Shown piece by piece: positions 1 through 64,000 of a stretch of 64,000 nt of DNA. Positions within the stretch are counted from its first letter, which is position 1; every line of letters starts with the position of its first letter. Under the pieces are notes generated by a model that saw only the letters and a program-made list of their open reading frames with translations, had not been told where the DNA came from and searched no databases. The DNA lies in contig JAGBHO010000047.1 of the NCBI GenBank assembly GCA_017935485.1, positions 2,285-66,284 on the forward strand, in the 5' to 3' direction. The position numbers were made by a program, and so were the translations under genes. The DNA comes from Alphaproteobacteria bacterium. Its GTDB lineage: Bacteria > Pseudomonadota > Alphaproteobacteria > RF32 > CAG-239.

Positions 1-39
1 TTGTTTTCTTCATAGAGTTGGGATTTTCTTCTTTCTTAC

Positions 40-355
40 TTTTGCTTGACCAAAAGGCCGAACGTCGGCGGCGCTCAAAAAAGTCAAGCCCAACCTCACT
101 TTCTAAATCTTCAGAGCAAAGTTAAGGTCACTACGTTCCAAGGCTTAGTGCTTCAATTTTACCTCTTTGCTCCAAAGATTAAGAAGTTGTTCGGTAATCG
201 GGCTGGTCTAACTCCCTCCTACTCCCTCTTAGCAAAGAGGGAGAAATATGTGGGTCTTTCGGGTTTTGCTCCAAAACCTAAGCTATTCGCAAAGGGCACA
301 CAAACCGTGCCGGACGAAAGAGAGGTGCTTCACTTTCGGTTTCTGTGTATATTTT
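40..355 (+). promoter_or_regulatory. Candidate structured 5-prime leader of mgtE, possibly an M-box (ykoK-type) Mg2+ riboswitch with a terminator-like hairpin (315-338) and U-run
   Basis: Sits before a Mg transporter gene with a strong SD. The only ORF here (46-357) has non-protein-like composition. Segments resemble M-box conserved blocks (GGCGGCGCUCAAAAAAGUC, GUUAAGGUC, UCCAAGG). Hairpin CGAAAGAG...CACUUUCG is followed by UUUCUGUGUAUAUUUU. Confidence 0.3.
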
Positions 356-441
356 GACTTTTTAGGTTTGCGGGAGGGCGCTATCGTATTAAAAAGGCCA
401 TAGTCAATGATTATCTTATAACAAAGTCAATATAGGGAGGG

Positions 442-1866
442 ATGATGAAGAAAAAAATCAAAAACAGCAAACCGGCCCTGAAAAAGAAAAAAAATCTGAA
501 AAAAATCAAGCATTCGGGGACTATGTTAGGTCTTGGCCCCAAGATGATTAATTCGATTATTCTGGCTTTGGAAGAAGATGACAAGATTCATGTCCGCAAG
601 ATTGTCGAAGGCTTGTCCGAATATGATCTTGCCAAGCTGATTGAGGCCCTTGATCACAATCAGCGTCGCCAGCTCATTGAAATCCTTGGTTCTCACATTA
701 ATCCGGATGTTTTTCCCGAACTTAACGAGGTGGTTCAGGAGCAGGTTATTGACAGTTTGGACGAGAACCAGATTGTTCATATCGTTAACGAGTTGGACTC
801 GGACGAAGCCGTTGAAATTTTGGAGCATATGGATGATGACGAGCAGAAGCACATCATCAGCCGCCTGTCTCCCGAGCTCAAGCAGCAGGTTAAGTCTTCG
901 CTTTCTTATCCCGAAGATTCCGCCGGACGTATTATGTCGCGCGAGTTTGTCAGCATGCCGGACAGTTGGTCGGTCAAAGAGGCGCGCAGCTATCTTTTGA
1001 CGGCGGAAGAGCTGCCTGACGGCTTTTATGACATATTCCTGACGGACGAGCATTTGCATCCGACCGGACAAATTCCGTTGGACAAGCTTTTGCGCGCCAA
1101 GCCGAACGAGCAGCTCTATGACATTATGGACTGTGAGGTGGTGCCTGTCGACGTTTATACCGATCAGGAAGAAGTGGCGCATATGTTCCGCGAATACGGC
1201 TGGATGTCGGCGATGGTGGTTGATGCCAAGGGGCGTTTGGTCGGCGCGATTACGATTGATGACGTGGTTCATGTGATTCATGAAGAGGCGTCCGAGGACA
1301 TTATGCATCTTTCCGGTGCGGAAGAGGGGGACGTTTACAAGCCGGTCAGCGCTATTTTTAAGTCGCGCGTCATCTGGCTGGTTACAAATTTGTTTGCAAC
1401 GATTGTGGCCGCTTCGGTGGTTAAGGGTTTTCAGGAGGTGATTGCCCAGATTTCGGTTCTGGCGGTTTTGATGCCGATTGTGGCGTCAATGGGCGGGACG
1501 ACCGGAAATCAGACGCTGGCGGTGGTTGTGCGGGCTTTGGCGACCAAAGAGCTGACGTCGCGCAACACGCTCAGGATGATTGGCAAGGAGTTTTTGGTCG
1601 GTTTGTGCAACGGCGTGATGTTTGCCGGGCTGATTGCATTGATTACGCATTTTTGGTTTCCTGATCAGATGATGATCAGTGTGATTATTGCCGTTGCCAT
1701 GTTGTGCAATTTGACGATTGCCAGTCTGGCGGGGATTTTGATTCCGCTGCTGTTGAACAAGATGAAGGTTGATCCGGCCATTTCTTCCGGCGTTTTTCTG
1801 ATTGCCGTGACCGATTCCGGCGGGTTTTTCATCTTTTTGGGACTGGCCAAGCTTCTGTTGCTTTAA
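442..1866 (+). CDS. mgtE: Magnesium transporter MgtE (N domain, CBS pair, C-terminal TM domain); Lys-rich N-terminal extension
   Basis: 474-aa ORF with GGGAGGG SD 6 nt upstream; MgtE-N/CBS-like region then five hydrophobic helices (PIVASMGGTTGNQ motif). Confidence 0.85.
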   Translation: MMKKKIKNSKPALKKKKNLKKIKHSGTMLGLGPKMINSIILALEEDDKIHVRKIVEGLSEYDLAKLIEALDHNQRRQLIEILGSHINPDVFPELNEVVQEQVIDSLDENQIVHIVNELDSDEAVEILEHMDDDEQKHIISRLSPELKQQVKSSLSYPEDSAGRIMSREFVSMPDSWSVKEARSYLLTAEELPDGFYDIFLTDEHLHPTGQIPLDKLLRAKPNEQLYDIMDCEVVPVDVYTDQEEVAHMFREYGWMSAMVVDAKGRLVGAITIDDVVHVIHEEASEDIMHLSGAEEGDVYKPVSAIFKSRVIWLVTNLFATIVAASVVKGFQEVIAQISVLAVLMPIVASMGGTTGNQTLAVVVRALATKELTSRNTLRMIGKEFLVGLCNGVMFAGLIALITHFWFPDQMMISVIIAVAMLCNLTIASLAGILIPLLLNKMKVDPAISSGVFLIAVTDSGGFFIFLGLAKLLLL

Positions 1867-1919
1867 TTTTTATATGAATATGTTTATATAAATGCTTTAT
1901 TAGTGCTGAAAATGCCGCT

Positions 1920-2435
1920 ATGATGCATTTTGTTGGCGAAACAAAACAGGAGATTTTTGTGTTATTGGGTTTGATTACGGCGGCTGCGGCGATTGTTATT
2001 GACCAGCTTTCCAAGTATTGGGTTTTGAACCATGTGGTGAACGATTCCGCCGCGATTGTGCTGGCGCCGTTTTTTAACGTGGTGCGGGCGTGGAATACCG
2101 GCGTGAGTTTTTCTATGTTTAATGACGGCGGGGTAACCGGCATTGTCGGCCTGACCGTGGTGGCGCTGGTGATCGTGGCTTTTTTGCTGAACTGGCTGCG
2201 TAAGGAAAATTGCAGGCTTGTGCAAATTGCTCTCGGAATGATTATCGGCGGCGCTATCGGCAATGTGATTGACCGTGTGCGTTTGGGCGCCGTTTTTGAT
2301 TTTTTGGATTTTCATCTGGGCGGCAGTCACTGGCCGGCTTTTAATGCTGCGGACAGTTTTATTTGTATCGGCGCTATGATGATTATTATACACGGACTTT
2401 GGTTTAATGAAAAATCGACTGAGGAGAAGGCATGA
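1920..2435 (+). CDS. lspA: Lipoprotein signal peptidase (signal peptidase II)
   Basis: 171 aa, four TM segments, conserved NxGxxF / AIGNVIDR / FNxAD motifs. Confidence 0.8.
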   Translation: MMHFVGETKQEIFVLLGLITAAAAIVIDQLSKYWVLNHVVNDSAAIVLAPFFNVVRAWNTGVSFSMFNDGGVTGIVGLTVVALVIVAFLLNWLRKENCRLVQIALGMIIGGAIGNVIDRVRLGAVFDFLDFHLGGSHWPAFNAADSFICIGAMMIIIHGLWFNEKSTEEKA

Positions 2436-2704
2436 TGAAAAAATTTGGTATTGCGGTAACTGCGGTTTTGGTTTGCGGCGCGTTGACGGCGTGCAATGCG
2501 ACCAAAGAAAGTCTGGGGCTGAGCAAAAAGGCGCCGGACGAGTTTATGGTCAGTACCAGAGCGCCGTTATCGCTGCCGCCGGAATATAATCTGTTGCCGG
2601 TGGCTGAAGACAGTTATAAAATTGAGCAGCAGGAAGCCCGTCAGGCAGAAACCGAAGATATGACCGGCGCCGAGAAAAAGCTTTTGGCCAAAATGGAAAG
2701 GTAA
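2432..2704 (+). CDS. Small lipoprotein (signal peptide with LTAC lipobox), function unknown
   Basis: 90 aa, 4-nt overlap with lspA stop, lipobox L-T-A-C. Confidence 0.5.
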   Translation: MMKKFGIAVTAVLVCGALTACNATKESLGLSKKAPDEFMVSTRAPLSLPPEYNLLPVAEDSYKIEQQEARQAETEDMTGAEKKLLAKMER

Positions 2705-2722
2705 CCCGAAGCTGGGGGCGTT

Positions 2723-4063
2723 TTGTTAAAATTATCTCTTAAAATAGCCGCTTTTGCGTTAGTGTTATGGAAGTTTGGTCCGGTTGAGGCCAAGCTTTTT
2801 AACGCTTCGGCCTATCAGCTTGATAACGGCATGCAGGTTGTGGTGGTGCCCAATCACAAGGCGCCGATTGTCAAGCATATGGTCTGGTATAAGGTCGGGA
2901 GCGCTGACGAAAAGCCCGGAAAAGGCGGTATTGCCCATTTGCTCGAGCATTTGATGTTTCGCGGTACCAAGAAGATTAAGGGCACGGAGCTGAACCGCAT
3001 TACCGAGAATAACGGCATGGAGGCCAATGCTTTTACCGGACAGGATTATACCGCTTATCACCAGTTGACGGATGTCAGCAAGTTGGAGCTGGCAATGTTT
3101 ATGGAAGCCGACAGGATGAGCAATCTGAATTTTTCGGATGAAGATTTCGGGTTGGAGCGCGATATTGTCTATCAGGAGCGCAAGCAGGTGGTGGAGAACA
3201 ATTCGGTTTCGGTTTTTTCCGAGACTTTGCGCAAAGTAATGTGGCAGGATCATCCTTATGCACGTCCGGTGACCGGGTCAGTGAAGGAAATTATGACCTT
3301 AACGCCTGAAGATGCCAGAAGTTTTTATCGGCGTTATTATGCGCCGAATAATGCCATTTTGGTGCTTTCCGGCGATATTGAGCCGGAGACGGGGCTGCGC
3401 CTGGCCAAGAAATATTACGGCAGTGCCAAGAAGTCGGATGTTTCCGTTGTGCCGGCGCTGGATAAGGCGGAAGGAAATTTTTCCGCGGCGTTTGAAATGG
3501 AGCTGCCTGCCGTTGCCTCAATGCGGCTGAGCAATGCCTGGCTGGCTCCTTCGGTTAATTCGGAGGATAGGAAAGATATTTATGCTTTGAGCGTGTTATC
3601 AAAGTATTTGGGGGAGAGTAAGACCTCAAAATTGTATAAAAAGCTGGTGGACGGCAATAAAAAGGCTTTGGCTGCGGAAAGTTCGTATGATTATGCCGTG
3701 CGCGGCGCCGGAACTTTTACAATCAGCGCCATTCCGAGAGAAGGCGTGTCGGCAGAAGAAATGCAACAGGCGCTGGGGCAGGCCGTTAAAGAGGCGTTAG
3801 ATGAGATTACGCTGGATGAAATTGCTATGACAAAGCACAGAATGTTGGCCGGGCTGGTTTATTTGAAAGACAATCCCGGCGATGCGGCCATGATTATCGG
3901 CTCGATGATGAGTTCGGGAATGTCTTTGGATGATATTGAAGCTTTGGCGGATTCAATTGCCGCGGTTGAGTATAAAGACGTGAAGGCTGCCGGTGAAAAA
4001 CTGCTTTTGCAAAAACCGCGGGTAATGGCTGTAATCAAACCAAAACCGGAGGAGAAGAGGTGA
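2723..4063 (+). CDS. M16-family zinc peptidase (pitrilysin-like, HxxEH motif) with signal peptide
   Basis: 446 aa; HLLEHLMFRGT inverted zinc-binding motif. Confidence 0.75.
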   Translation: MLKLSLKIAAFALVLWKFGPVEAKLFNASAYQLDNGMQVVVVPNHKAPIVKHMVWYKVGSADEKPGKGGIAHLLEHLMFRGTKKIKGTELNRITENNGMEANAFTGQDYTAYHQLTDVSKLELAMFMEADRMSNLNFSDEDFGLERDIVYQERKQVVENNSVSVFSETLRKVMWQDHPYARPVTGSVKEIMTLTPEDARSFYRRYYAPNNAILVLSGDIEPETGLRLAKKYYGSAKKSDVSVVPALDKAEGNFSAAFEMELPAVASMRLSNAWLAPSVNSEDRKDIYALSVLSKYLGESKTSKLYKKLVDGNKKALAAESSYDYAVRGAGTFTISAIPREGVSAEEMQQALGQAVKEALDEITLDEIAMTKHRMLAGLVYLKDNPGDAAMIIGSMMSSGMSLDDIEALADSIAAVEYKDVKAAGEKLLLQKPRVMAVIKPKPEEKR

Positions 4064-5463
4064 TGTTTAAAAGAAGGCGCAGACATTCTTTTTCCGGCGT
4101 ATTAAAGCTTGGAACGGCCGCTTTGGCATTGTGGGGCGGGTATTGGCTTTATCAAAATACCTTTACTTTCAATCCTGATAAAATTTTAGAAAATTCAGAA
4201 CTTAAACAGCGAAATTTTGAGACAAAGGTTGAAGAAGTTTTTTCCCGCAGGCATCGTATTAAAGCCTATTTGTTTCAGGACAAGACCAATCCGATTATCA
4301 GCCTGCGTTTTATTTTTAAGAATGCCGGGCTGGCAACGGATGATGCCGATAAGGTCGGTATTGCCAATATGGCCGCCGCTTTGTTGACGCACGGCGCAGG
4401 GGAGTTGGACAATGTGCGCTTTAACGAAGAATTGGAAAACAACGGCATCGGTCTGAGTTTTGGTGCCGATAAAGATGATTTCGGCGGAACGCTGATTACG
4501 ACAAAAGATAATCGCAAAAAGGCTTTTGAACTGCTTAAAAGCGTGTTGAACAGCCCGCGTTTTGACAAAGGCGAAATTGAGCAGGTTCGGGCGCAGATGC
4601 TTATGTCGCTGAAACAGCAGCAAGAGCGGCCGGAGCGGGTTTTGGAGTTGGCTTTTGCAAAAGCGTTGTATAAAAATCATCCGTATGCCCGTAATCCGAT
4701 TGGAGAAAAGGAAGATATTTTTAAAATCAATCAGGAGCAACTCAAGGAATTTGTGGTGCGGCATCTGAGTCAGAACAATCTGGTTGTCGGCGTGGCCGGC
4801 GATGTTGACGCTGAAGAGCTTTCTGAGGTGCTGGATGAGGTTTTCGGAGGCTTGCCGCAGACGGGAAGTATCAATTTTGTCCGGCCGGCGGAAGTTGATT
4901 TTATGTCCGGAGAAGTGAACGTTTTTCAGGATACGGCGCAGAATATGGCCAGATTTGCAGCGCCGGGCGTAGAAAGAAAGCATCCGGATTTTTATCCGTT
5001 GTATATTGCCAATTATATTTTTGGCGGTGCCGGGCTGAATTCGCGTCTGAATGTTGCCGCGAGAGAAAAACAAGGATTGACTTACGGAATTTATACCTAT
5101 TTGAGTTTGTCTGACAAATCAGCGCTTATCAGCGGCGGTTTTTCTTCAACACCGGAAAATTTTGCAAAAGTGAAGGAAATTCTGCTTTCCGAATGGCAAA
5201 AATTCGGCCGGGACGGAGTATCGGCTCAAGAACTGAAAGATGCCAAAGATTATCTTGTTTCTTCTTATAATCTGCGTTTTGCTTCCATTGATGGGATTGC
5301 CGATATGGCGGCGTATATGCAGAAAGATGATTTAGGGCTTGATTTTTTGCAAAAAAGAAATGATTATGTGCGTTCCGTAACTTTGGAAGATATTAACAGG
5401 GTTATAAAGAAGTACTTTAATAAGAATGCGTTATTGTTTGTAAATTCCGGAAAATTTGAATAA
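4060..5463 (+). CDS. M16-family peptidase paralog (probably non-catalytic partner subunit)
   Basis: 467 aa, overlaps the previous stop (ATGA). M16 fold-like, no intact HxxEH. Confidence 0.7.
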   Translation: MMFKRRRRHSFSGVLKLGTAALALWGGYWLYQNTFTFNPDKILENSELKQRNFETKVEEVFSRRHRIKAYLFQDKTNPIISLRFIFKNAGLATDDADKVGIANMAAALLTHGAGELDNVRFNEELENNGIGLSFGADKDDFGGTLITTKDNRKKAFELLKSVLNSPRFDKGEIEQVRAQMLMSLKQQQERPERVLELAFAKALYKNHPYARNPIGEKEDIFKINQEQLKEFVVRHLSQNNLVVGVAGDVDAEELSEVLDEVFGGLPQTGSINFVRPAEVDFMSGEVNVFQDTAQNMARFAAPGVERKHPDFYPLYIANYIFGGAGLNSRLNVAAREKQGLTYGIYTYLSLSDKSALISGGFSSTPENFAKVKEILLSEWQKFGRDGVSAQELKDAKDYLVSSYNLRFASIDGIADMAAYMQKDDLGLDFLQKRNDYVRSVTLEDINRVIKKYFNKNALLFVNSGKFE

Positions 5464-5478
5464 CAAAAGGAGTTTGGA

Positions 5479-7122
5479 ATGAAAAAAGAAGTTAATAAAT
5501 TTAAGTATTGGAAAAAGCTGGCTTCTCATTATAAAAAAATGAGAAAGCTGCATATGCGCGAGTTGTTTGAAAAAGATGAAAACCGTGCGGAAAGATACTC
5601 TGTTAAGTTGGATTCCATGTTGCTGGATTATTCAAAAAACCGGATTGATGACAAGACGATGAAATATTTGATGTGTCTGGCCAGAGAGTGTAAGCTTGAC
5701 GAGAAAATCGAGGCTATGTTTGAAGGCAAACGCATTAACATTACCGAAAACCGTCCGGTTTTGCATACGGCGCTCAGAAACCGCGCCAATACGCCGGTTT
5801 TTGTTGACGGTAAAAACGTTATGGACGATATTAACGAGGTTCTGGCTAAAATGCGGAGCTTTTCCGAAGCTGTCCGGCTGGGAAAATTTAAGGGGCATAC
5901 CGGCAAAAAACTGACAAATATTGTTAATATCGGCATCGGCGGATCTGATTTGGGGCCGGTTATGGCGACGGAGGCTTTGCGTAAATACTGGGCCAAAGAC
6001 ATTAACTGCTATTTTATTTCTAATATTGACGGTACGGCTTGTGCCGAGGTTTTGAATAAGATTGATCCGGAAACCACGTTGTTTATTGTGGCTTCCAAGA
6101 CTTTTACAACAATTGAAACACTGACCAATGCCAGAACCTGTCGGAAATGGTTGGTCGATGCTTTGGGCGAACATGCGGTGTCCAAGCATTTTGTCGCTTT
6201 GTCCACGAATGTTAAAGAAGTGGAGAAATTTGGCATTAATCCGGAAAACATGTTTGAGTTCTGGGATTTTGTCGGCGGCCGTTATTCAATGTGGTCTGCT
6301 ATCGGCCTGTCAATTGCGATTGCGGTCGGAATGGACAATTTTGAACGGATGCTGGATGGCGCTTATGCTATGGATGTTCATTTCCGGACAACAGATTTTG
6401 AACATAATATTCCCGTAATATTAGCGCTTTTGGGGATTTGGTATAACAATTTCTTTAACTTAAAAAGCTATGCCGTTGTTCCTTATGACGAATATCTTAA
6501 ATATGTGCCGGCTTATTTACAGCAGTTGGACATGGAAAGCAACGGCAAATTTGTTTCCAGCGGTGATGAATATGTTAAATATGTGACGGCGCCGGTTTTG
6601 TTCGGCGGTGCAGGTACCAATGTTCAACACTCGTTTTTCCAGCTTTTGCATCAGGGGACAACGATTGTGCCGTGCGATTTTATTATTCCGGCGATTTCAC
6701 ATAATGAGATCGGCGAGCATCATGAGATTTTGATTGCCAACGTTCTGGCTCAAGGAGAGGCGTTGATGCGCGGTAAAACCGTTAAGGAAGCGGCAGAGGA
6801 GCTGGCTAAGGCCGGAAAATCAAAGGAAGAAGTCAATTTCTTGAAAAAATACAAAAGTTTTCCTGGAAACCGTCCGTCCAATACGGTTGTTTTCAAAAAA
6901 ATCGATCCCTATGCTCTGGGAATGCTGATTGCAATGTATGAGCATAAGATTTTTGTTCAGGGTGTGATTTGGAATATTGATTCTTTTGACCAGATGGGTG
7001 TTGAACTCGGTAAGCAGATGGCTTTGAGCATTTTGCCGGAATTGCAGGGTAATGCTTATACCATGGGGCATGACGGTTCAACGTCGGAATTGATTAAGCA
7101 TATTAAGAAAATGAGAAAATAA
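5479..7122 (+). CDS. pgi: Glucose-6-phosphate isomerase
   Basis: 547 aa; PGI signature blocks (DYSKN, GIGGSDLGP, GGRYSMWSAIG). Confidence 0.9.
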   Translation: MKKEVNKFKYWKKLASHYKKMRKLHMRELFEKDENRAERYSVKLDSMLLDYSKNRIDDKTMKYLMCLARECKLDEKIEAMFEGKRINITENRPVLHTALRNRANTPVFVDGKNVMDDINEVLAKMRSFSEAVRLGKFKGHTGKKLTNIVNIGIGGSDLGPVMATEALRKYWAKDINCYFISNIDGTACAEVLNKIDPETTLFIVASKTFTTIETLTNARTCRKWLVDALGEHAVSKHFVALSTNVKEVEKFGINPENMFEFWDFVGGRYSMWSAIGLSIAIAVGMDNFERMLDGAYAMDVHFRTTDFEHNIPVILALLGIWYNNFFNLKSYAVVPYDEYLKYVPAYLQQLDMESNGKFVSSGDEYVKYVTAPVLFGGAGTNVQHSFFQLLHQGTTIVPCDFIIPAISHNEIGEHHEILIANVLAQGEALMRGKTVKEAAEELAKAGKSKEEVNFLKKYKSFPGNRPSNTVVFKKIDPYALGMLIAMYEHKIFVQGVIWNIDSFDQMGVELGKQMALSILPELQGNAYTMGHDGSTSELIKHIKKMRK

Positions 7123-7144
7123 CTTTCTGAAAAGGCGTGATAAT

Positions 7145-8998
7145 TTGACAATACGCATTTTGCCGAATACTTTGGTTAACCAGATTGCCGCCGGTGAAGT
7201 GGTGGAGCGTCCGGCTTCGGTTTTGAAAGAACTGGTCGAGAATTCTATTGATGCCGGAGCAACCTCCGTGGAGGTGACATTGGTTGACGGCGGCAAGAGC
7301 TTGATGATTATCAGCGATAACGGCAAAGGAATGTCAAAAGACGAACTCCCGATTGCTGTGGAAAGGCATGCAACGTCCAAACTCCCTGACGATAATTTGT
7401 TTAATATCAATTTCTTAGGGTTTAGAGGTGAAGCATTACCTTCAATTTCTTCAGTCGCCAGATTGTCTATTACCTCACGGGTGGCCGGTGCGGAAAATGC
7501 ATGGAAGATAGAGGTGAACGGCGGGGAGAAGTCTGAAGTCGTGCCTGCCGCATTGAGCAAAGGAACGCGGATTGAGGTGCGGGATTTGTTTTATGCCACG
7601 CCGGCGCGGTTAAAATTTTTGAGGACGGCAGCTTCAGAGACCGGGCAATGCGTTGATATCATGAACCGGATTGCTCTGGCTAATCCGCATATTTCTTTTT
7701 ATCTTAATGATGAAAAAGGTAAGAAAATTGCTTTGAATGCCCAGCAAGGCGAACTTTTTGACGCCAGGTTGAAAAGGCTGGCGGATGTTATGGGGAAAGA
7801 GTTTGGTGAAAATTCTTTTTTGATTGATGCGCGGCGGGAGAGTTTGCATATCAGCGGCTATGCCAGCCTGCCGACGCTGAACAAGGCAAATTCATTGTCG
7901 CAGTATTTGTTTGTTAACAATCGTCCGGTACGGGACAAATTGTTGCTCGGAGCGATTAAAGGGGCTTATCAGGATGTGTTGGAGCGCAACCGTTATCCGA
8001 TGTGCGCTTTGTATTTTGACATTGATCCGGCATATGTTGACGTCAATGTGCATCCGGCAAAGGCCGAGGTGCGTTTTTATGATAACGCTCTTGTGCGCGG
8101 GTTGCTGGTCAGCGCTATCCGAAATGCCCTGAATCAGGCCGGACAGCGGGCTTCAAACGTAATGGATATTGCAACTTTTGTACAAGATCAGATTCCCGAA
8201 TTTGATGTTAACGGCGTGAAGCTTCCCGAAAAGGCGGTTTTGGAAGAAACTTCCTTTGAATTTCAGCGTGAGCCGCTCCGGCCTTACGGCGGTTTTGCCT
8301 TTCAGGGATGTAGCCGTTCGTCAGGCGGTGTCCGGCAGGCCGTATTGCCGGAACTGGAGCGCAAATTTTCGGTTCAGACGGAAGAAAGCGTTCCGGTTGC
8401 GCAGATCCGTGCGGAAGAGGCCGGACCTTTGGGACTGGCCAAAGCCCAATTTCATGACACTTATATTATTTCTCAGACGGAAGACAGTATTATTATTGTT
8501 GACCAGCATGCGGCACATGAACGGATTGTGATGGAGAAAATGAAAGACAATCTGGCGCGCGGCAACATAGCTTCGCAAATGCTTTTGATTCCGGAGGTTG
8601 TTGATTTGAAGCCGAGTGACAAGGTGCGGATTTTGGAAAATGCCGAAGAGCTGGGAAAGCTCGGGTTGCAGGTTGAAGAGTTCGGGCCGTCGGCAGTTAT
8701 TGTGCGGGAGATTCCTGCTTTGCTCGGAGATTGTGACGTCAAGGCGCTTATTCGGGATGTGGCGGAAGAGATGGCCGAATGGGGCAAAGGGTTTGAGCTG
8801 ACCGAGAAGCTGCATTTGGTTTGTGCGACAATGGCCTGTCATGGTTCTGTCCGTGCCGGCCGCCGCCTTAATGTTGACGAGATGAATCATCTTTTGCGCG
8901 ATATGGAACGCACGCCGCATTCGGGACAATGCAATCACGGACGCCCGACTTATATTGAACTGAAGATTGCGGATTTTGAAAAGCTTTTTCACCGCTGA
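7145..8998 (+). CDS. mutL: DNA mismatch repair protein MutL
   Basis: 617 aa; GHKL ATPase motifs (ELVENSIDAGA, DNGKGM, GFRGEAL) and C-terminal dimerisation domain. TTG start as called in the track. Confidence 0.9.
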   Translation: MTIRILPNTLVNQIAAGEVVERPASVLKELVENSIDAGATSVEVTLVDGGKSLMIISDNGKGMSKDELPIAVERHATSKLPDDNLFNINFLGFRGEALPSISSVARLSITSRVAGAENAWKIEVNGGEKSEVVPAALSKGTRIEVRDLFYATPARLKFLRTAASETGQCVDIMNRIALANPHISFYLNDEKGKKIALNAQQGELFDARLKRLADVMGKEFGENSFLIDARRESLHISGYASLPTLNKANSLSQYLFVNNRPVRDKLLLGAIKGAYQDVLERNRYPMCALYFDIDPAYVDVNVHPAKAEVRFYDNALVRGLLVSAIRNALNQAGQRASNVMDIATFVQDQIPEFDVNGVKLPEKAVLEETSFEFQREPLRPYGGFAFQGCSRSSGGVRQAVLPELERKFSVQTEESVPVAQIRAEEAGPLGLAKAQFHDTYIISQTEDSIIIVDQHAAHERIVMEKMKDNLARGNIASQMLLIPEVVDLKPSDKVRILENAEELGKLGLQVEEFGPSAVIVREIPALLGDCDVKALIRDVAEEMAEWGKGFELTEKLHLVCATMACHGSVRAGRRLNVDEMNHLLRDMERTPHSGQCNHGRPTYIELKIADFEKLFHR

Positions 8999-9023
8999 AA
9001 TGTCTTTGGTGTTGTTTATTGGT

Positions 9024-9212
9024 TTATATTGATTTTATTGTATCTCTGAGTTTGCGGACAAAGTCTTTCTTTTTGTTTTCTTGTGTCGTCGGACAGGCGT
9101 TTTCGGCAGTATTGCCGTATAAAGTTTTTTCGAAAAGTTCTTTAAGTATTTTTAATTTTTTTAAGTCTTGCCGGATTTGTTTTCCGGTTTTTGCATTAAT
9201 TTCTTCGGTCAT
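9024..9212 (-). CDS. Small hydrophilic hypothetical protein (62 aa)
   Basis: ORF only; charged, coiled-coil-like. Confidence 0.25.
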   Translation of the reverse strand: MTEEINAKTGKQIRQDLKKLKILKELFEKTLYGNTAENACPTTQENKKKDFVRKLRDTIKSI

Positions 9213-9231
9213 GGTTTTATGATCCTGTTTT

Positions 9232-9399
9232 TTAATTGTTTCGTTCTTTTATTTCTTCCAAAATAATAAAGGCGATAAGGATAAGAGCCGAAAGGGAGGT
9301 TATGACACAGGCGATTGAAAAATTTTGCAGCAGAATGCTGAAAAACAAACCTGATAAAGAACTGAAACAAGCTGTGTACAGCAACCACTCATTTTTCAT
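9232..9399 (-). CDS. Small hydrophobic protein (~55 aa, two predicted TM helices); not in ORF track
   Basis: Manual translation MKNEWLLYTACFSSLSGLFFSILLQNFSIACVITSLSALILIAFIILEEIKERNN; 14 bp downstream of another small membrane ORF. Confidence 0.3.
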   Translation of the reverse strand: MKNEWLLYTACFSSLSGLFFSILLQNFSIACVITSLSALILIAFIILEEIKERNN

Positions 9400-9413
9400 T
9401 TGCCGATGCCTCG

Positions 9414-9575
9414 TCAGTGTTTGGCTTCAGTTATCGGAATCATGAATAACAACATTATTGCCAAGATTAGAACGGCAATGCTGAAATCAGAATTGGCATC
9501 CGTCCAGATTCCGATAAAACCGGCTGTTGCTGCGGTAATTGACGAACCTAAAAGAATTTTGCTTTTATTGTTCAT
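9414..9575 (-). CDS. Small hydrophobic protein (~53 aa); not in ORF track
   Basis: Manual translation MNNKSKILLGSSITAATAGFIGIWTDANSDFSIAVLILAIMLLFMIPITEAKH; TTGACA-17-TATCAT promoter upstream on the minus strand. Confidence 0.3.
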   Translation of the reverse strand: MNNKSKILLGSSITAATAGFIGIWTDANSDFSIAVLILAIMLLFMIPITEAKH

Positions 9576-9760
9576 GATATAATTCCAGTGTTTGATTTTT
9601 TATAATACAACCAAATGATATAATAATTGCGCTCTTATGTCAAATATTAATGAAGAGTGTGGAGGATTATTCTGCAATCTTATGAAGACGGAAGAAAATT
9701 TTTGTATAAAAAACTCTGCCGACAGTAGTGCAGGCAGAGTTAAGGAGGAGCGGGCTTGGC

Positions 9761-10159
9761 TTAAAAAGCTTCTTTCCATTTTTTGCCGTTAATCAACAGT
9801 TCTTTGATTTGCGGCGGTTGGTCACGGAGAATCGTGAAAACAAGTTCAGCTTTATTTTTCGGTTTGCGGATTAAGTTTTCCAGCGGGCGGGCATCTTCTT
9901 CCGCAACAAAATATTTGTAGCTGTTTTGAAAATAGCCTTTTTCGGGGCAGGTTTTGGCAGAAAACTGAGAGCAGTCAATTCTTTGGGTGTCGACCGTCAG
10001 CAGAATGTAATGTCCGGCAATAAGGCTGCGCGGATCGTATCCCGAAACGGGAACAGTGATTTCGCAGCTTTGGCTGCGCTGATATTCGCAGAACCCAATA
10101 AAGGCCAGAAAGCACAGCAGCGGCAGGAATAAACCGCATAAATAAAGTTTATTTTTCAT
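9761..10159 (-). CDS. Signal-peptide protein with a GDYXXLXY-like motif (GHYILLTV)
   Basis: Start placed at internal MKNKLYLCG. Overlaps the stop of the upstream membrane gene by 11 nt (operon). Confidence 0.45.
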   Translation of the reverse strand: MKNKLYLCGLFLPLLCFLAFIGFCEYQRSQSCEITVPVSGYDPRSLIAGHYILLTVDTQRIDCSQFSAKTCPEKGYFQNSYKYFVAEEDARPLENLIRKPKNKAELVFTILRDQPPQIKELLINGKKWKEAF

Positions 10160-11240
10160 TTTTTGCACCTCCGATAATTTTGGTTTGGCGTTTGATAAAA
10201 CGCAGCCCGTAGATAAAGACGAGAATGAGCAGTCCGGTTGCAATCAGGCCGATGCCGGTTGTCAACAGGCTGCCGAATACCTGTATGTAACCGATGAAAA
10301 TCCGGAGTGCGGCCAGCAGGGCTGCAATATTAATGAGACGGGGACGCCGTTTTTGGTATCCGTAAATTCCCATAGCCAGCAGCACAGACAGGCTGTAAAT
10401 AAAGCCGGGCAGGCCGTCAGACAGGGGCGTTAAAGCCGGCGCAGCCAAAGCGTACAAATAAGTCAGCCCGATGATAACTGTATAAAGTCCGCCGGCTTTG
10501 AGCCAGAAGCAAATGCCGCAAAGTCCGAGGAACAGTATGGCGGAGACGATGTATGCCGTTGTGATGTTCAGGTCTGACGGATGGTAATAAGACGTGAGTT
10601 CGTACAGCAAATTAAAGTTGCTCATCAGGTCAATTTGCACAATGCTTGCAATGAGGTTGAACAAAGTCCAGAATCTGAAGGCCTTAACAAATGCCGGCAG
10701 GGATTGTCCGATAAACTTTTGCAAAAGCAGCAGGGCGGCAACCCAGAGAATATTGACGCCGGCTGTCCACAGAACCGGTGTCGCGCTCAAGCAGATAAAG
10801 AGTTTTTGCATCCATGGATTAAGCGCAATGAAATATCCGGCGGCAAAGCTCAGAATCGGAATCCAGACAAAAGCCAGAATGCTTTTTTTGCTGATGAGGA
10901 GCAGCGGAAAGGTCAGCAGGCACCAGACGAAGAGATATTGGTAAGGCTGGTATTGAAGGTGATAAATTTGCAGCAGCAGCCCGATTGCCGCCATGATGAA
11001 CGCAGCGTCAAATATAATCAGCGCTTCGGTCAAGAAGAATTTGTCCTGTCGGCGGGAGAGATATATGGCGGCGGGTGTCAGCATAAGCAGCAAGGCTGTG
11101 ACACTGAGTTTAACGGCGGACGGAATTTGCTGCCAATTGGAAGAAATGACGGAAATCAGTCCGAGGCCGATGCAGAAAAATGCAATATAAAGACCGAGAT
11201 TGCGTGCCAGAGCACTCATTTTGGAATCGGTGTTTTTCAT
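10149..11240 (-). CDS. Polytopic inner-membrane protein (about 10 TM; DUF2157/DUF4401-like partner of GDYXXLXY proteins)
   Basis: 363 aa, almost entirely hydrophobic helices. Confidence 0.5.
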   Translation of the reverse strand: MKNTDSKMSALARNLGLYIAFFCIGLGLISVISSNWQQIPSAVKLSVTALLLMLTPAAIYLSRRQDKFFLTEALIIFDAAFIMAAIGLLLQIYHLQYQPYQYLFVWCLLTFPLLLISKKSILAFVWIPILSFAAGYFIALNPWMQKLFICLSATPVLWTAGVNILWVAALLLLQKFIGQSLPAFVKAFRFWTLFNLIASIVQIDLMSNFNLLYELTSYYHPSDLNITTAYIVSAILFLGLCGICFWLKAGGLYTVIIGLTYLYALAAPALTPLSDGLPGFIYSLSVLLAMGIYGYQKRRPRLINIAALLAALRIFIGYIQVFGSLLTTGIGLIATGLLILVFIYGLRFIKRQTKIIGGAKNEK

Positions 11241-11306
11241 CAGAATTGTTCCTTATTGAAAAGTAATCCCGCCGTTTGAAAAACGGCGGGATTAAGGTAT
11301 TTGGTT

Positions 11307-12332
11307 TTATTCTTCTTCGGGCATGTCTTCGCCGGTCAGTTCGGTGGTGATATGTCCGGCGTCGGCGCGGATTTTGTTTTCAATCTCCTGTGCGACTTCC
11401 GGATGTTCCCTGAGGAAGATTTTGGCGTTTTCACGGCCTTGTCCGAGTTTTTCTCCTTTGTAAGAGAACCACGCGCCGGCTTTTTCGACCAGTCCGGCCT
11501 TCATGCCGAGGTCGATCAGTTCGCCGGTCTTTGATATGCCTTCACCGTACATAATATCAAAATCAACGGTTTTGAATGGCGGAGCAACTTTGTTTTTGAC
11601 AATTTTGACGCGGGTCTGAGTACCGATGATGTCTTCTTTGTCTTTGATTTTGCCGATGCTGCGGATGTCGATACGGACGGAGGCATAAAATTTGAGTGCG
11701 TTACCGCCGGTCGTGGTTTCCGGACTGCCGAACATGACGCCGATTTTCATACGAATCTGGTTGATGAAGATAACCAGCGTGTTGGAACGGGAAACCGTAG
11801 CGGTGAGTTTGCGCAGCGCCTGACTCATCAGACGGGCGTGAAGTCCCATGTGCTGATCGCCCATCTCGCCTTCGAGTTCGGCTTTCGGAACCAGAGCGGC
11901 AACGGAGTCGACAACCAGAACGTCAATAGCGCCGGAGCGAACCAGCGTATCGGTGATTTCCAGAGCTTGTTCCCCGGCATCGGGCTGTGAAATGAGCAGG
12001 CTTTCCAAATCGACGCCGATCTTTTTGGCATAGGCCGGGTCGAGGGCGTGTTCCGCGTCAATAAATGCGCAGGTGCCGCCTTTTTTCTGTGCCTGAGCGA
12101 TGACGCTTAAAGCCAGCGTTGTCTTACCGGAGCTTTCCGGACCGTAAATTTCTACAATACGACCGCGGGGCATGCCGCCAATGCCGAGGGCAATATCTAT
12201 GCCGATGGAGCCGGTGGAAATGGCTTCAATATCGGCAACAGAGTTGTTTTGGCCGAGTCTCATAATCGAGCCTTTGCCGAAAGCTTTTTCAATCTGGCTC
12301 AGCGCCGCGTCCAGAGCTTTATCTTTATCCAT
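11307..12332 (-). CDS. recA: Recombinase RecA
   Basis: 341 aa; Walker [11 protein letters not shown]1/L2 loop motifs, typical length. Confidence 0.95.
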
Positions 12333-12419
12333 AGTCTGTTTCTTCCTTAAAAGTAGTTTATCTCTGCCGTTATTTAAGCAGATTACATCATAAATTACAA
12401 TGATACAAAAAAGTTATCC

Positions 12420-13340
12420 CTATTTTTTTGTTTCTGCTTTGTTCGATTTTTCGATGCGCTCCTGACGGTATTCCCCCCAGGCTGCCGTTACGACGGCTCC
12501 GAAGATTACCACGGCCCAGGCCAGATACATCCAGACCAGAAAAATCGGCAGGGCGGCCATGGCGCCGTACAGGGTTTTGTATGTTCCGCTGCTGATAACG
12601 GCCAAGCCGAACAGGCTGCGCAGAATCCAGAACAAGAGCAGGGCAATGACGGCACCGAACGCGGCATGGGCAATTTTTACTTTACGGTTGGGAACCAGCG
12701 TGTAAATCATAATCAGAATGACAAAAGTAATGCCGGCGGGGATTAGTTTGCTGAGTGCAGAAGGCGTAGCGGCATCCGGCAGCAGATTGAGGGCGTAAAT
12801 GTATCCCCGCAGAGAGAATGCGGCTCCGAGCAGCAGCGGCCCGAGCGTAATAACCGTCCAGTAGAGCGTGATTTTGGTGGCAATGCGGCGCGGCTGGCGG
12901 ACTTTGAATATGAAATTGAAGCTGTTTTCAATTGTGGAAAGCAGCAGAATGGCGGTCAGAGCCAATCCGACGACGCCGATGGTGGTTAATTTGCCGGTAG
13001 CATTGATAAATTCGTTCAAATAAGCGCTGATTTCCTGCTCGGCGGAAGGGACGAAGTTTTGAATCAAAAACTCCTGAATTTGACCGCGGACATCGCTGAA
13101 GACCGGAAAAGCAGAGAAAATAGCCAGAGCAATGGAAAGAAGCGGCACCAGAGCAATCAGCGAGGTATAGCTCAGCGATGACGATACTCTTAAAATTGTG
13201 TCATTTTTAGCCCGGAAAGCCAGAAATTTTAAAAAACGGACTGTTTCATCCCCTAAATTTTTTGTTTGAAGTTTCAGGCTTTGAGCCAAATTTTGTAATT
13301 TCATCCAACACCTTAGAAAAAAATTGTTTACAATAATCAT
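12420..13340 (-). CDS. YihY/BrkB-family membrane protein (ribonuclease BN-like)
   Basis: 306 aa, six TM segments, YihY-like N-terminal block. Confidence 0.7.
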   Translation of the reverse strand: MIIVNNFFLRCWMKLQNLAQSLKLQTKNLGDETVRFLKFLAFRAKNDTILRVSSSLSYTSLIALVPLLSIALAIFSAFPVFSDVRGQIQEFLIQNFVPSAEQEISAYLNEFINATGKLTTIGVVGLALTAILLLSTIENSFNFIFKVRQPRRIATKITLYWTVITLGPLLLGAAFSLRGYIYALNLLPDAATPSALSKLIPAGITFVILIMIYTLVPNRKVKIAHAAFGAVIALLLFWILRSLFGLAVISSGTYKTLYGAMAALPIFLVWMYLAWAVVIFGAVVTAAWGEYRQERIEKSNKAETKK

Positions 13341-13405
13341 TAAATTTTATATTAGATTACGTAATTAATTTCAATACATTAATTTTTAAAGCAAAGGAAA
13401 ATATT

Positions 13406-14233
13406 ATGACATCTACTACACCTTTGATGGCTGGTAAAAAAGGGCTGATTATGGGCTTGGCCAACGATAAGTCCATTGCCTGGGGAATTGTTCAGGCTCT
13501 GCATTCCCAAGGCGCTCAGATTGCAATTTCTTATCAAAACGAAGTCTTGGAGAAAAGAGTTTTGCCTTTGGCCGAGCAGCTCGGCGGCGATACTTTGCTG
13601 CTGAAATGTGATGTTTCCGACAGCGCCAGCGTTGAAGCCTGCTTCAAAGAATTGGGCGAGAAATGGGGCAAGATTGATTTTGTTGTTCATGCCATTGCTT
13701 TCTCTGATAAGAATGAGCTTAAAGGCCGTACGATTGACACGACTTTGGCCAACTTTACCACAACGATGCATATTTCCTGCTATTCTTTTCTGGAAACCTG
13801 CCGCTGCGCTTCTCCGATTATGAATGAGGGCGGGGCTGTTTTGACGCTGACTTATCTGGGCGGGGAAAGAGTTTTGCCGAACTATAACATTATGGGTGTT
13901 GCCAAAGCCGCTTTGGAAGCTTCGGTTCGTTATGCCGCTGCCGATATGGGAGCTCAGGGTGTCCGTGTTAATGCTATTTCTGCTGGTCCGATCAAGACTT
14001 TGGCTGCTTCCGGAATCGGTGATTTCAGAAAAATTCTGCACTGGAACGAATTGAATGCTCCGCTGCGCCGCAATGTTACTCAGGAAGAAGTCGGCATGGC
14101 CGCTCTTGGATTGCTTTCGGCCTGCGGTACCGGTATTACCGGCGAGGTTTTGCATGTTGACTGCGGTTACCATATTCAGGGAATGCTGAATTTGGATAAT
14201 GCTGCTGAAACCGGCAGAATGCTTTCTGAATAA
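13406..14233 (+). CDS. fabI: Enoyl-ACP reductase (NADH) FabI
   Basis: 275 aa SDR; GxxxxxSIAxG glycine-rich motif and Y-x6-K catalytic pair. Confidence 0.9.
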   Translation: MTSTTPLMAGKKGLIMGLANDKSIAWGIVQALHSQGAQIAISYQNEVLEKRVLPLAEQLGGDTLLLKCDVSDSASVEACFKELGEKWGKIDFVVHAIAFSDKNELKGRTIDTTLANFTTTMHISCYSFLETCRCASPIMNEGGAVLTLTYLGGERVLPNYNIMGVAKAALEASVRYAAADMGAQGVRVNAISAGPIKTLAASGIGDFRKILHWNELNAPLRRNVTQEEVGMAALGLLSACGTGITGEVLHVDCGYHIQGMLNLDNAAETGRMLSE

Positions 14234-14340
14234 ATAGTTTCTTCATTAAGAAAAGCTCCGTTTTTTATAAACGGGGCTTTTTTTGTTTATGAAGTAAAAT
14301 AGGGCTTGAGTCAGATTGGGAAAGAGCTATAGTAAACCTG

Positions 14341-16188
14341 TTGTTTTTTTACTTTGTGAGGGGTGCGATGACGCAGATAAGTGAACCTTTTCCGAAAATG
14401 GCTGGGAAGAACCGAAGAAAGCTTTTGAGCATTAAGCTGCTGGCCAGAGCCGTGACTTATGCTTTTGCCATTCTGGGGATTTTGTTTGTGTTGCTGACGG
14501 TGGTGGTGATCAGCCTGTTGCGGAAAGAAGCTTCGCCGTTGCAGCCCGTGCCGGAAGAAGCCGTATTGTTTGTGAATTTTGACGATGCCGTTTCAGAGGT
14601 CAGGGAAGATACGCTTATTTCCGATATTACGGAAGTGCCCGGAATCAGTTATTTTGATTTGTTAAAGGCTTTGGGCACGGCGGCTTCGGATTCACGCATT
14701 AAAGCAGTGGTGGCAGAGGTTAGTAATTCTTCGCTCGGCCTGGCGCAGATTCAGGAATTGCGCAACGTGATCAAAGCCATTCGGGCAGGCGGCAAAAAAG
14801 CTTATATTTATGCTCCGGGGATGGGGGATTTTGGCGGCGGAACTTCGGAATATTATCTGGCTTCGGCTTTTGACGAGATTTGGATGCAGCCGGATACCGA
14901 TATCGGGCTGACCGGTATCAGCTTGGAAATGCCGTTTGTAAAAGATTTTTTGGATAAGATCGGTGTGACGCCGGAGTTTTATACCCGTTATGAATATAAA
15001 AATGCCGTAGCGCCGTTGTTGTCAAACAAATTTTCCAAGGAGCATCTGGAAGAAACTTTTAAACTCGGAAATTCTTTGTTTGGCCGGATTATGGCCGATA
15101 TCAGCCGTGACCGGAAAATCAGCCTGAAAGATCTGATGACGCTGGTCAACAAGGCGCCGGTTCGTTCAAATGACGGTATTGCGGCGGGATTGATTGATTA
15201 TACCGCTTACCGGCCGGATATGATTCAGGAAATTACTTCCCGTTACAAAAATGCCGAGATTGTCAGTGTGTATGATTATCTGGCGCAGCTCAAGCCGGAA
15301 GGGAAAAATATGCCGGCCGTGGCTTTTTTGGTGATTGAAGGGACGATAGATACCGGAAAAAGTTTGTATAATCCGGTACGTAACGAGCTTGTCAGCGGTT
15401 CTGAAACCATTGCGCAGTATTTGGACAAGATTGCCAACAATCCGCGGGTAAAAGCTTTGGTTTTGCGTGTGAACTCGCCGGGCGGGAGTTATAATGCGGC
15501 AAATGAAATCTGGTATGCCTTAAAGAAAATGAAGTTGACGCGCAAACTGCCGGTGGTTGTTTCTCAGGGGGATTATGCCGCTTCCGGCGGGTATTTTGTT
15601 TCTCTTGCCGGTGACTATATTTATGCCGAACCGTCGACCGTTACCGGTTCCATTGGCGTTTTGGGCGGGAAGATTGTGTTGCAGGAACTCTGGAATAAGC
15701 TCGGCGTGCATTGGGGACAAGTTAATTTTGGACGGAATGCCGGTTTGCTGACGTCAAGCAGGATGTTTTCTCCCAGCGAGAAAGAAGCTTTTAACCGTTC
15801 TTTGGACAATGTTTACAGGGATTTTACCGCCAAAACGGCTCAGGAGCGCAAGATTGCGCCGGAAAAAATGGATGCTTTGGCGCGCGGGCGGGTTTGGACC
15901 GGAGAAGACGCCGTCCGGCTTAAGCTGATTGACGGTATCGGCGGTGTGAACGAAGCAATTATGAAAGCCAAAGAGCTGGCCGGTATCGGAGCGGATGAAA
16001 AATTTGAGGTGATTTATTATCCGGAACCCAAAACGCTGGCAGAGAAGCTTAACGAGATTTTGGAAAACAGTCCGAAAGTGATGATTGAGTCCCGTTCAAA
16101 GCTGGAGAAAGGGCTTATGGAGGAATGGCGCTTGTGGCAAAGGCTGAATTTTGATGCGGTATTGCCGCCGCTAAAGGTGATTATGTAG
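14341..16188 (+). CDS. sppA: Signal peptide peptidase SppA (67K long form, tandem S49 domains)
   Basis: 615 aa, N-terminal TM, two ClpP/crotonase-like S49 repeats. True start may be the internal ATG at 14368. Confidence 0.8.
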   Translation: MFFYFVRGAMTQISEPFPKMAGKNRRKLLSIKLLARAVTYAFAILGILFVLLTVVVISLLRKEASPLQPVPEEAVLFVNFDDAVSEVREDTLISDITEVPGISYFDLLKALGTAASDSRIKAVVAEVSNSSLGLAQIQELRNVIKAIRAGGKKAYIYAPGMGDFGGGTSEYYLASAFDEIWMQPDTDIGLTGISLEMPFVKDFLDKIGVTPEFYTRYEYKNAVAPLLSNKFSKEHLEETFKLGNSLFGRIMADISRDRKISLKDLMTLVNKAPVRSNDGIAAGLIDYTAYRPDMIQEITSRYKNAEIVSVYDYLAQLKPEGKNMPAVAFLVIEGTIDTGKSLYNPVRNELVSGSETIAQYLDKIANNPRVKALVLRVNSPGGSYNAANEIWYALKKMKLTRKLPVVVSQGDYAASGGYFVSLAGDYIYAEPSTVTGSIGVLGGKIVLQELWNKLGVHWGQVNFGRNAGLLTSSRMFSPSEKEAFNRSLDNVYRDFTAKTAQERKIAPEKMDALARGRVWTGEDAVRLKLIDGIGGVNEAIMKAKELAGIGADEKFEVIYYPEPKTLAEKLNEILENSPKVMIESRSKLEKGLMEEWRLWQRLNFDAVLPPLKVIM

Positions 16189-16259
16189 ATAAAAATGATT
16201 GAAATTTGAATCGTTTTTGAATATTCTATCCCCGTTTGATGAAAATGTATTTTTAGGAC

Positions 16260-16553
16260 ATGAAGATGACAATCAGTGCCGAAGATGTAAAAAAGGTGGC
16301 TTTTTTATCGCGTTTGAGAATTGATGAAGATAAAGTTGCCGCAACGGAACAAGAATTTAATAAAATCCTGAACTGGATTGATGAGCTTAATGAAGTGAAT
16401 ACGGATGGTGTGGAGCCGCTGGTTTCCGTGAATGAACATTTTATTGCCATGCGCAAAGACGAAGTGACTGATGGCAATGTTCAGGAGGAAGTTTTACTTA
16501 ATGCGCCGCTCAAAGCCTATGGGTATTATGCGGTGCCGAAAGTTGTAGAGTAA
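16260..16553 (+). CDS. gatC: Asp/Glu-tRNA amidotransferase subunit C
   Basis: 97 aa; first gene of the gatCAB order. Confidence 0.85.
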   Translation: MKMTISAEDVKKVAFLSRLRIDEDKVAATEQEFNKILNWIDELNEVNTDGVEPLVSVNEHFIAMRKDEVTDGNVQEEVLLNAPLKAYGYYAVPKVVE

Positions 16554-16558
16554 AAACT

Positions 16559-16840
16559 CCGGCAGAGAGTTTTCTAAAGCAATTTGCGGCAGTCTCAGAA
16601 AATTCACGTACTAATTTGTACGCTAAAATTTTCTTCGCTTGGCAAATCACTTTATAAATTCTCCCTGACGGAGTTTTTGGAGAACCGGCAGAGAGTTTTC
16701 TAAAGCAATTTGCGGCAGTCTCAGAAAATTCACGTACTAATTTGTACGCTAAAATTTTCTTCGCTTGGCAAATCACTTTATAAATTCTCCCTGACGGAGT
16801 TTTTAGAGGAACGGCAGAGAGTTTTCTAAAGCAATTTGCA
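16559..16840. repeat. 126-bp tandem direct repeat, 2.2 copies, in the gatC-gatA intergenic region
   Basis: Unit starts at 16559, 16685 and 16811; copies near-identical. Each contains a short palindrome CGTAC-TAATTT-GTACG. Confidence 0.9.
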
Positions 16841-16902
16841 GTTTGGCAGTCGTGTGATAAGGTCAGGCGGCAGTGGTTGGATATTGAACAAGAAAGAAAA
16901 AA

Positions 16903-18371
16903 GAATGGCTAAATTAACAGATTTGACAATTTCTCAGGCTTTGGACGGATTGAAAAAGAAAGAGTTTTCCGCAACCGAGCTGAATAAGGCTTATATTGAG
17001 GCCATGGAAAGTAACCGGTCTTATAACGCGTATATCTTGGAAACGCCGGAAAAAGCGCTGGAGCAGGCCAAGGCATCCGATGAACGTTATCAAAACGGTT
17101 CGGCGCGGGCTTTGGACGGTATTCCTCTCGGCGTGAAAGATTTATTCTGCACGAAAGGTATTCGGACAACGGCTTGTTCCCATATTTTGGACGGTTTTGT
17201 CCCGCCTTATGAGTCTACCGTTACATCGAATTTGTTAAATGCCGGCGCAACTTTTCTCGGCAAGCTGAATATGGACGAGTTTGCCATGGGCGGAAGCAAC
17301 GAGACCAGTTATTACGGGCCGGCGGTTAATCCGTGGAAGGCTGAAAATGACAGCCGTGATTTGGTTGCCGGCGGATCTTCCGGCGGTTCGGCTGCTGCCG
17401 TGGCTGCCAATATTTGTGCCGGCGCGCTGGGGACGGATACCGGCGGTTCTATCCGTCAGCCTTCGGCTTATTGCGGCGTGACCGGCATTAAACCGACTTA
17501 TGGCCGTTGCTCCCGTTACGGTATTATTGCTTTTGCGTCTTCTCTGGATCAGGCCGGCCCGATTGCCAAAGATGTGCGTGACTGCGCTTTGCTGCTTAAA
17601 ACAATGGCGGGTCATGACGTTAAAGATGCTACATCTGCTGATGTAACTGTTCCTGATTTTGAGGCTTTTCTCGGTCAGGACATCAGAGGTTTGAAAATCG
17701 GTATTCCGCAGGAGTATCGCGTCGACGGCATGAGCGCCGATGTGATTAAATACTGGGACAAAGGGATTGAGATGCTGCGGGCACGCGGAGCCGAAATCGT
17801 TGAGGTTTCTCTGCCGCATACCAAATATGCTCTGGCAGTCTATTATATTATCGCACCGGCGGAGGCTTCTTCCAATCTGGCACGTTATGACGGTGTGCGT
17901 TACGGTTTGCGTGTCGACGGCGAGCATTTGGACGAGATGTATGTCAATACCCGCAGCGAAGGTTTCGGCAAAGAAGTCAAACGCCGGATTATGATCGGAA
18001 CTTATGTTCTGTCGGCCGGATATTATGATGCTTATTATCTGAAAGCTCAGAAAGTCCGCCGACTTATTCGTGACGATTTTCAGAGAGCTTTTGAAAAATG
18101 CGACGTTATTCTGACACCGACAACGCCGACGCCGGCTTTTCCGATCGGAGACAAGTCCATGCAGGAAAATCCGCTGACGATGTGGTTGAATGACGTCTTT
18201 ACCGTATCTGTCAATCTGGCCGGACTGCCGGCAATGAGTCTGCCTGCGGGTTTGAGCGAAAGCGGGTTGCCGCTGGGGTTGCAATTGATTGGGCGGGCCT
18301 TTGACGAGGGAACGATTTTCAAAACCGCTTCGGCTTTGGAAAAAGATATGGCTTTTAAGGGAGTGAAGTAA
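16903..18371 (+). CDS. gatA: Glutamyl-tRNA(Gln) amidotransferase subunit A (amidase signature family)
   Basis: Start placed at MAKLTDLT (ORF opens at 16836). [12 protein letters not shown] amidase-signature motif. Confidence 0.9.
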
Positions 18372-18372
18372 A

Positions 18373-19833
18373 ATGGCGGCAATGATTATTGAAACCGAAA
18401 ACAACAAATGGGAAGTTATCTGCGGTTTGGAAATTCACTGTCAGATTATTTCCGAATCTAAAATGTACAGCGGTTCTTCCACCGAGTTCGGTGCCGAGCC
18501 GAATACGCATGTGTCTTTTGTTGATGCCGCCATGCCGGGAATGTTGCCGACGCTGAATGAACAATGCGTGCGTCAGGCCGTTAAAACAGGTTTGGGGCTG
18601 AATGCCAAAATCAACAAGTATTCCGAATTTTCCCGCAAGAACTATTTTTATGCCGATTTGCCGCAAGGGTATCAGATTACGCAGTTCCAGCATCCGATTG
18701 TCGGAGAAGGTTTTGTTGATGTGGCGTTGGAAGACGGATCCGTCAAGAAAATCGGCATTGAGCGCCTGCATATTGAACAGGATGCAGGAAAGTCCATTCA
18801 TGATCTTGACCCGTGCATGAGCTTTATTGATTTGAACCGTGCCGGTGTGGGCTTGATGGAGATTGTGACCAAGCCTGATTTTCGTTCTCCGGAAGAAGCC
18901 GGTGAGTTTTTGAAAAAGCTGCGTTCGATTGTCCGTTATTTGGGCACTTGTGACGGCAATATGGATGAAGGCTCCATGCGTTGCGACGTTAACGTTTCGG
19001 TTCGCAAAGTCGGTGAGGACGGTTATCGGACGCGTACGGAAATGAAGAATGTCAACAGTATGCGTTTTGTGATGCAGGCGATTGAAAACGAGGCCAAGCG
19101 CCATGTCGAGGTTTATGAAGCCGGCGGGACAATTGAGCAGGAAACCCGCCAGTTTGATCCTTCTACCGGAAAATCAAAGGTGATGCGCAAAAAAGAATTT
19201 GCTCATGATTACCGTTATTTTCCCGAACCCGATTTGTTGCCGTTGCAGCTTTCGGACGAATATATTGACGGCATTAAAAAAGATATGGTCGAGTTGCCGG
19301 ATGCCAAGCGCGAGCGTTTTGTCCGCGATTTGGGCATTACCGAATATGATGCCCGTATCCTTTGTGAGAACCGCGAGGTTGCCGAATTTTTTGAAACAGC
19401 CGCCAAAGGGCGTGATGCCAAGAAAGTGGCTAACTGGATGATGGGTGACTTTTTTGCCATGCTGAACAAAAACGCGCTCAGAATTTCTGAAAGTCCGATC
19501 AGCCCCGAGAATCTCGGTATGCTGGTTGATCTGATCGCCAAAGACGTGATTTCGGGCAAAATTGCCAAAGACGTGTTTGAAATTATGGCGGAAACAGGTC
19601 AGGCGCCTGATAAAATCGTGGAAGAAAAGGGGCTGAAGCAGGTGACGGATACCGGTGCGATTGAGGCGCTGGTTGATGAAGTTATTGCTTCTTCTCCGGA
19701 AAATGTTGCTTCTTATAAAGCTGGAAAAAACAATCTTCTGGGCTGGTTTGTCGGTCAGGTTATCAAAAAATCCCAAGGCAAGGCCAATCCGGCGATTGTT
19801 AATAAAATGCTTTCGGAAAAACTGGCGCAATAA
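18373..19833 (+). CDS. gatB: Asp/Glu-tRNA amidotransferase subunit B
   Basis: 486 aa, begins 2 nt after the gatA stop; GatB/YqeY C-terminal domain. Confidence 0.9.
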
Positions 19834-19848
19834 CAGATAGGAAAGAGT

Positions 19849-20424
19849 ATGGAGCTTTTAGACTGGGCCGGCAGCTACTGGCCGTATGACGAAGCGGAAG
19901 AAGCGGATCGCAAAGCTCTGGTACAGCTTTTGGAAGCACGTAAGAAAAATTCGCTTTCTTTGTATAAAAGAGAGAATTTAACGGCGCATGTCACGGTTTC
20001 CTGCTGGATTGTCAATGCCCGCCGCAATCATACTCTGCTGGGGTTTCATAACCTGTACAAGCATTGGGGATGGTTTGGCGGCCATGCCGACGGCGAGACG
20101 GATTTGGTGGCGGTGGCCAGAAAAGAAGCGGCGGAAGAGTGCGGTTTGCAGTCGATGAAGCTGCTGGCCGACGAGCCGGTTGATTTTTGCATTCTCGGGG
20201 TCGGGGCGCATTATAAAAACCAAATGCAGGTTCCGGCTCATTTGCATTTGAACTTTACCTATTTGTTTGAGGCTGACGAACATGAGTTTATCCGCCCGAA
20301 GCCGGATGAAAATAAGGCCGTGAGCTGGATTGCAAATGAACGCCTGCTGGCTGTGACCAACGAAGAGGCAACGGCGCCGGTTTATAAACGGATTATGGAA
20401 AAGGTTAAAGAAAGGAAATTGTAA
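19849..20424 (+). CDS. NUDIX hydrolase
   Basis: 191 aa; Nudix box GGHADGETDLVAVARKEAAEECGL. Confidence 0.7.
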   Translation: MELLDWAGSYWPYDEAEEADRKALVQLLEARKKNSLSLYKRENLTAHVTVSCWIVNARRNHTLLGFHNLYKHWGWFGGHADGETDLVAVARKEAAEECGLQSMKLLADEPVDFCILGVGAHYKNQMQVPAHLHLNFTYLFEADEHEFIRPKPDENKAVSWIANERLLAVTNEEATAPVYKRIMEKVKERKL

Positions 20425-21200
20425 TGGACAGTGTCTTTTTACAAGGACTGGCGGCGGCGACGATTGCCGGCCTGATTACCGGTGTCGGCGGATTTATGAT
20501 TTTTTTGAAAAAGCGCTACACGCAGGAAGAGATTAACTTTATGCTCAATATTGCGGCCGGTGTTATGATTGCCGCGGCTTTTTTCTCTCTTCTGGTACCG
20601 GCAATGGGGCGGATTATCCGTTTTGATCCGGATGTCCATGTGGCCGGGTTCTGGTATGTCGGGGCGGTTTTTGCCGGCGTGGCTCTGGTGTGGATTTTGA
20701 ATGACGTTTTGCCGCATGAGCATAATAATATGGGACATCACGGTCTGAGCGGTTTTAACCTGAGGAAGGCCTGGCTTTTTATTATTGCAATCACGCTGCA
20801 TAAAATTCCCGAGGGGTTGGCCGTGGGGGTGGCATACAGTGCCGAAGACTTTATGAATCCGGACAGTCTGGTGATTGGGATAGCTTTACACAATATTCCG
20901 GAAGGCCTGACGATTGCGATTTCTCTGGTCGCGGCCAAGTGTTCACGCCTGAAAGCCGCGTTGACGGCTGCTGCCATCGGTCTGATTCAGCCTCTGGGTG
21001 CTTTGCTGGGGTTGGTGACAATGGGACTTAGTGAAAAAATTGTACCTTTGGGAATGGCTATGGCCGGGGGAACATTGCTTTTTGTGGTTATAAATGAGAT
21101 ATTGCCGGAGACTTACGGAACGCATAAGACAAACCGTTCTGCTTTTGCATTGTTTTTGGGATTTATTTTTATGACCTATCTTAACATTGTTTTGCATTAA
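20424..21200 (+). CDS. zupT: ZIP-family divalent metal transporter (ZupT-like)
   Basis: 258 aa, 8 TM; paired HNxPEGL motifs (HKIPEGLAVG / HNIPEGLTIA). Confidence 0.8.
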   Translation: MDSVFLQGLAAATIAGLITGVGGFMIFLKKRYTQEEINFMLNIAAGVMIAAAFFSLLVPAMGRIIRFDPDVHVAGFWYVGAVFAGVALVWILNDVLPHEHNNMGHHGLSGFNLRKAWLFIIAITLHKIPEGLAVGVAYSAEDFMNPDSLVIGIALHNIPEGLTIAISLVAAKCSRLKAALTAAAIGLIQPLGALLGLVTMGLSEKIVPLGMAMAGGTLLFVVINEILPETYGTHKTNRSAFALFLGFIFMTYLNIVLH

Positions 21201-21245
21201 ATTTGTGAAACTCCCGCAAGTCATGGTGACAAGCGGGAGTTTTTT

Positions 21246-21530
21246 TTAATCAGGCGAGCTGAACAGGATGACCACAACGGGTATAATGCTGTTGTGAGAG
21301 ATGATACTGTTCAGCCATTCTGTTTTTTCTGATGCTTGTTTTTGAGACGGTGAAGGTCCGGTCGTTGCAAAGTTCGGATGCGGAACAGGCGCGGAATTGG
21401 CCGAATCTCCAGCAATACAATAATAGTATCTGGGCGAAAGCGGCGTGCAGGCCTGATGGTAAGATGAGCAAGAACAGCAAACAACTCCCAAAACAAGTAT
21501 CAGTGCAATCAATAATTTTTGCGTTTTCAT
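21246..21530 (-). CDS. Small Cys-rich secreted/lipoprotein candidate
   Basis: 94 aa with signal peptide; TTGACA-17-CTATAT promoter overlapping the palindrome TTGACAGGTGATTGTCAA. Confidence 0.3.
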   Translation of the reverse strand: MKTQKLLIALILVLGVVCCSCSSYHQACTPLSPRYYYCIAGDSANSAPVPHPNFATTGPSPSQKQASEKTEWLNSIISHNSIIPVVVILFSSPD

Positions 21531-21697
21531 AAATAATATATTTTATAATTTGTTTCTGTAAAAAATATAGAGTTTTTGACAGGTGATTGTCAACCGGGAT
21601 TGTTATTTGCAAACAGCAAAAGGGAATTTGTGAATAAAAAAATAAAAAAGGTATTGACGGAGCAGAAAAGATATTATACATATAAAACCGAACTTGC

Positions 21698-21784
21698 GGA
21701 GAGTTGGCAGAGTGGTAATGCAGCAGATTGCTAATCTGTCATCCCGATTGGGATGCATAGGTTCGAGTCCTATACTCTCCGCCA
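21698..21784 (+). tRNA. tRNA-Ser (anticodon GCU), long variable arm, encoded CCA
   Basis: Cloverleaf by inspection: acceptor GGAGAGT/ACTCTCC, anticodon loop UUGCUAA, extra arm, T-arm GGTTCGAGTCC. Followed by a rho-independent terminator (21786-21818). Confidence 0.85.
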
Positions 21785-21848
21785 TTAAAAAACCGTCCTT
21801 TGGGGCGGCTTTTTTTTATGCGGAGAGCCGTTTTACGGAAAATCGTAT
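21768..21848 (+). repeat. Direct repeat copy A: last 14 nt of tRNA-Ser plus its terminator plus ~30 bp
   Basis: About 80 bp, ~95 percent identical to copy B 216 bp downstream. Confidence 0.85.
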
Positions 21849-21983
21849 TTTCCATAAAACGCATAGGACTATTCCTCAGGAACGTAAGCGCGCAGCGGTT
21901 GCTTGGGCTTCCCTTGCTTGCCAACGTTTTCTGAGACGTTGCAGATAAAAACAGCCATTACTTTGGCTGTTTTTACTTAGCCG

Positions 21984-22064
21984 TTCTATACCCTCCGCCA
22001 TTAAAAAACCGTCCTTTGGGGCGGCTTTTTTTTATACGAAGAGCCGTTTTATGGAAAATGTTGA
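21984..22064 (+). repeat. Direct repeat copy B: att-like duplication of the tRNA-Ser 3-prime end and terminator
   Basis: CTATACCCTCCGCCATTAAAAAACCGTCCTTTGGGGCGGCTTTTTTTTAT...; sits at the boundary of the AT-rich cas island. Confidence 0.85.
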
Positions 22065-22076
22065 AAACAGGAAGTT

Positions 22077-23381
22077 TTACCTTGTCTGCAGGTTTTTCAA
22101 ATGTTGCAATTGCAATGTTGACGGGGCATTGTCAAAGTTACTGTGCGTAATGCTGTTATTATCCGGCTTGATACCCTGGCCGTGCCGACCGGCCTTTTTT
22201 ACCAGTCTGTCAATGTATTTTTCGTCTTCCGTGCCGCCGTTTAATAGGTTTTGTATTGCCTTGTTTTCTTCGGAATTCGGACGGATAAGCCGGTACATGG
22301 TGAAAGCATGGGCGTATTGTTTTATGCTGTTTTCACTATCCGGCGAGATTTTTCCGTCTTTTGCCAAACCGGCAATCTGATTGTACAGTTTTTGCACTTT
22401 GTCAGCCGATTTCAAATGAATTTGCAATGCGGTATCGTAATAATCCCCGGTAATAACGGTTTCTGCAGCTTTAGCGAAGTCTGCCGTTTTTTTCTGATTT
22501 GCCGACGTCTGCCGTACAGGCGTTATTTGGGTTTCTTTGGCCGGTTTAACGGGTGGTGTATAGGTATAATTGATTTCTTTCATAATGTTTTTGCCCAGAA
22601 AGAACGAAACAGCAACCGTTGCTCCCAGTAATACAAAGTTTTTTATTTTGCGGCTCTGTCTGTGCAGGCGATATTTGAAAATTTCAGTTTTATCCTGAAG
22701 TTTGTTTTTCAGGTCTTTGAATTTTAAGGTTAAAATTTTTGTAAAGTCTGCTTTCTTTTCGGCGGGAGCGGGTGTTTTTATCGGCAGCGGGTTTGTGCGG
22801 GATTTTTGAGCGGTTTTAACATGCTGCAGATTGTAATTGTTGACAAGTTTTTGATGCTCCGGATTCTGTCCGTTAAATTGTCTGTTGTTTTTTAACAAAG
22901 AAAGGCAGAGCAGGGCATAGCTGTCTGCTTTTTGGCGCAGCTTTTTATCGCCAGGATTTTTCTTTAGGGTTTCATTTATGATATTGAGCTCTGCCGCGCT
23001 TAATTGTCGGGCAGTTTTTTTGCTGTTCAAGATGTCTGTAACAATTTTAATTTTTTTCAGAGTTTCCAACCGTTGAATGGTTTGAGTCATTAACGCTTTT
23101 TTGCGTTCCAGACGATGCAATGCCTTTTGCATTTGCAGGGATGTCAGGCGATTGGCGTGATATTTTAAGGTATAAATCAGGTCTTCAATGTCTTTGAAAG
23201 CCTTGGGTTCGGTTTCAATCCGGTCGTTCAGGTAGTCGTCTATCATTCGGATGCTTTGATCATAAATAGCCTGATCGCAGCTGCTGAAGTAGCTGTTTGT
23301 TTTTCTTGAATGCCCGACAGATGCCTGACTGGCAATACACAGTTTGATTTGGTCGCGTGACACATATGTTTTTGCGGGCAT
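22077..23381 (-). CDS. Hypothetical bitopic membrane protein (cytoplasmic coiled-coil N-domain, one TM, periplasmic C-domain)
   Basis: 434 aa; the only long ORF here; no recognisable catalytic motif. Confidence 0.45.
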   Translation of the reverse strand: MPAKTYVSRDQIKLCIASQASVGHSRKTNSYFSSCDQAIYDQSIRMIDDYLNDRIETEPKAFKDIEDLIYTLKYHANRLTSLQMQKALHRLERKKALMTQTIQRLETLKKIKIVTDILNSKKTARQLSAAELNIINETLKKNPGDKKLRQKADSYALLCLSLLKNNRQFNGQNPEHQKLVNNYNLQHVKTAQKSRTNPLPIKTPAPAEKKADFTKILTLKFKDLKNKLQDKTEIFKYRLHRQSRKIKNFVLLGATVAVSFFLGKNIMKEINYTYTPPVKPAKETQITPVRQTSANQKKTADFAKAAETVITGDYYDTALQIHLKSADKVQKLYNQIAGLAKDGKISPDSENSIKQYAHAFTMYRLIRPNSEENKAIQNLLNGGTEDEKYIDRLVKKAGRHGQGIKPDNNSITHSNFDNAPSTLQLQHLKNLQTR

Positions 23382-23589
23382 TTAAGCCTCCGGAAATTGT
23401 AAAAAATGTGGGAATATGACTAAATATATCATTTTGTTAAATTTTGTCAATATATATTTTTTATGTTTTCGGGAATAAACGACAGGAAAGGTTTGACGGA
23501 CGGTATCATTGCGGAGATAATGAAAACGGAGAGGGAAACGGGGGAAAATAACCCGAGTTTTTGGAGGGAGTGAAAGGCGGCAGGACATT

Positions 23590-23976
23590 ATGAGAGTGTT
23601 GACAATCTGGCACTTGTATGCACAGGCTTTGGCTGACGGGATCAAAATATATGAAACCCGCACATGGAAGACAAAATATCGGGGGCCGGTGGCGATTCAT
23701 ACTTCTGCGCGTCCGATGTCGGCGGAGGACAGGGCTCTGGCGCAGGAATTCGGCGTGGAAGGCATAAAAAGGGGGTATATCGCGGCCATAGCCGATTTAA
23801 CGGAATGCATTTTAATGGATGAAGCGTTTATTGCCGCGCAGACAGAACAGGAGCACCGGCTCGGCTGCTGGAAAAAAGGAAATTATGCATGGAAGTTTGA
23901 AAATTTCAGAAAGCCGGAACGAGACATTTATCTTTCCGGCCGTCAGGGATTATGGACAGTCGATTGGGATTTGTGA
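23590..23976 (+). CDS. ASCH-domain protein (PUA-like fold)
   Basis: 128 aa; ASCH-like pattern with conserved Lys/Trp (IKIYETRTWKT...GCWKKGNYAWKF). Confidence 0.5.
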   Translation: MRVLTIWHLYAQALADGIKIYETRTWKTKYRGPVAIHTSARPMSAEDRALAQEFGVEGIKRGYIAAIADLTECILMDEAFIAAQTEQEHRLGCWKKGNYAWKFENFRKPERDIYLSGRQGLWTVDWDL

Positions 23977-24026
23977 TGAGATTTTGTTAGAGATTCCAAA
24001 ATGTTATAACCATTGGAGGAGAAAGA

Positions 24027-24944
24027 ATGGATAGACAAATCATTGAAATAATGAATGACGGTTTTAGTTTGTCTTTGTACAGAGGCTTTCTTGTGGTTGA
24101 AAATAAGGAAAGAAAATTGAAGCAGGAAGTACCGTTAGACAATATTTTGGCATTGGTTTTGTCAGCTAATAATATTATGATTTCTAAAAATATTATTGAT
24201 GCGATTTGTGAACAAGGCGGATGTATTATTTTTTGCGGAAAGACTTATCTTCCTTCAGCAATTACTCTGCCTTATACAGGTCATTGGCTGATAGCCCCCA
24301 GAGTGAAGCAGCAGATTGATTGTTCGAAACCTTTACAAAAAAATTTATGGAAGAGTATTGTTCAAAATAAGATTTTTAATCAGGCTAAAATTTTAGAATT
24401 CTTTTTTCCGGAACATTCTAATATTGCTCGTTTAAAACAGTTGGCTAAAGAAACTTTAAGTGATGATGTCCGAAATAATGAAGGGGTGGCCGCTTCTTTA
24501 TATTTTAAGTCTTTGTTTGGAAAAAAATTTGTCAGAGAACGTTTGAATGATGATGTGAATATTTTATTGAATTATACTTATACTGTTTTAAGAGCTATGG
24601 TTGCACGTGCTGTTGCTGGAAATGGGTTGTTACCTTATTTGGGACTCAAGCATTGTACAAAATCTAATCCGATGCCTCTGGTTGATGATTTAATTGAACC
24701 GTTTCGGGCTATGGCTGATAAAATTGTTTTTGAGGAAATTAACAAAATAATTAATATTGAGCATATTGATCTAACTCCGGAAATTAAAAGAAATTTGGCA
24801 AGAATTATCTCGGTTCCTGTTGTAACAGAAAAGGGATGTGTTTCTTTAACAGATGGAGTTTATGATTTTGTAGGGAGTTTGGTTGATAGTTTTGAGGTTA
24901 AAAAAGTGTTATTGAAATATCCTGAAATCTTGGTGGACAAGTAA
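24027..24944 (+). CDS. cas1: CRISPR-associated endonuclease Cas1, type II
   Basis: 305 aa with GGAGGAG SD; strong block similarity to type II Cas1 (GLKHCTKSN...IEPFRAMADKIVFEE versus Spy FGLKHANQFN...MEPFRPLVDKIVYEN). Confidence 0.9.
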   Translation: MDRQIIEIMNDGFSLSLYRGFLVVENKERKLKQEVPLDNILALVLSANNIMISKNIIDAICEQGGCIIFCGKTYLPSAITLPYTGHWLIAPRVKQQIDCSKPLQKNLWKSIVQNKIFNQAKILEFFFPEHSNIARLKQLAKETLSDDVRNNEGVAASLYFKSLFGKKFVRERLNDDVNILLNYTYTVLRAMVARAVAGNGLLPYLGLKHCTKSNPMPLVDDLIEPFRAMADKIVFEEINKIINIEHIDLTPEIKRNLARIISVPVVTEKGCVSLTDGVYDFVGSLVDSFEVKKVLLKYPEILVDK

Positions 24945-25002
24945 GATGAAGAGGTGTTAATCCGAGATATGTTATTATTATATTCGAGCAGAATGCGCCG
25001 CA

Positions 25003-26226
25003 GTTATAGTTGACTGTCTAATTAATCTCTGATATGCTTTACGAAGAAATTGAAAATGCCATGTTCCAGTTATAGTTGACCGTCTAATTAATCTCTGATA
25101 TGCTCCTCACTATCATATGATAATCATGAACTGGGTTATAGTTGACCGTCTAATTAATCTCTGATATGCTGAAATGCGAAACTTCCCGCGTACAGCAACT
25201 GTTATAGTTGACCGTCTAATTAATCTCTGATATGCTCGATGAAAAAATCGAATTTGAAAAAATCGAGTTATAGTTGACCGTCTAATTAATCTCTGATATG
25301 CTATGTTCTGCTTGCTGCCGATGAAGCGGTCAGTTATAGTTGACCGTCTAATTAATCTCTGATATGCTTGATTGCTTTGGCCGCTTTCTTCTTTATTTGT
25401 TATAGTTGACCGTCTAATTAATCTCTGATATGCTTTTTCCAAAGGATTCGGCTGTGCCTGCTGTGTTATAGTTGACCGTCTAATTAATCTCTGATATGCT
25501 ATTGGCGTTTTGGGAAGATGTGAAGAAAGTGTTATAGTTGACCGTCTAATTAATCTCTGATATGCTGTTCGAGAAATTCTTAAAAAGGCATATCCTGTTA
25601 TAGTTGACCGTCTAATTAATCTCTGATATGCTCGGTTGTCGCCTTTGGGGCTTCTTCCGCTTGTTATAGTTGACCGTCTAATTAATCTCTGATATGCTAA
25701 AACTATACATTACATGAAATACCCTTATGTTATAGTTGACCGTCTAATTAATCTCTGATATGCTTGCCTCGATGATGAAAGCCTTGGCTATTGTGTTATA
25801 GTTGACCGTCTAATTAATCTCTGATATGCTATTTCTTTTTTGTGGGTAGGTACATCATTTGTTATAGTTGACCGTCTAATTAATCTCTGATATGCTTCAC
25901 CAGTCTGGCTCAACACAGGCCACATAGTTATAGTTGACCGTCTAATTAATCTCTGATATGCTTAAGGAAATGATGTGTCATAATCAGGTTGTGTTATAGT
26001 TGACCGTCTAATTAATCTCTGATATGCTCTTTCATATTACGACTAATACGATGACGATGTTATAGTTGACCGTCTAATTAATCTCTGATATGCTGTTGGT
26101 GGTTCTAAAGGTGCTTCTGCTGTTGTTATAGTTGACCGTCTAATTAATCTCTGATATGCTCCCGCAATTCTTGGTATAAGTCCGCCTTGTGTTATAGTTG
26201 ACCGTCTAATTAATCTCTGATATGCT
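25003..26226 (+). CRISPR. CRISPR array: 19 x 36-bp repeats GTTATAGTTGACCGTCTAATTAATCTCTGATATGCT, 18 spacers of exactly 30 bp; cas1-proximal repeat degenerate (C13T)
   Basis: Perfect 66-bp periodicity. Plus-strand transcription inferred from tracr anti-repeat complementarity and a plus-strand terminator after the array. Confidence 0.97.
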
Positions 26227-26237
26227 ATATAATAGTT

Positions 26238-26276
26238 TAACGCCTTGAAATATATTTATTTTAAGGCGTTTTTATA
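26238..26276 (+). terminator. Hairpin AACGCCTT-N-AAGGCGTT followed by TTTTAT; likely terminates array transcripts
   Basis: Inverted repeat with 3-prime T-run on the plus strand only. Confidence 0.55.
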
Positions 26277-26300
26277 AAATAAAAATATAAAAAAATTTTA

Positions 26301-26663
26301 TTAAAAAAGCAGAAGTTGGCCGTTTTTTTCACGAATCTCTTCTTCATTTTCTTCATAATTGTCACCAAGATAGTTTTCTGTCATCAAATATTGTTTATCT
26401 GTTATATAAATGAAGGAGACAGAAGAGTTATCTGGAATAAATTTTGATAATTTTTTTGTAGTCGTCTGACCGACGGCCAGACTTTTGACAGGTTTGATGT
26501 ATACGGAAAATTGTTTCATAACAAAACCATTATCGAGTAGAATATTACGAAAGCGGGTTGCTTTGCGCATTTCTGTTCTGGTTCTGACCGGAATATCAAA
26601 CATGCATATTATCCACATCATAGACCATCCGGTTAAGGTTTCAGGCCGCTGTCTTCTTGCCAT
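26301..26663 (-). CDS. cas2: CRISPR-associated endoribonuclease Cas2, type II
   Basis: 120-aa ORF (probable start MMW...); MFDIP...FRNILLDNGFVMKQFSVY matches the type II Cas2 N-terminus. Overlaps the cas9 stop. Confidence 0.85.
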   Translation of the reverse strand: MARRQRPETLTGWSMMWIICMFDIPVRTRTEMRKATRFRNILLDNGFVMKQFSVYIKPVKSLAVGQTTTKKLSKFIPDNSSVSFIYITDKQYLMTENYLGDNYEENEEEIREKNGQLLLF

Positions 26664-29600
26664 TCCATAGTACCTTATGTTTTTTCTTTATTTTGCCAAA
26701 AGGTGTCAGTTCAATTTTTCGGGCTTTGTGAGAGGTATAATATGATAGACCTTTTCTTAATGTATTAACAAAAGTATATTTTAATGATTTATCTTTAGGA
26801 GAGGTCATTCTGGCATCTGTTATATAATCGATGTTGAACTCTCCTTCACTAAATTTTTTTACTTTGGCGAAGCATCTTTCTTTATCAGTGTAGTTTTTCC
26901 ATTCATCTGGTGTATCCAGTTCCAAAATGTCGCCTTGTTGAATTGACCAGATAATTTTTCCACCGTCTTTTTTCCATTGCGGCATAAAATCTGTTTGGTT
27001 GGCATCAAAGCGTTTGATAACTTCCCAGCCGACTTTTCCGTCTTTTTGATAAAAGTCTACACAATGGTTATTTTGGGCTTCATAAGCAACTCCATGTTTG
27101 GGAATATTAATCATAGATGAACTGTTTGTATAACATTTGAATTTATCGCCTTTCCATAGTCCTTTGTCTTGAACAATATAAAAAGCCTTTGTTAAAATCC
27201 GGCTTTCGGTAATTTTGATTTCTTTTTTGCCTTCAGCAACGGCTTTTTCATTTTCTGCAATTAGGATTTGTTCTGCCGTATTCATATAAAGTTCAATGTC
27301 TTGAACGAGTTTGGCCTGTTTTATTTTATTTTCAATAATTTCAGGGTGCCATTCATTTTTTATAGTTTCCGGGATGAGCAGTTTATTTAAGTCTTTAGCA
27401 GTCTTGACAACTTGTAAAATTTTTCTGGAATATACCGTGATTAAAGAATTTTTGTCGTCAGGATTTGAGCACAAAACTGTTCTGCCGGTTTCCTTATGAA
27501 ATTGTCCGGCTTTGCTGTGATCCGGTTTATGAGAAACATTGATTTTTTTCAGGCAGCTAATTACTTTTCTTCTGAAATCTGCAGTAGATTCAACAGAGAG
27601 TAAGGGCAGGGGATAATAAATTTTGTTAAGGTCTGTTTCCTCAGCCATTTTTTGAATGAGGCTGCGATTGGCACAAGCTACGGTGATTGCATCCATCGCA
27701 TGATGGCGGTGATCAATTCGGGGTTTGGCCATCCATTCTTTATTTTTTATCTTATCAAAAATTTCTCCGGTATGAGGATTGACTCTTTCTTCGGCTAATT
27801 TGAAATAGCGCGGAATATCCAATCCTATTAAGTCATATTCAAGTCCCAGTAAATTCCAATGTTGGCGTAATTTTGCCGTTTGAGCCCCTCTTACGGCAAG
27901 AATTCTGTTTTGCATGACTTCATCACAATCTGAACAATCGACAATTGCCCTTAAATATCTTTGGGCCATTTTTGATACGTAGCGCGTGTCTGTCAAATAG
28001 CGTGTTGATTCTTCTTTGTCGCCGCCATCTTCATATTTTTCTCTGGTATCAGCTTCAAAACGCCAGGCTTTGTTTTTTAATCTGTCGCGGGCATTTTTTA
28101 GGATTTCCCGAATCATTTCCGGTGTTTTTTGAGAATCTTGTGATTCAAAATATTCATAGGCATATCGATCACCTTTAGTCAGATTGTCATTACGGTTGAC
28201 CAGACAAAGGTTGTTATAGGCATCGGTTCCGCCTTTAGCTTGCGGAATAATATGTTCAATTTCCATTCCGCCAAAGGTTGAAGAAATATTTTGGGTCGGA
28301 TTATAGGCGTCTTTCCAGCCTTGTTCTTTGGCCAATTTATATTTCAGAATATTTTTGTATGTAATCGGAAGGTTGTGTTCCTTAAGGTGCTTTTTCGCTT
28401 CTTCGTTTAGTTTTTCATTTCTTTTTTGTTCTTGTTCAAATTCGTTTTTCTTTTTGACAGACATGCCGACATCGCGGCCGACTTCTATATTTATTTCATA
28501 GGGTTTTCCATAAATTTTGATGATCTCGTTAACGACAAGACGGATTTGGTTAAGAATCATGTGAACTGCCGGATTGGCAATCTTACCGTATTTTACTTCA
28601 TCTTGATTTAGATTTTTATTATTGGCAATGGTCAAAGGAGGTAACGGTTGAGTATCTGTTTGCAATATTTTACCGTAATACGGGAGTTCAAAACAGTGTC
28701 CTTGGTTTTGTCTTGCAATTTCCTCTTCTGCCATAAATCTGGAATCATTTTTTGATAGTTCATCCGTAATTTCTCTATGGGAGCAGATGTTTTGTTTTAA
28801 TTTTTCCAGGATAATTTGGGTTGCCGATAAACCTATCATTCCTCGGCCTTTAGGCAATTTTGTCAGTAAATTTCCTATTTCTTTATCATCATTAATTTTT
28901 AGTAATGGTTTTATATGCTCAATCAATGCATCTTCATTGTAAAGACGGCCCTTAGAATCGTTTGAATCTTTAGGTTCTGCCAGAAATTCTATAAAAGATG
29001 AAAGTTCTTGGAATGTTAATTTTTGAATATATTCATTTTTTGCGAATTCAGGACGGGAATAGAGATAGGCTTTGATAATCTTATCATCTGCTAAAGATAT
29101 TTTTTGTTGAGCAGAGAGGTTTAGAATTTTTTTTATGGACTGTTTTCCAGCATTTTGGCCTTTTAATAACAGCTCATTAATAATTGTATCTCGTTCTTGA
29201 AGAGTTAATTTTCTTTTTCCCATATCGCTTATAATGCGGATGTTATTGGTTTCTTCATATATTCTCCGTATTTCTGACAAGGGATGTGCTTTTAACAGAC
29301 GGTCTTCTTCTCTGAAATAAATACATTTTCCGACAGCGTAAGGAGCGGTCGGACGTTCATAGAACAGGATATTATAAATTTCTCGTTTAAGACCGTCTTT
29401 GTTCATTTGAGGGAAATATTGCGCCTGCATATCCCAGATTTTATTAAATTCATCTTTTACTAAATAGCGGGGGATGGCATAATCAACAATATTTTTCTCC
29501 AGTGCATATTTTTTTTGACGGATGATTCTGTTATGTGGGTTTTCTTTGTCCTGAAGCCGTTTGTAAAAGAACTCACCAATGGTTTGCGAGTTGGTATTTT

Positions 29601-30072
29601 TTAAATATAGCGGCAATTTTTCGTAGGAAGATGTTTTAACTTTTGATTGCTCTTCTTCCTGACTTTCATTTAAGGTTTCTTCGACGGCCGAAACAAATCC
29701 TGCTCCGCGATGTTTGGCCAAATGAAGAATGGCTCGTCCGATATAGTTAGCATTATCAAGTTTTTGTTTTATTGCGTCATAGCGTATTTTATAGGGAGAT
29801 TTTGATTTGAGTTTATCCGTTCCTTCGGGAGAATTGTCGACCCAAAGATTATTGGCATAGAGTTTTTGTGCTAACAGTTCTAACCGTTTTCGCGTTCTGA
29901 TTAAATTTTTACGGGCTGTTCTTTTTAGTCGTCTTTCTTCAGCCCCTTCGGAAACTTCAAAAATTCTAACACCTGCATCAATGATATCTTGTGCATTATT
30001 GTTACCATCCAGTTGTATGATTGCACTTCCGATTGAACTTACCCCTAAATCAAGGCCGAGACGATATTTCAT
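26641..30072 (-). CDS. cas9: Cas9, 1143 aa (type II-C size class)
   Basis: RuvC-I GLDLGVSSIGSAII at the N-terminus, HNH (IEHIIPQAKGGTDAYNNLCLVNRNDN), RuvC-III HHAMDAITVA. AGGGGG SD; markedly AT-rich relative to flanks. Confidence 0.95.
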   Translation of the reverse strand: MKYRLGLDLGVSSIGSAIIQLDGNNNAQDIIDAGVRIFEVSEGAEERRLKRTARKNLIRTRKRLELLAQKLYANNLWVDNSPEGTDKLKSKSPYKIRYDAIKQKLDNANYIGRAILHLAKHRGAGFVSAVEETLNESQEEEQSKVKTSSYEKLPLYLKNTNSQTIGEFFYKRLQDKENPHNRIIRQKKYALEKNIVDYAIPRYLVKDEFNKIWDMQAQYFPQMNKDGLKREIYNILFYERPTAPYAVGKCIYFREEDRLLKAHPLSEIRRIYEETNNIRIISDMGKRKLTLQERDTIINELLLKGQNAGKQSIKKILNLSAQQKISLADDKIIKAYLYSRPEFAKNEYIQKLTFQELSSFIEFLAEPKDSNDSKGRLYNEDALIEHIKPLLKINDDKEIGNLLTKLPKGRGMIGLSATQIILEKLKQNICSHREITDELSKNDSRFMAEEEIARQNQGHCFELPYYGKILQTDTQPLPPLTIANNKNLNQDEVKYGKIANPAVHMILNQIRLVVNEIIKIYGKPYEINIEVGRDVGMSVKKKNEFEQEQKRNEKLNEEAKKHLKEHNLPITYKNILKYKLAKEQGWKDAYNPTQNISSTFGGMEIEHIIPQAKGGTDAYNNLCLVNRNDNLTKGDRYAYEYFESQDSQKTPEMIREILKNARDRLKNKAWRFEADTREKYEDGGDKEESTRYLTDTRYVSKMAQRYLRAIVDCSDCDEVMQNRILAVRGAQTAKLRQHWNLLGLEYDLIGLDIPRYFKLAEERVNPHTGEIFDKIKNKEWMAKPRIDHRHHAMDAITVACANRSLIQKMAEETDLNKIYYPLPLLSVESTADFRRKVISCLKKINVSHKPDHSKAGQFHKETGRTVLCSNPDDKNSLITVYSRKILQVVKTAKDLNKLLIPETIKNEWHPEIIENKIKQAKLVQDIELYMNTAEQILIAENEKAVAEGKKEIKITESRILTKAFYIVQDKGLWKGDKFKCYTNSSSMINIPKHGVAYEAQNNHCVDFYQKDGKVGWEVIKRFDANQTDFMPQWKKDGGKIIWSIQQGDILELDTPDEWKNYTDKERCFAKVKKFSEGEFNIDYITDARMTSPKDKSLKYTFVNTLRKGLSYYTSHKARKIELTPFGKIKKKHKVLWNGKKTAA

Positions 30073-30155
30073 GTTTTACCCCCTTTAATTGTGTTTATGT
30101 TCAGGGTATAATATTTTTGTTGACTTTTCAATCGAATTATTGTAATAATTAATCA

Positions 30156-30262
30156 TTGTGTGTGATGGTTTTTTTCAGAGATTAATTAGACGGCCAACAC
30201 ATATATAATAAAGCTGAAAATGCTGTAAAATGAGGGAGGGATTTTATTCCTCCCATTATTTT
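30156..30262 (+). ncRNA. Predicted tracrRNA, divergent from cas9
   Basis: TTGACT-17-TAATAA promoter (30120-30148). Anti-repeat CAGAGATTAATTAGACGGCCAAC (30176-30198) complementary to repeat nt 1-23 with one mismatch. Terminator GGGAGGG-ATTTTATT-CCTCCC plus U-run (30234-30262). Confidence 0.6.
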
Positions 30263-30308
30263 GTCGGACGGCGATGATGGCAGCTGCAATTCTCTGTCAG
30301 GGCGGTGA

Positions 30309-30785
30309 TCAGCGGCTGCAACGGTTTTTTCCGCGTTTTTTGAGGTAGTCCTGATGGTAGTCTTCCGCCGGATAAAAGGTTTTGGCCGGAACGACTTCCG
30401 TGACTATCGGGGCGGAAAAGGCTTTGTGTCTTTTTAGTTCGGTGATTTTATCGACGGCGGCCGTTTTTTGCTTTTCATTCAGATAAAAAATCGCGGAACG
30501 GTACTGGGTGCCGATGTCCGGCCCCTGGCGGTTTAAGGTCGTCGGATTATGAATTTTGAAGAACACGTCCAGCAATTGTTCGTAGCTTATCAACTGCGGG
30601 TCATAAGTGACTTCTACCGCTTCGGCATGTCCGGTTTTACCGCTTGAAACCTGTTCGTAGCTTGGGGCCGAAGTGGTGCCGCCGATGTATCCGACCTGAG
30701 TGGAATAGACGCCGGGGGTGCTGTCAAATGCCGACTGCACACTCCAAAAGCAGCCGGCGGCGAAGATGGCATGGGCCAGACTCAT
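30309..30785 (-). CDS. msrA: Peptide methionine sulfoxide reductase MsrA
   Basis: Start at MSLAHAIFAAGCFWSV (GCFWS active-site motif); the ORF-track N-terminal extension was rejected. Confidence 0.85.
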   Translation of the reverse strand: MSLAHAIFAAGCFWSVQSAFDSTPGVYSTQVGYIGGTTSAPSYEQVSSGKTGHAEAVEVTYDPQLISYEQLLDVFFKIHNPTTLNRQGPDIGTQYRSAIFYLNEKQKTAAVDKITELKRHKAFSAPIVTEVVPAKTFYPAEDYHQDYLKKRGKNRCSR

Positions 30786-30935
30786 TTTGCTTCTCCTTTG
30801 TTTGTTTTCTTTGAATATAATTTCTGTTCGGCACATATAAAGTCCGGAGTACTTTTTTATTCTTTCTCTCTTTAAGCTTTTATTTCGGTGATTATATATG
30901 CAGAAGTTATTGTTTGGGATGATAAGGAGAAAAAG

Positions 30936-31850
30936 ATGAAGACCATTGATTTGGATAATGACAGCAAAATGCCGATTATAGGTTTGGGGACGTGGAAAGC
31001 GTCTGCCGGTGAGGTTTATCAAGCCATTCGCTGGGCAATAAAATTAGGATATCAGCATATTGACTGTGCACCGTGTTATGGCAATGAAGACGAGATCGGG
31101 CAGGCGATTCATGATGCGATTGCCGAGGGCGACATCAAGCGCGAGCAATTGTTTATTACCTCAAAATTATGGAATGACAGCCATGCGCCGGAAGACGTGA
31201 TGTCGGCATTGCAGAAGACATTGGACGCTTTGCGGCTGGATTATCTGGATTTGTATCTGATGCATTGGCCGGTTGCCCAGAAAAAGGGCGTTATGCTGCC
31301 GGAGAGTGCGGATGATATGGTTTCTTTGTCCGAGCTTCCTTTGGAGGTGACTTGGGCCGAAATGGAAAAGATTCAGCGGCAGGGGTTGGTCGAATCAATC
31401 GGTGTATCTAATTTTGGCGTTAAAAAGCTGCAGGCTTTGCTTGAAAAAGCGGAGATTATGCCGAGCGTAAACCAGTTTGAACATCATCCTTATTTGCAAC
31501 AGCCGGAGCTGGTGGATTTGTGCCGTAAGAATAACATTGCCGTGACGGCTTATTCGCCGCTCGGGTCGGGAGATCACAGCATTGAAAACGAACCTGTTAT
31601 TTTGGAAATTTCCAAAAGATTAAAGGCTTCTCCGGCTCAGGTGCTTTTGGCATGGGCCATGCAGCAGGGGATTGCCGTTATTCCGAAGTCTGTCAATCTG
31701 GGGCATATCAAAGAAAATTTTGAGGCTCAGAGTCTTGTTTTGGACGGCAAAGATATGGAAGACATTGCCAAGCTGGATAAAAATCATCGTTTTATCGACG
31801 GCGCGGCTTTTGCTTTCGGTGATTATACCATTGAGAATATTTGGGAATAA
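30936..31850 (+). CDS. Aldo/keto reductase (AKR family)
   Basis: Start MKTIDLD with AAGGAG SD; IGLGTWK and LMHWP motifs. Confidence 0.8.
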   Translation: MKTIDLDNDSKMPIIGLGTWKASAGEVYQAIRWAIKLGYQHIDCAPCYGNEDEIGQAIHDAIAEGDIKREQLFITSKLWNDSHAPEDVMSALQKTLDALRLDYLDLYLMHWPVAQKKGVMLPESADDMVSLSELPLEVTWAEMEKIQRQGLVESIGVSNFGVKKLQALLEKAEIMPSVNQFEHHPYLQQPELVDLCRKNNIAVTAYSPLGSGDHSIENEPVILEISKRLKASPAQVLLAWAMQQGIAVIPKSVNLGHIKENFEAQSLVLDGKDMEDIAKLDKNHRFIDGAAFAFGDYTIENIWE

Positions 31851-31886
31851 GGTTGTACGGCCGAGCGTAATTTTGAACGGAGAATA

Positions 31887-32120
31887 TTGATGACAATGAA
31901 TGTTTTGGAAAGAGCCAAGAAACTGCATAACCAGGCAGGGAAGAGTATTATTGCCGGCAGAAATGCCTGGACAAGTGTTGTAACTGCGGATTTTGAAGCT
32001 TTTTTGTTTCAGAATGCCGGGCAGACTTATCCGCGTCCGGCAGCCTCAAAGCAGATTTTTGATTGGGAAAACTGGGCCTTGCGGGATGTGTCCGAGCAAA
32101 AACCTATGTATCGGAATTAA
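31887..32120 (+). CDS. Hypothetical small protein (77 aa)
   Basis: ORF only. Confidence 0.25.
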   Translation: MMTMNVLERAKKLHNQAGKSIIAGRNAWTSVVTADFEAFLFQNAGQTYPRPAASKQIFDWENWALRDVSEQKPMYRN

Positions 32121-32124
32121 GGGC

Positions 32125-33084
32125 TTATTTTTGCAGCCGTTTTAAGATAAAATCTGTCAGTTCCTGTGGATTTTCCCATTCAACGGAAATTTCCAGCACA
32201 TTGAAATGCGGCTGCAACATGGTCGGAATTTTTACGAAATCTTTGGCCGTGGTGAATAGTTCGGCATTAAAATAATGAGCTTCGTGGAGGAGATTTTGCA
32301 ACTCGTCTTCGGTATAGAAATGATGATCGCCGAAGTCAAAGGTTTTTATCAGGGTAAAGCCGAGTTCTTTTAACGAGTTGTAAAATTTCTGCGGGCGGCC
32401 GATGCCGGCGAAAGCGATAATGTTTTGCGGCGGCAGTTCGGGGGGCAGAGCTTTTACCTTTCCGTAAAAAACAGGCAGTTTTTTCAGGCGTTTTGCCAGA
32501 TTGTGCTTATCTTCTCCCAGAATGATTGCGGCCTGTGCCCGTTTTAAGCCGGCGGCAAAATTTTCGCGCAGCGGACCGGCCGGAATATATCTGCCGTTGC
32601 CGATGCCGGTGGCACCGTCAAAGACCAGAAATGACAAATCTTTATATAATCCGGGGTTTTGAAAACCGTCATCCATTACAATGACGTCAGCGCCGTTCTG
32701 TACGGCCAGCTCAGCTCCCTGAGCACGGTCGGGGTTAATGACGGTTTGTGCCTGACGGGCAAGAAGCAACGGTTCGTCACCGGTTTGGCGGACATCGTAA
32801 CGTGTCGGGTCTGCAAAAATGTTGCGGCTTTTGCCGCCGTAACCGCGGGTAACGAAAAAAGGGTTTTTACCGGCCTGCTGCAACATTGCGGCAATGGAAA
32901 CGGAAACCGGCGTTTTGCCGGTGCCGCCGGCCGTCAGGTTGCCGACACAGATGACCGGACAAGCGGCCTTGCGGCTTTTTTTGAAGCGGAGGCGCAATCC
33001 GGTGGCAAGGGCATACATCCGGCCCAGCGGACTAAGCAGGTCTGACAGAAAGTTATCGCTGTTCCAGAAAGAAGGCGTTTTCAT
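32125..33084 (-). CDS. lpxK: Tetraacyldisaccharide 4-prime-kinase LpxK
   Basis: 319 aa; Walker A VGNLTAGGTGKTP typical of LpxK. Confidence 0.85.
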   Translation of the reverse strand: MKTPSFWNSDNFLSDLLSPLGRMYALATGLRLRFKKSRKAACPVICVGNLTAGGTGKTPVSVSIAAMLQQAGKNPFFVTRGYGGKSRNIFADPTRYDVRQTGDEPLLLARQAQTVINPDRAQGAELAVQNGADVIVMDDGFQNPGLYKDLSFLVFDGATGIGNGRYIPAGPLRENFAAGLKRAQAAIILGEDKHNLAKRLKKLPVFYGKVKALPPELPPQNIIAFAGIGRPQKFYNSLKELGFTLIKTFDFGDHHFYTEDELQNLLHEAHYFNAELFTTAKDFVKIPTMLQPHFNVLEISVEWENPQELTDFILKRLQK

Positions 33085-34343
33085 TAAATATATCCTTTGA
33101 CCTTATCCAGAATACCGTCCAGAATTTTGGCTTCGCCCTGAGCCCAGTTATAAGCCAGACTGCGTTTGGCTTCCAACAGTTCTTTGTGTTGAAGCAGGCT
33201 GCGGATGTTATCTTCCAGTTCCGCATCATTTTGTATCTGAATAACGGCATCGGCTTTTTTAGCCCGATTCATCGCATCGGTAAAATTATGCATATGCGGT
33301 CCGACGATCACGGCATTGCGGAAGCGCGACGGTTCCATAAAATTCTGTCCGCCATGCGGAATCAGCGACCCGCCGATAAAGGTTATCGGACTCAGGGTAT
33401 ACCATAAGCCGACTTCTCCGATAGTATCAGCGATATAAACATCGGTCTTGTCTGAAATTTTTTCGCCGGCCGAACGAAGCGCCGTTTTCAGCCCGAGCTC
33501 ATTGACAGCTTTTTGAATCTCCGGCCCGCGGTGCGGGTGGCGGGGAGCGGCAATCAGCAATAAATCGGAGAATTCTTTTTTGAGGTTTTTATGAATTTGC
33601 GCCGCGCGGACTTCTTCATTGTCGTGGGTTGAGCAAATGCACCATACCGTCCGGCTGCCGATTTGGGATTTTAATTCTGCCAGTTTGGTCTCGTCTACCG
33701 GCGGGTTGATGCCGGCGTATTTGATATTGCCAAGGCACATTGAATCTTTGGCCCCCAGAACGCGCAGGCGGTAAGCGTCTTCTTCCGACTGGCCGAGACA
33801 CAGGGTAAAGCATCCCAGCAGTTCTTTGCAGACGTAGTCAAACTGCTGCCACATTTTGAAAGATTTGTTGGAGATGCGACCGTTAACCAAAATCAGCGGA
33901 ATATTGCTTTTTTTGATTCCGGACAACAATGCCGGCCATAATTCCGATTCAAACCACAAAGCCAGATCCGGATGCCAGTATTTGATAAAACGGCGGACAA
34001 AACGGGGATGGTCAATCGGGATGTATTGATGAAACGCGCGTTCCGGCAGCCGTTTGTTCATCAGTTCGGCGGAGGTGACGGTGCCGGTCGTAACCATGAT
34101 GCTGAGGTCGGGGTAGGTCTCAAGCAGGCGGGTAATGAGCGGCAGCATGGAAAGGCTCTCGCCGACGGAAGCACCGTGCATCCATATCAATTTTCCTTCC
34201 GGCCGTTGTTTTTGCGGTTTGCCGATGCGTTCGTTAAAGCGCTTGAGGTCTTCTTTGCCTTTTTTCTTGCGTTTGTTGATGTAGCGTTTGATGACCAGCG
34301 GATAAAGCGCGCGGATCAGAGTGTTGTAAATACCGATAAACAT
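33084..34343 (-). CDS. waaA: 3-deoxy-D-manno-octulosonic acid (Kdo) transferase WaaA/KdtA
   Basis: 419 aa; GT30 N-terminal domain (IWMHGASVGE) and GT-B C-terminus. Confidence 0.85.
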   Translation of the reverse strand: MFIGIYNTLIRALYPLVIKRYINKRKKKGKEDLKRFNERIGKPQKQRPEGKLIWMHGASVGESLSMLPLITRLLETYPDLSIMVTTGTVTSAELMNKRLPERAFHQYIPIDHPRFVRRFIKYWHPDLALWFESELWPALLSGIKKSNIPLILVNGRISNKSFKMWQQFDYVCKELLGCFTLCLGQSEEDAYRLRVLGAKDSMCLGNIKYAGINPPVDETKLAELKSQIGSRTVWCICSTHDNEEVRAAQIHKNLKKEFSDLLLIAAPRHPHRGPEIQKAVNELGLKTALRSAGEKISDKTDVYIADTIGEVGLWYTLSPITFIGGSLIPHGGQNFMEPSRFRNAVIVGPHMHNFTDAMNRAKKADAVIQIQNDAELEDNIRSLLQHKELLEAKRSLAYNWAQGEAKILDGILDKVKGYI

Positions 34344-35104
34344 TATTTTTTCTCCGCCGGATGTTTCTTGGTTTTGACGCAGTCGCCGGGGAGGATCGGC
34401 GGAATGCCCATTGCACGGTCGGCTTCGTCATTCAGGTTGTTCATAATTTTTTCAAAATCAAGGCGGTAACGCTCCAGATCTTTTTCATCTGCGTCTTTGG
34501 GAACATAAAAAGGTTCGGAGATCAGGTATATGCCCTGATTGAACGGTGCCGGAATCATCATTTTGTCCCAGGCTTTTTCAATGATTTTGGCTTTTTTGGC
34601 GCTATAGACCATGCCGATCAGCGGTTTGCCGGTCTTGTGGGCAAAGTAAACCGGACTCATGCTCATGCGCATGCGCGGGCCGCGCGGGCCGTCGGGAATA
34701 ATGGTTACGGAAATTTTGTTATTCAGTGTATGCATGATATTGACCGCAGCGCCTTTGGCATTGTTGCTGGTCGAGCCGCCGATGGTTTTGATGCCGCATT
34801 TTTCCAATATGCCGGCAATGATGCGGCCGTCATTATGCAATGAGACCAGAGCCCGCATTTCCGGATGATAATTTTTTTTGAAAATCATCGGCATCATCAG
34901 AGCGCGGCCGTGCCAGCCGACCAAAATGAAGTTGCCTTCTTCCATCCAGGTGTTCAGAATGTTGTCCAGACCGCGGATTTCCCACCGGCTGGTGGCAAAA
35001 GTGAATTTGACATACAGGTAAAGCAGCCGGCTGACGAGCAGGGTGGCGAATTTGGACCTGGTAATTTTTTTGAGCGCTTTTTTTAACGGCTTGAATTTAG
35101 ACAT
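34343..35104 (-). CDS. DUF374-family lysophospholipid acyltransferase-like protein (commonly adjacent to waaA)
   Basis: 253 aa; LPLAT-like HxxxxD-type region (GWHGRALM). Confidence 0.65.
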   Translation of the reverse strand: MSKFKPLKKALKKITRSKFATLLVSRLLYLYVKFTFATSRWEIRGLDNILNTWMEEGNFILVGWHGRALMMPMIFKKNYHPEMRALVSLHNDGRIIAGILEKCGIKTIGGSTSNNAKGAAVNIMHTLNNKISVTIIPDGPRGPRMRMSMSPVYFAHKTGKPLIGMVYSAKKAKIIEKAWDKMMIPAPFNQGIYLISEPFYVPKDADEKDLERYRLDFEKIMNNLNDEADRAMGIPPILPGDCVKTKKHPAEKK

Positions 35105-35111
35105 GGAGGGT

Positions 35112-35414
35112 TCAGCCTTTGCTTCCGATCATTTCCGTGACGGAGATGCCGATAGAATCGTTTTCCGTGATAATGACTTCGCCGCGGCCGATTAAGACGT
35201 CATTGGCGTAGATGTCAACGTAGTCATTAATTCCGCGGTCAAGTTCAACAACTGCGCCGCGGCCGAGCTTGAGCAGCTGATGGACGCGCAGGTCGGCGGT
35301 TCCGAGCGTGACGGACAGTTCGACCCGGATGCCGTCATTGGGGATGATATTCTTATTGCCTGACACCATTTGTTTTTTTATTCTCCGGATATGGACTTTA
35401 TTACTTAATGCCAT
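35112..35414 (-). CDS. FliN/SpoA (SctQ C-terminal)-domain protein, stand-alone 100 aa
   Basis: VELSVTLGTADLRVHQLLKLGRGAVVELDRGINDYVDIYANDVLIGRGEVIITENDSIGISVTEMI closely parallels the FliN C-domain. Confidence 0.5.
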   Translation of the reverse strand: MALSNKVHIRRIKKQMVSGNKNIIPNDGIRVELSVTLGTADLRVHQLLKLGRGAVVELDRGINDYVDIYANDVLIGRGEVIITENDSIGISVTEMIGSKG

Positions 35415-35671
35415 TTTATATATATTTTATTTTTTATAAAGTCTTTTTATGGGTTTTGCGCATAACTTTAGAATTTTTTATGTACAGCCCGTATTCTTGA
35501 TATCGGTTTGTCCTGAATAAATCGGTATCCGCGGTGCAAGCTTGTGGATTAAAAAGTTTAAGATTGCCTGCAAAGCGTATTTATGCCAAAAAAGTTTTGC
35601 GGCATTGTTGCAGACGGCATTATGCCAACTTATATATTATGGGTAGGTTAAAATTGTAAGGTGTTTATGAA

Positions 35672-38005
35672 ATGGCAGAGACAAAAGAAAAATATCCGGT
35701 TCTTCCGCTGCGGGACATTGTGGTTTATCCGAAAATGGTGGTTCCGCTGTTTGTCGGAAGAGACAAGTCTATCAAGGCTTTGCAGGCCGGTGTTGACAAA
35801 GACAAAAATGTGGTGCTGCTGACTCAGAAAGACGCAAAAATCGATGACCCGACCGCCGAAGATTTGTTTAAGGTCGGCACGGTCGGTACGGTTTTGCAGC
35901 TTTTGAAACTTCCCGACGGTACGGTCAAGGTTTTGATTGAGGGGCTGGAACGGGTTAAGATTGACGCATTTGCCGATAATCCGGACTTTATTGAAGTCAC
36001 GGCAACAATTCTGCCTGAAGTTGAAGAAAAAGACAATCTGGAATTGGAGGCTCTGGTACGTGCCGTATTGTCGCAATTTGAGGAATATGTGAAGCTTTCG
36101 CGCAAGACGCCGCCCGAGGCTTTGGCGGCCGTTAACCAGATTGAGGATTACAGCAAGCTGGCTGACACCATTGCTTCGCACCTTTCTCTGAAAATTGAGG
36201 AAAAACAGGCCTTGTTGGAGGGCGAGACCCTGCATGATCGTTTTGAAAAGATTTTGGGCTTTATGGATTCCGAAATTACGATGCTGGAAGTAGAGAACCG
36301 GATTAAATCCCGTGTTAAACAGCAGATGGAAAAAAGCCAGAAGGAATATTATCTGAACGAGCAGATGAAGGCGATTCAAAAAGAGCTCGGCGATGACGAA
36401 GACGGCAATGAAATTGCCGAATATATGAAAAAGATTGAAAAGACAAAGTTGTCCAAAGAAGCCAAGGAGAAGGCTCTGGCTGAAGTAAAAAAGCTGAAGA
36501 ATATGAGTTCGATGTCTTCCGAGGCAACGGTGGTGCGCAATTATCTGGACTGGCTTTTGGATATTCCTTGGAAAAAACGTTCAAAAGTCAACAAAGATTT
36601 GCAAAAGGCTTTGGATATTCTGGAAAAAGACCATTACGGGCTGGACAAGGTCAAAGAAAGGATTGTGGAGTATTTGGCCGTGCAGTCGCGTGCTGACAAA
36701 GTAAAAGGCCCGATTTTGTGTCTGGTCGGCCCTCCAGGTGTGGGCAAGACTTCTCTCGGCAAATCCATTGCACGGGCAACGGGGCGCAGTTTTGTGCGTG
36801 CCTCGCTCGGCGGTATGCGCGATGAGGCGGAAATCCGCGGCCATCGCAGAACTTATATCGGGTCAATGCCGGGGAAAATTATTAAAGGAATGAAAAAAGC
36901 TGCAACGTCTAATCCGTTGTTTCTGCTTGATGAAATTGATAAACTCGGCAATGACTGGCGCGGCGATCCGAGTTCGGCGCTGCTGGAGGTGCTGGATCCG
37001 GAGCAGAATGCAGCCTTTAACGACCATTATCTGGAGGTTGATTACGATCTTTCCGACGTGATGTTCGTGACGACGGCAAACTCTTTGGATATGCCGCGTC
37101 CGCTGTTGGACCGTATGGAAATTATCCGGCTTTCGGGTTATACCGAAGATGAAAAAATTGAAATTTCCAAACGTCATCTGATTCCGAAGATTTTTGAAGA
37201 AAACGCCGTCAAACCGCATGAGCTGGTTATTACCGACGAGGCTATCCGCGATATTGTCCGTTACTATACCAGAGAAGCCGGCGTACGTAATCTGGAACGC
37301 GAATTGTCCAAGATTGCGCGGAAGGCAGTGAAGGATATTTTGCTGGAGAAAAACGGCCATATTGAAGTTAATGCCAAAAATCTGGAAAAGTATCTCGGCG
37401 TTATCAAATACCGTTACGGCGAAGCGGAGGCTGAAGATCATATCGGTGTTACAACCGGTCTGGCATGGACGGAAGTCGGCGGCGACATTCTCTTTATTGA
37501 GGCGGTTGACATGCCCGGAAAGGGAAAAATCACTCAGACCGGCAAACTCGGCGATGTGATGAAAGAATCTATCGAAACGGCTTATTCCGTGGTGCGTTCA
37601 CATTCCAAGCAGCTGGGGATTGATCCCGAGGTGTTTGAGAAAACCGATATTCACGTTCATGTGCCCGAGGGGGCAACGCCGAAAGACGGACCGTCGGCAG
37701 GTATTGCCATGTATACGACGCTGGTTTCCGTGCTGACCAAAATTCCGGTGCGGAAAGATGTGGCCATGACCGGCGAAATTACGCTGCAGGGCAGAGTGTT
37801 GCCTATCGGCGGGCTGAAAGAAAAGCTGCTTTCGGCTCTACGCGGCGGAATTAAGACTGTTATTATCCCTAAGGATAATGAAAAAGATTTGGCGGAAATT
37901 CCTGACAATGTGAAAAAAGGAATGAAGATTATTCCGGTTGACGAGGTTTCCAAAGTTTTGGAAATTGCGCTCAGGCAGAAAGTCAAGCCGCAGAAATCAA
38001 AGTAG
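35672..38005 (+). CDS. lon: ATP-dependent protease Lon
   Basis: 777 aa; LON N-domain, AAA+ Walker A GPPGVGKTS, protease Ser-Lys dyad region (DGPSAG...). Confidence 0.95.
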   Translation: MAETKEKYPVLPLRDIVVYPKMVVPLFVGRDKSIKALQAGVDKDKNVVLLTQKDAKIDDPTAEDLFKVGTVGTVLQLLKLPDGTVKVLIEGLERVKIDAFADNPDFIEVTATILPEVEEKDNLELEALVRAVLSQFEEYVKLSRKTPPEALAAVNQIEDYSKLADTIASHLSLKIEEKQALLEGETLHDRFEKILGFMDSEITMLEVENRIKSRVKQQMEKSQKEYYLNEQMKAIQKELGDDEDGNEIAEYMKKIEKTKLSKEAKEKALAEVKKLKNMSSMSSEATVVRNYLDWLLDIPWKKRSKVNKDLQKALDILEKDHYGLDKVKERIVEYLAVQSRADKVKGPILCLVGPPGVGKTSLGKSIARATGRSFVRASLGGMRDEAEIRGHRRTYIGSMPGKIIKGMKKAATSNPLFLLDEIDKLGNDWRGDPSSALLEVLDPEQNAAFNDHYLEVDYDLSDVMFVTTANSLDMPRPLLDRMEIIRLSGYTEDEKIEISKRHLIPKIFEENAVKPHELVITDEAIRDIVRYYTREAGVRNLERELSKIARKAVKDILLEKNGHIEVNAKNLEKYLGVIKYRYGEAEAEDHIGVTTGLAWTEVGGDILFIEAVDMPGKGKITQTGKLGDVMKESIETAYSVVRSHSKQLGIDPEVFEKTDIHVHVPEGATPKDGPSAGIAMYTTLVSVLTKIPVRKDVAMTGEITLQGRVLPIGGLKEKLLSALRGGIKTVIIPKDNEKDLAEIPDNVKKGMKIIPVDEVSKVLEIALRQKVKPQKSK

Positions 38006-38015
38006 TTTGTCGACA

Positions 38016-38058
38016 AATCCGAAAACTCCGGCATCGATAATGTGTCGGAGTTTCGGAT
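38016..38058 (+). terminator. Rho-independent terminator after lon
   Basis: TCCGAAAACTCCG...CGGAGTTTCGGA hairpin then TTTTAAA. Confidence 0.6.
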
Positions 38059-38336
38059 TTTAAACGACTCTGCGGGAAAATCAGAATCGCAGCCCGAATC
38101 GCACGCAAAATCAGGCATAAGGCGGTTTTCTGCGGTTTTTCCTGTTAATAACTCGGCAAAAATGCGCTTTTATGAGGAAAAATGTGGATTTTTTGCCTCG
38201 TTGGCGTTGTTTTTGTTTGACTTTGCAAAAAAATCACGCTTAAATTTTCCGTGTAAGGGGCGCAATGCTTGAGAAATTAAGGAAAACGCCGGCTTACAAT
38301 GGTTTGTAACTTAATATATTAGAGGGAGTCCTCACA

Positions 38337-38609
38337 GTGAATAAAAACGAATTAATTTCTAGCATTGCTAACGAAACCGGTCTGACAAAAACTGATTCTG
38401 CAAAAGCTTTGGATGCATTTGTATCTACAATTACTTCTGCTTTGAAATCCGGCGATGAAGTTCGTCTGGTTGGTTTTGGTACATTTGCTGTATCTAAACG
38501 TTCTGCTACTACCGGCCGCAATCCGCGCACTGGTGCCGAAATCAAAATTCCGGCTCGCAAGCAGGCTAAATTCAAAGCTGGTAAAGCTCTGCAAGACTCT
38601 GTAAACTAA
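38337..38609 (+). CDS. hupB: DNA-binding protein HU
   Basis: 90 aa, GTG start with AGAGGGAG SD; HU signature (GFGTF...RNPRTGAEIKIPA). Confidence 0.9.
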   Translation: MNKNELISSIANETGLTKTDSAKALDAFVSTITSALKSGDEVRLVGFGTFAVSKRSATTGRNPRTGAEIKIPARKQAKFKAGKALQDSVN

Positions 38610-38927
38610 TATCAGGGATCGGCTTCGGCCGGTCCTTTTATTTTAGCTGAGTTATTCAAAAACGGGATTCATCATAAGTGGATTCCGTTTTTTTTATGTT
38701 TTTTAGTCATTTGGATTCGAAATTGTTATTTTTTTACACGCTATAGAATATAAAATATTATTGTTTAGTATTTTGGTTGTTTGAGTAAAAGAATCTGTTT
38801 TGGGCGGAAAGCGTCAGAATATATTGCTTTTGGAGAAATTATGGCTATTTTACGATTTCTCTTGCCATTTTAGACAAAATGAGCTATTATGTAATTGAAA
38901 TTTTGTTTTAACTGAAGGATTTCACGG

Positions 38928-39377
38928 ATGAAGAAAATTTTCAAATTGGATGATGCCAAAAAGAACCTGCGTCGTGCAGCTTTGATTGCTATTGGCGCTT
39001 TTTCCCTGTCTGCGACCCAGATGCAGGCTCAGGACGGCAGCAAGCTTTTTAATAAAATTTATGAAAAATTGGAAAAGGTTGATCATAAAGTTAATAAGAT
39101 TACTCAGCCCGGAAGAGATTTGGCTTCTAAAATCAGAATAAGAAAAGGCGAAATTGAGTCGGCCAAGTTTATGTTAGGGCAGGCTTTGCCGATGGAAATT
39201 AATCAAAGAATAAACAGGGTGACAAATGCGGCCGAGAGAGTTGGCGATGCTGTTCAAACAGTTAGGACGGTAACAGGTGCCGGACGGCAAAGGGAGACCT
39301 TGCAGGAACAGCATGAGCAAAGTTCGCAAAATCGTGTCCGGTATGTACAACGGGCACCAAGAGGAGGCCGCGAATAA
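38928..39377 (+). CDS. Hypothetical secreted protein (signal peptide)
   Basis: 149 aa ORF only. Confidence 0.35.
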   Translation: MKKIFKLDDAKKNLRRAALIAIGAFSLSATQMQAQDGSKLFNKIYEKLEKVDHKVNKITQPGRDLASKIRIRKGEIESAKFMLGQALPMEINQRINRVTNAAERVGDAVQTVRTVTGAGRQRETLQEQHEQSSQNRVRYVQRAPRGGRE

Positions 39378-39719
39378 CCGAAGCGGCTTTTTTTATTGAA
39401 GGTTTTAATGTCTGAGTAGAAAGATTTTTCTTTCAGAAGTTTGAAATAAAAAGATTGTGTCGGTTTTTTACGGGCCGAGGCAGCGGTTAAATGACCCCAA
39501 GCGAAAATAAAGCGTAAAATCGGGGCATGAGGGTAACACTCCGTGTTGAAAAAAACAGCTTGCGAGTGATGGTTTTTCAGCCTTTATTTCCAGTCATAAC
39601 AAAATATATCTTTCCTATCCTTTTGAAAATATTTGCTTTCTTAAAAAAATTGAATTTTTTTTATTTTTTTGCTTGATTAATTCATTTTATGAGTGTATAA
39701 AATCTTTCGTAAACACGAT

Positions 39720-39795
39720 GGGAGTTTAGCTCAGCTGGAAGAGCATCTCGTTTACACCGAGAGGGTCGGGAGTTCGAACCTCTCAACTCCCACCA
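39720..39795 (+). tRNA. tRNA-Val (anticodon UAC), encoded CCA
   Basis: Acceptor GGGAGTT/AACTCCC, anticodon loop UUUACAC, T-loop TTCGAAC. TTGATT-17-TATAAA promoter upstream; terminator 39798-39832. Confidence 0.85.
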
Positions 39796-39840
39796 ATTAA
39801 AAAACCCGCTTTTATAGCGGGTTTTTTAATTGGATGAAGT

Positions 39841-40045
39841 TGGAAGTGAGAACTCCCGAGAAAGGGAGTTTGACTACCAGCGAAAGGCGGATGAAAAGAC
39901 GCCGGTGAGCAGGGCGAATGAGCGCCTGTGAAACTCGAGCGAAGCGATGAGTAACCCTCAACTCCCACCAATTAAAGAGCCACCCTTGCGGTGGCTTTTT
40001 TGTCTTTAATAGAGGTTCGAACTTTCTCGGGAGTTCTTCTTACTC
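39841..40045 (+). repeat. tRNA-like remnant / MITE-like element: 18-bp inverted repeats GAGAACTCCCGAGAAAG flanking a 107-nt segment carrying tRNA-Val-type 5-prime (GGGAGTTT) and 3-prime (CTCAACTCCCACCA) ends with its own terminator
   Basis: 39957-39976 duplicates 39782-39801 (20/20). IR at 39845-39865 versus 40022-40040. The right flank also holds an inverted partial copy of the tRNA T-arm. Confidence 0.7.
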
Positions 40046-40360
40046 GTAAGTTCAGCCTTCGGCTTCACTAATTCCAATTCCGATTAAGCAATTGTCTCGA
40101 TGTCTGTCGTCATCTCACAATCACAAGTCTTATTGCGTCTTCTTACAAAAAGCAACTTATTGAATGATAGGAGATTTGTTGATGATAATTGGAAACAATA
40201 TTCTAAGGTAGAGAATGAAGCATTTAAATATATTATTTATTAATCTTAAAGAAAAGTGTTTTTATAAAATTTTTCTAATCATCAACTCATAATTTGATTT
40301 CTTTTTTGATTTTTGTTATACTTTATTTTAATAAAAGAACAAAGAGGGCAGAAGCAAATT

Positions 40361-41104
40361 ATGAAAATGTATATTATCATCGGATTATTGATTATCGGGG
40401 CAGGGTTGCTTGCTTATGATGTTAAGCACAATTATGTGGACTGGCGGACAGCAGACCGCAGCAGTGCCGGAATAGCGCCTTTGCCAAAAGACGAAAAGCA
40501 GGCAGTCGTGCAGGTTTATACTGCCAGAGTTTATAACTGGCGCAAGTATTTTGCAGTGCATCCGTGGATTGCAACAAAAGACAAAAACGCCGATCATTAT
40601 ACCGTTTATCAGGTTTTGGGGTGGAAGCAATGGCGGACAGGCAATGCCGTTGATGTTTCCGAAGACGTGCCGGACAGAAAATGGTATGGCATGAGCCCGA
40701 CATTGTTACAGGATTTGCGCGGAGAAGAAGCAGAAAAGGCAATTTCCGGAATCAAAAAAGCGGTTGCAAATTATCCTTTTGCCTCTGAATATGTTTTATA
40801 TCCGGGGCCGAACAGCAATACTTTTATTTCTTATATTATCCGTCAGGTGCCGGAATTAACGGTTGAATTGCCGCCGATTGCGATTGGCAAAGATTTTCTG
40901 GGATATAATAAGTTTTTTGCCAAAGCAGAGAGCAAAAAAGGGTATCAATTTTCATTGTTCGGCCTTTTCGGTCTGACGGTTGGCAAAGGCGAGGGACTGG
41001 AGATTGATATTTTGGGGCTGGTTTTTGGTATAGATTTTCTGCGCCCGGCTATCAAACTGCCGTTTATCGGCCGTTTGGGTATGTCTGACGCGCCGGTGGA
41101 TTAA
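40361..41104 (+). CDS. Hypothetical N-terminally membrane-anchored protein (possibly DUF3750-like)
   Basis: Start MKMYIIIGLL with AAGAGGG SD; one TM then a soluble domain. Confidence 0.4.
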   Translation: MKMYIIIGLLIIGAGLLAYDVKHNYVDWRTADRSSAGIAPLPKDEKQAVVQVYTARVYNWRKYFAVHPWIATKDKNADHYTVYQVLGWKQWRTGNAVDVSEDVPDRKWYGMSPTLLQDLRGEEAEKAISGIKKAVANYPFASEYVLYPGPNSNTFISYIIRQVPELTVELPPIAIGKDFLGYNKFFAKAESKKGYQFSLFGLFGLTVGKGEGLEIDILGLVFGIDFLRPAIKLPFIGRLGMSDAPVD

Positions 41105-41121
41105 TGAGTTGGAATTTGTGT

Positions 41122-41775
41122 ATGGCTGATTTTATTGTTATTGATAAGAGAGAATGGAAGCGGCGGGAGTATTTTGAGCATTATTACCGGCAGGTTCCCT
41201 GCCGCTTCAGCCTGACGGTTGAACTGGATGTTACCCGACTGGTGCAAAGCGTGAAAAAGCAGGGGCTGATGTTTTTTCCGGTTTTTATTCATTTGCTGGC
41301 TTTGGTCGTTAATCGCCATCAGGAATTCCGGACAGGGTTTAATTCGTCCGGAGAACTTGGCTATTGGCGGCAAGTCTGGCCGGAGTATACGGTTTTTCAT
41401 CCTCAAACCCAGAGCTTTTCTACGTTATGGACACCGTTCTCCGAGAATTTTGATGAGTTTTATCTTAATTATGTTCGGGATTGGGAAAAATATGGTGAAA
41501 TTGAGGGCTTTGCTCCCAAGCCGGAGAGGCCGGAAAATGTTTTTAACATTTCCTGTCTGCCTTGGGTGAATTTTACGTCTTTCAACCTTGATTTGCCGCG
41601 TTCCGATAATTATCTGCTGCCGATTTTTACGCTGGGGAAATTTGTTGAAAAGAACGGCGGAATTTTTGCGCCGCTGGCTTTGCAGCTGCATCATGCGGTT
41701 TGCGATGGTTTTCATGCCGCCTTGCTGATTGACGGGTTGCAGGAGTTGTGTAACGGTTTTGGGAGAGAAAAATGA
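41122..41775 (+). CDS. catA: Chloramphenicol O-acetyltransferase, type A (CAT)
   Basis: Block similarity to CATIII along the whole length; active-site His motif HHAVCDGFHAA; start at MADFIVIDKREW. Confidence 0.85.
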   Translation: MADFIVIDKREWKRREYFEHYYRQVPCRFSLTVELDVTRLVQSVKKQGLMFFPVFIHLLALVVNRHQEFRTGFNSSGELGYWRQVWPEYTVFHPQTQSFSTLWTPFSENFDEFYLNYVRDWEKYGEIEGFAPKPERPENVFNISCLPWVNFTSFNLDLPRSDNYLLPIFTLGKFVEKNGGIFAPLALQLHHAVCDGFHAALLIDGLQELCNGFGREK

Positions 41776-41800
41776 ACGGTAATGTCGGAGAGGGCGGTAA

Positions 41801-42319
41801 ATGAACGTCAGGCAGGAAACAGCGCAAGATTTTGATGAGATTTATCATTTGGTCAGAACGGCTTTTGAAACGGCGGAAGTCAGTGACGGCAGGGAGCAGG
41901 ATTTTGTTTCTTCTTTACGGTATTCGGAAAATTATATTCCGGAACTGGCTTTAGTGGCGGAAGAGGGGAGAAAGATAATCGGCCACATTATGCTGACACG
42001 GCAACGGATTGTTTTAAACGAAAAAAGTATAAATGCGCTGTTGTTGGCGCCGGTGTGCGTGGATATTGCTTTTCGGAGAAAAAAGCTGGGATCACGGTTG
42101 ATAGATACGGCCTTGGAAAAAGCGGAAAAATTTGGGTTTGATGCGGTTTTTCTGGTAGGGAATCCGGATTTTTACAATCGTTTCGGTTTTGAGGAAACTG
42201 TTGCAAAAAATGTTAAGAATCTCAATGGTCTGCCGGACAGATATGTATTGGTTAAAGAACTGAAAAAAGGCTGCCTTGACGGGTGCTCAGGTACAATAGA
42301 CTTTGATTATGAATTTTAA
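41801..42319 (+). CDS. GNAT-family N-acetyltransferase
   Basis: 172 aa; acetyl-CoA binding motif A-like RRKKLGSRLI. Confidence 0.65.
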   Translation: MNVRQETAQDFDEIYHLVRTAFETAEVSDGREQDFVSSLRYSENYIPELALVAEEGRKIIGHIMLTRQRIVLNEKSINALLLAPVCVDIAFRRKKLGSRLIDTALEKAEKFGFDAVFLVGNPDFYNRFGFEETVAKNVKNLNGLPDRYVLVKELKKGCLDGCSGTIDFDYEF

Positions 42320-42582
42320 CGCAGCTGGCTGTCTTTGCTGCCGCGGCGATTGTACAAGCTGACGGCTTTTTGTTCTTTGTCTGCTTCTTCCTGACAATGA
42401 ATGCATAAGCGGACACCGGGCAGAGCCTGTCGACGGGCAGGCGGTATTTCTTCTCCGCATTCTTCACAAAATTCCAAGCTTTCTCCGCAAGGAACATTTT
42501 TGCGTGCACGCAAAACCTCGTCGTTAATCGAATCCTGAATTTGTTCCTGTACGGCGTCGTCGTCTGTCCAGCCGTTTGCCAT
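42316..42582 (-). CDS. DksA/TraR-family C4 zinc-finger protein
   Basis: 88 aa; CGESLEFCEECGEEIPPARRQALPGVRLCIHC four-Cys finger. Confidence 0.6.
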   Translation of the reverse strand: MANGWTDDDAVQEQIQDSINDEVLRARKNVPCGESLEFCEECGEEIPPARRQALPGVRLCIHCQEEADKEQKAVSLYNRRGSKDSQLR

Positions 42583-42713
42583 TTTATTTCTCCTTTACTT
42601 TTACTTAATTATATAATCATTTTGTTTTTTCTGCAAATATATAATGTTTACATAATATGTTATGATTTTGTTCTGCCAAAGCCGGCAGAATGTTTTTATG
42701 GACAGGAGTGAAA

Positions 42714-43322
42714 ATGATTTATGGATATATTCGCGTAAGCAGCGACAAACAGACGACGGAGAATCAGCGTTTTGAAATTGAGCGTTTTGCAGAAGGCAAT
42801 GGAATTGTGATTGAAAAATGGATAAATGAGACCATCAGTGCAACTAAAGATTTGGAAAAGCGAAAACTCGGCAGGCTTCTTAATGTGCTGAGAACGGGGG
42901 ATATTTTGATTTCTTCCGAGTTATCAAGGTTGGGGCGGAATTTGTTGCAGGTTATGAGTATTTTGCATTTTTGCATGAAGAAAGATATTCAGGTTTGGAC
43001 GATTAAGGACAATTATCGTCTGGGGGCGGATATTCAATCCAAGGTTTTGGCTTTTGCATTCGGATTGTCGGCCGAAATTGAGCGGAATCTGATTTCTCAG
43101 CGTACAAAAGAAGCTTTGGCCCGTTTGAAAGCCGAAGGAAAACGGCTGGGGCGTCCGAAAGGCAGCGGCAACAAGTCTGCCAAATTAAGCGGCAAAGAAG
43201 AAAAAATTGCCGAGATGCTCAGGGAAAATATGTCAAAAAAGAAAATTGCGCAATATTTTTGCGTCAGTCGGCGTACCTTGTATAATTTTATGAAAAAACA
43301 ATTGATAAGCGGGAATAAATAA
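42714..43322 (+). CDS. Serine recombinase (resolvase / DNA invertase family) with C-terminal HTH
   Basis: Start MIYGYIRVSS (catalytic Ser in YIRVSSDKQ); resolvase catalytic domain followed by an HTH. Confidence 0.8.
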   Translation: MIYGYIRVSSDKQTTENQRFEIERFAEGNGIVIEKWINETISATKDLEKRKLGRLLNVLRTGDILISSELSRLGRNLLQVMSILHFCMKKDIQVWTIKDNYRLGADIQSKVLAFAFGLSAEIERNLISQRTKEALARLKAEGKRLGRPKGSGNKSAKLSGKEEKIAEMLRENMSKKKIAQYFCVSRRTLYNFMKKQLISGNK

Positions 43323-43497
43323 CGGACATATAATTTTCTCATATGGCGCTATCTTAAATAATAAAAAAAATTATTCAAGCACTATTTATATAAAAGTGAC
43401 AGTTTTATTGGATAAATTTTAACTGCCTGTCTCCATATGTTTTATTTTTGCCCAAAATAACTTTCGTGATTTTTTATGAGAAAATTATATGTCCGTT
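43322..43497. promoter_or_regulatory. Candidate invertible promoter: 130-bp segment between perfect 23-bp inverted repeats, carrying TTGAAT-16-TAAGAT on the minus strand
   Basis: IR-L 43322-43344 AACGGACATATAATTTTCTCATA; IR-R 43475-43497 is its exact reverse complement; -35 at 43374-43379 and -10 at 43352-43357 (minus strand). Confidence 0.55.
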
Positions 43498-43749
43498 TTC
43501 AGGGCATTAAAGATGCGTAATTGGAGAGTGTTTGGAGTTTTGCTGACATGGCGATTACAGGCAGTAGAGCGAGTGTTTGTCTGATGTCGTCAGGAGTATC
43601 AGGTACGGATGATTATCGGGGTGTTCCGGCTATGTTCAGGAAATATATATTTCTAAAATCCGGAAGGTACCGTTTTATATCTATTTTATTTGCCGGTATT
43701 TGTCACCATCCCGATAACTCTTATGTTCTCCGCCGGGCAGGAGTTTTTT

Positions 43750-44613
43750 ATGGTTAAAATTTCGGTATTGATGCCGGTTTACAATACAGATGAAAAATTT
43801 TTACGGCAGGCAATAGAAAGTATTTTGGAGCAAACGTATCAGGATTTTGAATTTCTGATTATTAATGACTGTTCTTCCGATGCCCGTGTTGAGAAGGTGG
43901 TTTTATCTTATAAAGACAAGCGGATTAAATATTCGGTCAATTCTCAAAATCTGGGGATTTCCGGAACGCGGAACAAATTGATAAGTCTGGCCAAAGGTGA
44001 ATATTTGGCTGTGATGGATCATGATGATGTTTCTTTGCCGGAACGTCTGGAGAAAGAAGCCGCTTTTCTTGATGCTCATCCGGAAGTCGGCGTTGTCGGA
44101 TGTGCCGTCCGTTATCTGGGGACGCCAAAGGTCAGAAAACTGCCCGAAGATGATGGCAGTGTCAGAGAAGCTCTTGTCTTTTTCAGCCCGTTTTGTCATC
44201 CGGCCACGATGATCCGCAAATCCGTTTTACAGAATTGCGGTGTTGCTTATGAAGCCGAATTCAGTCCGGCTGAGGATTATGCCTTATGGAGTCGCCTGAT
44301 GTCGGTGACGAAATTTGCCAATTTGCCGGATGTCCTTTTTGAATATCGGGATTATTGCGGCAATACAACACATTCTCAAAAAGAAAAAATGCAATCGGCA
44401 GCCAGTCGTGTTCAGCAGAGCATTCGTCAGGCTTATCCGGCTCTTTGGGCAAAGGCAAAAGAGAATGCCGATTGGGTAAAAAGGATTAAGCTGTTTGGTT
44501 TTTTACCTTTTTTGACAATCAGAAAGCGGTGCAATTTTCACGAGGCGAAGTTGTTTGGCATTTTGCCGCTGTGGTCTGAGAGAATAAAATATTCAGCAGG
44601 AGGAGAAAAGTAG
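43750..44613 (+). CDS. Family-2 glycosyltransferase
   Basis: Start MVKISVLMPVYN; DxD motif DHDD. Confidence 0.75.
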   Translation: MVKISVLMPVYNTDEKFLRQAIESILEQTYQDFEFLIINDCSSDARVEKVVLSYKDKRIKYSVNSQNLGISGTRNKLISLAKGEYLAVMDHDDVSLPERLEKEAAFLDAHPEVGVVGCAVRYLGTPKVRKLPEDDGSVREALVFFSPFCHPATMIRKSVLQNCGVAYEAEFSPAEDYALWSRLMSVTKFANLPDVLFEYRDYCGNTTHSQKEKMQSAASRVQQSIRQAYPALWAKAKENADWVKRIKLFGFLPFLTIRKRCNFHEAKLFGILPLWSERIKYSAGGEK

Positions 44614-44614
44614 C

Positions 44615-45499
44615 ATGAAGGGCATTATTCTTGCCGGCGGCAGCGGAAGCCGATTGTATCCGCTGACGCAAACCATTTCAAAACAACTGCTGCCGGTTTA
44701 TGACAAGCCGATGATTTATTATCCGTTGTCAACCTTATTGTTGTTCGGTATCAGGGAAATTCTGATTATTTCAACGCCCAAAGATACACCGAATATTCAG
44801 GCTTTATTTAAGGACGGTTCCCATTTGGGGCTGCAAATTCATTATGCCATTCAGAATGAGCCGAAAGGAATTGCCCAGGCTTTTACCATCGGTGCCGATT
44901 TTATCGGAGATGACGATGTTTGTCTTATTTTAGGAGACAATATTTTTTATATGGGCGGGCAGATTGATACTTTTCGCACAGAAGTTTTGCGCAATCCGGG
45001 AGCGACGGTTTTCGGGTATCATGTTTCTGATCCCGAGCGTTTTGGCGTGGTGGAATTTGATAAAGACTTTAAAGCCGTTTCTATCGAAGAAAAGCCGGTG
45101 AAGCCGAAATCTAATTATGCCGTGGTCGGATTGTATTTTTATAAATCGGATGTTGTGGAAAAAGCCAGAAACCTGCAGCCTTCGGCGCGCGGCGAATTGG
45201 AAATTACCGATTTGAACAAGCTTTATCTGGAAGAGGGGAGGATGAATGTGGTGCCGATGCGGCGCGGCAACGCCTGGCTTGATGCCGGTACGCCCGACAG
45301 CCTGATGGAGTCTTCCCAGTTTGTACAGATTATCGAGCAACGGCAGGGGCTTAAAATTGCCTGTATTGAGGAAATTGCCTATCGGCGCGGTTTTATTAAT
45401 GACGAACAGATGGCGGCTTTGATTGCCTCGCTTAAAAACGGCTGTGCTTATAAGAAGTATCTGCAGAAGATTTATGAGGAGTATCATGGAATTTATTAA
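44615..45499 (+). CDS. rmlA: Glucose-1-phosphate thymidylyltransferase
   Basis: 294 aa; GGSGSRLYPLT signature. Confidence 0.9.
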   Translation: MKGIILAGGSGSRLYPLTQTISKQLLPVYDKPMIYYPLSTLLLFGIREILIISTPKDTPNIQALFKDGSHLGLQIHYAIQNEPKGIAQAFTIGADFIGDDDVCLILGDNIFYMGGQIDTFRTEVLRNPGATVFGYHVSDPERFGVVEFDKDFKAVSIEEKPVKPKSNYAVVGLYFYKSDVVEKARNLQPSARGELEITDLNKLYLEEGRMNVVPMRRGNAWLDAGTPDSLMESSQFVQIIEQRQGLKIACIEEIAYRRGFINDEQMAALIASLKNGCAYKKYLQKIYEEYHGIY

Positions 45500-46034
45500 G
45501 ACGGAAATTGACGGTGTTTATATTTTGGAACCGCGGGTTTTTGAAGATGCCAGAGGGTATTTCTTTGAGATTTACAATCAAAATGAATTTGCCGCGCATG
45601 GCCTGGATTATGACTTTGTGCAGGATAATCAGTCGAGGTCTTCTTACGGCACTGTCCGCGGACTGCATTTTCAAAAAGGGGCGTTTGCGCAAGCCAAGCT
45701 GGTGCGCGTGATTGAGGGGACAGTGCTGGATGTCGGTGTTGATTTGCGTTCCGGTTCCAAGACTTTCGGAAAATATGTTGCGGTCGAATTGTCAGGCGAA
45801 AACAAGCGCCAACTCTTGCTGCCGCGCGGTTTTGCCCATGGTTTTTCCGTATTGAGCGAAACTGCGGTGTTTTCTTATAAATGCGATAATTTTTACAATC
45901 CGGCGAGCGAAGGCGGTATTCGTTTTGATGATCCGGATCTGAATATTGATTGGAAAGTTAACCTTAAAGATGCAGTGCTGTCGGATAAGGATTTGAAAAT
46001 GCCGTTTTTTAAGGAGTGTGAGCCTTGTTTTTAG
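45486..46034 (+). CDS. rmlC: dTDP-4-dehydrorhamnose 3,5-epimerase
   Basis: Start MEFIKTEIDGVYILEP; cupin fold motifs (RGLHFQ). Confidence 0.85.
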   Translation: MEFIKTEIDGVYILEPRVFEDARGYFFEIYNQNEFAAHGLDYDFVQDNQSRSSYGTVRGLHFQKGAFAQAKLVRVIEGTVLDVGVDLRSGSKTFGKYVAVELSGENKRQLLLPRGFAHGFSVLSETAVFSYKCDNFYNPASEGGIRFDDPDLNIDWKVNLKDAVLSDKDLKMPFFKECEPCF

Positions 46035-46849
46035 TAACGGGAGCGAACGGGCAGCTGGGGCAGGAACTGCGGCTTATTCTCGGGGATAAGGCCGTGTATG
46101 TCGATTATGCCGATTTGGATATTACGGATGCGGCGGCGGTCAGGGAGTTTTGCCGGACGCGGGAATTTGAGGCGATTATCAATTGTGCGGCTTATACGGC
46201 AGTGGACAAGGCGGAAAGCGAGCCGGAAAAAGCGCAGAACGTGAATGTGAACGGGCCGAAGAATTTGGCAGAAACCGGTATTCCTCTGATTCATGTTTCA
46301 ACGGATTATGTTTTTGACGGTCAGAGTTGCCGTCCTTATAAAGAAAATGATTTGCCGGCACCGCATTCGGTTTACGGACGGACCAAGCTTGCCGGAGAAC
46401 AGGCTGTTTTGGAGAGAGCTTCGGCAACGTTTGTTTTTCGGACTTCCTGGCTGTATTCGCCGTTTGGCAACAATTTTGTGAAGACGATGCTACGGCTGGG
46501 TGCTGAAAGGGACGTACTTAAGGTGGTGTTTGACCAGATCGGGACGCCGACTTATGCCGCTCATCTGGCGCAGGCGGTAGTTGCTGCTTTGCCGTATTTG
46601 AAAAAAGGGAGCAGGGAGGTTTATCACTTTAGCAATGAGGGTGTTTGTTCCTGGTATGATTTTGCCGTGGAGATTATGGCGCAGGGCGGACGGAATTGCA
46701 AGGTTTTGCCGATTGAAAGCAAGGATTATCCGACAGCGGCGGAGCGTCCGGCCTTTTCGGTGCTGAACAAAGAAAAGTTTAAAACAAGTTTTGGGATGGA
46801 AATTCCCCATTGGAAGAAAGGGCTGGAAGAATGTCTGAAGCGATTTTAG
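46025..46849 (+). CDS. rmlD: dTDP-4-dehydrorhamnose reductase
   Basis: 274 aa; GANGQLG Rossmann motif. Confidence 0.85.
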   Translation: MFLVTGANGQLGQELRLILGDKAVYVDYADLDITDAAAVREFCRTREFEAIINCAAYTAVDKAESEPEKAQNVNVNGPKNLAETGIPLIHVSTDYVFDGQSCRPYKENDLPAPHSVYGRTKLAGEQAVLERASATFVFRTSWLYSPFGNNFVKTMLRLGAERDVLKVVFDQIGTPTYAAHLAQAVVAALPYLKKGSREVYHFSNEGVCSWYDFAVEIMAQGGRNCKVLPIESKDYPTAAERPAFSVLNKEKFKTSFGMEIPHWKKGLEECLKRF

Positions 46850-47838
46850 TTACCGGCGGCGCCGGATTTATCGGTTCTAATTTTGTGCCGTATTTTGTAA
46901 ATAAATATCCGGAATATCAGGTGATTAATCTGGATAAACTGACTTATGCCGGTAATTTGGACAATCTGGCAGAATGTGCAGGTAAGGCAAATTACCGTTT
47001 TGTGCAAGGAGATATTTGTGATGCGGCGTTTGTTGAAAAGCTGTTTGCGGATTACGACATTCGCGGGGTAGTTCATTTTGCGGCGGAAAGCCATGTTGAC
47101 AATTCGATTTCCGGCCCGCGCCCCTTTGTTGAAACAAATATTGTCGGGACGTTCAACTTGCTTGAAACCGCCCGGAAGCATTGGATGGACGCGCCGGCGA
47201 AATGCAAGCCCGGTTATGAAAAATGCCGTTTTCATCATATCTCGACCGATGAGGTTTACGGCTCGCTGGGTGAAGACGGATTTTTCAAAGAGACAACGCC
47301 GTATGCGCCGAATTCACCTTATTCGGCTTCCAAAGCAAGTTCTGATTTTCTGGTGCGGGCGTATTTTCATACTTTCGGTATGAACGTGACGACTTCTAAC
47401 TGTTCAAATAATTACGGTCCGAAGCAGCATCCGGAAAAGCTGATCCCCAAGATTATCAGCAATTGCCTGAACGAAAAGCCGATACCAGTTTACGGCGACG
47501 GCAAGAATATCCGCGACTGGCTGTATGTGCTTGACCACTGCAAAGCGATTGATTTGATTTATCATCGGGGCAGAGCCGGTGAGACCTATAACGTGGGCGG
47601 GCATAACGAGAAGACCAATCTGGAAATCGTTTCGGAAATCTGCCGGATTATGGATAAAAAGAAACCGCGTGCCGGCGGCAAGAAATATGCCGATTTGGTT
47701 ACTTTTGTAGCTGATCGCGCCGGACATGACAGGCGCTATGCCATTGATGCCGACAAACTGACAAACGAACTGGGCTGGAAAGCCGATGAGAATTTTGCTT
47801 CCGGCATTATCAAAACCGTGGAGTGGTATGTGAAATGA
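46831..47838 (+). CDS. rmlB: dTDP-glucose 4,6-dehydratase
   Basis: Start MSEAILVTGGAGFIGSNF; YxxxK (YSASKASSD) catalytic motif. Confidence 0.9.
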   Translation: MSEAILVTGGAGFIGSNFVPYFVNKYPEYQVINLDKLTYAGNLDNLAECAGKANYRFVQGDICDAAFVEKLFADYDIRGVVHFAAESHVDNSISGPRPFVETNIVGTFNLLETARKHWMDAPAKCKPGYEKCRFHHISTDEVYGSLGEDGFFKETTPYAPNSPYSASKASSDFLVRAYFHTFGMNVTTSNCSNNYGPKQHPEKLIPKIISNCLNEKPIPVYGDGKNIRDWLYVLDHCKAIDLIYHRGRAGETYNVGGHNEKTNLEIVSEICRIMDKKKPRAGGKKYADLVTFVADRAGHDRRYAIDADKLTNELGWKADENFASGIIKTVEWYVK

Positions 47839-49580
47839 AGCCAATACTTGTTCATGCTCATGTTTTTTATTCCGAATTATGGCCGGAGCTTAAATCTTGC
47901 ATCCAAAATCTGGCCGATTATCCGTTTGAGCTTTTTGTAACAATGGTTGTTGATAATAATGAGCTTAAGGCTGATGTAGTGTCGGCTTTTCCCAAAGCTC
48001 ATATTGAGGTTGTTGAAAACCGGGGTTTTGATGTGGGGCCGTTTGTTCATGTATTAAGCCAAGTCGATTTGGATGATTATAGTTATGTTGTGAAGCTGCA
48101 TACCAAACGGGATATGTTTTTGGGCGCTCATTTGAAATATTTTGATATGTCTGGAGCAAAATGGCGTCTTTATGCGTTGGCTATTTTAAAGTCTGAAAAG
48201 GTTGTAAAAAATATAATAAGCGCTTTTGAAAAAGATAAAAAGCTGGGGATGGTGGCGGATTATCATCTGATTGTCAATAAAGAACAAGATGATATTCAGG
48301 CTCAACAGGAAGCAATAAAAATCTTAAAACAACTTGGGTATGAGAATATATCTTATGGTTATGTTGCCGGTACAATGTTTTGGTGCAGAGCATTTCTTCT
48401 CAGCCCCTTAAAAAGGCTGGGTTTTGATCTCTCTGATTTTGAAGAGTCTTCCGCTCATTGTAAAATTTCTACAAAGGCTCATGTGCTGGAACGTTTGTTG
48501 GGATGTCTGGTCTTTGCTCAATCTCAAAAAATTGCAGATTCTATCACTTTTATACAGTTTTCTGGAAAAATCTGTGAAACAGGCCGGAAAATGAAGAGGT
48601 TTTTCTTTCAAAGGAAAATGGATTGTACAGGAAAAATAAAAGTTAAAATATGTGGAATCGGTTTCTCTATAGAGAAATGTAGAGATAGAATATGTAATAA
48701 GGGAAGTAAAATGATAGTTAGTAATATTCTTTCTGTTGATGAGGTTTCTTTGTCGAATAATAAAAGACTTAGATGTTTAGTTTCTAGCCTTCGTCATCCG
48801 TTTAATAAGCAAAAACGTAGAAAATTGAGGGAAGAGCTAATTGAAAAGTATAAAGTAAGAAAATCTTCTTTTAAAAAGGATCCTAATTTCAATGTAAAAG
48901 ATATTCCTATATATTTGATATCTTATAATAGGCTAGGATATTTACAGCAAATGATAACCAAGCTAGAGATGTATGGTCTTACAAATATTCATATTATTGA
49001 TAATCATTCTGATTATGAGCCTTTGTTGGCATATTTAAATGTATTGCCTTATCATGTTTATTTCATGGATAAAAATTATGGACACAGGGTATTTTGGGAG
49101 TCAGGTTTATTTGATGATATCATTCAACACTCTTTATATATAGTATCAGATCCAGATATTGAGTTTAATGCAGATTTGCCTGATGGTTTTTTGTCAGAAT
49201 TATACCGTCTGTTAGGGGAGTATAAGTGTGTAACTAAAGTTGGTTTTGCATTAAAAATAGATGATTTGCCTCAGAATAAGGTTAATGAGACGGTTATTGC
49301 TTGGGAAAGTCGTTTTTGGAAAAACAGACTGAAAGATCGCCTTGATATTTATCATGCAGATATAGATACGACTTTTGCATTGTATCGTCCTGGAAAATTA
49401 GATGAAAGATTTTTTTACTCAGCAATTCGTGTGGCAGGGAATTTTACTGCTAAGCATTTGCCCTGGTATCAAAATGGAAATAATGCTGATGATATTAAAC
49501 ATTATAATCGGACATCTGATTCAAGATTTGCTTCTTGGACAAAAGATATTCAACGTTATAATAATATAATGGAGGGATGA
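47835..49580 (+). CDS. Rhamnan-synthesis protein F (RgpF)-like rhamnosyltransferase fused to a C-terminal glycosyltransferase-like domain
   Basis: About 580 aa; N-terminal RgpF-like block; GC content drops sharply from about 48600 onward, suggesting domain fusion or acquisition. Confidence 0.6.
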   Translation: MKPILVHAHVFYSELWPELKSCIQNLADYPFELFVTMVVDNNELKADVVSAFPKAHIEVVENRGFDVGPFVHVLSQVDLDDYSYVVKLHTKRDMFLGAHLKYFDMSGAKWRLYALAILKSEKVVKNIISAFEKDKKLGMVADYHLIVNKEQDDIQAQQEAIKILKQLGYENISYGYVAGTMFWCRAFLLSPLKRLGFDLSDFEESSAHCKISTKAHVLERLLGCLVFAQSQKIADSITFIQFSGKICETGRKMKRFFFQRKMDCTGKIKVKICGIGFSIEKCRDRICNKGSKMIVSNILSVDEVSLSNNKRLRCLVSSLRHPFNKQKRRKLREELIEKYKVRKSSFKKDPNFNVKDIPIYLISYNRLGYLQQMITKLEMYGLTNIHIIDNHSDYEPLLAYLNVLPYHVYFMDKNYGHRVFWESGLFDDIIQHSLYIVSDPDIEFNADLPDGFLSELYRLLGEYKCVTKVGFALKIDDLPQNKVNETVIAWESRFWKNRLKDRLDIYHADIDTTFALYRPGKLDERFFYSAIRVAGNFTAKHLPWYQNGNNADDIKHYNRTSDSRFASWTKDIQRYNNIMEG

Positions 49581-50452
49581 TGCCTAAAGTTTCTGTACTA
49601 ACACCTTTATATAATACGAATAAAGTACATTTGCAAGAAATGATTGCTTCAGTATTGGAACAGTCATTTCAGGATTTTGAGTTTATTTTGTTAAATGATT
49701 CTCCTGAAAATAAGGAGATTGAACAAATTGTTAAATCTTATAAGGATAAAAGAATAAGATATTATTGTAATGAAAGAAATTTGGGAATTTCGGCCAGCAG
49801 AAATAAATTAATTGATTTGGCAAAAGGGGAATATTTGGCCATTTGTGATCATGATGATATTTCTGTTCCGGATAGATTTGAAGCACAGGTTGCTTATTTG
49901 GATAAGAATCCTGCAGTAGGTGTTGTATCTGGTTTATGTGAAGTTTTTGGTGGTGGAACACATGTGTTTCAGCAGCATCCGGAGTTTGATTTGGATATAA
50001 AAATTCATTTGACGAAAGGTTGTTATTTGGCACATCCAGCATCAATGATACGAAAAAGTGTGTTGTTATCTAATGATATTTGTTACAATGAAAGATATTC
50101 TCCCGCGGAAGATTATAAATTGTGGGAAGATTTAATAGATGTTACAAATTTTTATAATCTACAAAAAGTTTTGTTAAAGTATCGAAGTTTTGATGCAAAT
50201 ACTTCTGTTTTGCAAAATAGAATTATGATTGAAGCATCAAGAAAAATACAGTTGGAAATTAGAGATAAGCACCCTTCTTATTATGATGAAATATCTAGAG
50301 AAATTCCGCTTTCTGAAAAGACTTCCGAAAAGGTTTATTATAAACTATTCGGGATAGTTCCACTGATTAAGATTACCAAGAATAAAGTTTATTTGTTTAA
50401 CATTGTTCCGTTGCTGACAATAAGGAGAAAAACATGCAGAAGCCCAAGATAA
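49577..50452 (+). CDS. Family-2 glycosyltransferase (paralog of the 43750 gene)
   Basis: 291 aa; SVLTPLYN...DHDD; AT-rich. Confidence 0.75.
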   Translation: MMPKVSVLTPLYNTNKVHLQEMIASVLEQSFQDFEFILLNDSPENKEIEQIVKSYKDKRIRYYCNERNLGISASRNKLIDLAKGEYLAICDHDDISVPDRFEAQVAYLDKNPAVGVVSGLCEVFGGGTHVFQQHPEFDLDIKIHLTKGCYLAHPASMIRKSVLLSNDICYNERYSPAEDYKLWEDLIDVTNFYNLQKVLLKYRSFDANTSVLQNRIMIEASRKIQLEIRDKHPSYYDEISREIPLSEKTSEKVYYKLFGIVPLIKITKNKVYLFNIVPLLTIRRKTCRSPR

Positions 50453-51400
50453 CTTTAGGAATTGTTTTTTACAATCAACGAAATTTTATTAAGGATGCTA
50501 TAGCTTCCGTGAAGAATCAGACTATTGATGGGTGGGAATGTATAATTTATGATGATGGGTCTTCAGATGGTTCGGATGAGATAATTTTACGTGAAATATG
50601 TAATGATGGTCGTTTTATTTTTAAACGTTCAGAGAAGCGTAATTTTACACCGTCTGTTGGTCGGAATTATTGTTTGGATCATGTAAAAGGAAAATATGTA
50701 TGTTTTCTGGATGGCGATGATATGTTGGTTAAAAATGCTTTCGAAATTATGTATGGCGTAGCGGAAGCCGGAAATTGTGATATGGTGTCTTGCGGGGCTC
50801 CAAATTATAATATTTCAGTTCCTGTCGATTTTCACTATCATACGGATTTGCCGGCTGCTGGATGTGTAAATGATATTGTTTTTGTGAATACCCCAGTGCC
50901 AGATGGTAGTGCATGGAGATTAAATGGTGATATTGAAAATGGTTGGATCTGGGGTATTCTTTATAAAAAAGAAACTATAAAAGATATTCGTTTTGATTAA
51001 AAGCTGAGACCTTATGAAGATTCATTGTTTTTTATGAATGCATCTCTGGTGATTAAAAGATTTGCGGTAATGAAGACTTCCAGTGTTTTTCATAGAGAAA
51101 ATTCAGGTATTACGAATAAAGGAATAAGTGATGAGATCTTACCGGCAATAGACTCGTTTTTTCAAAAAGCATATTTATTAATCGGTGAGCAATACAGGGG
51201 GGGGGGTATATGATGCCTGGTTGAAAAATATGTGTCGAATATTGCTAAAGCATACGTGGTATATTTATAAATATTGTTATGCAGAGACGAAAGATAAAGT
51301 AAATCTTGTGAGAAAAATTCGTGATTATGCTAAGCCGTATGAAAAATTTGAACCGTGCGGATTAAAAATAATGTTACGCAAACTAAGAATGAAATTGTAA
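50434..51400 (+). pseudogene. Family-2 glycosyltransferase disrupted by an in-frame TAA (50998-51000, in the expected FDEKLRPYEDS motif) and a G10 homopolymer frameshift; candidate phase-variable gene
   Basis: Frame 1 runs 50434-51213; G10 at 51197-51206. With G9 the reading frame would continue to 51400. Confidence 0.6.
51197..51206 (+). repeat. Poly-G tract (10 G) inside the GT2 pseudogene
   Basis: Counted directly from the sequence. Confidence 0.95.
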
Positions 51401-51414
51401 AAAGGAGATTATAA

Positions 51415-52677
51415 ATGAAGTGGAATAAGCCGGGGCATGAGTTTGATGAGTTAGGCGGCAAGTTTATTAAAAACCGAAAGTTGATTGTGATTGGAGATGA
51501 CTTTGATCAGGCCAGTTTTTATCTAAATCGCAGGATAACGGATGTATTGCAGTTCTTAAATGTTCCTGTTAAATTGGTAAAGTTTTCAATAAAAAATCTT
51601 CAAAAAAAGTGGTTTACCAAATTAATAATACATATGTTAAACTTTAAATACAAATTGTTCAAGCAACACGCTGTTATTATTACACATTATAAGTATCAAG
51701 ATGTGAATAAGGCTATTATGTTGCGTAATATTTTGAAAGAGATATTTCCTAATCTTATGGTTTATGATTCGACAGAGTTTTTGGAAAAACAAATGTCAAT
51801 ATTTGCAGCGTATGTACAAGATAAAATTTATGTTCGTGATACCTGCATTATTGTTACAACGGGATGTACATTAAATTGTAAATATTGTTTGAATTTTACT
51901 CCTTTTATTAAACATGCAAAATCAATTTCTTTAGAAAAACTAAAAGAAGAAGCAGATATTTATTTTAAGGTTGTTGATTATGTCGGATTTTTTCAAATTA
52001 GTGGCGGAGAACCGCTTACTTATAAATATTTAGCTGAGTATATTGAGTGGGTGGCTGAAAAATATAGTAATCAAATTGGACAGATATTGTTGGCAACAAA
52101 TGGTACGTTATTGCCAGATGAAAGATTGGCAAATGTGTTAAAAAAATATGGTGTTATTTTACTTTTAGATAATTATACTCAAGCGGTTCCATCGACAAAA
52201 CCCACACGCGATAAATTAATAAACTTTTTGGAGGAACATGGTATAGATTCTCGTGATTATGGTGAAAATCAGCAGTTTTTTAAATTTTTTCCAGCCAATG
52301 AAGATTACTCAAAATTATCAGAAAAAGAGCTTTCTGAACGAGCTGATAAATGTTGGGGATTGCAACCTTGGCGAAATTTACGCGATGGGCGGATTTATTA
52401 TTGTAATTTTTCATCCTTTGCCGTTACAGCGGGTATTATTCAGGATGATCCTCGTAATTATATGGATTTGAAAAATTTTGATTGCTCAAAGAAGAAAGAA
52501 TTGCTTGAATTTTTTATGGGCTATTCAGTATTAGGATATGATACTTTTTGTACTTTGTGTAATGGTATAAATGAGAGTAACACCTTGGAACGGCGACCAG
52601 CAGGGGAGCAAGCCAAAGGAAAATTTGGCTGGCATTCCGGAATGACCTTGTCTGAGTTTGAGGAGATGAACTTATGA
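51415..52677 (+). CDS. Radical SAM protein (CxxxCxxC = CTLNCKYC), function unknown, within the glycan cassette
   Basis: 420 aa; canonical radical-SAM cluster motif; extra C-terminal Cys cluster (CTLCNG). Confidence 0.65.
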   Translation: MKWNKPGHEFDELGGKFIKNRKLIVIGDDFDQASFYLNRRITDVLQFLNVPVKLVKFSIKNLQKKWFTKLIIHMLNFKYKLFKQHAVIITHYKYQDVNKAIMLRNILKEIFPNLMVYDSTEFLEKQMSIFAAYVQDKIYVRDTCIIVTTGCTLNCKYCLNFTPFIKHAKSISLEKLKEEADIYFKVVDYVGFFQISGGEPLTYKYLAEYIEWVAEKYSNQIGQILLATNGTLLPDERLANVLKKYGVILLLDNYTQAVPSTKPTRDKLINFLEEHGIDSRDYGENQQFFKFFPANEDYSKLSEKELSERADKCWGLQPWRNLRDGRIYYCNFSSFAVTAGIIQDDPRNYMDLKNFDCSKKKELLEFFMGYSVLGYDTFCTLCNGINESNTLERRPAGEQAKGKFGWHSGMTLSEFEEMNL

Positions 52678-53354
52678 GTTTTTTGAAAAAGTATCGAAAG
52701 CTTTCTCAGAATAAAGCCAGATTAAAACAATTTTATAATGCCGGGAATTCTATAATTATTATAGAGGGCGAAAAGACAATTGTTAATCCAGCTGAATTTT
52801 TAGAACTTGAACTTTTAAGGATTCCTTGGGGGGGGGTGCAACTTATAATACATAGGCCGTTTGCATTTAAAATGTTGTCTTTGGATGTATGTGGTAATTT
52901 GAGTGTTGAAATTTGCGAAAATATTATTGAGCCAGTCGGACATATCAGAATACTTAAGGCTGTCGGTGATGTTAAAAATTATGTATATATAGGAAAAGGT
53001 TCAGGGATAGGGGATGCTGTTTTTGATGTAACACTTCACGGTAATATAGAAATTGGAGATGCATGTACAATGTCTTGGGGTGTTATGTTGAAAACCGATG
53101 ATACACATCCAATTTATCAAAATGGAAAAATAATTAACCGAAGTAAAAATATTATAATTGGTAAGAATGTATGGATTGGTATGCATGCGTCAATTTTAAA
53201 AAATAGTATGATACCTGACGGGGCTATCGTTGGTGCCTATTCGGTAGTGGCCGGGCGGTTCGATGAAAAGAATTCTGTTATAGCGGGAAATCCGGCCAAA
53301 GTTGTAAAACGTGATGTCCAATGGAAATGTGGACTTATTGATTATAATGATTAA
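52674..53354 (+). CDS. Hexapeptide-repeat (left-handed beta-helix) sugar O-acetyltransferase with an internal G9 tract
   Basis: 226 aa; hexapeptide repeats NVWIGMHASILKNSMIPDGAIVGAYSVVAG; G9 at 52828-52836 lies in-frame inside the CDS as called. Confidence 0.65.
   Translation: MSFLKKYRKLSQNKARLKQFYNAGNSIIIIEGEKTIVNPAEFLELELLRIPWGGVQLIIHRPFAFKMLSLDVCGNLSVEICENIIEPVGHIRILKAVGDVKNYVYIGKGSGIGDAVFDVTLHGNIEIGDACTMSWGVMLKTDDTHPIYQNGKIINRSKNIIIGKNVWIGMHASILKNSMIPDGAIVGAYSVVAGRFDEKNSVIAGNPAKVVKRDVQWKCGLIDYND
52828..52836 (+). repeat. Poly-G tract (9 G) within the acetyltransferase CDS
   Basis: Counted directly from the sequence. Confidence 0.95.
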
Positions 53355-53413
53355 TTTTTGTTTCTTTACATTTTGCTTTTTTCTGTAATAATGGAAGAAA
53401 ATAATGATGGGAG

Positions 53414-53677
53414 ATGAAGATGGCGGCGAGAGTAGCGATTGTCGGGATTATTGTTGAAAATCCGGAGGCGGTGGAAAAGCTTAATGCAATTTTGCATGAG
53501 TATGCCGCTTTTATCATCGGCCGGATGGGGATTCCTTATCGCGAAAAGAAGGTGAGCATTATCAGTATTGCCGTAGATGCGCCGCAAGATGTAATCAGTG
53601 CCATGGCGGGAAGAATAGGGCGACTGAACGGCGTGTCGGCCAAAACCGTTTATTCGGCCAAAGAGGCTGAAAATTAA
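53414..53677 (+). CDS. Small ACT-like protein resembling the TM1266-type putative iron-only hydrogenase system regulator
   Basis: 87 aa; immediately upstream of hydG, as in many FeFe-hydrogenase maturase clusters. Confidence 0.5.
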   Translation: MKMAARVAIVGIIVENPEAVEKLNAILHEYAAFIIGRMGIPYREKKVSIISIAVDAPQDVISAMAGRIGRLNGVSAKTVYSAKEAEN

Positions 53678-53772
53678 ATTCTTTCTTGCATCTTTGCCTT
53701 AAAGTTTGTATAGTTCCGATGATTTTTAACTAACGGGGAAGATTTTCTGACCTGAAAGAGAAAGGCTGTTAT

Positions 53773-55191
53773 ATGTATGATCCGAAATCATTAAAGGCGG
53801 AGGAGTTTATCTGCCATCAGGAAGTTCTGGATACGCTGGAATTTGCCGAGAAGAATAAAAACAATCGCAAACTTATTGATAAAATTCTGGAAAAAGCCCG
53901 TTTGCGCAAGGGATTGAGCCATAGAGAGGCTATTGTGCTGCTGGACTGTGCGCTTGAAGACAAAAACAAAGAAATTTTTGCTTTGGCCGAACAGATTAAA
54001 AAAGACTATTACGGTAACCGTATTGTTATGTTTGCGCCGCTGTATCTGTCCAATTATTGTGTCAACGGCTGTGTTTATTGCCCTTATCATGCCAAAAACA
54101 AACATATTGCGCGCAAAAAGCTGACGCAGGAAGAAATTGCCCGTGAGGTTATTGCTTTGCAGGATATGGGGCACAAGCGTCTGGCTCTGGAGGCGGGGGA
54201 AGATCCGGTCAACAATCCGATAGAGTATATTCTGGAAAGTATCAAAACCATCTATTCCATTAAGCATAAAAACGGTGCAATCCGCCGTGTAAATGTTAAT
54301 ATAGCTGCAACAACGGTTGAGAATTATCGCAAGTTGAAAGAAGCCGGTATCGGCACTTATATTCTTTTTCAGGAAACTTATCATAAAGAAAGTTATGAAA
54401 AACTGCATCCCAAAGGCCCGAAGCATAATTATGCCTATCATACCGAGGCGATGGACAGAGCCATGGAGGGCGGTATTGACGATGTCGGGCTCGGGGTTTT
54501 GTTCGGGCTGGAATTGTACCGTTACGAGTTTGCCGCTCTTTTGATGCATGCCGAGCATCTGGAAGCTGTTCACGGCGTGGGGCCGCATACGATCAGCGTG
54601 CCGCGGATTAAGCATGCCGACGATATTGATCCGAACGTTTTTGACAATGGCATTGACGATGATATTTTTGCCAAGATTATTGCATGCATCCGGATTTCGG
54701 TGCCTTATACCGGTATGATTATTTCAACGAGAGAGAGCAAGGCCTGTCGGGAAAAAGCTTTGCATTACGGCATTTCGCAAATCAGCGGCGGTTCCAAAAC
54801 CAGTGTCGGCGGATATGCCGAAGAGGAACCCGAGGATCATAAATCCGAACAATTTGACGTCAGCGACAAAAGAACTCTGGATGAGGTTGTCCGCTGGCTG
54901 ATGGAGCAGGGATACGTGCCGAGCTTTTGTACGGCTTGTTATCGCGAAGGCCGGACCGGCGACCGTTTCATGGCCTTGTGCAAAAATATGCAAATTCATA
55001 ACTGCTGTCTGCCCAATGCCCTGATGACCCTGAAAGAATATATACAGGATTATGCGTCACCTGAGACAAAGCTGCTTGGCGAAGCTTTGATTGCTTCTGA
55101 ACTGGATAATATTCCGAATGAAAAGGTCAGAAATATTGTTAAGGCTAATTTGGAAAATATTGTCAAAGGACAGCGTGATTTTCGTTTTTAG
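53773..55191 (+). CDS. hydG: [FeFe]-hydrogenase maturase HydG (radical SAM tyrosine lyase; ThiH paralog with C-terminal Cys motif)
   Basis: 472 aa; CVNGCVYC radical SAM motif and C-terminal CTACYREGRTGDRF...C pattern typical of HydG rather than ThiH. Confidence 0.75.
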   Translation: MYDPKSLKAEEFICHQEVLDTLEFAEKNKNNRKLIDKILEKARLRKGLSHREAIVLLDCALEDKNKEIFALAEQIKKDYYGNRIVMFAPLYLSNYCVNGCVYCPYHAKNKHIARKKLTQEEIAREVIALQDMGHKRLALEAGEDPVNNPIEYILESIKTIYSIKHKNGAIRRVNVNIAATTVENYRKLKEAGIGTYILFQETYHKESYEKLHPKGPKHNYAYHTEAMDRAMEGGIDDVGLGVLFGLELYRYEFAALLMHAEHLEAVHGVGPHTISVPRIKHADDIDPNVFDNGIDDDIFAKIIACIRISVPYTGMIISTRESKACREKALHYGISQISGGSKTSVGGYAEEEPEDHKSEQFDVSDKRTLDEVVRWLMEQGYVPSFCTACYREGRTGDRFMALCKNMQIHNCCLPNALMTLKEYIQDYASPETKLLGEALIASELDNIPNEKVRNIVKANLENIVKGQRDFRF

Positions 55192-55403
55192 AACGTTTTT
55201 TTCCATGTCTAATCGATTGAATCTCCCGAGCAGTTTTCGGGAGATTTTTTTTGTCGCATTTGTTGTGCAAATATTAGGAAATCCGAGGATTTCAAAGAAT
55301 TATCCACAGAAACGTTTTTAAAGTCTTAAGCACCTTGATTCGGGGTAAAAGGCATATTATTTTTTACGGCATAATAAATTTTTCATTATTAGGAATTTTA
55401 GTT

Positions 55404-56948
55404 ATGAGTAAAAAAGTTATGTTTTCAACCCATGGTCTGGTTGAAGGTGATTTTGCCTATAAAACAGATGAGCTGGGCTTTCCGACCAATGAGGTCATTT
55501 CCAAAAAAGTTATTACGGGGCAGGATACCGGCGGGCAGGTTTATTATGTCAAAGCGCTGGCTTCCATTTATGACAAAGATTATGATGTAGATTTGGTTAC
55601 CAGAAGGGTTGATCCGAGAATTTGCCCGCAATTCGGCGGCACATTTAAAGATTTGGGGTCGGATATCAATTATACCGTAGAAAAACAATGGCATGAAGTT
55701 GATGCCGGGTTGCACGGACGTGCCAGAAGCAATGTGCTGCGTGTTCCGGCAGGCGGTAATTTTGCTTTTGTTCCGAAAGAGGAAATTGTTCCTTTGCTGG
55801 ACGAATTGATTGATAATCTGGTTGATTATTATAAAAAAGAAGGTTCTTACGAGGATATTGAGGTTGTTGAGGGACATTACCGCGACGGTATGCTGGCCGC
55901 ATCAATGTTGTGCGACAGAGTAGAGAAAGATACGGGACGCCGTCCGGTTATGCTGGTGACAAGCCACTCTCTCGGCCATAAAAAATATGAGAGAAATCTG
56001 CCCAAATATGAAAACGGCGAGATTCCCGACGAAGTTTGGCAATGGCATAATTTTGAAGAGCGTATCAGCCATGAGAAATACGGTTTTGATCAGGCAGACA
56101 TTATTATTGCCACGTCTCCGGACGAGGAGCGCCGTCTGGCCGCAGATCCTTATCTGGCTGATGTCAACAAAGTGACCGTAATTCCGCCGGGGTATAACAG
56201 CCTGTTGTTTAAACCGATGGCAGAAGAGGCAAAGCAGGCTTTGGTTTCTGATTTTGTATATCAGGATCTTGACGGCAACGAGCGCCATATTAACCTGAGC
56301 GGCCGGAAAGTCGTTTCTTCTTTAGGGCGCGTTGTGCCTGATAAGGGTTTTGTCGAGCTTTCCAGAACAATGAAAGAGATTATTGCCAAAGACCGTAACG
56401 TTATTTATATGGTCAGCGGAGAAAAAGGCAACCCCGTTACCGAAGAATGCAAGAAAGAATTGGACGGCGTGTTGGATAATGTTGTTTTTCTGCCGTCTTT
56501 GAATCAGGGACAAATGGCGCGGGTTTATAACGCTTCTTCAATCTTTGTCATGTCAAGCCTGAATGAAGCTTTCGGCATGGTTCCGCTTGAGGCGATGGGA
56601 TGCGGTACGGCGGTTGTTGTCGGACGCAGCGGCTTTAATGATTATGCCCATTGCGCCGATATCCGCCATGACAATGAAGATTTCAGCAAAGCAATCGGTT
56701 TTTATGCGCCATCGCAGGAAGTTGACCGCCGGCGTCAGGTTAAAGCCGTATCGTTGCTGCTGAACAACGAAGAACTCAGAAAGCAGGTAGCGCGGAACGG
56801 TTATGATTTTGTTTCTAAAAACCTGACATGGCAGCAGATTGCCAATAAGAAAAACATGCTTATTCGTGAGGTTATCAGACAAAGAGGAAGCAGGAGGATT
56901 GCCGCCGGCGAAAATTTTTTTAGACGAGCCGTCGGTTACAGCCTGTAA
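55404..56948 (+). CDS. GT4-family glycosyltransferase (sucrose-phosphate-synthase-like)
   Basis: About 515 aa; TGGQVYYV motif characteristic of SPS/sucrose-synthase-type GT-B enzymes. Confidence 0.65.
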   Translation: MSKKVMFSTHGLVEGDFAYKTDELGFPTNEVISKKVITGQDTGGQVYYVKALASIYDKDYDVDLVTRRVDPRICPQFGGTFKDLGSDINYTVEKQWHEVDAGLHGRARSNVLRVPAGGNFAFVPKEEIVPLLDELIDNLVDYYKKEGSYEDIEVVEGHYRDGMLAASMLCDRVEKDTGRRPVMLVTSHSLGHKKYERNLPKYENGEIPDEVWQWHNFEERISHEKYGFDQADIIIATSPDEERRLAADPYLADVNKVTVIPPGYNSLLFKPMAEEAKQALVSDFVYQDLDGNERHINLSGRKVVSSLGRVVPDKGFVELSRTMKEIIAKDRNVIYMVSGEKGNPVTEECKKELDGVLDNVVFLPSLNQGQMARVYNASSIFVMSSLNEAFGMVPLEAMGCGTAVVVGRSGFNDYAHCADIRHDNEDFSKAIGFYAPSQEVDRRRQVKAVSLLLNNEELRKQVARNGYDFVSKNLTWQQIANKKNMLIREVIRQRGSRRIAAGENFFRRAVGYSL

Positions 56949-57107
56949 TGCCTGACCAGACGGCAGCAGAATTAAAAAGCGGAAGCGGAAAACGTTTCCG
57001 CTTTTTTTATGCTGCAGGAAGAGCTGTCTGTTGTTTTTTAGTTTGATTTTTGCAAAAAAGTGTAATAGCTTTAGAAAAATTGAAAAAACATATGAAGAGA
57101 GGTTGTT

Positions 57108-58364
57108 ATGGGAATTAATGCATTGCCGGTCAGAGGTACAAAAGATTATCTGCCGGCGGAGGTTTTGCTGCGGGATTATGTTCAGGGGATTATCCTTGAT
57201 ACTTATAAGAAGTTTGGTTTTCAGCGGATTAATACGCCGATTATGGAGGATATTGAGCGCTTGAACAAAAGCGACGGCGGCGAGAATCTCAGCATGATTT
57301 TCAAAATTCTCAAACGCGGGCAGAAACTTGATTTGAGCAAAGAAAATCTTGTGGAAGACGATCTGGTTGACAGCGGGCTGCGTTATGATCTGACGATGCC
57401 GTTGTCGCGTTATTTTGCCAACAACCGCCAGAATTTGACTTTGCCGTTCAAATGTATTCAGATTGACAAGGTTTTTCGTGCCGAACGTCCGCAAAAAGGC
57501 CGGTTGCGCGAGTTCTTTCAATGCGATATTGATATTATCGGCGATGCGTCGGCCAATGCCGAAGCCGAGCTGATTTATGTAACGACGCAGGCTTTGCTGA
57601 ATATCGGTTTTGAAGATTTTACCGTTCGGGTTAATGACCGCCGGATTTTGACGGATCTGATTAAGTCCGCCGGATTTTCCGATGAAGACGTTCCGTCTGT
57701 CTGCATCAGTTTTGACAAACTGGACAAGGTGGGCTTAGACGGTGTTAAAGCAGAGTTGCTGGAGAAAGAATATGTGCCGGCCGTGGTTGAAAAGTTTATG
57801 GAAATCATCGGCGGCAATGACTTGTCTGATTTGTCGGCGATTGAAAAATTCTGTTCCGATGCGACGGTTCCTGCTAATCTGAAAAAAGTGATTGAGACCA
57901 TTCGGGCGTTGACCGGCGGAAAGTTTAATATCGTTTATGACAAATCTCTGGTGCGCGGCATGGGGTATTATACCGGCATGGTGTTTGAGATTGTCAGTAC
58001 CAAATTTGGTTCTTCCGTTGCCGGCGGCGGAAGATATGACAAGATGATCGGAAAGTTTTTGGGCGAAACGGTACCGGCAGTCGGTTTTTCCATAGGTTTT
58101 GAACGTATTTGCGAAATTTTGAAAGACAGTGAGACCGTAAAAGTGCCGCAAGGTAAGAAGATTGTGCTGGTTTATGCCGATGGCGACGATTTTGGTGCGG
58201 TTTTGAAAAAAACGGCGGAGCTGAGAGCTGACGGCTGGACGGTGAATATGCTCAAGCGCTCCAAAAAGCTCGGTAAACAGCTTGATGCCATGGTTGACAA
58301 CGGTTACAGCCATTCTTTTAATTTCGGAGAATCGACCGAGCCGAAGGAGCTGCAAAAGAAGTAA
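57108..58364 (+). CDS. hisS: Histidyl-tRNA synthetase (class IIa)
   Basis: 418 aa; motif 2 FRAERPQKGRLREFFQCD, motif 3 GGGRYD, anticodon-binding C-domain present. Confidence 0.75.
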   Translation: MGINALPVRGTKDYLPAEVLLRDYVQGIILDTYKKFGFQRINTPIMEDIERLNKSDGGENLSMIFKILKRGQKLDLSKENLVEDDLVDSGLRYDLTMPLSRYFANNRQNLTLPFKCIQIDKVFRAERPQKGRLREFFQCDIDIIGDASANAEAELIYVTTQALLNIGFEDFTVRVNDRRILTDLIKSAGFSDEDVPSVCISFDKLDKVGLDGVKAELLEKEYVPAVVEKFMEIIGGNDLSDLSAIEKFCSDATVPANLKKVIETIRALTGGKFNIVYDKSLVRGMGYYTGMVFEIVSTKFGSSVAGGGRYDKMIGKFLGETVPAVGFSIGFERICEILKDSETVKVPQGKKIVLVYADGDDFGAVLKKTAELRADGWTVNMLKRSKKLGKQLDAMVDNGYSHSFNFGESTEPKELQKK

Positions 58365-58487
58365 CCTTATAAAAGGGAATGAAGGCCCGCAAAATTTGCG
58401 GGCTTTTTTGTTGTTGGAAATATTAAAAATTGCGTTGACGCAGCTCTGCCTGTCTAATATCCTGTTTAATTATTAACGGAGGAAGGT

Positions 58488-59420
58488 ATGGCAGAAATTT
58501 CGGTGATTGTTCCGGCATATAATGCCGAAAAATATTTGGAGAATACGCTAAAAAGCATTTTGAATCAGTCTTTTAGTGATTTTGAAGTTATTTTGGTTGA
58601 TGACGGCAGTGTTGACAAAACATCGGATATTATGGCCGCTTATGCCGCTAAAGACAAGAGAATTAAAGTCATTTGCCAGAAAAACGGAGGGGTCGGTGCG
58701 GCCAGAAATACCGGAATGGATGCCGCTGCCGGAAAGTATTTTTATTTTGCCGATGCCGATGATATTCTTCATCCGCAGATTTTGGAATTTTTATATCAGT
58801 CTTGTGAGAAAGAGCAGGCTGATTTTGCCTGTTGTAATTTTGAAGCCGTTGAGGAAAACAAACTTCCGGAAATTCCGGTTTATGATCAGAATGTATCAAA
58901 CGAAATTGTTGATAATCCTCTTGAATTTATGTGTGCCAACAGAAAGAAAATCAACAATAATGTCTGGACAAAGCTTTACAGGGTTTCGGCACTGACCGGT
59001 TTACGGTTTGCCGATAATCAGGGTGTGGAAGATTTATATTTTAATATATTGGCGATGCGGCGTTTTTCTAAAGGCGTGTTTGTTCCTTTGGTTTTGTATT
59101 ATTATATTTTGTCTTCAGGCTCAATTTCGCGCAGGGATTTTAAAGTAGAAAAGCTTGATGTTCATATGGATTGTTACAAACGGCTGCAAAAAGATTTTGA
59201 AAATGAGCCGGTTTTGTGGCGGCTTATAAAGCGCAGGATTGTCAATCGCAGTTTTTACGGCATGGTTAAAGAGGTTTCGGAATTGCCGAAAGAAAAGGCA
59301 CGGGAGTTGAAAGCTGTTTGGAAGCCGCAAATCAGGGCGTTTAAAAAGACCGGGATTATCGGAACGGAAGGCTTGTCTTTGCGCAAAAGGCTCAAACTTT
59401 TTTTATTTATGCTTTTTTAG
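58488..59420 (+). CDS. Family-2 glycosyltransferase
   Basis: 310 aa; ISVIVPAYN...DADD. Confidence 0.75.
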   Translation: MAEISVIVPAYNAEKYLENTLKSILNQSFSDFEVILVDDGSVDKTSDIMAAYAAKDKRIKVICQKNGGVGAARNTGMDAAAGKYFYFADADDILHPQILEFLYQSCEKEQADFACCNFEAVEENKLPEIPVYDQNVSNEIVDNPLEFMCANRKKINNNVWTKLYRVSALTGLRFADNQGVEDLYFNILAMRRFSKGVFVPLVLYYYILSSGSISRRDFKVEKLDVHMDCYKRLQKDFENEPVLWRLIKRRIVNRSFYGMVKEVSELPKEKARELKAVWKPQIRAFKKTGIIGTEGLSLRKRLKLFLFMLF

Positions 59421-59501
59421 CAATTAACAGTATTTGTTTTTGTTGTTGACCTGATTAAAAATATCGCTTAGCTTTAATTTTAAAGATTAAAGAGAGGTGG
59501 T

Positions 59502-60440
59502 ATGAAAATTTCAGTTATTATTCCCGTTTATAATGTGGAAAAATATTTACAAAAGTGCTTGGAAAGTATTGTAAATCAAACATTTTGTGATTGGGAACTG
59601 ATTGCGGTCAATGACGGCAGTTCGGACAAAAGCGCCGATATTCTGAGGCAATATGCCGAACACGATACGCGCATAAAAGTAATAAACCAGCAGAACAGCG
59701 GCGTTAGTGCGGCTAGAAATGCCGGATTGGAGGCCGCAAAAGGCGATTTTGTCTGCTTTATTGATTCTGATGATTATGTTCATCCGCAAATGCTGGAATT
59801 GTTATTGGGCGCAGCGGAGAAGGAAAATGCCGATGTTGCAATTGCGTCCTTTTGCGGAGAAGGGGAACTTTTTGCCGGAATGTATCAGCCAAGTGAAATT
59901 GAGCAGGAATGCGGCGCTGCCGATGCCGGATATTATCTGCAAAATGTACATAAGCTGAATTACAGCGTTTATCCCAAGTTGATAAAACGTGAGTTGATCG
60001 GCAATGTGCGCTTTGGTGACTGGTCTTGTGCCGAGGATTGGGGCTTTAACCTTGAACTGGCGATTAAAGGGTTTTGTTATGTGAAGCTGTTTGTGCCTTT
60101 GTATGTCTATGTGATGAATGATTCTTCAATATCGCATTCGCCGTTCAGCCGGAAGAAACTTGAAAGTTATTGTGCCGAGGCGGAATATTTTTATGAAAAA
60201 TATCATGATGATAAATCATTTGCGGTGTTGCGGGAGTATCTTTTCCGGAGGCTGATCCTGATGACAATCGGAGAAGCCCGAAAGCCCCAGAGCCGGTCGG
60301 AAAGACGCAAGCTGCGCCGGGAATATGCGCCCAGGCTATTGAGGCTTTACAAAAGCGGCGTGTTTGATATGCGTCAATTTTTGCTGCGGCAGAAAATCAA
60401 GTTTTGGCTTTTTGTGTTTCGGGGTATGTTGAAAATATAA
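59502..60440 (+). CDS. Family-2 glycosyltransferase
   Basis: 312 aa; ISVIIPVYN...DSDD. Confidence 0.75.
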   Translation: MKISVIIPVYNVEKYLQKCLESIVNQTFCDWELIAVNDGSSDKSADILRQYAEHDTRIKVINQQNSGVSAARNAGLEAAKGDFVCFIDSDDYVHPQMLELLLGAAEKENADVAIASFCGEGELFAGMYQPSEIEQECGAADAGYYLQNVHKLNYSVYPKLIKRELIGNVRFGDWSCAEDWGFNLELAIKGFCYVKLFVPLYVYVMNDSSISHSPFSRKKLESYCAEAEYFYEKYHDDKSFAVLREYLFRRLILMTIGEARKPQSRSERRKLRREYAPRLLRLYKSGVFDMRQFLLRQKIKFWLFVFRGMLKI

Positions 60441-60505
60441 GAATGGTTTGACTTGCGATTAAAGGTAGTGTAGTTTTTTCTTGTCTTTATTGAGAGGAAG
60501 AACTT

Positions 60506-61393
60506 ATGAAGAAAATTTTGTCGTTGTTTAAATATTGGCACCTTTGTTTTAATAATCTGATTATCCGCTTATTTTTATGGAAGAAAATGCATAGGAAAAA
60601 GCATTATCTGTCCGTTTGTTCGATTTTTAAAAATGAGGGCAAATATATGAAAGAATGGCTTGATTTTCATCTGATTGTCGGGTTTGAACATTTTTATCTT
60701 TATAATAACTTTTCCTCAGACAATTATCGGGAAGTTTTGAAGCCTTATATTGAAAAGGGGCTTGTGACGCTGATTGACTGGCCTTATCAGCACGGGCAAA
60801 TGGCGGCTTATAACGATTGCGTCGACAAGTTTAAAAACGAGAGCAACTGGATTGCTTTTATGGATTTGGACGAGTTTGCCGTACCGTTGGCGTATGATGA
60901 TGTGAAAGCTTGGCTGAAAAATTATGAAAAATTTCCTTGTGTGTTGGGCTTTTTCAAAGACTTTTCTTCGTCCGGCCGGATGAAAGACGATGAGAGCAAG
61001 CCGGTTATTGAACAGTTTGTCGTTTGTTCCGATTTTGTTTCTCCGTCCATGTTTTTGAATACGGCATGGGCAGGAAGAATAAAAGAATTCCGGCTTTCTC
61101 ATTTTTGCCGGTTTAAATTTTTTAATAAGGTCTGTCCGGAAAATGCCGGTTTTTTGTGCCGCTGGCATGAGCAGCCCAGAAAGCTGGATTTTCAGTTTAA
61201 TCATTATCACAGCAAGAGTTTTGATTATTACGTCAGCAAGAAAATTCCGGGCGGGGATGTCTTCAGCGCGCAGAACAGTTATTCCCTGAACCATTTTTAT
61301 AAAAACGAGCAAAAATGCGGCAAAGTTGATTACAACGCTTACCGCTATCTGATTAAGCTGAAAAATTTTAATTTAGACGATTATCAGGCTTAA
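60506..61393 (+). CDS. Glycosyltransferase-like protein (GT92/DUF23-like)
   Basis: 295 aa; SVCSIFKNEGKYMKEWLDFH pattern. Confidence 0.5.
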   Translation: MKKILSLFKYWHLCFNNLIIRLFLWKKMHRKKHYLSVCSIFKNEGKYMKEWLDFHLIVGFEHFYLYNNFSSDNYREVLKPYIEKGLVTLIDWPYQHGQMAAYNDCVDKFKNESNWIAFMDLDEFAVPLAYDDVKAWLKNYEKFPCVLGFFKDFSSSGRMKDDESKPVIEQFVVCSDFVSPSMFLNTAWAGRIKEFRLSHFCRFKFFNKVCPENAGFLCRWHEQPRKLDFQFNHYHSKSFDYYVSKKIPGGDVFSAQNSYSLNHFYKNEQKCGKVDYNAYRYLIKLKNFNLDDYQA

Positions 61394-61761
61394 TTGCACT
61401 TTTTGCTTTGTTTAAGAATGTAGTAATCGGCCAGAGGACCGGTGATGGATTTCTGATCCATATCAAGGCGCCGGATTTGCCCGTTTTCAATTTTATAATA
61501 AGATTTTTCGCCGGCGGCTGAAGCCAGCTCCATGATATTGTCGGTGATGCGGTATTTTCCGGTCTCAATAAAGGTTCCGTCGTCTTTGTCAATGTAAACC
61601 AGTTCTTCGGTGTAAGAATGGTCTTGGCCAAAGGTTATGGTGGTGGCGATTCCGGGACCGTCGGCCGCGGGCAGGGTTCCCTGATAGGTTCCGCAGATTT
61701 CTTTGTCGGCGGAACAACTGCAGAGCAGGGCGAGAGAGAATATTACGGCAATAGTTTTCAT
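61390..61761 (-). CDS. Lipoprotein with NlpE N-terminal-domain-like sequence
   Basis: Start MKTIAV, lipobox LCSCS; CGTYQGTLPAADGPGIATTITF resembles the NlpE N-domain. Confidence 0.45.
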   Translation of the reverse strand: MKTIAVIFSLALLCSCSADKEICGTYQGTLPAADGPGIATTITFGQDHSYTEELVYIDKDDGTFIETGKYRITDNIMELASAAGEKSYYKIENGQIRRLDMDQKSITGPLADYYILKQSKKCN

Positions 61762-61871
61762 GTTTTTTCTCCTTTGGCATTGCATATAATCTTTTTTGTA
61801 GTGTTTTTAAGTTAAGAAACTCATAAATTTTTAAGAAACCGTGCTGTATTTTATGTTTGGAGGAAGCGAAG

Positions 61872-62249
61872 ATGAATTTTAAATTTGCGCATTTTAATTT
61901 TAATGTCATGAGTATTGAAAACAGTAAAAAGTTTTATGATGAGGCCTTGGGGCTGAAAGAGTTTCACCGCATTGAAGATCCGGACGGAGAATATCTGATT
62001 GTGTATTTGCAGGACGGAAAGACCGGTTTTGAGCTCGAACTGACAGAGCTGAAAAGTCATCCGCAGAAATATGATTTGGGTGAAGCCGAGTTTCATCTGG
62101 CTTTGGAGGTTGACGATTTTGACGGCGCTTTTGCCAAACATCAGAAAATGGGCTGCGTTTGTTTGGTGAATGAGGCAATGGGGATTTATTTTATTGAAGA
62201 TCCGGACGGGTATTGGATTGAGATTATTCCCAAAAAGCACGTGATGTAA
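61872..62249 (+). CDS. VOC/glyoxalase-family protein (lactoylglutathione-lyase-like)
   Basis: Start MNFKFAHFNF with GGAGGAAG SD; paired beta-alpha-beta-beta-beta modules. Confidence 0.65.
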   Translation: MNFKFAHFNFNVMSIENSKKFYDEALGLKEFHRIEDPDGEYLIVYLQDGKTGFELELTELKSHPQKYDLGEAEFHLALEVDDFDGAFAKHQKMGCVCLVNEAMGIYFIEDPDGYWIEIIPKKHVM

Positions 62250-62298
62250 AAGCCAGGCTGCAAGGGACTGTTTTTTTAGAGAAATTTTGTCAAAATCA

Positions 62299-62327
62299 TT
62301 GACAAATGTGTTTCGCGGGCGTATTAT
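62299..62327 (+). promoter_or_regulatory. Consensus sigma70-type promoter TTGACA-17-TATTAT upstream of the 3-prime-terminal ORF
   Basis: -35 at 62299-62304, -10 at 62322-62327. Confidence 0.45.
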
Positions 62328-62363
62328 CCGAAATCATTTTAACATATTTGGTTTTTGACAAGC

Positions 62364-64000
62364 GATGATTATTGCAAATTTTGCGGAATACATCATGGCT
62401 GTTCGTCCCCTTTTCTCAAAAGAAACAATGACGTTTTTGCGGGAATATGTGAACAGGGCAGCTAATGTCTCCGAGGTATCCGTACAAGAAAAAATCCGGC
62501 TGCAGAAAGAAATTTTTGCCGTCCGCCGGTCGATTTTAAAATTGAGAGAAGAAATCAAAAATTCCCGCGACAAGTTTTCGGCCAGTGAAAAAATCGGCGA
62601 ACTTAAGGCAGAAAAATCCAAACTAGCCGGAAAGCTAAAAAAATTGTCGGAGCAAAATCCGTTTTTGAAACTGAATACGGAAGAAAAATCCGCGTTGTGC
62701 CTTTCTGTTCTTTTGCAAAAATATCTGACCAATGAGCTCGAAATTCATCCGGAATTGTTGTATGGGCGCAACGAAAAGGGGGCTGTTACGGTAAATGTGG
62801 AAGCGCTGAGAAGTTCCGAGCTTTTCAGACAGGTTCAGCATATACATGATTATGTGACGGCGTATATCGGCAATCATGCGGAAAAGGTGATTTCTCCGGG
62901 GTATTTTATTACACTGCTCGGCAATAACAAAAATTGGCAGAACCTGTATGATACGGCTGAGACATATTTTGAAAAACAGCGTCAGGCGGCAGCTAAAAAT
63001 CCGGAGATGCAGAATAAAATCAAAGCAAGCCGTGAGGGTGTGGAAGTTGTCAAAACTTATCCCGAGAGCGGATTGCAGGCCGTGCGGCTTTTGACCAAAG
63101 AAGCCCTTAACTATGAGGGCAAAGAAATGGGGCATTGCATTGGCGGCGGCAGTTATGACAAATATTTGGAAGACGGCAGCAGGCAGTATTATTCCATTCG
63201 TGAACTTTCTGCCGGCGGAGAGTGGAAGCCGCATGTGACTTTTGAGTGCGAAAAAGATAAAATTCGGCAATGCAAAGGCAAGGCAGACAAAGCCGTTATC
63301 GGGCGCTATCTGAAAGAGGCGCGGGATTTTGCCGCTCAGATTATCGGCCGACATAAGCTTTCTTCTGTTAAAAAAGACAAGCTCGGGGACTGGAAAAATC
63401 TCGGATATACGTCTGATAAGGCCGGAAATATTTGGGATTTGCATGGCAAAGAAGAAATTATTGATGCCGAGTTTTCGTCTTTGTATGTTGAATGTGAGGA
63501 TTTAGCCAATTGGCCGATTTTAAAGAATGTAAAAGTTGAGGAGTTGCAGTTAAATGGTGTTGTTGACGGCGGAGTCTGGAACAGGGTTTGCGAATTTTCG
63601 GAAATCGGTACACTGAATCTGAACGGGGTGCAGATTGCCGGCGAAACGAAGATTGATTTGCTCAGGAAACAGGAGACTGCTTCGTATCAGAAGGTTCTTT
63701 TGTCGGGGACGTTTTTGAAGCATGTCCGGTCTTTTGAGGGGTGCCGGATCGGCAATTTGAGAATTGTCGGAAAGGTGGATGAAGCCGGGCTGGCTAAGCT
63801 TAACAAGGCATTGAGCGTTAGTAAAATAAGTTTTGACCGGGTTGAGTTTGAAAATGTCAGGAAAGTTGATTTGTCTGATTGTTTATTGCTGCCGGAAGAC
63901 GAACGGACTGACAGAGAAAGAACAAAGGAAGACGGAATTTTTAAGATTAATTTTGATATTGAGGCCGAACTAAAAAAGTGCGGACATGTCGTGATGGAAG
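62364..64000 (+). CDS. Long ORF truncated by the window end (at least 545 aa), PcfJ-like N-terminal region followed by leucine-rich-repeat-like segments; absent from the ORF track
   Basis: Manual translation open from ATG 62364 to the window edge with an upstream in-frame TGA; GHCIGGGSY...YYSIRE resembles PcfJ-family proteins. Confidence 0.5.

What the first reader, a model, noticed from the sequence alone, without database searches (positions are those of the whole stretch)
24027..30262. Type II-C-like CRISPR-Cas with cas1 displaced and inverted to the far side of the array
The canonical order is cas9-cas1-cas2-array. Here cas9 (30072-26641, minus) is followed directly by cas2 (26663-26301, minus; their ends overlap), then the array (25003-26226). 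An intact cas1 with a good SD lies beyond the degenerate terminal repeat in the opposite orientation (24027-24944, plus), next to an ASCH-domain gene. cas1 therefore reads toward and could co-transcribe into the array, whose crRNAs are also plus-strand. The arrangement suggests either a rearrangement or replacement of the adaptation module, or a distinct locus organisation.
Basis: seen in the sequence. Interest (0 to 1): 0.62.

Follow-up and report, generated by a model that had tools for sequence, protein, structure and literature searches.

The report
Type II-C CRISPR locus, cas1 beyond array
This is an intact Cas9 (type II-C) CRISPR immune locus whose spacer-inserting gene cas1 lies alone on the far side of the repeat array, and that unusual gene order is the normal layout for a large group of gut Alphaproteobacteria, not an accident of this genome.

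Summary
I added three parts:
- a tracrRNA gene (~30156-30263, +);
- a sigma-70-like promoter inside each repeat, so crRNAs are plus-strand;
- a conserved leader with a terminator hairpin next to cas2.

The order cas9-cas2-array-cas1(inverted) is not specific to this genome. It occurs in 37 of 53 assessable species-representative genome loci and in 19 of 20 assessable metagenome contigs of the same Cas9 clade. The other loci carry cas1 just upstream of the tracrRNA gene (8), or inverted between cas2 and the array (9, distant relatives). None has the canonical cas9-cas1-cas2 operon. This excludes misassembly and a private rearrangement.

Cas1 is a type II Cas1 with its catalytic residues intact, and it co-diverges with Cas9 overall. 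At fine scale, cas1 reassorts independently of a tracrRNA-cas9-cas2-array cassette.

Arrays that share spacers share them at the cas1 end and differ at the cas2 end. New spacers therefore enter next to cas2, and adaptation is active in this layout.

Verdict: a functional II-C system with a clade-typical, apparently undescribed architecture. Interest is moderate.

The parts
24027..24944 (+). cas1 (305 aa), a type II Cas1. It forms its own transcription unit and reads toward the old (trailer) end of the array.
   Evidence: Aligns to S. pyogenes Cas1 4ZKJ. E152, H209 and E224 are invariant in 51 clade Cas1 sequences.
24938..25002 (+). Possible decayed 20th repeat (24938-24973) that overlaps the cas1 stop codon, followed by a 29-nt relic spacer. 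Uncertain.
   Evidence: The 3' half matches the repeat at 13 of 17 bases and lies one base out of the 66-nt register. The stretch is conserved in two sister strains.
25003..25038 (+). Terminal (oldest-end) repeat with one substitution, C13T.
   Evidence: The same variant is present in strains L080 and L081.
25003..26226 (+). CRISPR array of 19 x 36-nt repeats (GTTATAGTTGACCGTCTAATTAATCTCTGATATGCT) and 18 x 30-nt spacers. crRNAs are plus-strand. Each repeat carries TTGACC-17 nt-TATGCT with a TG extension.
   Evidence: Repeat orientation relative to cas9 is identical in all related loci.
26227..26300 (+). Leader, at the end where new spacers are acquired. It holds a 13-bp hairpin (26240-26269) followed by a T run, which would act as an intrinsic terminator for plus-strand array transcripts.
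   Evidence: Fold energy -18.5 kcal/mol, z = -4.3. The hairpin, its TTTCAAGG motif and the ~77-nt length are conserved in 45 loci. Acquisition polarity comes from shared spacers.
26301..26663 (-). cas2 (120 aa). Its start lies 23 nt inside the end of cas9.
   Evidence: The overlap and the N-terminal MARRQRxETLTGWS sequence are conserved across the clade.
26641..30072 (-). cas9 (1143 aa), type II-C-like, with RuvC and HNH motifs conserved.
   Evidence: The nearest solved structures are the ~1080-aa Cas9 entries 9ar4, 6jdq and 6kc8; that these are Neisseria-type II-C enzymes is from my own knowledge.
30139..30166 (-). Candidate cas9-cas2 promoter (ATCACA-16 nt-TACAAT).
   Evidence: Consensus scan only; inferred.
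30120..30149 (+). Candidate tracrRNA promoter (TTGACT-18 nt-AATAAT with TG), divergent from cas9.
30156..30263 (+). tracrRNA. Anti-repeat at 30175-30198 (23 of 24 bases complementary to repeat positions 7-30), nexus-like stem at 30212-30224, terminator hairpin at 30234-30254 followed by a T run.
   Evidence: The anti-repeat is conserved ~100-130 nt upstream of cas9 on the opposite strand in nearly all related loci and changes together with the repeat. Nine of 15 predicted pairs show compensatory changes.

Best explanation
This is a complete and probably active type II-C CRISPR-Cas9 locus built in the layout typical of its clade.

**Expression (inferred unless stated).**
- A tracrRNA is transcribed on the plus strand, divergently from cas9.
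- cas9 and cas2 form one minus-strand operon. The cas2 start lies inside the end of cas9.
- Each repeat carries its own promoter, so crRNAs start a few bases into each spacer and run on the plus strand toward cas2. This is the mechanism described for Neisseria.
- A conserved hairpin terminator in the 74-nt leader between the array and cas2 would stop these transcripts before they run antisense into cas2 and cas9.
- cas1 is a separate plus-strand gene at the old end of the array. With no terminator in between, its transcript should read into the array.

**Adaptation.** New spacers are added at the cas2-proximal, transcription-downstream end. Cas1 therefore has to be made independently of Cas2 and then assemble with it.

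**Shown here by computation:** gene identities, the tracrRNA, conservation of the layout, acquisition polarity across the clade, and independent reassortment of cas1.

**Inferred, not shown:** promoter use, read-through from cas1, termination at the leader hairpin, and any regulatory benefit of uncoupling cas1 from cas2.
For: **Components.**

**Repeat promoters and tracrRNA.**. Repeat variation across the clade keeps the TG-n-TAnnnT pattern.

**Layout is the clade norm.** In species-representative genomes, 37 loci have cas9-cas2-array-cas1(inverted), 7 have cas1 upstream of the tracrRNA, and 9 distant loci have cas9-cas2-cas1(inverted)-array; none is canonical. In gut metagenome contigs the counts are 19, 1 and 0.

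**The leader is at the cas2 end.**
- The first repeat is perfect in all arrays, and degenerate repeats occur only at the far end.
- The leader hairpin is conserved.
- Arrays that share spacers share the cas1-proximal ones and differ at the cas2 end. L086 and L129 share the distal 11-12 spacers, while the first 6 and 8 are unique. Further cases are L013/L110, L089/L105, L009/L099 and L100/L112/L122.

**Evidence of use.** The spacer nearest the leader matches an IMG/VR viral contig at 28 of 30 bases.

**The locus is one unit.** It forms a low-GC block (32-38% against 43-52% in the flanks) running from cas1 to the tracrRNA.
Against: - There are no expression data. Promoters and terminators are consensus matches only.
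- No convincing promoter was found for cas1 in the window. It may depend on the upstream ASCH-like gene.
- In two sister strains (99.5% and 93% nucleotide identity) the spacer next to the cas1-proximal repeat differs from the window's. That is not what a stable old end predicts. It requires deletion or whole-array turnover in this lineage.
- Only one of seven spacers tested has a viral match.
Confidence: 0.85

Rival explanations
1. The order is a recent rearrangement private to this genome, or an assembly error across the repeats.
For: Repeat arrays are known to break or confuse assemblies. Sister-strain contigs do end inside the array.
Against: The same order and orientation occur in 37 species-representative genomes and 19 metagenome contigs from independent assemblies. 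The cas1-to-terminal-repeat junction is reproduced in two other samples. Both array flanks are unique sequence inside a 64-kb contig.
Confidence: 0.02
2. The adaptation module was replaced from another kind of CRISPR system (foreign cas1), which would explain its odd position.
For: Within the clade, cas1 does have a partly separate history. Eight of 18 locus pairs with Cas9 at 90% identity or more have Cas1 at only 66-74%.
Against: Cas1 scores as type II (NMENI) Cas1, 239 bits. Its best database hits fall at 100%, 98% and then 80% or below, mirroring Cas9, and every hit that carries a source name is a type II or generic Cas1 from Alphaproteobacteria MAGs or JGI records. Cas9 and Cas1 distances correlate at r = 0.92 overall. 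All exchange seen is between members of the same clade.
Confidence: 0.04
3. The cas1-proximal end is the real acquisition end, and cas1 sits next to its integration site.
For: Three closely related strains each carry a different spacer next to the cas1-proximal repeat.
Against: Spacers shared between arrays of the clade are always at the cas1-proximal end. The C13T variant is not copied into repeat 2, as duplication of the integration repeat would require. Degenerate repeats accumulate only at that end. The conserved leader lies at the cas2 end.
Confidence: 0.05
4. cas1 is a stranded, functionless remnant and the array is a fossil.
For: cas1 is separated from cas2. Three related loci have no cas1 within 7-10 kb (L037, L042, L076).
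Against: cas1 is full length with E/H/E invariant in 51 sequences. Arrays differ at the leader end between close relatives. No spacers are shared among 933 from different species, which indicates continuing turnover.
Confidence: 0.04

Closest known systems
Neisseria meningitidis type II-C CRISPR-Cas9 (NmeCas9 locus)
   Same: The gene set is the minimal one, cas9, cas1 and cas2, with no csn2 or cas4. Repeats are 36 nt and spacers 30 nt. An extended -10 promoter lies at the 3' end of each repeat. The array is transcribed toward the cas genes and antisense to cas9, and spacers are acquired at the transcription-downstream end (PMC3737331, PMC12477760, PMC12638026). The nearest solved Cas9 structures are of this type.
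   Different: The Neisseria locus is a cas9-cas1-cas2 operon. Here cas1 is removed from the operon, inverted and placed beyond the array, and cas2 overlaps cas9 directly. Cas9 similarity is distant: phmmer E 1e-43 for the best solved structure (9ar4, residues 1-741), and about 1e-39 with residues 496-741 as the best stretch for the Neisseria-type entries.
Campylobacter jejuni type II-C locus
   Same: It is a minimal II-C system with promoters in the repeats and an array transcribed opposite to the cas operon (PMC3737331).
   Different: The gene order is the canonical cas9-cas1-cas2. The position of its tracrRNA gene is from my own memory and was not checked here.
Related II-C loci in Desulfovibrionaceae (Mailhella) and Planctomycetes MAGs (L058-L077)
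   Same: They belong to the same Cas9 clade at 33-48% identity. The cas9-cas2 overlap, the inverted cas1, the repeat orientation and the tracrRNA upstream of cas9 are all shared.
   Different: cas1 lies between cas2 and the array, and the leader faces the cas1 start. In the window the array lies between cas2 and cas1.
Streptococcus pyogenes type II-A locus
   Same: It uses Cas9, a tracrRNA and Cas1-Cas2. The window's Cas1 aligns to SpyCas1 4ZKJ.
   Different: II-A has csn2, a promoter in the leader, an array co-directional with the cas genes, and acquisition at the transcription-upstream end.

Membership tests
Type II CRISPR-Cas | Cas9 effector with a split RuvC domain and an HNH domain | tested here: met
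   TIGR01865, 469 bits. Pfam RuvC_III and HNH_4. D8, H607, N630 and the DHRHHAMDA motif are invariant in 26 clade sequences.
Type II CRISPR-Cas | tracrRNA with an anti-repeat complementary to the CRISPR repeat | tested here: met
   Anti-repeat at 30175-30198, 23 of 24 bases. Conserved and co-varying in relatives. Expression was not tested.
Type II-C | Gene content limited to cas9, cas1 and cas2, with no csn2 or cas4 | tested here: met
   Only these three cas ORFs lie between 24027 and 30263. The flanking ORFs tested are ASCH-like, MsrA, aldo-keto reductase, NUDIX, ZIP and LpxK, plus three with no family match in any library searched.
Type II-C | 'Conserved cas9, cas1, cas2 operon' (Chylinski 2013, PMC3737331) | tested here: not met
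   The order is cas9-cas2 / array / cas1 on the opposite strand. No locus of the clade has the canonical order. Current classification rests on Cas9 phylogeny and gene content, not on gene order (PMC12669027).
Type II-C | Cas9 placed in the II-C branch of the Cas9 tree | tested here: inconclusive
   The size (1143 aa) and the best solved-structure hits, to ~1080-aa Cas9s that I take to be Neisseria-type, fit II-C. It is not Cas9d: 127 bits against a cut-off of 375. No tree including reference II-A, II-B and II-D sequences was built.
Type II-C (Neisseria/Campylobacter mode of crRNA biogenesis) | Promoter embedded in each repeat, with crRNA 5' ends formed by transcription | tested here: inconclusive
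   TTGACC-17-TATGCT with TG occurs in every repeat, and the TAnnnT pattern is preserved across clade repeat variants. These are consensus matches without RNA data.
Type II-C | Spacer acquisition at the 3' (transcription-downstream) end of the array | tested here: met
   Shared spacers lie at the opposite, cas1-proximal end in every informative array pair of the clade. The window's own lineage was not informative.

The most novel reading that the evidence does not exclude
In this clade the module boundaries of the CRISPR locus have shifted. cas2 is welded to cas9 by an overlapping reading frame and travels with the tracrRNA, leader and array as one exchangeable cassette. cas1 stays behind as a resident gene with its own transcription. 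The nearly invariant repeats of the array, which lies between the two modules, may be the crossover site that allows cassettes to be swapped next to cas1, and in either orientation. This would explain the 'cas1 upstream' variants. If so, the layout may uncouple control of adaptation (Cas1 supply) from interference. It may also point to a direct Cas9-Cas2 partnership in spacer selection.
Probability: 0.3. Interest if true: 0.6.

Novelty: new variant of a known kind. Interest (0 to 1): 0.4.

Why it matters
Textbook type II-C loci are described as a cas9-cas1-cas2 operon. Here a whole lineage, common in human and animal guts, keeps cas1 apart from cas2 and still acquires spacers.

This shows that Cas1 and Cas2 need not be co-expressed from one operon. 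It also provides a natural case in which the effector cassette (tracrRNA-cas9-cas2-array) and cas1 recombine independently.

Three practical consequences follow:
- Automated tools that expect cas1 next to cas2, or that orient arrays from cas gene direction, may mis-call these loci.
- The clade offers compact Cas9 orthologues (~1150 aa) with tracrRNA and repeat already defined.
- The layout gives a testable handle on whether Cas1 supply limits adaptation.

Tried and rejected
- **Rfam.** A scan of 22000-32000 found no known RNA family for the tracrRNA.
- **Inverted repeat copies flanking cas1.** I tested whether such copies could have flipped cas1. No repeat-like sequence above chance was found in the 400 nt upstream of cas1 in the window or in 32 relatives. 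A resemblance at 23990-24010 is therefore treated as chance.
- **Conserved cas1 promoter.** The upstream regions are not conserved across the clade.
- **Leader-end spacers of the 99%-identical strain.** Its contig ends in the first repeat.
- **Shared spacers among species-representative loci.** None among 933. The polarity test succeeded only after the metagenome scan with the repeat.
- **Exact leader-junction scan of metagenomes.** No hit.
- **Cultured-phage database.** Only a borderline 30/33 match of spacer 2 to a microvirus. Six of seven spacer scans of IMG/VR were empty, so no PAM could be derived.
- **Literature.** Six full-text searches found no description of this gene order. Chylinski 2014 (NAR) is not held, so prior description in a figure or supplement cannot be excluded.
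- **Anti-repeat/repeat recombination as the origin of the 'cas1 upstream' form.** Considered on paper and rejected, because it would separate the tracrRNA promoter from the body of the gene.
Full report
**1. The observation**

The ORF list gives cas1 at 24027-24944 (+), cas2 at 26301-26663 (-) and cas9 at 26641-30072 (-).

- Pfam and NCBIfam identify them as Cas1 (TIGR03639, type II/NMENI, 239 bits against a cut-off of 120), Cas2 (TIGR01573) and Cas9 (TIGR01865, 469 bits). PADLOC agrees.
- cas2 begins 23 nt inside the end of cas9.
- The array at 25003-26226 has 19 repeats of 36 nt (GTTATAGTTGACCGTCTAATTAATCTCTGATATGCT) and 18 spacers, all 30 nt.
- Only the cas1-proximal repeat differs, by one base (C13T).
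- A much weaker relic of a further repeat may overlap the cas1 stop codon.

**2.

*Repeat promoters.* Each repeat contains TTGACC, 17 nt, then TATGCT preceded by TG, on the plus strand. This is the repeat-embedded promoter arrangement known from Neisseria II-C, where crRNAs start inside the spacer (PMC12477760).

*tracrRNA.* Upstream of cas9 on the plus strand lie:
- a promoter-like site at 30120-30149;
- a 24-nt anti-repeat at 30175-30198, 23 of 24 bases complementary to repeat positions 7-30;
- a short stem;
- a GC-rich hairpin with a T run at 30234-30263.

In the related loci the anti-repeat sits ~100-130 nt upstream of cas9 on the opposite strand and changes together with the local repeat. 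An alignment of 20 such RNAs has compensatory changes in 9 of 15 predicted pairs. This is the tracrRNA. crRNA and tracrRNA are both plus-strand, antisense to cas9.

*Leader.* Between the array and cas2 lies a 74-nt AT-rich stretch with a 13-bp hairpin followed by a T run (z = -4.3).

*Base composition.* The block from cas1 to the tracrRNA is 32-38% GC against 43-52% in the flanks. cas1 therefore belongs compositionally to the locus.

**3. Is the gene order peculiar to this genome?**

No. Cas9 has more than 100 homologues at 63-79% identity. Of the five that carry a source name, three are from MAGs labelled Alphaproteobacteria.

*Species-representative genomes.* A scan with a Cas9 alignment returned 77 loci, most of them from MAGs labelled Alphaproteobacteria. 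I located cas1, cas2 and arrays in each by tblastn and a repeat detector:

| Layout | Loci | Notes |
|---|---|---|
| cas9-cas2-array-cas1(inverted) | 37 | as in the window |
| cas1 just upstream of the tracrRNA, then cas9-cas2-array | 7 | |
| cas9-cas2-cas1(inverted)-array | 9 | distant: Planctomycetes and Desulfovibrionaceae, Cas9 33-48% identical |
| canonical cas9-cas1-cas2 | 0 | |

The remaining loci were cut by contig ends. Three have no cas1 within 7-10 kb.

*Metagenome contigs.* A scan with the repeat sequence added 49 contigs, mostly from gut samples. Nineteen show the window's order, one the upstream variant, and none the canonical order.

*Shared features of the clade.*
- Repeat orientation relative to cas9 is the same in every locus.
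- The cas9/cas2 overlap and the Cas2 N-terminus MARRQRxETLTGWS are conserved throughout.

Misassembly and a private rearrangement are therefore excluded. The layout is a lineage trait.

**4. Which end of the array is active?**

- In all arrays the cas2-proximal repeat is perfect. Degenerate repeats, up to three in a row, occur only at the far end.
- The cas2-to-array distance is ~77 nt in most loci. It contains a conserved hairpin (GCCTTGAAAT-N7-ATTTCAAGGC, with compensatory variants) about 15 nt from the first repeat.
- The array-to-cas1 distance varies from overlap to more than 1 kb.

The direct test came from the metagenome arrays. Wherever two arrays share spacers, the shared ones are the last, cas1-proximal ones, and the cas2-proximal ones differ.
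- L086 and L129 share the distal 11-12 spacers and have 6 and 8 unique ones at the cas2 end.
- L013/L110 and L089/L105 share the last three.
- L009/L099 share the last two.
- L002/L091/L126 and L100/L112/L122 share the last one.

These are loci with the window's layout. Spacers therefore enter next to cas2, which is the 3' end in crRNA sense, as reported for II-C (PMC12638026). Adaptation is active with cas1 on the far side. cas1 sits at the trailer.

**5. Did cas1 come from elsewhere?**

Cas1 aligns to S. pyogenes Cas1 (4ZKJ), and E152, H209 and E224 are invariant in 51 clade sequences. Its database hits have the same profile as those of Cas9: 100% and 98%, then 80% or below, and every hit that carries a source name is a type II or generic Cas1, from Alphaproteobacteria MAGs or JGI records. 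Pairwise distances of Cas9, Cas1 and Cas2 correlate at r = 0.92-0.96. A foreign origin is not supported.

At fine scale the picture differs.
- Of 18 locus pairs with Cas9 at 90% identity or more, 7 have Cas1 at only 66-74%, while Cas2 stays at 90% or more.
- Conversely, L022/L057 have Cas1 at 99% and Cas9 at 83%.
- L022 shares its flanks with L055 and, on the cas1 side, with L057, and its cas1 with both. Its tracrRNA-cas9-cas2-array block is 94% identical in DNA to L021, which lies in a different genomic context and has the other cas1 position.
- The homologous block ends at the tracrRNA 3' end on one side and inside the array on the other.

So cas2 travels with cas9, the tracrRNA and the array as a cassette, and cas1 behaves as a separate module. 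In the Cas9 tree the 'cas1 upstream' form appears several times inside the main form. This fits cassette insertion in either orientation next to cas1. That the repeats act as the crossover site is my inference.

**6. How it most likely works**

A divergent promoter pair drives the tracrRNA (+) and cas9-cas2 (-). Repeat promoters give plus-strand crRNAs that pair with the tracrRNA and load Cas9. The leader hairpin stops plus-strand transcripts before cas2. cas1 is expressed separately and reads into the old end of the array. No terminator is predicted between them, and in six relatives the stop codon is about one base from the terminal repeat. Cas1 then assembles with Cas2 made from the cas9 operon and integrates spacers at the leader. 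The steps after the sequence features are inferred from knowledge of II-C systems.

The leader-proximal spacer matches an IMG/VR viral contig at 28 of 30 bases. This is modest evidence of real use.

**7. A caveat**

Two short contigs from other samples carry this cas1 (99.5% and 93% nucleotide identity), the same junction and the same C13T repeat. The one spacer they contain differs from the window's first spacer and from each other. Given section 4, I attribute this to deletion or array replacement, but it is unexplained.

**8. Comparison and novelty**

By gene content, Cas1 type, Cas9 size and nearest structures, repeat promoters and acquisition polarity, this is type II-C and works like the Neisseria system. 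It fails one historical descriptor, the 'conserved cas9, cas1, cas2 operon' (PMC3737331). Current classification does not use gene order (PMC12669027).

Six literature searches found no description of this order. One key paper was not available.

I rate it a new variant of a known kind, ordinary in components and unusual in architecture. It stays above the baseline because of the shifted module boundary and the independent reassortment of cas1.

Noticed in passing
window 23590-23976 (+): The ORF upstream of cas1 is only weakly ASCH (Pfam E 1e-4) but matches phage protein family phrog_3193 (unknown function) at E 9e-26. It lies 50 nt before cas1 on the same strand with no terminator predicted, so the two may be co-transcribed. 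It is not a conserved neighbour of cas1 in other loci.
   Followed up: partly
window 21250-23663 (-): A lower-GC stretch (~41%) holds ORFs of 143, 434 and 93 aa with no match in Pfam, NCBIfam (434-aa ORF only), PADLOC or PHROGs. It lies directly beside the CRISPR locus and may be part of a small island of unknown genes.
   Followed up: partly
window 26641-26663; all related loci: The cas2 start overlaps the last 23 nt of cas9 in 39 loci. Cas2 carries a conserved basic N-terminal extension (MARRQRxETLTGWS) ahead of the Pfam Cas2 domain. Cas2 is also the most conserved of the three proteins (85-94% identity where Cas9 is 65-79%).
   Followed up: partly
L080 1545-1698, L081 1581-1734, against window 24945-25098: Sister strains share the cas1-to-array junction and the C13T terminal repeat. 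Each has a different spacer next to it, which is unexpected for the old end of an array.
   Followed up: partly
L037, L042, L076: These related loci have tracrRNA, cas9, cas2 and a complete array but no cas1 within 7-10 kb on either side. cas1 is either remote or lost.
   Followed up: no
L066 14154-22604: A complete-chromosome Alphaproteobacteria MAG carries an array of 128 repeats of this family directly after cas9-cas2.
   Followed up: no
L079 8011-8040 (-); window 26161-26190: The spacer nearest the leader matches IMG/VR contig IMGVR_UViG_3300035517_000278 at 28 of 30 bases, with 3' flank GTACCGGT. Spacer 2 (25105-25134) matches a faecal microvirus (PQ007319) at 30 of 33 bases, a borderline hit. 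This is too few to define a PAM.
   Followed up: partly
L010, L027, L031, L038, L048 (record titles): Contigs carrying this same locus type are binned as Gastranaerophilales, Bacteroidaceae or (protein P0108) Lactobacillales. This suggests binning errors, or transfer of the locus beyond Alphaproteobacteria.
   Followed up: no
L018, upstream of cas9: Its tracrRNA region carries an apparent duplication of the nexus stem (GGCTGATTGGCGCAAGCTGAAAATGCCGCAAG), and the anti-repeat sits unusually close to cas9 (42-69 nt).
   Followed up: no
L011, L028, L041 (cas2-to-array gap ~150 nt); L011, L019 (array-to-cas1 gap >1 kb): Some loci have enlarged intergenic regions on either side of the array. Their content was not examined.
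   Followed up: no

Follow-up and report, generated by a model that had tools for sequence, protein, structure and literature searches.

The window, a 64,000-nt stretch of DNA from an uncultured gut alphaproteobacterium, quite likely contains a site-specific inversion switch (inverton) that gives a rhamnose-glycan operon ON/OFF control. The evidence comes from gut metagenomes of humans and animals, where a short segment between two 23-bp repeats is found in both orientations, precisely inverted. Phase-variable surface glycans influence the escape of gut bacteria from phages and from host immunity, as has been well studied in Bacteroides and lately in Akkermansia. The switch described here would extend the same strategy, with the same enzyme family, to a gut alphaproteobacterial lineage that is represented by metagenome-assembled genomes only. 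Two side leads also emerged, namely a candidate new leader RNA and, in relatives, predicted dead recombinase paralogues under inverton control.

In the mechanism we propose, an Mpi-family invertase (42714-43322) would bind two 23-bp repeats at the 3' end of its own gene, and strand exchange, probably at the GA of a quasi-palindromic ACG-GA-CAT, would flip the 131-bp core that lies between them. In the OFF state (the orientation in the window), a promoter in the core would fire leftward, antisense into the recombinase gene. In the ON state (flipped), the same promoter would fire rightward through the right repeat and a leader of about 250 nt into a glycan operon of about 10 kb. A population would then hold a mixture of glycan-expressing and non-expressing cells. 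The features of the switch region are:

42714-43322, plus strand: Mpi-family serine recombinase (DNA invertase), 202 aa (Pfam, NCBIfam and structure match)
43321-43343, plus strand: IRL, left inverted repeat, AACGGACATATAATTTTCTCATA (repeat search)
43344-43474, unstranded: invertible core of 131 nt, reverse-complemented in flipped assemblies and window-oriented in 11
43378-43373 (-35, TTGAAT) and 43356-43351 (-10, TAAGAT), minus strand: predicted sigma-70-type promoter with a 16-nt spacer (sequence and conservation)
43396-43422, minus strand: conserved upstream element, TTAAAATTTATCCAATAAAACTGTCAC, at about -45 to -75 (21 of 27 columns invariant in five relatives)
43475-43497, plus strand: IRR, right inverted repeat, TATGAGAAAATTATATGTCCGTT (repeat search)
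43498-43749, plus strand: 5' leader of 252 nt, from the switch to the first glycan gene (alignment of relatives)
43611-43720, plus strand: structured leader RNA, a three-way junction (fold, conservation and covariation)

The two arms are 23 nt each, 100% complementary and 131 nt apart, and they form the longest perfect spaced inverted repeat found in the repeat search of the 64-kb window. Together with the core they make up a 177-bp element that directly follows the recombinase gene. The only matches to the 23-mer in the window are the two arms themselves, even with three mismatches tolerated, and 100 shuffles of the sequence gave 0 matches. No further copy was found elsewhere in 111 related loci, and a JGI metagenome scan for the repeat returned one contig, from the same locus, and no other site. 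A preliminary description of this DNA had recognized the perfect 23-bp repeats but had started the left arm at 43322 with a gap of 130 bp, where the arm in fact starts at 43321 and the gap is 131 nt. It had also placed the left repeat at the recombinase stop codon, and two bases of that codon (TAA, 43320-43322) do fall within the left arm. Elsewhere in the window, a perfect inverted repeat of 16 nt (39849-39864 and 40022-40037) was considered as a second inverton and set aside; between 39849 and 40037 there is no sign of inversion, since L003, the only other contig that covers it, has the same orientation.

To compare the locus between samples, contigs were gathered by exact-protein look-up of the recombinase, the neighbouring DksA/TraR-like protein and the GT2 protein, together with one JGI metagenome match. 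A scan of species-representative genomes gave the orthologous loci L011, L012, L013 and L014, whose recombinases are 97, 96, 94 and 82% identical to that of the window, respectively. In that scan the hosts proved to be uncultured Alphaproteobacteria of the gut, sampled from humans, mice and ruminants, and the identical recombinase protein is present on many independent metagenome contigs. Each contig was assigned an orientation according to whether its promoter block points towards the recombinase gene or away from it. This between-sample comparison covers 20 independent assemblies that carry the locus or an orthologue of it. The segment is oriented as in the window in 11 of them (L001, L003, L004, L005, L007, L010, L091, L096, L097, L103 and the relative L011) and is flipped in 9 (L002, L006, L008, L009 and L098, and the orthologues L012, L013, L014 and L101). 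The core of the flipped contigs is 98-100% identical to the reverse complement, with unchanged flanks; the differences are confined to the 131 nt between the arms, and the inversion boundary is the IRL arm in every flipped contig.

Sequence variants around the switch indicate that it has flipped repeatedly. Three haplotypes are each found in both predicted states: (i) the TT core allele, defined by two SNPs, is ON in L002 and OFF in L004, L005 and L096; (ii) one downstream haplotype is ON in L006 and L098 and OFF in L001, L007, L097 and L103; and (iii) the haplotype of the window is ON in L008 and L009 and OFF in L003. The haplotype sequences are near-identical (>98%), with 23 variable positions in about 1.5 kb. 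Because each of the three occurs in both orientations, at least three separate inversions are required, which points to recurrent flipping. The preliminary description had proposed a search of related genomes for a flipped version of the switch, and such a version is what the 9 of 20 assemblies and the haplotypes shared between states reveal. As the two orientations are seen between samples and not within one, we infer from them that a population is a mix of orientations, with switching taking place inside it.

By its sequence, the 202-aa protein encoded next to the element is a small serine invertase from the same family as the enzyme that inverts capsule promoters in Bacteroides fragilis (PMC4747536, PMC10403206). 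It contains a Pfam Resolvase domain (PF00239, E = 1.5e-32) and scores 318.9 bits, against a cut-off of 272, on the NCBIfam equivalog model NF009949, 'master DNA invertase Mpi family serine-type recombinase' (E = 1.3e-95, model positions 1-198 of 203). The domain and the score above cut-off both uphold the earlier assignment of the gene to the resolvase/invertase family. Among solved structures, the Gin invertase gives the best match (4m6f, E = 2.2e-13). In the catalytic motif, GYIRVSSDKQ, Arg7 and Ser9 align with the corresponding Arg and the nucleophile Ser9 of Gin, and the RLGR motif is present; the Asp of the Gin DRLGR is a Ser in the window recombinase and in all six family recombinases that were aligned. 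A C-terminal helix-turn-helix is indicated by sub-threshold matches to HTH_38 and HTH_23 over residues 163-194. Adjacency and family are the grounds for assigning this enzyme to the site, and on these grounds the adjacent recombinase very likely catalyses the inversion. L015, whose recombinase is 80% identical to that of the window, has no inverton beside the gene; the enzyme could therefore have targets at other places as well, or a different enzyme could be responsible for the window switch.

The repeats themselves suggest where the strands would be exchanged. The outer end of each arm reads A-ACG-GA-CAT. In L014 the sequence common to both arms is AACGGACGT alone, and there ACG-GA-CGT forms a dyad centred on GA. 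Repeats of distant family members have the same kind of core (AAACGGACGA in L073 and AACGAACGA in L084), and those of further family loci contain AACGAAC (L035, L037 and L086) or AACGGA (L034); the repeat core of the family is AACG(G/A)AC. Because serine recombinases cleave at the central dinucleotide of a dyad-symmetric site, the crossover core would be ACG-GA-CAT at 43322-43329, with exchange at the GA at 43325-43326.

The invertible core contains a candidate for the switched promoter. TTGAAT-16-TAAGAT agrees with the consensus at 8 of 12 positions and is absent from the promoter-scan output, so the sequence match alone is weak evidence for a promoter. Conservation was counted on the aligned, like-oriented cores of the window, L011, L012, L013 and L014. 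From the -35 to just past the -10, 31 of 36 columns are invariant, compared with 14 of 52, and an 11-nt indel, in the promoter-distal half; the promoter block is the best-conserved part of the segment. In all five relatives the promoter adjoins one repeat and reads outward through that arm, and outward promoters beside a repeat are also present in the related invertons L034 and L064. A possible UP element or activator site is the conserved 27-nt element at 43396-43422, some 20-45 nt ahead of the -35. TTGAAT-16-TAAGAT may be the switched promoter, active in one direction. The preliminary description had seen a good promoter on the minus strand that faces away from the glycan genes, and its place and direction are as we find them, whereas an 8/12 match to the consensus hardly qualifies as good. 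In the window orientation, transcription is predicted to start near 43344 on the minus strand. Because the promoter there faces the 3' end of the recombinase gene, antisense to it, the window is predicted to be in the OFF state. After a flip, transcription would be expected to begin at the junction of the core and the right repeat, with a 5' UTR of about 275 nt.

Between the switch and the glycan genes lies a leader with a predicted RNA structure. The first glycan gene, a GT2, has its ATG at 43750, 252 nt past the right arm, in agreement with the distance of about 250 bp given in the preliminary description, and is preceded by a GGAG ribosome-binding site. Among relatives the first ~110 nt of the leader are variable and the last ~140 nt are nearly invariant, L014 included; the leader lengths across the five are 252, 252, 244, 252 and 288 nt. 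A 69-aa open reading frame at 43548-43757, proposed by gene callers, was rejected as non-coding, because the leader lengths differ by non-multiples of three, so that the frame is not kept, and because its 5' part is unconserved. A resemblance to the ops/JUMPstart antitermination element (GGCAGTAG near 43560, similar to the E. coli ops) was also discarded, as it is absent from L011-L014.

The segment at 43611-43720 has a mean column identity of 94% in the five relatives and a folding z-score of -3.18, with 0 of 200 shuffles folding equally well. The predicted helices are P1 (UUAUCGGGGUG/CACCAUCCCGAUAA), P2, which is a nested hairpin, and P3 (AGGUACC/GGUAUUU). When a covariance model of the five sequences was used for searching, L065 gave a sixth copy (88.7 bits), which lies immediately before rmlA, with an Mpi-like gene and a pair of 11-bp repeats preceding it. 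In an alignment fitted to the model, which includes one weak match (L018, E 0.01), 12 pairs are changed on both sides, compared with 1-2 in slid controls, and 95.8% of cells pair; in L065, compensatory changes can be recognized by eye in the inner hairpin as well as in P1 and P2. The leader and the switch match no Rfam family at E up to 10, and over the whole window Rfam yields two tRNAs and a borderline Trp-leader match. Covariation in a plus-strand fold implies that transcription enters from upstream, which is the side on which the flipped promoter is expected.

Whether the two orientations reflect enzymatic switching was weighed against two other origins. Inverted repeats can confuse de Bruijn graph assemblers if the k-mer is shorter than the repeat, and the flipped contigs might on that account be assembly artefacts. 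Assembly k-mers, however, normally exceed 23 nt, the length of the arms, and reads are far longer than that, so each junction is spanned by unique sequence. Moreover, both orientations come from different pipelines (contig names of the NODE_, k119_/k141_, scaffold_ and Logan types) and are found also in diverged species with a different core sequence, which makes an artefact scarcely credible. Alternatively, rare RecA-dependent homologous recombination between the 23-bp repeats could have produced a polymorphism to which the recombinase is unlinked. The orientation differences are seen between samples only, and the recombinase is linked to the repeats by adjacency and family, as such an origin would allow. 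It is nevertheless difficult to reconcile with at least three independent flips among near-identical haplotypes or with an adjacency of recombinase and inverton that is kept across species, including relatives whose recombinases are 62-66% identical. The layout is kept even in L014 and L065, where the arms match over no more than 9-11 bp, a length at which homologous recombination would be inefficient; the AACG(G/A)AC core is, in addition, common to the family repeats. We consider the RecA-dependent origin highly improbable.

Even with a real inversion, the flip might not gate the operon. Transcription of the glycan genes could come mainly from a fixed promoter located in the conserved leader, or from the recombinase gene by read-through. 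The role of the flip would in that case be limited to modulating expression, or would mainly be to control antisense transcription across the recombinase gene and so autoregulate the switching rate. The main basis for this alternative is a promoter-like TTGTCA-16-TATGTT that the promoter scan placed at 43700-43727, downstream of the switch and within the leader fold, which could give orientation-independent expression. In the window orientation the invertible promoter is indeed antisense into the recombinase gene, in which there are two weak terminator-like hairpins on the minus strand (43263-43249 and 43222-43210). However, the -10 of the 43700-43727 site is not conserved in L014, and the site falls within the 3' strand of P1, in a fold supported by covariation, which implies a start further upstream. 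The invertible promoter block is also far more conserved than the rest of the core, and similar promoters point outward beside a repeat in L034 and L064. We therefore regard a flip that only modulates expression or recombinase-gene antisense as unlikely, and gating of the glycan operon by the switch as probable.

The genes downstream of the switch are:

43750-44613, plus strand: GT2 (Pfam)
44615-45499, plus strand: rmlA (Pfam)
45486-46034, plus strand: rmlC (Pfam)
46025-46849, plus strand: rmlD (Pfam)
46810-47838, plus strand: rmlB (Pfam)
47823-49580, plus strand: RgpF-like (Pfam)
49577-50452, plus strand: GT2 (Pfam)
50434-51400, plus strand: GT2, disrupted (Pfam and contig comparison)
51197-51206, plus strand: homopolymeric G10 tract in the preceding GT2 gene (contig comparison)
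51415-52677, plus strand: radical SAM (Pfam)
52674-53354, plus strand: hexapeptide acyltransferase (Pfam)
53414-53677: TM1266-like hydrogenase regulator (profile match)
53773-55191: HydG (935 bits on the HydG model)
55335-56948: GT4 glycosyltransferase
57108-58364: histidyl-tRNA synthetase-like gene

Ten genes from 43750 to 53354 are co-directional on the plus strand and overlap or are separated by short gaps. No strong terminator-like hairpin was found in this operon or beyond it before 55219; such hairpins follow HydG (55219), the GT4 gene (56981) and the synthetase-like gene (58381). The switched operon is thus predicted to span about 10 kb (43750-53354), with limits drawn from this arrangement. 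The preliminary description had proposed a GT2-rmlACDB-glycosyltransferase locus of about 18 kb. The gene content is as it said, but the unit is closer to 10 kb, as the hydrogenase regulator, HydG and the synthetase-like gene interrupt the longer stretch. L015 has the same upstream genes, without inverton or glycan genes, followed by the TM1266-like gene and HydG, an arrangement which suggests that roughly 43321-53400 of the window is one insertable cassette. G+C content is 0.30-0.35 across 48000-53000, compared with 0.40-0.48 around it, and low G+C is usual in variable glycan clusters. The product would be a rhamnose-containing glycan, presumably located at the surface. Among the proteins scanned there were no export or polymerase genes of the Wzx/Wzy, Wzm/Wzt or ABC exporter types. 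LpxK and a Kdo transferase are encoded elsewhere in the window, indicating that the organism makes lipopolysaccharide.

The disrupted GT2 gene may add a second switch to the operon. Its tract of ten G residues breaks the reading frame, and a tract of nine keeps it (321 aa). Contigs with this region were recovered via the neighbouring radical SAM gene. L105, L106 and L107 have G9, with an intact 321-aa gene in L105 and L106, and G10 is present in L104, L110 and L111 as in the window; contigs L108 and L111 start at the G tract. Judged from these alleles, the G9/G10 difference is of the kind that slipped-strand phase variation leaves behind. A nonsense codon (GAA to TAA, 50998-51000) is present as well in the window and in L104, and because of this codon, in addition to G10, the window allele may be decaying. 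An exact-protein look-up of the truncated GT2 (50434-51000) gave no match.

Invertible promoters ahead of polysaccharide loci are already well known (PMC11602134, PMC11892184, PMC13343947). According to PMC4747536 and PMC10403206, Bacteroides fragilis has Mpi and invertible capsular-polysaccharide promoters (Krinos 2001; Coyne 2003). The comparison with Bacteroides capsule invertons, made in the preliminary description, is apt because the recombinase is a member of the Mpi family by the NCBIfam cut-off, that is, the same curated serine recombinase family, NF009949. Both systems combine short inverted repeats with a small promoter segment upstream of a polysaccharide operon, in a gut host. The published consensus of the Mpi repeat is reportedly ARACGTWCGT, which resembles the AACG(G/A)AC core. 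Mpi, however, is one master enzyme that acts in trans on 13 dispersed sites, 7 of which are capsule promoters (PMC4747536), whereas the window gene abuts its single detected site and is apparently local. The host in our case is an alphaproteobacterium with predicted sigma-70-type -35/-10 elements in place of the -33/-7 promoter of Bacteroides. Unlike the Bacteroides loci, that of the window is without UpxY/UpxZ; it has a structured leader RNA after the switch, and more distant relatives have a dead Mpi paralogue.

Hin, Gin and Cin are likewise small serine invertases with a C-terminal helix-turn-helix, Gin being the best structure match, and in the Hin system, too, a promoter-carrying segment flips between short repeats. 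The hin gene sits within its invertible segment of about 1 kb, and the reaction needs Fis and an enhancer inside the gene. The window recombinase, by contrast, scores as Mpi family, and its gene lies outside the 177-bp element, with the stop codon alone overlapping the left arm. The hin-type architecture suggested in the preliminary description fails on this point. The E. coli fimS switch with FimB/FimE and the RecV switches of C. difficile resemble the window in being short invertible promoters that turn surface structures ON and OFF, and in fim the recombinase genes are adjacent to the element and outside it. FimB/FimE and RecV are tyrosine recombinases (PMC6083910, PMC7446863). The fim-type match, also put forward earlier, has to be dropped on enzyme class, as the window enzyme is a serine recombinase.

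The cps1 inverton of Akkermansia muciniphila is an invertible element beside a capsule locus in another gut bacterium outside Bacteroides. Both of its orientations are present in sequence data, and orientation is correlated with capsule production (PMC13343947). Its repeat motif, CGGATT..AATCCG, differs from ours, and the text of that paper has 0 mentions of a recombinase (PMC13343947). There, ON and OFF states have experimental evidence; those of the window switch are predicted from sequence. The literature searched contained no paper combining invertons with RF32, the alphaproteobacterial order to which we presume these genomes belong.

The wider Mpi family is mixed in its settings. Clear invertons were found by a perfect-seed search for inverted repeats in a minority of the 80 related loci surveyed. 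Some family loci lie beside type I restriction-modification specificity genes or methylases (L019, in such a setting, has a 328-bp inverted repeat), and many lie ahead of a convergent gene; because of these the glycan link is not universal in the family. At least ten family loci precede glycan genes (L011-L014, L034, L064, L065, L073, L084 and L086). The layout of an Mpi-like gene, a short inverton with the AACG(G/A)AC core and then glycan genes, as in the window, recurs in L034, L064, L065, L073, L084 and L086.

We tentatively suggest that Mpi-type invertases of uncultured gut Alphaproteobacteria may act, instead of as a single master enzyme, as portable, cis-acting modules of recombinase and inverton, placed ahead of individual glycan operons and elsewhere beside restriction-modification genes, each with a second regulatory layer. 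Equally tentatively, this layer would be either the leader RNA of about 110 nt (window, L011-L014 and L065) or a dead Mpi paralogue as the first gene of the switched operon. If true, this would be a previously undescribed second layer of regulation in Mpi modules.

In L034, L035, L037, L064, L073, L084 and L086, the inverton is directly followed by a gene for an Mpi-derived paralogue of about 190 aa. These paralogues score 30-103 bits on NF009949 and have lost Arg7, Ser9 and the second Arg of RLGR, with a deletion of 10 residues, and they retain the E-helix and the helix-turn-helix. Such a protein might lock or bias the switch by binding to its repeats, or it might exert cross-regulation on other loci as UpxZ does in Bacteroides. 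A predicted catalytically dead recombinase under inverton control, which is absent from the window, was the most unusual arrangement met among these loci.

Immediately 5' of the first glycan gene, which is the GT2 gene, or rmlA in the more distant family locus L065, lies a conserved leader RNA. Its three-way-junction fold is backed by compensatory changes across the window, the orthologous loci L011-L014 and L065.

Leader RNA and its copies in relatives
Window 43611-43720, +: conserved leader RNA, three-way junction, about 110 nt, with compensatory changes
L011 6898-7007: copy
L012 6889-6998: copy
L013 3188-3297: copy
L014 6932-7041: copy
L065 6882-6991: copy

A search of Rfam returned no family match for 43611-43720, and we regard this leader as a candidate for a new RNA that regulates the glycan operons of gut Alphaproteobacteria in cis. 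Terminator-like hairpins also occur just before and within the gene for the Mpi-family recombinase.

Terminator-like hairpins
42669-42692, +: hairpin in the recombinase 5' UTR
43263-43249 and 43222-43210, -: two weak hairpins in the 3' end of the recombinase gene

The two weak minus-strand hairpins lie just downstream of the OFF-oriented promoter; together with the hairpin in the 5' UTR, they might keep expression of the recombinase, or read-through in the antisense direction, in check.

Within the inverton-controlled operon there is probably a second layer of switching, by slipped-strand phase variation.

51197-51206: homopolymeric G tract, inside the GT2 gene 50434-51400

The tract is G10 in the window, producing a frameshift, and G9 in other strains, in which GT2 is intact (321 aa). 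Several metagenome contigs are broken at this tract. The window allele also carries a nonsense codon (GAA to TAA) at 50998-51000.

The glycan region of the window can be compared with the corresponding locus of a relative, L015.

L015 4196-4807 and downstream: recombinase and following genes, compared with window 43321-53400

Its recombinase is 80% identical and its upstream genes are the same as those of the window, but the inverton and the entire cassette of about 10 kb are absent. Because the L015 recombinase gene runs directly into a TM1266-like gene and HydG, the glycan cassette behaves, on this comparison of loci, like an insertion/deletion unit. Its distal half is low in G+C (0.30-0.35).

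In loci of more distant relatives, the inverton is followed first by the gene for an Mpi-derived paralogue.

Mpi-derived paralogue genes
L034 3713-4273
L035 6820-7398
L037 6829-7419
L064 1019-1594
L073 6831-7421
L084 6801-7442
L086 6837-7388

The catalytic Arg/Ser is missing from the paralogue, as is part of the RLGR motif, but the helix-turn-helix is retained; glycan genes (DegT, WbqC, GT2, nucleotidyltransferase, Glf and RgpF) follow. Placed under the control of an inverton, such a dead recombinase could regulate switching or other loci.

Some recombinases of the window enzyme's family adjoin type I restriction-modification specificity and DNA methylase genes, located upstream of the recombinase gene and around it in L017, L018, L019 and L025, with long inverted repeats in L019 (328 bp) and L025 (24 bp), suggesting specificity-gene shufflons driven by that family.

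Two regions upstream of the recombinase gene were also annotated.

24027-24944, +: Cas1 gene
26641-30072, -: Cas9-like protein, 1143 aa, with RuvC_III, HNH and Cas9 alpha-helical lobe domains
39720-39792: tRNA gene, in region 39720-40040
39849-39864 / 40022-40037: 16-nt perfect inverted repeat enclosing 157 nt

The Cas1 gene and the Cas9-like protein indicate a type II CRISPR-Cas locus in the upstream part of the window. A second copy of the tRNA 3' end, CTCAACTCCCACCAATTAAA, lies about 160 nt downstream of the tRNA gene and may be a remnant attachment site. The 16-nt repeat has the same orientation in the single other contig that spans it, and a borderline Rfam Trp-leader match occupies 39796-39885 on the minus strand (43.3 bits; threshold 41).

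Follow-up and report, generated by a model that had tools for sequence, protein, structure and literature searches.

The locus analysed here raises the question of how to read a glycosyltransferase gene that carries two lesions, an in-frame TAA and a run of ten G residues beyond which the remainder of the gene is out of frame. The gene lies in a 64-kb window, that is, the whole stretch of 64,000 nucleotides analysed, from an uncultured gut alphaproteobacterium. Poly-G contingency loci are textbook features of a handful of cultured mucosal pathogens, including Campylobacter, Neisseria, Haemophilus and Helicobacter. A literature search found no account of phase variation by SSRs in this group of gut alphaproteobacteria, although such absence is not proof.

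Reading Frames of the Gene

The coordinates of the gene and its surroundings are collected in Table 1. The ATG, the TAA, the end of the open frame and the G tract all lie exactly where a preliminary description of the locus had placed them. NCBI annotates the N-terminal frame (50434..51000) as the protein MBP3346655.1. Intact orthologues (P0106, L010 and L011) share 99.7% DNA identity with the gene of the window.

Table 1. Features of the glycosyltransferase gene and of the surrounding locus, in window coordinates.
Feature	Position	Strand	Remarks
Mpi-family serine DNA invertase gene	42714..43322	+	NCBIfam NF009949, 318.7 bits against a cut-off of 272; heads the glycan locus
Invertible element	43321..43497	.	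Perfect 23-bp inverted repeats (43321-43343, 43475-43497) around a 131-bp segment
Upstream GT2 glycosyltransferase gene	49577..50452	+	19-nt overlap with the beginning of the gene under study
Shine-Dalgarno-like AAGGAG	50422..50427	+	6 nt upstream of the ATG at 50434; by sequence inspection
GT2 glycosyltransferase gene, whole	50434..51400	+	321 codons in the G9 frame; here broken by TAA and out of frame at the G tract
N-terminal frame, 188 aa	50434..51000	+	Ends at the nonsense codon; Pfam PF00535 (E=1.4e-26); exact-sequence look-up
In-frame TAA, codon 189	50998..51000	+	GAA (Glu) in 23/23 related contigs; G-to-T change; upstream of Asp196
Poly-G tract, G10 (OFF)	51197..51206	+	Flanked by A and T; codons 256-258 of 321; encodes Arg-Gly-Gly
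C-terminal 63 codons	51207..51400	+	Three predicted helices; conserved; out of frame here
Premature TGA of the G10 frame	51211..51213	+	Product would end ...YRGGGI; past the TAA, frame 1 is open as far as this TGA
Radical-SAM gene	51415..52677	+	Immediately downstream; intact here; codon 365 GAA-to-TAA in three related contigs
Hexapeptide-repeat acyltransferase gene	52674..53354	+	Carries the second G tract; ON in the window
Second poly-G tract, G9 (ON)	52828..52836	+	Acyltransferase codons 52-54; G10 (OFF) in L039

The effect of tract length on the product was followed in silico. The earlier claim that G9 restores a continuous C-terminus was borne out: G9, and also G12, gives a continuous frame of 321 codons in which the TAA is the sole internal stop. 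G10 leads to 259 aa, and the remaining 63 codons are found in the next frame (ORF 51185-51400). With G8 or G11 the product has 262 aa, that of G11 ending in GGGYMMPG. A switch to an alternative long C-terminus was ruled out, as both OFF frames stop within 1-7 codons. Recoding of the TAA was likewise ruled out, as ordinary stops terminate both this gene, with the TAA at 51398-51400, and its neighbors. An Rfam scan of the 64-kb window gave no match relevant to the GT2 gene.

Protein Family, Predicted Structure and Selection

The N-terminal domain had been described as a GT2 domain with a DGDD motif, and both parts of this assignment agree with our results. Pfam PF00535 matches residues 9-135 with 93.8 bits against a cut-off of 23.3, the nucleotide-binding DD is found at residues 40-41, and the DGDD (DXD) motif occupies residues 93-96. 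In an alignment of 28 sequences (A2), D41, D93, D95 and D96 do not vary at all, and conservation at D196 is 90% or more. The TAA had correctly been placed within an FDE...YED block; it lies six codons before the ED motif formed by E195 and D196, the putative catalytic base. The translated 188-aa product is therefore without this motif, whereas orthologues have it in one chain with the N-terminal domain.

An AF2 model was built on P0001, an intact orthologue that is 91% identical. The model (pTM 0.83; pLDDT >90 over residues 1-120) consists of a GT-A domain and four C-terminal helices. It places the tract in a loop (residues 256-260) between two of these helices, so that helices 260-280, 285-305 and 308-320 are predicted to follow it. 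The top solved structures in a Foldseek search with the model were TarP, CgT, TarS and RmlT (E ~1e-17; TM 0.65-0.68 for TarP, TarS and RmlT). By family profile and by model, the gene is a GT2 glycosyltransferase with a GT-A fold.

Between lineages, dN/dS in the ON frame ranges from 0.05 to 0.10 upstream of the tract and from 0.08 to 0.12 downstream. Such low values on both sides indicate that in the ON frame the gene is functional.

The G Tract Exceeds Chance

Runs of G become rapidly rarer with length in the window: there are 444, 129, 17 and 1 runs of 3, 4, 5 and 6 nt, respectively, and none of 7 or 8 nt. Runs of C longer than six are absent from the 64 kb. The only G or C runs above this length are the G10 of the GT2 gene and a nearby G9. 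A Markov model predicts ~0.24 runs of nine or more in the window, and the empirical decay with length implies far fewer. Codon usage shows the same avoidance, as 58 of the 65 Gly-Gly codon pairs in 28 genes of the window start with GGC and the sole GGGGGG pair is that of the second tract, in the acyltransferase gene. The G tract of the GT2 gene exceeds chance. With ten G residues inside a 321-codon frame it is also above the cut-off of at least seven that PhasomeIt applies to poly-G tracts in phase-variable genes (PMC6321876).

Tract Length Varies Among Related Contigs

The preliminary description had proposed comparison with alleles elsewhere and had named orthologues lacking the homopolymer as evidence against its reading. 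We surveyed the same site in 23 related public contigs from several projects; all are consensus assemblies, and these can misstate the length of a homopolymer. No loss of the homopolymer was found among these relatives; in the orthologues the tract occupies the same codons, at lengths of 6, 8, 9 and 10 and in one interrupted form. The commonest state is G9 (ON), found in 11 of the 23 contigs (L003, L010, L011 and L018-L025). G10 (OFF) is seen in three (L012, L013 and L029) in addition to the window, and G8 (OFF) in five (L014-L017 and L002). Three contigs (L026-L028) have G6, which keeps the full 321-aa frame, and the interrupted tract, GGGTGGGGG, is confined to one (L001). The orthologue in L002 is only ~70% identical, and there ON would be G7 or G10. 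The site of the tract is thus kept down to ~70% identity though the flanking residues differ (R-G-G-V versus L-G-G-D). Truncated products were called in other samples as well, of 259 aa in two contigs (P0109 and P0113) and of 262 aa in five.

Alleles that differ in tract length can be otherwise the same. Elsewhere in the gene there are no mismatches between L012 and L013 (G10) on the one hand and L021-L025 (G9) on the other. The window (G10) is two substitutions away within the gene from L010 and L011, which have G9 and GAA at Glu189, and differs from L010 at only six positions in total over a stretch of 5.3 kb. The length was apparently reproduced by two pipelines, ERZ16268146/ERR10610537 giving G10 and ERZ16268164/ERR10610555 giving G9, where the same-run identity of each pair is judged only by matching accession offsets. 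In some lineages a single length is fixed, G8 in four contigs and G9 in eight, and given such lineages switching may be slow relative to sampling.

A scan of genome contigs yielded one close relative (L003); its six further matches (L004-L009) are distant Acidobacteriota GT2 genes and were left out. A megablast search of a plasmid collection with positions 49500-53400 gave no match.

Taken together, a change in length toggles between full-length and truncated product, lengths differ among identical alleles, and the tract is kept across diverged relatives, which are three marks of SSR phase variation.

Nonsense Mutations in the Gene and Its Neighbor

The TAA at codon 189 was seen only in the MAG of the window, and all 23 relatives have a sense codon at this position, as expected for a pseudogene. 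Other nonsense mutations occur independently. In another lineage, represented by L026-L028 from three samples and two projects, codon 52 of the GT2 gene has changed from TTA to TAA, and the change in codon 365 of the adjacent radical-SAM gene is found in L016, L017 and L027. Because independent nonsense mutations recur in the gene and its neighbor, each in several samples, it is plausible from the sequences that the TAA is a true mutation rather than a consensus error. If so, the allele of the window would be a pseudogene, locked OFF.

Locus Context

The locus contains rmlACDB, an RgpF-like gene and other GT2 genes, a gene content that suggests a rhamnose-containing surface polysaccharide locus. 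LpxK and a Kdo transferase are encoded in the window, which points to a Gram-negative host and rules out wall teichoic acid as the acceptor. A scan for sigma-70 promoters and terminators showed no terminator separating the GT2 gene from the radical-SAM gene. The acyltransferase gene farther downstream, which has the second tract, is G10 and OFF in L039 and otherwise 99.85% identical.

The invertase at the head of the glycan locus was found in 39 collection blocks in its called form of 202 aa; a look-up of the 210-aa ORF form gave no match. The adjacent repeat pair is the only one in the 64 kb. Its 131-bp segment is in forward orientation in L010, L030 and L034-L036 and inverted, with near-identical flanks, in L031 and L032, and two contigs end exactly at the inverted repeat. 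An invertase gene, inverted repeats and both orientations, the attributes of an invertible switch, are thus all present. Within the segment the scan found no sigma-70-like site with at least 9 of 12 matches. There are candidates with 8 of 12 only, such as TTGAAT-16-TAAGAT, which faces the glycan genes in the inverted form.

Proposed Mechanism and Alternative Explanations

The gene is probably a poly-G contingency gene that is OFF by G10 and is additionally inactivated by the TAA. The preliminary description had already read it as a contingency gene caught OFF with either an extra inactivating mutation or a sequencing error at the TAA, and the contingency reading is supported by the length-variable tracts of orthologues, by identical alleles with G9 and G10, and by purifying selection on the C-terminus. 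Slipped-strand mispairing during replication would add or remove G residues at codons 256-258. With G9, and also with G6 or G12, the full 321-aa enzyme would be made (ON), and with G10 or G8 the frame would shift, giving 259 or 262 aa and the loss of three of the four C-terminal helices. The addition of one glycan sugar would in this way become a heritable, stochastic and in principle reversible ON/OFF trait, i.e., translational phase variation. The tract lies 80% into the gene. None of the catalytic GT-A domain is missing from the OFF product, which could retain some activity; presumably, activity is lost in the truncated form. Also inferred are the rate and within-clone reversibility of switching, the kind of glycan and the sugar attached to it. 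The allele of the window would combine G10 with the change from GAA to TAA upstream of the catalytic ED motif. A slip back to G9 would then no longer restore the enzyme, and the allele would be locked OFF.

Could the gene simply be decaying? The G run would then be a mere mutational hotspot in a dispensable tailoring gene, with no selected reversible switching. Two independent nonsense mutations in the GT2 gene and one in the adjacent radical-SAM gene fit such decay, as does G8 (OFF) fixed in four contigs of one lineage, and in other lineages the contraction to G6 and the interruption by T resemble stabilization. Against this, the site of the tract persists to ~70% identity despite the differing flanks and the avoidance of GGG-GGG by the genome, and dN/dS of ~0.05-0.12 on both sides implies long-term purifying selection. 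Furthermore, ON is the commonest state, identical alleles are found ON and OFF, and the second variable tract next door together with the inversion switch suggests that the locus is organized for variation. We therefore regard plain decay as unlikely.

It is also rather improbable that the real gene is intact, with G9 and GAA, and that the two lesions arose as errors in the consensus. In favor of such errors, the window comes from an NCBI MAG, homopolymers are error-prone, both G9 and GAA are present in two contigs with 99.7% identity across the gene, and the TAA is unique to the record of the window. In addition, G-to-T changes are a known oxidative-damage artefact of library preparation. However, this explanation needs two independent errors within 200 bp, in a 5.3-kb stretch that is nearly identical to L010. 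Different lengths of the tract are seen reproducibly across independent samples, and apparently also in independent assemblies of the same runs, both truncated products have been called in other contigs, and nonsense mutations at other codons of the gene and its neighbor, in three contigs each, mean that real inactivation occurs in these populations. The least probable alternative, one to which we give hardly any credence, is that transcriptional slippage or +1/-1 ribosomal frameshifting on G10 yields some full-length protein. Long homopolymers can provoke slippage of RNA polymerase, and the frame downstream of the tract is conserved; but slippage is best documented for A/T runs, the ON alleles explain the conservation of the C-terminal frame, and the TAA at codon 189 would still stop translation of the allele in the window.

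Comparison With Known Systems

The closest likeness to a poly-G contingency gene of this kind is found in the LOS and capsule glycosyltransferases of Campylobacter jejuni with poly-G/C tracts, such as wlaN and cgtA (PhasomeIt; PMC6321876). There, too, a tract of 8-10 G sits within the coding sequence of a glycosyltransferase for surface glycans, a change of one G separates a full-length from a truncated ORF, several tracts are clustered in one glycan locus, and tract length differs among otherwise identical alleles. The present host is instead an uncultured gut alphaproteobacterium, outside the Campylobacterota, with only two tracts in 64 kb; that of the GT2 gene is close to its 3′ end, and the allele of the window would also be nonsense-locked. 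In the phase-variable LOS/LPS glycosyltransferases of Neisseria (lgtA, lgtC and lgtD; poly-G) and Helicobacter pylori (futA and futB; poly-C), slipped-strand mispairing at a homopolymer within the gene likewise alters a terminal or side-chain sugar of the outer-membrane glycan. Those tracts are usually 5′-proximal, and the systems are experimentally proven in cultured pathogens. The lgt and fut enzymes mostly belong to other glycosyltransferase families. In Helicobacter canadensis, a homopolymeric tract near the 3′ end of a coding region is reported to alter the C-terminus while the N-terminal domain is kept (PMC2823697). Compared with such C-terminal sequence switching, the OFF frames described here stop after 1-7 codons and lead to truncation without an alternative long C-terminus.

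The structural matches TarP and TarS of Staphylococcus aureus and RmlT of Listeria monocytogenes are GT2 enzymes that decorate wall teichoic acid, in which, as in our model, a helical C-terminal region follows the GT-A domain. They are tailoring enzymes that put a side-chain sugar onto a polymer, to which the predicted role of the present enzyme may be likened, although sequence identity is only 17-21% and the present host is Gram-negative. The inversion switch resembles the Mpi invertase and invertible polysaccharide promoters of Bacteroides fragilis in its Mpi-family invertase and in a short inverted-repeat segment, present in both orientations, at the head of a polysaccharide locus. It differs in the alphaproteobacterial host, in having one repeat pair in 64 kb, in a segment with only 8-of-12 promoter candidates and in being combined with poly-G tracts in downstream tailoring genes.

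Implications

What we describe is a known mechanism in a new organism, namely a poly-G contingency glycosyltransferase gene in a gut alphaproteobacterium of commensal type that has not been cultured. Public metagenome assemblies suffice to document the case, since alleles that are otherwise identical differ in the length of the tract. Annotators should note that what NCBI lists as a "glycosyltransferase family 2 protein" of 188 aa is a fragment of a switchable gene of 321 aa.

A broader and more tentative suggestion, which we consider possible though rather doubtful, is two-tier combinatorial phase variation of the locus, in which Mpi inversion acts together with poly-G tracts in at least two tailoring genes and recurrent nonsense mutations lock the GT2/radical-SAM module OFF. 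We know of no description of an inverton and SSR control combined on a single locus for this clade. If the two-tier reading were true, it would mean strong recurrent selection against the decorated glycan, e.g., by phage or host antibody. The inversion switch, the two poly-G switches and the recurrent nonsense mutations would single out the surface glycan as one on which selection is strong and fluctuating.

The glycosyltransferase gene carries an in-frame stop codon and a ten-G tract

From its ATG, which is preceded at a distance of 6 nt by AAGGAG, the gene encodes a GT2 N-domain (Pfam PF00535: 93.8 bits, cut-off 23.3) with the DGDD motif at residues 93-96. The preliminary description had regarded it as a contingency gene in an OFF state, with an additional nonsense mutation or a sequencing error, and its reading of the frames was reproduced in full: the frame contains a TAA, is open beyond it as far as a TGA, and includes a run of exactly ten G, and the final 63 codons sit in the next frame. 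In the NCBI metagenome-assembled genome, the 188-aa fragment that the TAA ends is labelled "glycosyltransferase family 2 protein". When the gene was rebuilt in silico, G9 restored the C-terminus as predicted, giving one 321-codon frame with the TAA as its sole defect, and so did G12. The G10 product ends in ...YRGGGI* and the G11 product in ...GGGYMMPG*.

Coordinates of features in the window
Feature	Position	Details
GT2 gene under study	50434-51400 (+)	start codon at 50434
In-frame TAA	50998-51000	codon 189
TGA closing the first frame	51211-51213	
G10 tract	51197-51206	OFF
Radical-SAM gene	51415-52677	highly conserved, 92-100% aa
Second G tract, G9	52828-52836	ON; codons 52-54 of hexapeptide acyltransferase (ORF 52674-53354)
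Mpi-family serine DNA invertase and invertible element	42714-43497	invertase: NF009949, 318.7 bits, cut-off 272
Perfect 23-bp inverted repeats	43321-43343, 43475-43497	directly after the invertase gene; enclose 131 bp
DNA inversion switch	43321-43497	head of the glycan locus
Type-A chloramphenicol O-acetyltransferase (CAT)	41104-41775	NCBIfam NF000491: 289.8 bits, cut-off 270
Type II CRISPR-Cas locus	24027-30072	Cas9 26641-30072 (-), TIGR01865, E=5e-140; Cas1 24027-24944
Trp_leader match (Rfam)	39720-39885 (-)	43.3 bits, gathering score 41, probably marginal; abuts tRNA gene 39720-39792
TM1266-family regulator and HydG ([FeFe]-hydrogenase maturase)	53414-55191	between the glycan genes and glycosyltransferases 55335-61393

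The G10 tract is more than a chance occurrence. G runs of 3, 4, 5 and 6 occur 444, 129, 17 and 1 times in the window, runs of 7 or 8 are absent, and a G9 and a G10 each occur once; a first-order model predicts ∼0.24 runs of 9 or longer. No C run longer than 6 was found in the 64 kb. Among the 28 window genes, 58 of 65 Gly-Gly codon pairs start with GGC, and the sole GGGGGG pair is the acyltransferase tract. Ten G also lies above the tract cut-off of at least 7 used for the Campylobacter phasome (PMC6321876).

Tract length varies among otherwise identical alleles

A protein search returned P0001, an intact orthologue of 321 aa (91% identity), and P0002, which ends in ...GGG after 257 aa (74% identity). 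The window fragment's 90% cluster has members of 321, 262, 259 and 224 aa. We retrieved 23 related public contigs (L handles) and read the tract in each. A homopolymer proved to be present at the orthologous site, with lengths of 6, 8, 9 or 10 and one interrupted version, as the contingency-gene reading had implied.

Tract state in the related contigs
Tract	State	Contigs
G9	ON	L003, L010, L011, L018-L025 (11)
G10	OFF	L012, L013, L029 (3), and the window
G8	OFF	L014-L017 (4)
G8	OFF (G7 or G10 would be ON)	L002, most distant orthologue, ∼70% identity (1)
G6	in frame	L026-L028 (3)
GGGTGGGGG	interrupted, ON	L001 (1)

Most telling, tract length varies among alleles that are alike everywhere else. 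L012 and L013 (G10) show zero other differences across the gene from L021-L025 (G9), L029 (G10) is one base apart from the same G9 group, and the window is two substitutions apart from L010 and L011 (G9).

L014-L017 are mosaic: compared with L021, the part 5′ of the tract resembles the G9/G10 lineage (dS ∼0.1), and the part 3′ of it shows no difference from the G6 lineage (L026), a pattern suggestive of a recombination breakpoint close to the tract. L002 (ENA ERZ15614832) has the order GT2, tract-bearing GT2, radical-SAM at ∼70% identity in another glycan locus, together with DegT aminotransferase, GT61 and TOD1-like genes. These three genes look like a portable tailoring module that has kept its G tract.

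The stop codon at codon 189

At codon 189, 23/23 relatives have GAA, among them L010 and L011, whose gene matches that of the window at 99.7% identity; the TAA is thus a G-to-T substitution private to the window record. It falls in the conserved acidic block, as first described, six codons 5′ of the ED motif, so that the product would lack the near-invariant Asp196. An independent nonsense mutation (TTA to TAA, codon 52) is found in the same gene in L026-L028, from three samples and two projects, where the tract has contracted to an in-frame G6. The adjacent radical-SAM gene has a GAA-to-TAA change at codon 365 in L016, L017 and L027. Between the window and L010, only six positions differ over 5.3 kb (47800-53069); three of these lie within the 967-bp GT2 gene, and two of the three are inactivating. 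The two other stop codons and this clustering make it plausible that the TAA is a real mutation. A gene in its OFF phase would be hidden from selection, and locking mutations would be expected to accumulate in it. L016, L017 and L027 all come from lineages in which the GT2 gene is also off or broken.

The ON frame is conserved on both sides of the tract

Between lineages, dN/dS (Nei-Gojobori) is 0.05-0.10 before the tract and 0.08-0.12 after it in the G9 frame, which indicates purifying selection on both parts. An alignment of 28 homologues shows no variation at D41, D93, D95 or D96, and at least 90% conservation of D196 in the ED motif. The AlphaFold2 model of P0001 (pTM 0.83) has a GT-A domain (residues 1-220) followed by helices 233-256, 260-280, 285-305 and 308-320. 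In this model the tract codes for an Arg-Gly-Gly loop joining helices 1 and 2, which would account for the tolerance of G6, G9 and, in principle, G12. Of the four helices OFF alleles keep just the first, and the truncated form is presumably inactive. The closest solved structures are the polymer-decorating GT2 enzymes TarP, CgT, TarS and RmlT (Foldseek E ∼1e-17, TM ∼0.67).

Other switches in the glycan locus

The locus comprises, in order, the invertase, a GT2, rmlA, rmlC, rmlD, rmlB, an RgpF-like protein, a GT2, the GT2 studied here, the radical-SAM protein and the acyltransferase; the presence of LpxK and of a Kdo transferase elsewhere in the 64 kb marks the envelope as Gram-negative. The acyltransferase tract is also G9 in L010, L011, L018 and L019. 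L039 has G10 (OFF), with the gene broken into pieces of 60 and 172 aa but otherwise 99.85% identical to that of the window. At this site other lineages carry TCTGGGGGTG or TCTGGAAATG and no tract, which makes this tract the younger one.

The 131-bp segment is forward in L010, L030 and L034-L036 and inverted in L031 and L032, with near-identical flanks, and two contigs end precisely at the inverted repeat. The inversion switch is real. CAT lies in a variable stretch directly 5′ of the invertase and is also present in L033; most related contigs have a Ham1-like gene there. The L001, L012 and L018 lineages have FeoAB in place of the TM1266-family regulator and HydG.

Slipped-strand phase variation is the best-supported reading

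At the sequence level the gene showed every testable feature of a simple sequence repeat (SSR) contingency gene, in line with the preliminary description, and the best-supported explanation is translational phase variation of the classic type, in which strands slip and mispair at a poly-G tract inside the gene. That the lesions are assembly artefacts is improbable, since tract lengths are reproducible across samples and the nonsense mutations recur in several contigs. ERZ16268146 and ERR10610537 each gave G10, and ERZ16268164 and ERR10610555 each gave G9; from their matching accession offsets alone, these pairs look like the same runs through two pipelines, and if so the pipelines agree on length, making assembler noise unlikely. 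Simple decay, with no selected reversibility, is also unlikely: the tract is kept in the ∼70%-identity orthologue although the codon pair GGG-GGG is avoided, dN/dS is low, and ON is the commonest state. It is hardly credible that the frameshift is bypassed at the expression level, as the TAA would terminate translation anyway.

Under slipped-strand phase variation, gain or loss of G would switch a single glycosyltransferase that tailors a surface polysaccharide; the window allele is OFF and, given a genuine TAA, irreversibly so. The working principle is that of the poly-G glycosyltransferase switches known from Campylobacter jejuni, Neisseria and Helicobacter. C-terminal switching has been described for Helicobacter canadensis (PMC2823697), whereas here both alternative frames stop in 1-7 codons, which yields truncation instead. 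The searched literature held no description of SSR phase variation in this clade. As read from the sequence, the poly-G contingency gene is a known device in a new clade, and what makes it most interesting is that it occurs together with an inverton and recurrent locking mutations.

Follow-up and report, generated by a model that had tools for sequence, protein, structure and literature searches.

The cassette and its invertible upstream segment

The window, that is, the whole stretch of 64,000 nucleotides analysed here (contig JAGBHO010000047.1 of an uncultured Alphaproteobacterium, assembly GCA_017935485.1), carries a rhamnose-type glycan cassette that ends with the gene for a hexapeptide-repeat (left-handed beta-helix, LbH) O-acetyltransferase (AT). 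The coding region of AT contains a run of nine G, which lies in frame (Table 1). Gene order in the cassette, with AT as the last gene, is identical in relatives L001, L010 and L013, and no sialic-acid pathway genes were seen in it by Pfam.

Table 1. Features of the cassette and of the acetyltransferase (AT) gene, in positions of the window
Feature	Position	Strand	Basis and remarks
202-aa serine recombinase (Hin/Gin-type invertase)	42714..43322	+	Pfam Resolvase (1.7e-32) and HTH; N-terminus MIYGYIRVSS; abuts the left inverted repeat
Inverton	43321..43497		Perfect 23-bp inverted repeats 43321-43343 and 43475-43497; 131-bp invertible segment; 5' of the first cassette gene
Rhamnose-type glycan cassette	43750..53354	+	GT2, RmlA, RmlC, RmlD, RmlB-like, RgpF-like, GT2, GT2 (pseudogene), radical SAM, AT; Pfam
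GT2 glycosyltransferase pseudogene	50434..51400	+	TAA 50998-51000; A+G10 tract 51197-51206, frameshifted; aligned with L001, in which the gene is intact (321 aa)
420-aa radical SAM enzyme	51415..52677	+	Pfam Radical_SAM; translationally coupled to AT
AT start context	52660..52677	+	GAGGAG 52660-52665; ATG 52674-52676 overlaps TGA 52675-52677 of the radical SAM gene
226-aa LbH (hexapeptide-repeat) O-acetyltransferase (AT)	52674..53354	+	Pfam Hexapep, PDB sequence matches, Foldseek
G9 homopolymeric tract	52828..52836	+	Sequence reading; covers the final two nt of W52, all of G53 and G54, and one nt of V55
Out-of-frame stops after slippage	TAA 52846-52848 (G8), TAG 52853-52855 (G10)	+	In-silico tract variants
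Internal Met67 ATG of AT	52872..52874	+	No Shine-Dalgarno-like sequence 5'; not likely the primary start
Predicted catalytic His145 and Trp167 codons of AT	53106-53108, 53172-53174	+	Alignment to OatWY His121/Trp145

The preliminary description had placed an invertible promoter in this glycan locus, and an invertible element does lie upstream of it. The segment occurs in nature in both orientations, forward in four contigs (L026, L030, L031 and L032) and reverse in three (L027, L028 and L029), and two more contigs (L033 and L034) end at its inverted repeat. With inverted repeats, an adjacent invertase and both orientations, the element has the features of a serine-recombinase inverton. The called start of the invertase differs from the start of the longest open reading frame (42690). 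A scan of both strands of 43250-43720 for the sigma-70 consensus, which may not be the consensus of this host, gave no match.

The radical SAM gene directly upstream of AT has a 75% identical homologue in L006, where it likewise lies directly upstream of an AT homologue (60% identical), in a different genome context. The pair is conserved as a module. None of the solved relatives of the radical SAM enzyme was informative; the best was CteB-like (5wgg, 1e-5) and covered the core only.

An acetyltransferase of the OatWY and NeuO kind

Three lines of evidence agree with the earlier assignment of AT to the hexapeptide acetyltransferases. The Pfam Hexapep match (1.1e-7) is above the gathering score, the PDB sequence matches include OatWY (2wlc, 3e-23) and NeuO (3jqy, 2e-16), and the same two enzymes are the top Foldseek matches to the AT model (OatWY at 4e-9 over 182 columns). 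The AlphaFold2 model is confident at residues ~100-222, and the protein has the hexapeptide repeats and left-handed beta-helix of the family. Sequence identity to NeuO is about 26-28%.

OatWY from Neisseria meningitidis serogroups W and Y is the best match in both sequence and structure, and the catalytic role of its His121 and Trp145 has been described (PMC3046976). The corresponding residues in AT are H145, invariant in nine homologues and nearly invariant in 48, and W167, invariant in the nine; AT is thus predicted to have the loop histidine and adjacent-subunit tryptophan of this mechanism. Among the other active-site residues of OatWY (Met108, Arg148, Trp195 and Arg197), Trp195 corresponds to the conserved W217, Met108 and Arg148 are replaced by T132 and M170, and the alignment does not extend to Arg197. 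Because only Trp195 is conserved among these residues of the sialate enzymes, AT is predicted to work like OatWY and NeuO yet is probably not sialate-specific. From its homology and its position in the glycan cassette only, we infer that AT may O-acetylate a polysaccharide.

A G9 tract in the coding region

Near the N-terminus of AT, the G9 tract is read in frame within the codons CCT TGG GGG GGG GTG (P51 W52 G53 G54 V55), just as the preliminary description had it. The truncation that it foresaw for a change of one G also follows from the sequence. In-silico variants with G8 and G10 encode 57 and 60 amino acids, respectively, with a stop reached three to six codons after the frame shift, and the frame is open at G6 or G12 as it is at G9. 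The codons for His145 and Trp167 are both 3' of the tract and are absent from the two short products, so that one nucleotide more or less is predicted to abolish functional AT.

The AT tract lies far beyond chance expectation, and G runs are otherwise avoided in the window. There are only three runs of at least six G in the 64 kb: a G6 at 32440, the G10 at 51197-51206 in the GT2 gene and the G9 in AT. C runs of this kind are limited to one C6, and no G or C run has a length of 7 or 8. For G/C runs of at least 9 per 64 kb, iid and first-order models give an expectation of 0.2 and third-order Markov simulations give 0.08, and two such runs within 2 kb appeared in 0 of 300 of these simulations. 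Codon choice points the same way. Among 74 Gly-Gly pairs in 35 long open reading frames of the window, 66 begin with GGC and a single one, that of the AT tract, begins with GGG, compared with an overall GGG usage of 16.6% (binomial p = 2e-5).

The repeat is a mononucleotide tract of more than about 7 nt inside the reading frame; Tandem Repeats Finder detected no VNTR in 50400-53400, and AT has no heptanucleotide repeat of the NeuO type. Promoter and terminator consensus scans gave nothing useful, either near the AT gene or in the inverton.

The translation start of AT decides whether the tract is coding. The preliminary description had considered a start at a downstream methionine (about 52869; the ATG is at 52872), in which case the initiation region would include the tract. 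We read the tract as truly coding, because the N-terminus and its motif are conserved, nucleotide differences are biased to third codon positions, and the upstream ATG is preceded by a Shine-Dalgarno site and coupled to the radical SAM gene through an ATGA overlap. In relatives at 96, 88 and 60% identity, the first 55 codons form an open frame whose protein sequence is conserved, the P-x-G-G-V motif included, and the third-position bias holds for differences 5' of the tract. The GAGGAG lies 8 nt 5' of the ATG at 52674, and the coupled radical SAM-AT gene calls are the same in all related contigs. The tract is therefore placed 3' of the start.

In the alternative, the true start would be GTG 52836 or Met67, and the tract, in a leader or initiation region, would tune translation instead of truncating the enzyme; or, in a more exotic variant, OFF alleles would re-initiate at Met67 and yield a shortened enzyme of changed activity, in analogy to NeuO, whose activity depends on the length of the N-terminus (PMC3046976). 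Typical family members have about 183 amino acids and lack residues ~16-50 of AT, in L011 a gene caller chose the GTG and predicted 172 amino acids, and the premature stops (52846 and 52853) lie just 19-26 nt 5' of the Met67 ATG, which makes termination and re-initiation physically conceivable. Against these points stand the conserved and open N-terminal codons and the strong start signals at 52674, with no Shine-Dalgarno sequence before Met67. Moreover, the Foldseek alignment to OatWY reaches the tract region, and a product from Met67 would be without the first beta-helix coils that canonical members possess. The AlphaFold2 model (48-sequence alignment) has pLDDT <50 for residues 1-67, a range in which neither the fold of the tract segment nor the stability of a Met67 product is readable. 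We regard a downstream start, or re-initiation at Met67, as highly improbable.

Tract alleles among related strains

With the tract taken as coding, its alleles were compared in 15 independent assemblies of the tract-bearing lineage, window included. Eleven have G9 (the window and ten others), three have G4TG4, a synonymous interruption (L003, L004 and L012), and one, L011 (SRR28154437), has G10. The last is a natural one-G length variant of the kind that the preliminary description had anticipated: the gene is frameshifted, the TAG is used and the product has 60 amino acids. L011 is 98.5% identical to the window over 3.3 kb, and the extra G is the sole private indel of its contig. Tract-length alleles for both ON and OFF states thus occur among close strains, the OFF state in one assembly only. 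When contigs were collected without bias, by way of the adjacent radical SAM gene, seven tracts were G9 and one was G10. In six strains with 98-99.7% identity to the window, all coding-region indels fall within the two poly-G tracts.

It could be argued that such length differences are errors of sequencing or assembly and that the tract is always G9. Homopolymers are error-prone on several platforms, and the G10 at the AT tract comes from one Logan contig, in assembly-level data. However, ten other independent assemblies made with different pipelines all have G9, which argues that the AT tract is not generally miscalled, and the only other indel in the 3.3 kb of L011 is not private but shared with three strains. 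At the GT2 tract, three independent assemblies agree on G10, and six or more have G9. We consider an artefact very improbable.

The preliminary description had named two observations that would speak against a switch. The first, no heterogeneity of length, is contradicted by the differences between strains. The second, absence of the tract from close relatives with an identical gene, formally holds, in that L003 and L004 encode a protein identical to that of L001 with TGGGGTGGGGTG.

The wider distribution of the tract is mixed. G9 is kept in two backgrounds, the window type and the L001 type, which are 6% apart in the AT gene and 12% apart across the cassette. Sister lineages (S52) and the 60% homologue have AT without the tract, and a scan of GTDB genomes yielded one species representative, L010, which has none either (TCT GGA AAT GTT). 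From the sister allele TCT GGG GGT GTG to TGG GGG GGG GTG there are three changes, each of which lengthens the run. The tract stands out against the avoidance of G runs and persists at 6-12% divergence; on the other side, 3 of 15 assemblies have it interrupted and the sister lineages are without it.

AT is also lost in ways that do not involve the tract, by a nonsense codon at position 9 (L024), a 5' truncation (L021) and a transposase in its place (L019). Two short proteins of the AT cluster were rejected as products of an OFF tract. P0109 results from a nonsense codon at position 9, in a tract-less lineage; P0106 has a normal N-terminus and ends at residue 174, which we read as probable truncation at a contig end.

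A look-up through the TM1266-like gene returned one more G9 (L022) and three structural variants, and a look-up through the downstream HydG gene returned no contig extending to the AT tract. In metagenome contigs from JGI, an exact-pattern scan that allowed any tract length between conserved flanks found nothing, and a protein-based scan found only a 34% relative; by these searches, the lineage appears to be absent from that contig collection.

The second poly-G tract

The other long G run lies 1.6 kb from that in AT, in a second glycan-modifying gene and in the same codon phase (NGG GGG GGG GTN). The preliminary description had counted it as one of two homopolymeric switches, which holds in part. 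The tract is length-polymorphic between strains, with G9 and an intact gene in L009, L014 and L015 and with G10 and a frameshift in the window, L013 and L016. In the window itself the switch is dead, because a TAA nonsense codon interrupts the GT2 gene as well. Three Logan contigs end at the GT2 tract or 13 nt from it; unlike the GT2 tract, the AT tract coincides with no contig break among the related contigs.

Is the AT tract then merely an incidental hotspot in a dispensable accessory gene? Chance codon choice at a conserved Gly-Gly would have created it, and the G10 would be an ordinary pseudogenising lesion rather than a selected, reversible switch. Gly53 is invariant in homologues, which forces GG-rich codons, and many relatives have the tract missing or interrupted. 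The knock-outs outside the tract (L024, L021 and L019) are independent of one another, and, given such inactivation in other strains, gene decay of an ordinary kind could account for OFF alleles. The GT2 gene of the window, with nonsense on top of a frameshift, has the look of a decaying gene, and 11 of the 12 uninterrupted AT tracts are ON. Set against this, Gly-Gly pairs that begin with GGG are avoided, yet two long G runs occur close together; all three changes from the sister allele lengthen the run; and G9 persists across the diverged backgrounds. The active inverton at the same locus further implies selection for variability there. Physically, this reading and our main explanation both involve slippage that leads to a frameshift, and the two differ in their evolutionary reading alone. 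We think that an incidental origin is unlikely.

Discussion

Our preferred explanation, which we hold to be likely, is that the G9 is a slipped-strand hotspot in the coding 5' third of an OatWY/NeuO-like acetyltransferase, a contingency locus in the surface-glycan cassette of an uncultured gut Alphaproteobacterium. Replication slippage at the tract would add or remove one G and shift the frame. In the ON state (G9, and also G6 or G12) the full 226-aa, cytoplasmic enzyme would be made, and the window would be ON. In the OFF state the short product would be without the whole beta-helix, His145, Trp167 and the CoA-binding C-terminus. Because AT is the last gene in the operon, switching it off would remove the acetyl decoration and leave the glycan itself in place. 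We infer that slippage at the tract may occur often and in both directions within a clone, that AT may act on the glycan of the cassette, and that the variation may be adaptive, against phage or host immunity.

As a contingency locus of the slipped-strand type, the AT locus is credible; it adds a member to a known kind and reveals no new mechanism. In Campylobacter jejuni, in which no MutS/MutL-type repair is known, contingency loci resemble those described here, with intragenic G tracts of at least 7 in glycan-modifying genes, clustered in surface-glycan loci and stochastically ON or OFF. Strain NCTC11168 has 29 poly-G/C loci, involved in modification of capsule, LOS and flagellar glycan (PMC4965091, PMC8355987). 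C. jejuni belongs to a different phylum, and its switching rates have been measured. The window holds only two tracts in 64 kb.

Phase-variable O-acetyltransferases offer closer comparisons. The enzyme encoded by pglI is of the membrane acyltransferase-3 type, not LbH. This glycan O-acetyltransferase of the meningococcal/Neisseria protein-glycosylation system is phase-variable by homopolymer length and is found beside phase-variable glycosyltransferases (pglG and pglH) of the same pathway (PMC5445459), a layered logic comparable to that proposed here. NeuO, from the CUS-3 prophage of Escherichia coli K1, is like AT an LbH capsule or glycan O-acetyltransferase with a catalytic histidine and tryptophan, and is set ON or OFF by slipped-strand changes in a 5' coding repeat (PMC3046976, PMC13001214). 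That repeat is a heptanucleotide VNTR, (AAGACTC)n, encoding a variable number of RLKTQDS heptads that tune activity, whereas AT has a mononucleotide tract; NeuO is also prophage-borne and acts on polysialic acid, whereas AT is chromosomal and lies in a rhamnose-type cassette. For oatWY, no homopolymer switch was found reported in the literature searched.

An alphaproteobacterial precedent is badE of Bartonella krasnovii, a gene with G9 and A9 tracts, in which the coding G9 repeatedly gained or lost one G in experimental evolution, and in which ON/OFF variation and tract-less alleles occur among wild isolates (PMC11466379). BadE is an adhesin of a pathogen, in contrast to a glycan modifier of an uncultured gut commensal. 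The upstream element resembles the invertible promoters of Bacteroides fragilis polysaccharide loci and the Hin/Gin-type invertons, in that a short segment flanked by inverted repeats is found in both orientations 5' of a polysaccharide operon, next to a serine recombinase. It differs in that intragenic simple sequence repeats (SSRs) lie in the same cassette, and in that no promoter was identified in the segment.

Taken together, the inverton, the GT2 poly-G and the AT poly-G could generate several glycan states in a population. More tentatively, and with some doubt on our part, the three may form a combinatorial device, in an organism that would be a non-pathogenic gut bacterium, in which the inverton gates a rhamnan-like operon, one poly-G tract gates a side-chain glycosyltransferase and the other gates AT with its radical SAM partner, while populations hold switchable, locked-ON (G4TG4) and locked-OFF (TAA) alleles. 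If true, this three-layer reading means that the logic of SSR contingency loci can be recovered from metagenomes alone, outside the classical pathogens.

Homopolymer contingency loci are textbook material for a few pathogens, namely Campylobacter, Neisseria, Haemophilus and Helicobacter, and to our knowledge have seldom been described in uncultured commensals. For two poly-G tracts, the public metagenome assemblies used here include alleles that are ON, OFF or locked, and they include both orientations of an adjacent inverton, all in one 10-kb cassette. The locus is a concrete one at which read-level data could quantify switching in situ, and it advises caution in annotation, in that the 'pseudogenes' of the cassette may be phase states. 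The findings suggest that stochastic variation of the surface glycan operates in this ruminant or animal gut alphaproteobacterial lineage, probably as a means against phage or host antibody.

The acetyltransferase tract and its setting

Read directly, the plus strand around the tract is ...AAGGATTCC TTGGGGGGGGGTG CAACTT..., and in the frame of the O-acetyltransferase (AT) gene it reads CCT TGG GGG GGG GTG (P51-W52-G53-G54-V55), in agreement with the preliminary description, which had placed a G9 in frame in the N-terminal part of AT. Only three runs of at least six G occur in the 64-kb window (43.4% G+C), namely a G6, the G9 in AT and the G10 in a glycosyltransferase gene (GT2); C runs comprise a single C6, and runs of length 7 or 8 are absent. 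A first-order model predicts about 0.2 runs of nine or longer in a stretch of this size; third-order Markov simulations give 0.08, and two of these runs within 2 kb of each other occurred in 0 of 300 simulations. Among the Gly-Gly codon pairs in the 35 long ORFs of the window, 66 of 74 have GGC first and one has GGG first, this one being the AT tract; GGG makes up 16.6% of all Gly codons, and its deficit as first codon of these pairs has p = 2e-5. The coding sequences of the window actively avoid G runs, and the bias in these ORFs is consistent with genome-wide avoidance. Given so strong a codon-pair bias, the two poly-G tracts stand out, and the AT tract is not a product of chance.

Coordinates of the features in the window
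Feature	Position	Description
AT gene	52674-53354 (+)	226 aa
AT tract	52828-52836	G9
Radical SAM and AT genes	51415-53354	overlap by ATGA
GT2 gene	50434-51400	compared with relatives
GT2 nonsense codon	50998-51000	TAA
GT2 tract	51197-51206	G10
Serine recombinase (Hin/Gin-type invertase)	42714-43322	202 aa
Left inverted repeat	43321-43343	perfect, 23 bp
Right inverted repeat	43475-43497	perfect, 23 bp; 131 bp between repeats
Type-A chloramphenicol acetyltransferase (CAT) gene	41104-41775	Pfam CAT, 3e-74

It had also been proposed that translation starts at a downstream Met, with the tract in the initiation region. We reject this because the N-terminus is conserved, differences are biased to third codon positions, and start signals are found at 52674 and not at Met67. 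The N-terminal region is kept in full-length relatives at 96, 88 and 60% identity, including P-x-G-G-V (PWGGV, PSGGV, PKGGV), and Gly53 does not vary even among distant homologues of 183 aa. Differences 5' of the tract, summed over four comparisons, number 10, 10 and 25 at codon positions 1, 2 and 3. GAGGAG precedes the ATG at 52674 by 8 nt, this ATG shares nucleotides with the stop codon of the gene before it, and no Shine-Dalgarno-like sequence lies ahead of Met67 (ATG 52872). The tract thus lies inside the translated gene, and a downstream start or isoform switching is most improbable.

The expectation that a change of one G truncates the enzyme is borne out in silico. A G8 allele ends ...WGGCNL* after 57 aa (TAA at 52846) and a G10 allele ends ...WGGGATYNT* after 60 aa (TAG at 52853), both stubs being without the beta-helix and the catalytic residues; G6 and G12 alleles keep the frame. 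Slipped-strand mispairing would thereby switch a terminal glycan O-acetyltransferase between full-length (ON) and frameshifted (OFF) forms, the window being in the ON state. No downstream polarity would be expected in the OFF state, because AT is the last gene of the operon.

Natural alleles and loss of the acetyltransferase

Related contigs from independent assemblies (L numbers) were retrieved by exact-protein look-ups with AT itself, its cluster members and flanking genes.

Alleles at the AT tract in the window and related contigs
Allele	Contigs
G9	window, L001, L002, L008, L009, L013 (= L018), L014, L015, L016, L017, L022
G10	L011 (SRR28154437)
TGG GGT GGG GTG (G4TG4, synonymous GGG-to-GGT)	L003, L004, L012
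TCT GGG GGT GTG	L005
TCT GGA AAT GT(T/G)	L010, L024
AAG GGA GGA GTA	L006, L007

The G10 contig and the window share 98.5% identity across 3.3 kb; in this contig AT is split into 60-aa and 172-aa calls. Its only private indel is the extra G; one further indel is intergenic and also present in three other strains. The radical SAM look-up, which is blind to AT tract state, returned seven G9 and one G10. In six strains whose identity to the window is 98-99.7%, all coding-region indels fall in either poly-G tract, and none of the retrieved contigs breaks at the AT tract. We regard it as very unlikely that the length difference is an assembly artefact. The AT genes of L001 and L003 are one nucleotide apart, a G/T difference mid-tract, and the L012 gene is a mosaic, L001-like at sites 360-432 and otherwise window-like, with the same tract T as L003. 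Given the G9, G10 and G4TG4 alleles among these assemblies, switchable-ON, OFF and synonymously interrupted, 'locked-ON' alleles coexist in the population. The long tract is confined to the lineage with Trp52; from the sister sequence TCT GGG GGT GTG it requires three substitutions, each lengthening the run.

AT is also lost without the tract. L024 (nt 219-899), from the 90% lineage, has codon 9 changed from CGA to the nonsense codon TGA; L021 (nt 1-114) has unrelated AT-rich DNA in place of the gene's initial 235 nt; and in L019 (nt 1-1356) an IS256-like transposase gene (Transposase_mut) occupies the site, ending where the AT stop codon would lie. Downstream of the AT site the latter two are otherwise about 100% identical. 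AT is therefore dispensable and has been lost repeatedly, which supports fluctuating or relaxed selection. Such tract-independent loss keeps alive the explanation of an accessory gene in decay, in which the tract would be an incidental hotspot; this explanation we consider rather unlikely. A slipped-strand switch as the physical mechanism, with natural ON and OFF alleles, is likely, and AT is credibly a phase-variable modifier; that the tract is an evolved, reversible and adaptive contingency locus is held with less confidence, at roughly even chances.

Many contigs stop within the 3' portion of AT (window ~53024-53293). Beyond it, the L001 lineage (L001-L005) has a 47-aa ORF and FeoB, and the window lineage a TM1266-like gene and HydG (FeFe-hydrogenase maturation). 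The cassette boundary after AT appears to be a recombination junction.

Enzyme family and the glycan cassette

The AT protein is identical to MBP3346657.1 ('MAG: acyltransferase [Alphaproteobacteria bacterium]'), and the contigs related to the window come from animal-gut metagenome assemblies. Pfam places Hexapep at residues 159-194, and weak NCBIfam matches (WbbJ, WcaF, maltose O-acetyltransferase-type) all lie within residues ~97-216. The nearest solved relatives by sequence are OatWY (2wlc, 3e-23) and NeuO (3jqy, 2e-16), capsule polysialate O-acetyltransferases; they were again top in Foldseek with the AlphaFold2 model, which is confident from about residue 100 on (182 alignment columns with OatWY). 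H145 and W167 align with the OatWY catalytic residues His121 and Trp145 (PMC3046976), and W217 with Trp195. Judging from these counterparts, AT is predicted to be OatWY/NeuO-like in its mode of action. Met108 and Arg148 of OatWY are not conserved in the sequence alignment, which gives no evidence for sialate specificity.

The cassette order (GT2, RmlA, RmlC, RmlD, RmlB-like, RgpF-like, GT2, GT2, radical SAM, AT) marks a locus for a rhamnose-containing glycan. A radical SAM enzyme is an unusual component of such a cassette; this one (420 aa) has no informative family or solved relative. The radical SAM and AT genes recur together in L006 and L007 (75% and 60% identity; L006 3-1876) in another genomic context, and therefore form a conserved two-gene module; the pair is translationally coupled.

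The second tract and the invertible segment

A second switch had been claimed at the GT2 tract. Length alleles do occur between strains: intact 321-aa GT2 has C+G9 in L001, L002 and L010 and A+G9 in L009, L014 and L015 (the last two 99.4-99.7% identical to the window) and, in L012, an in-frame G10 through an A-to-G change; the window, L013 (99.98% identical) and L016 (100% identical) share a frameshifted A+G10. In the window and L013, TAA additionally replaces the GAA of relatives. The window GT2 is doubly inactivated, so this 'switch' is locked OFF and the protein is not restorable here. The GT2 tract, or the position 13 nt before it, is where three independent Logan contigs start (L008 nt 1, L017 nt 1, L009 nt 1-22; window 51184-51206), a possible sign of length heterogeneity within the samples or of falling coverage at the homopolymer.

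The locus had further been described as having an invertible promoter. Inversion is observed: among contigs with an identical recombinase, the segment has the window orientation in four (L026, L030, L031, L032) and is reverse-complemented, at 98-100% identity, in three (L027, L028, L029), but a consensus scan recognised no sigma-70-like promoter inside it. The left repeat is the exact end point of L033 and L034. The invertase lies directly before the segment and the glycan cassette directly downstream.

Upstream of the invertase and a GNAT gene lies the CAT gene. Of nine listed places with an identical invertase, one (L029) has CAT at that position and the other eight have a Ham1p-like gene; CAT seems to be a variable resistance gene and may have been acquired.

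Comparison with known systems

The architecture matches that of classical contingency loci. In NeuO, which belongs to the same family, the switch is a heptanucleotide VNTR in the 5' coding region (PMC3046976), whereas here a mononucleotide repeat lies in an OatWY/NeuO-type enzyme. Meningococcal pglI and pgl glycosyltransferases are homopolymer-switched (PMC5445459), and 29 poly-G/C loci are described for C. jejuni (PMC4965091). In the alphaproteobacterium Bartonella, a G9 in badE repeatedly gained or lost one G during experimental evolution, and tract-less alleles also occur among wild isolates (PMC11466379), so absence of the tract in some relatives alone does not refute a contingency locus. 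Unlike in these systems, the host here is an uncultured commensal, and an inverton and a second simple sequence repeat share the cassette. Each element is well known singly; in the literature we found no paper on this combination in one cassette of an uncultured commensal. The mechanism itself is not new, and the value of the finding lies in the population evidence and the three-layer locus.
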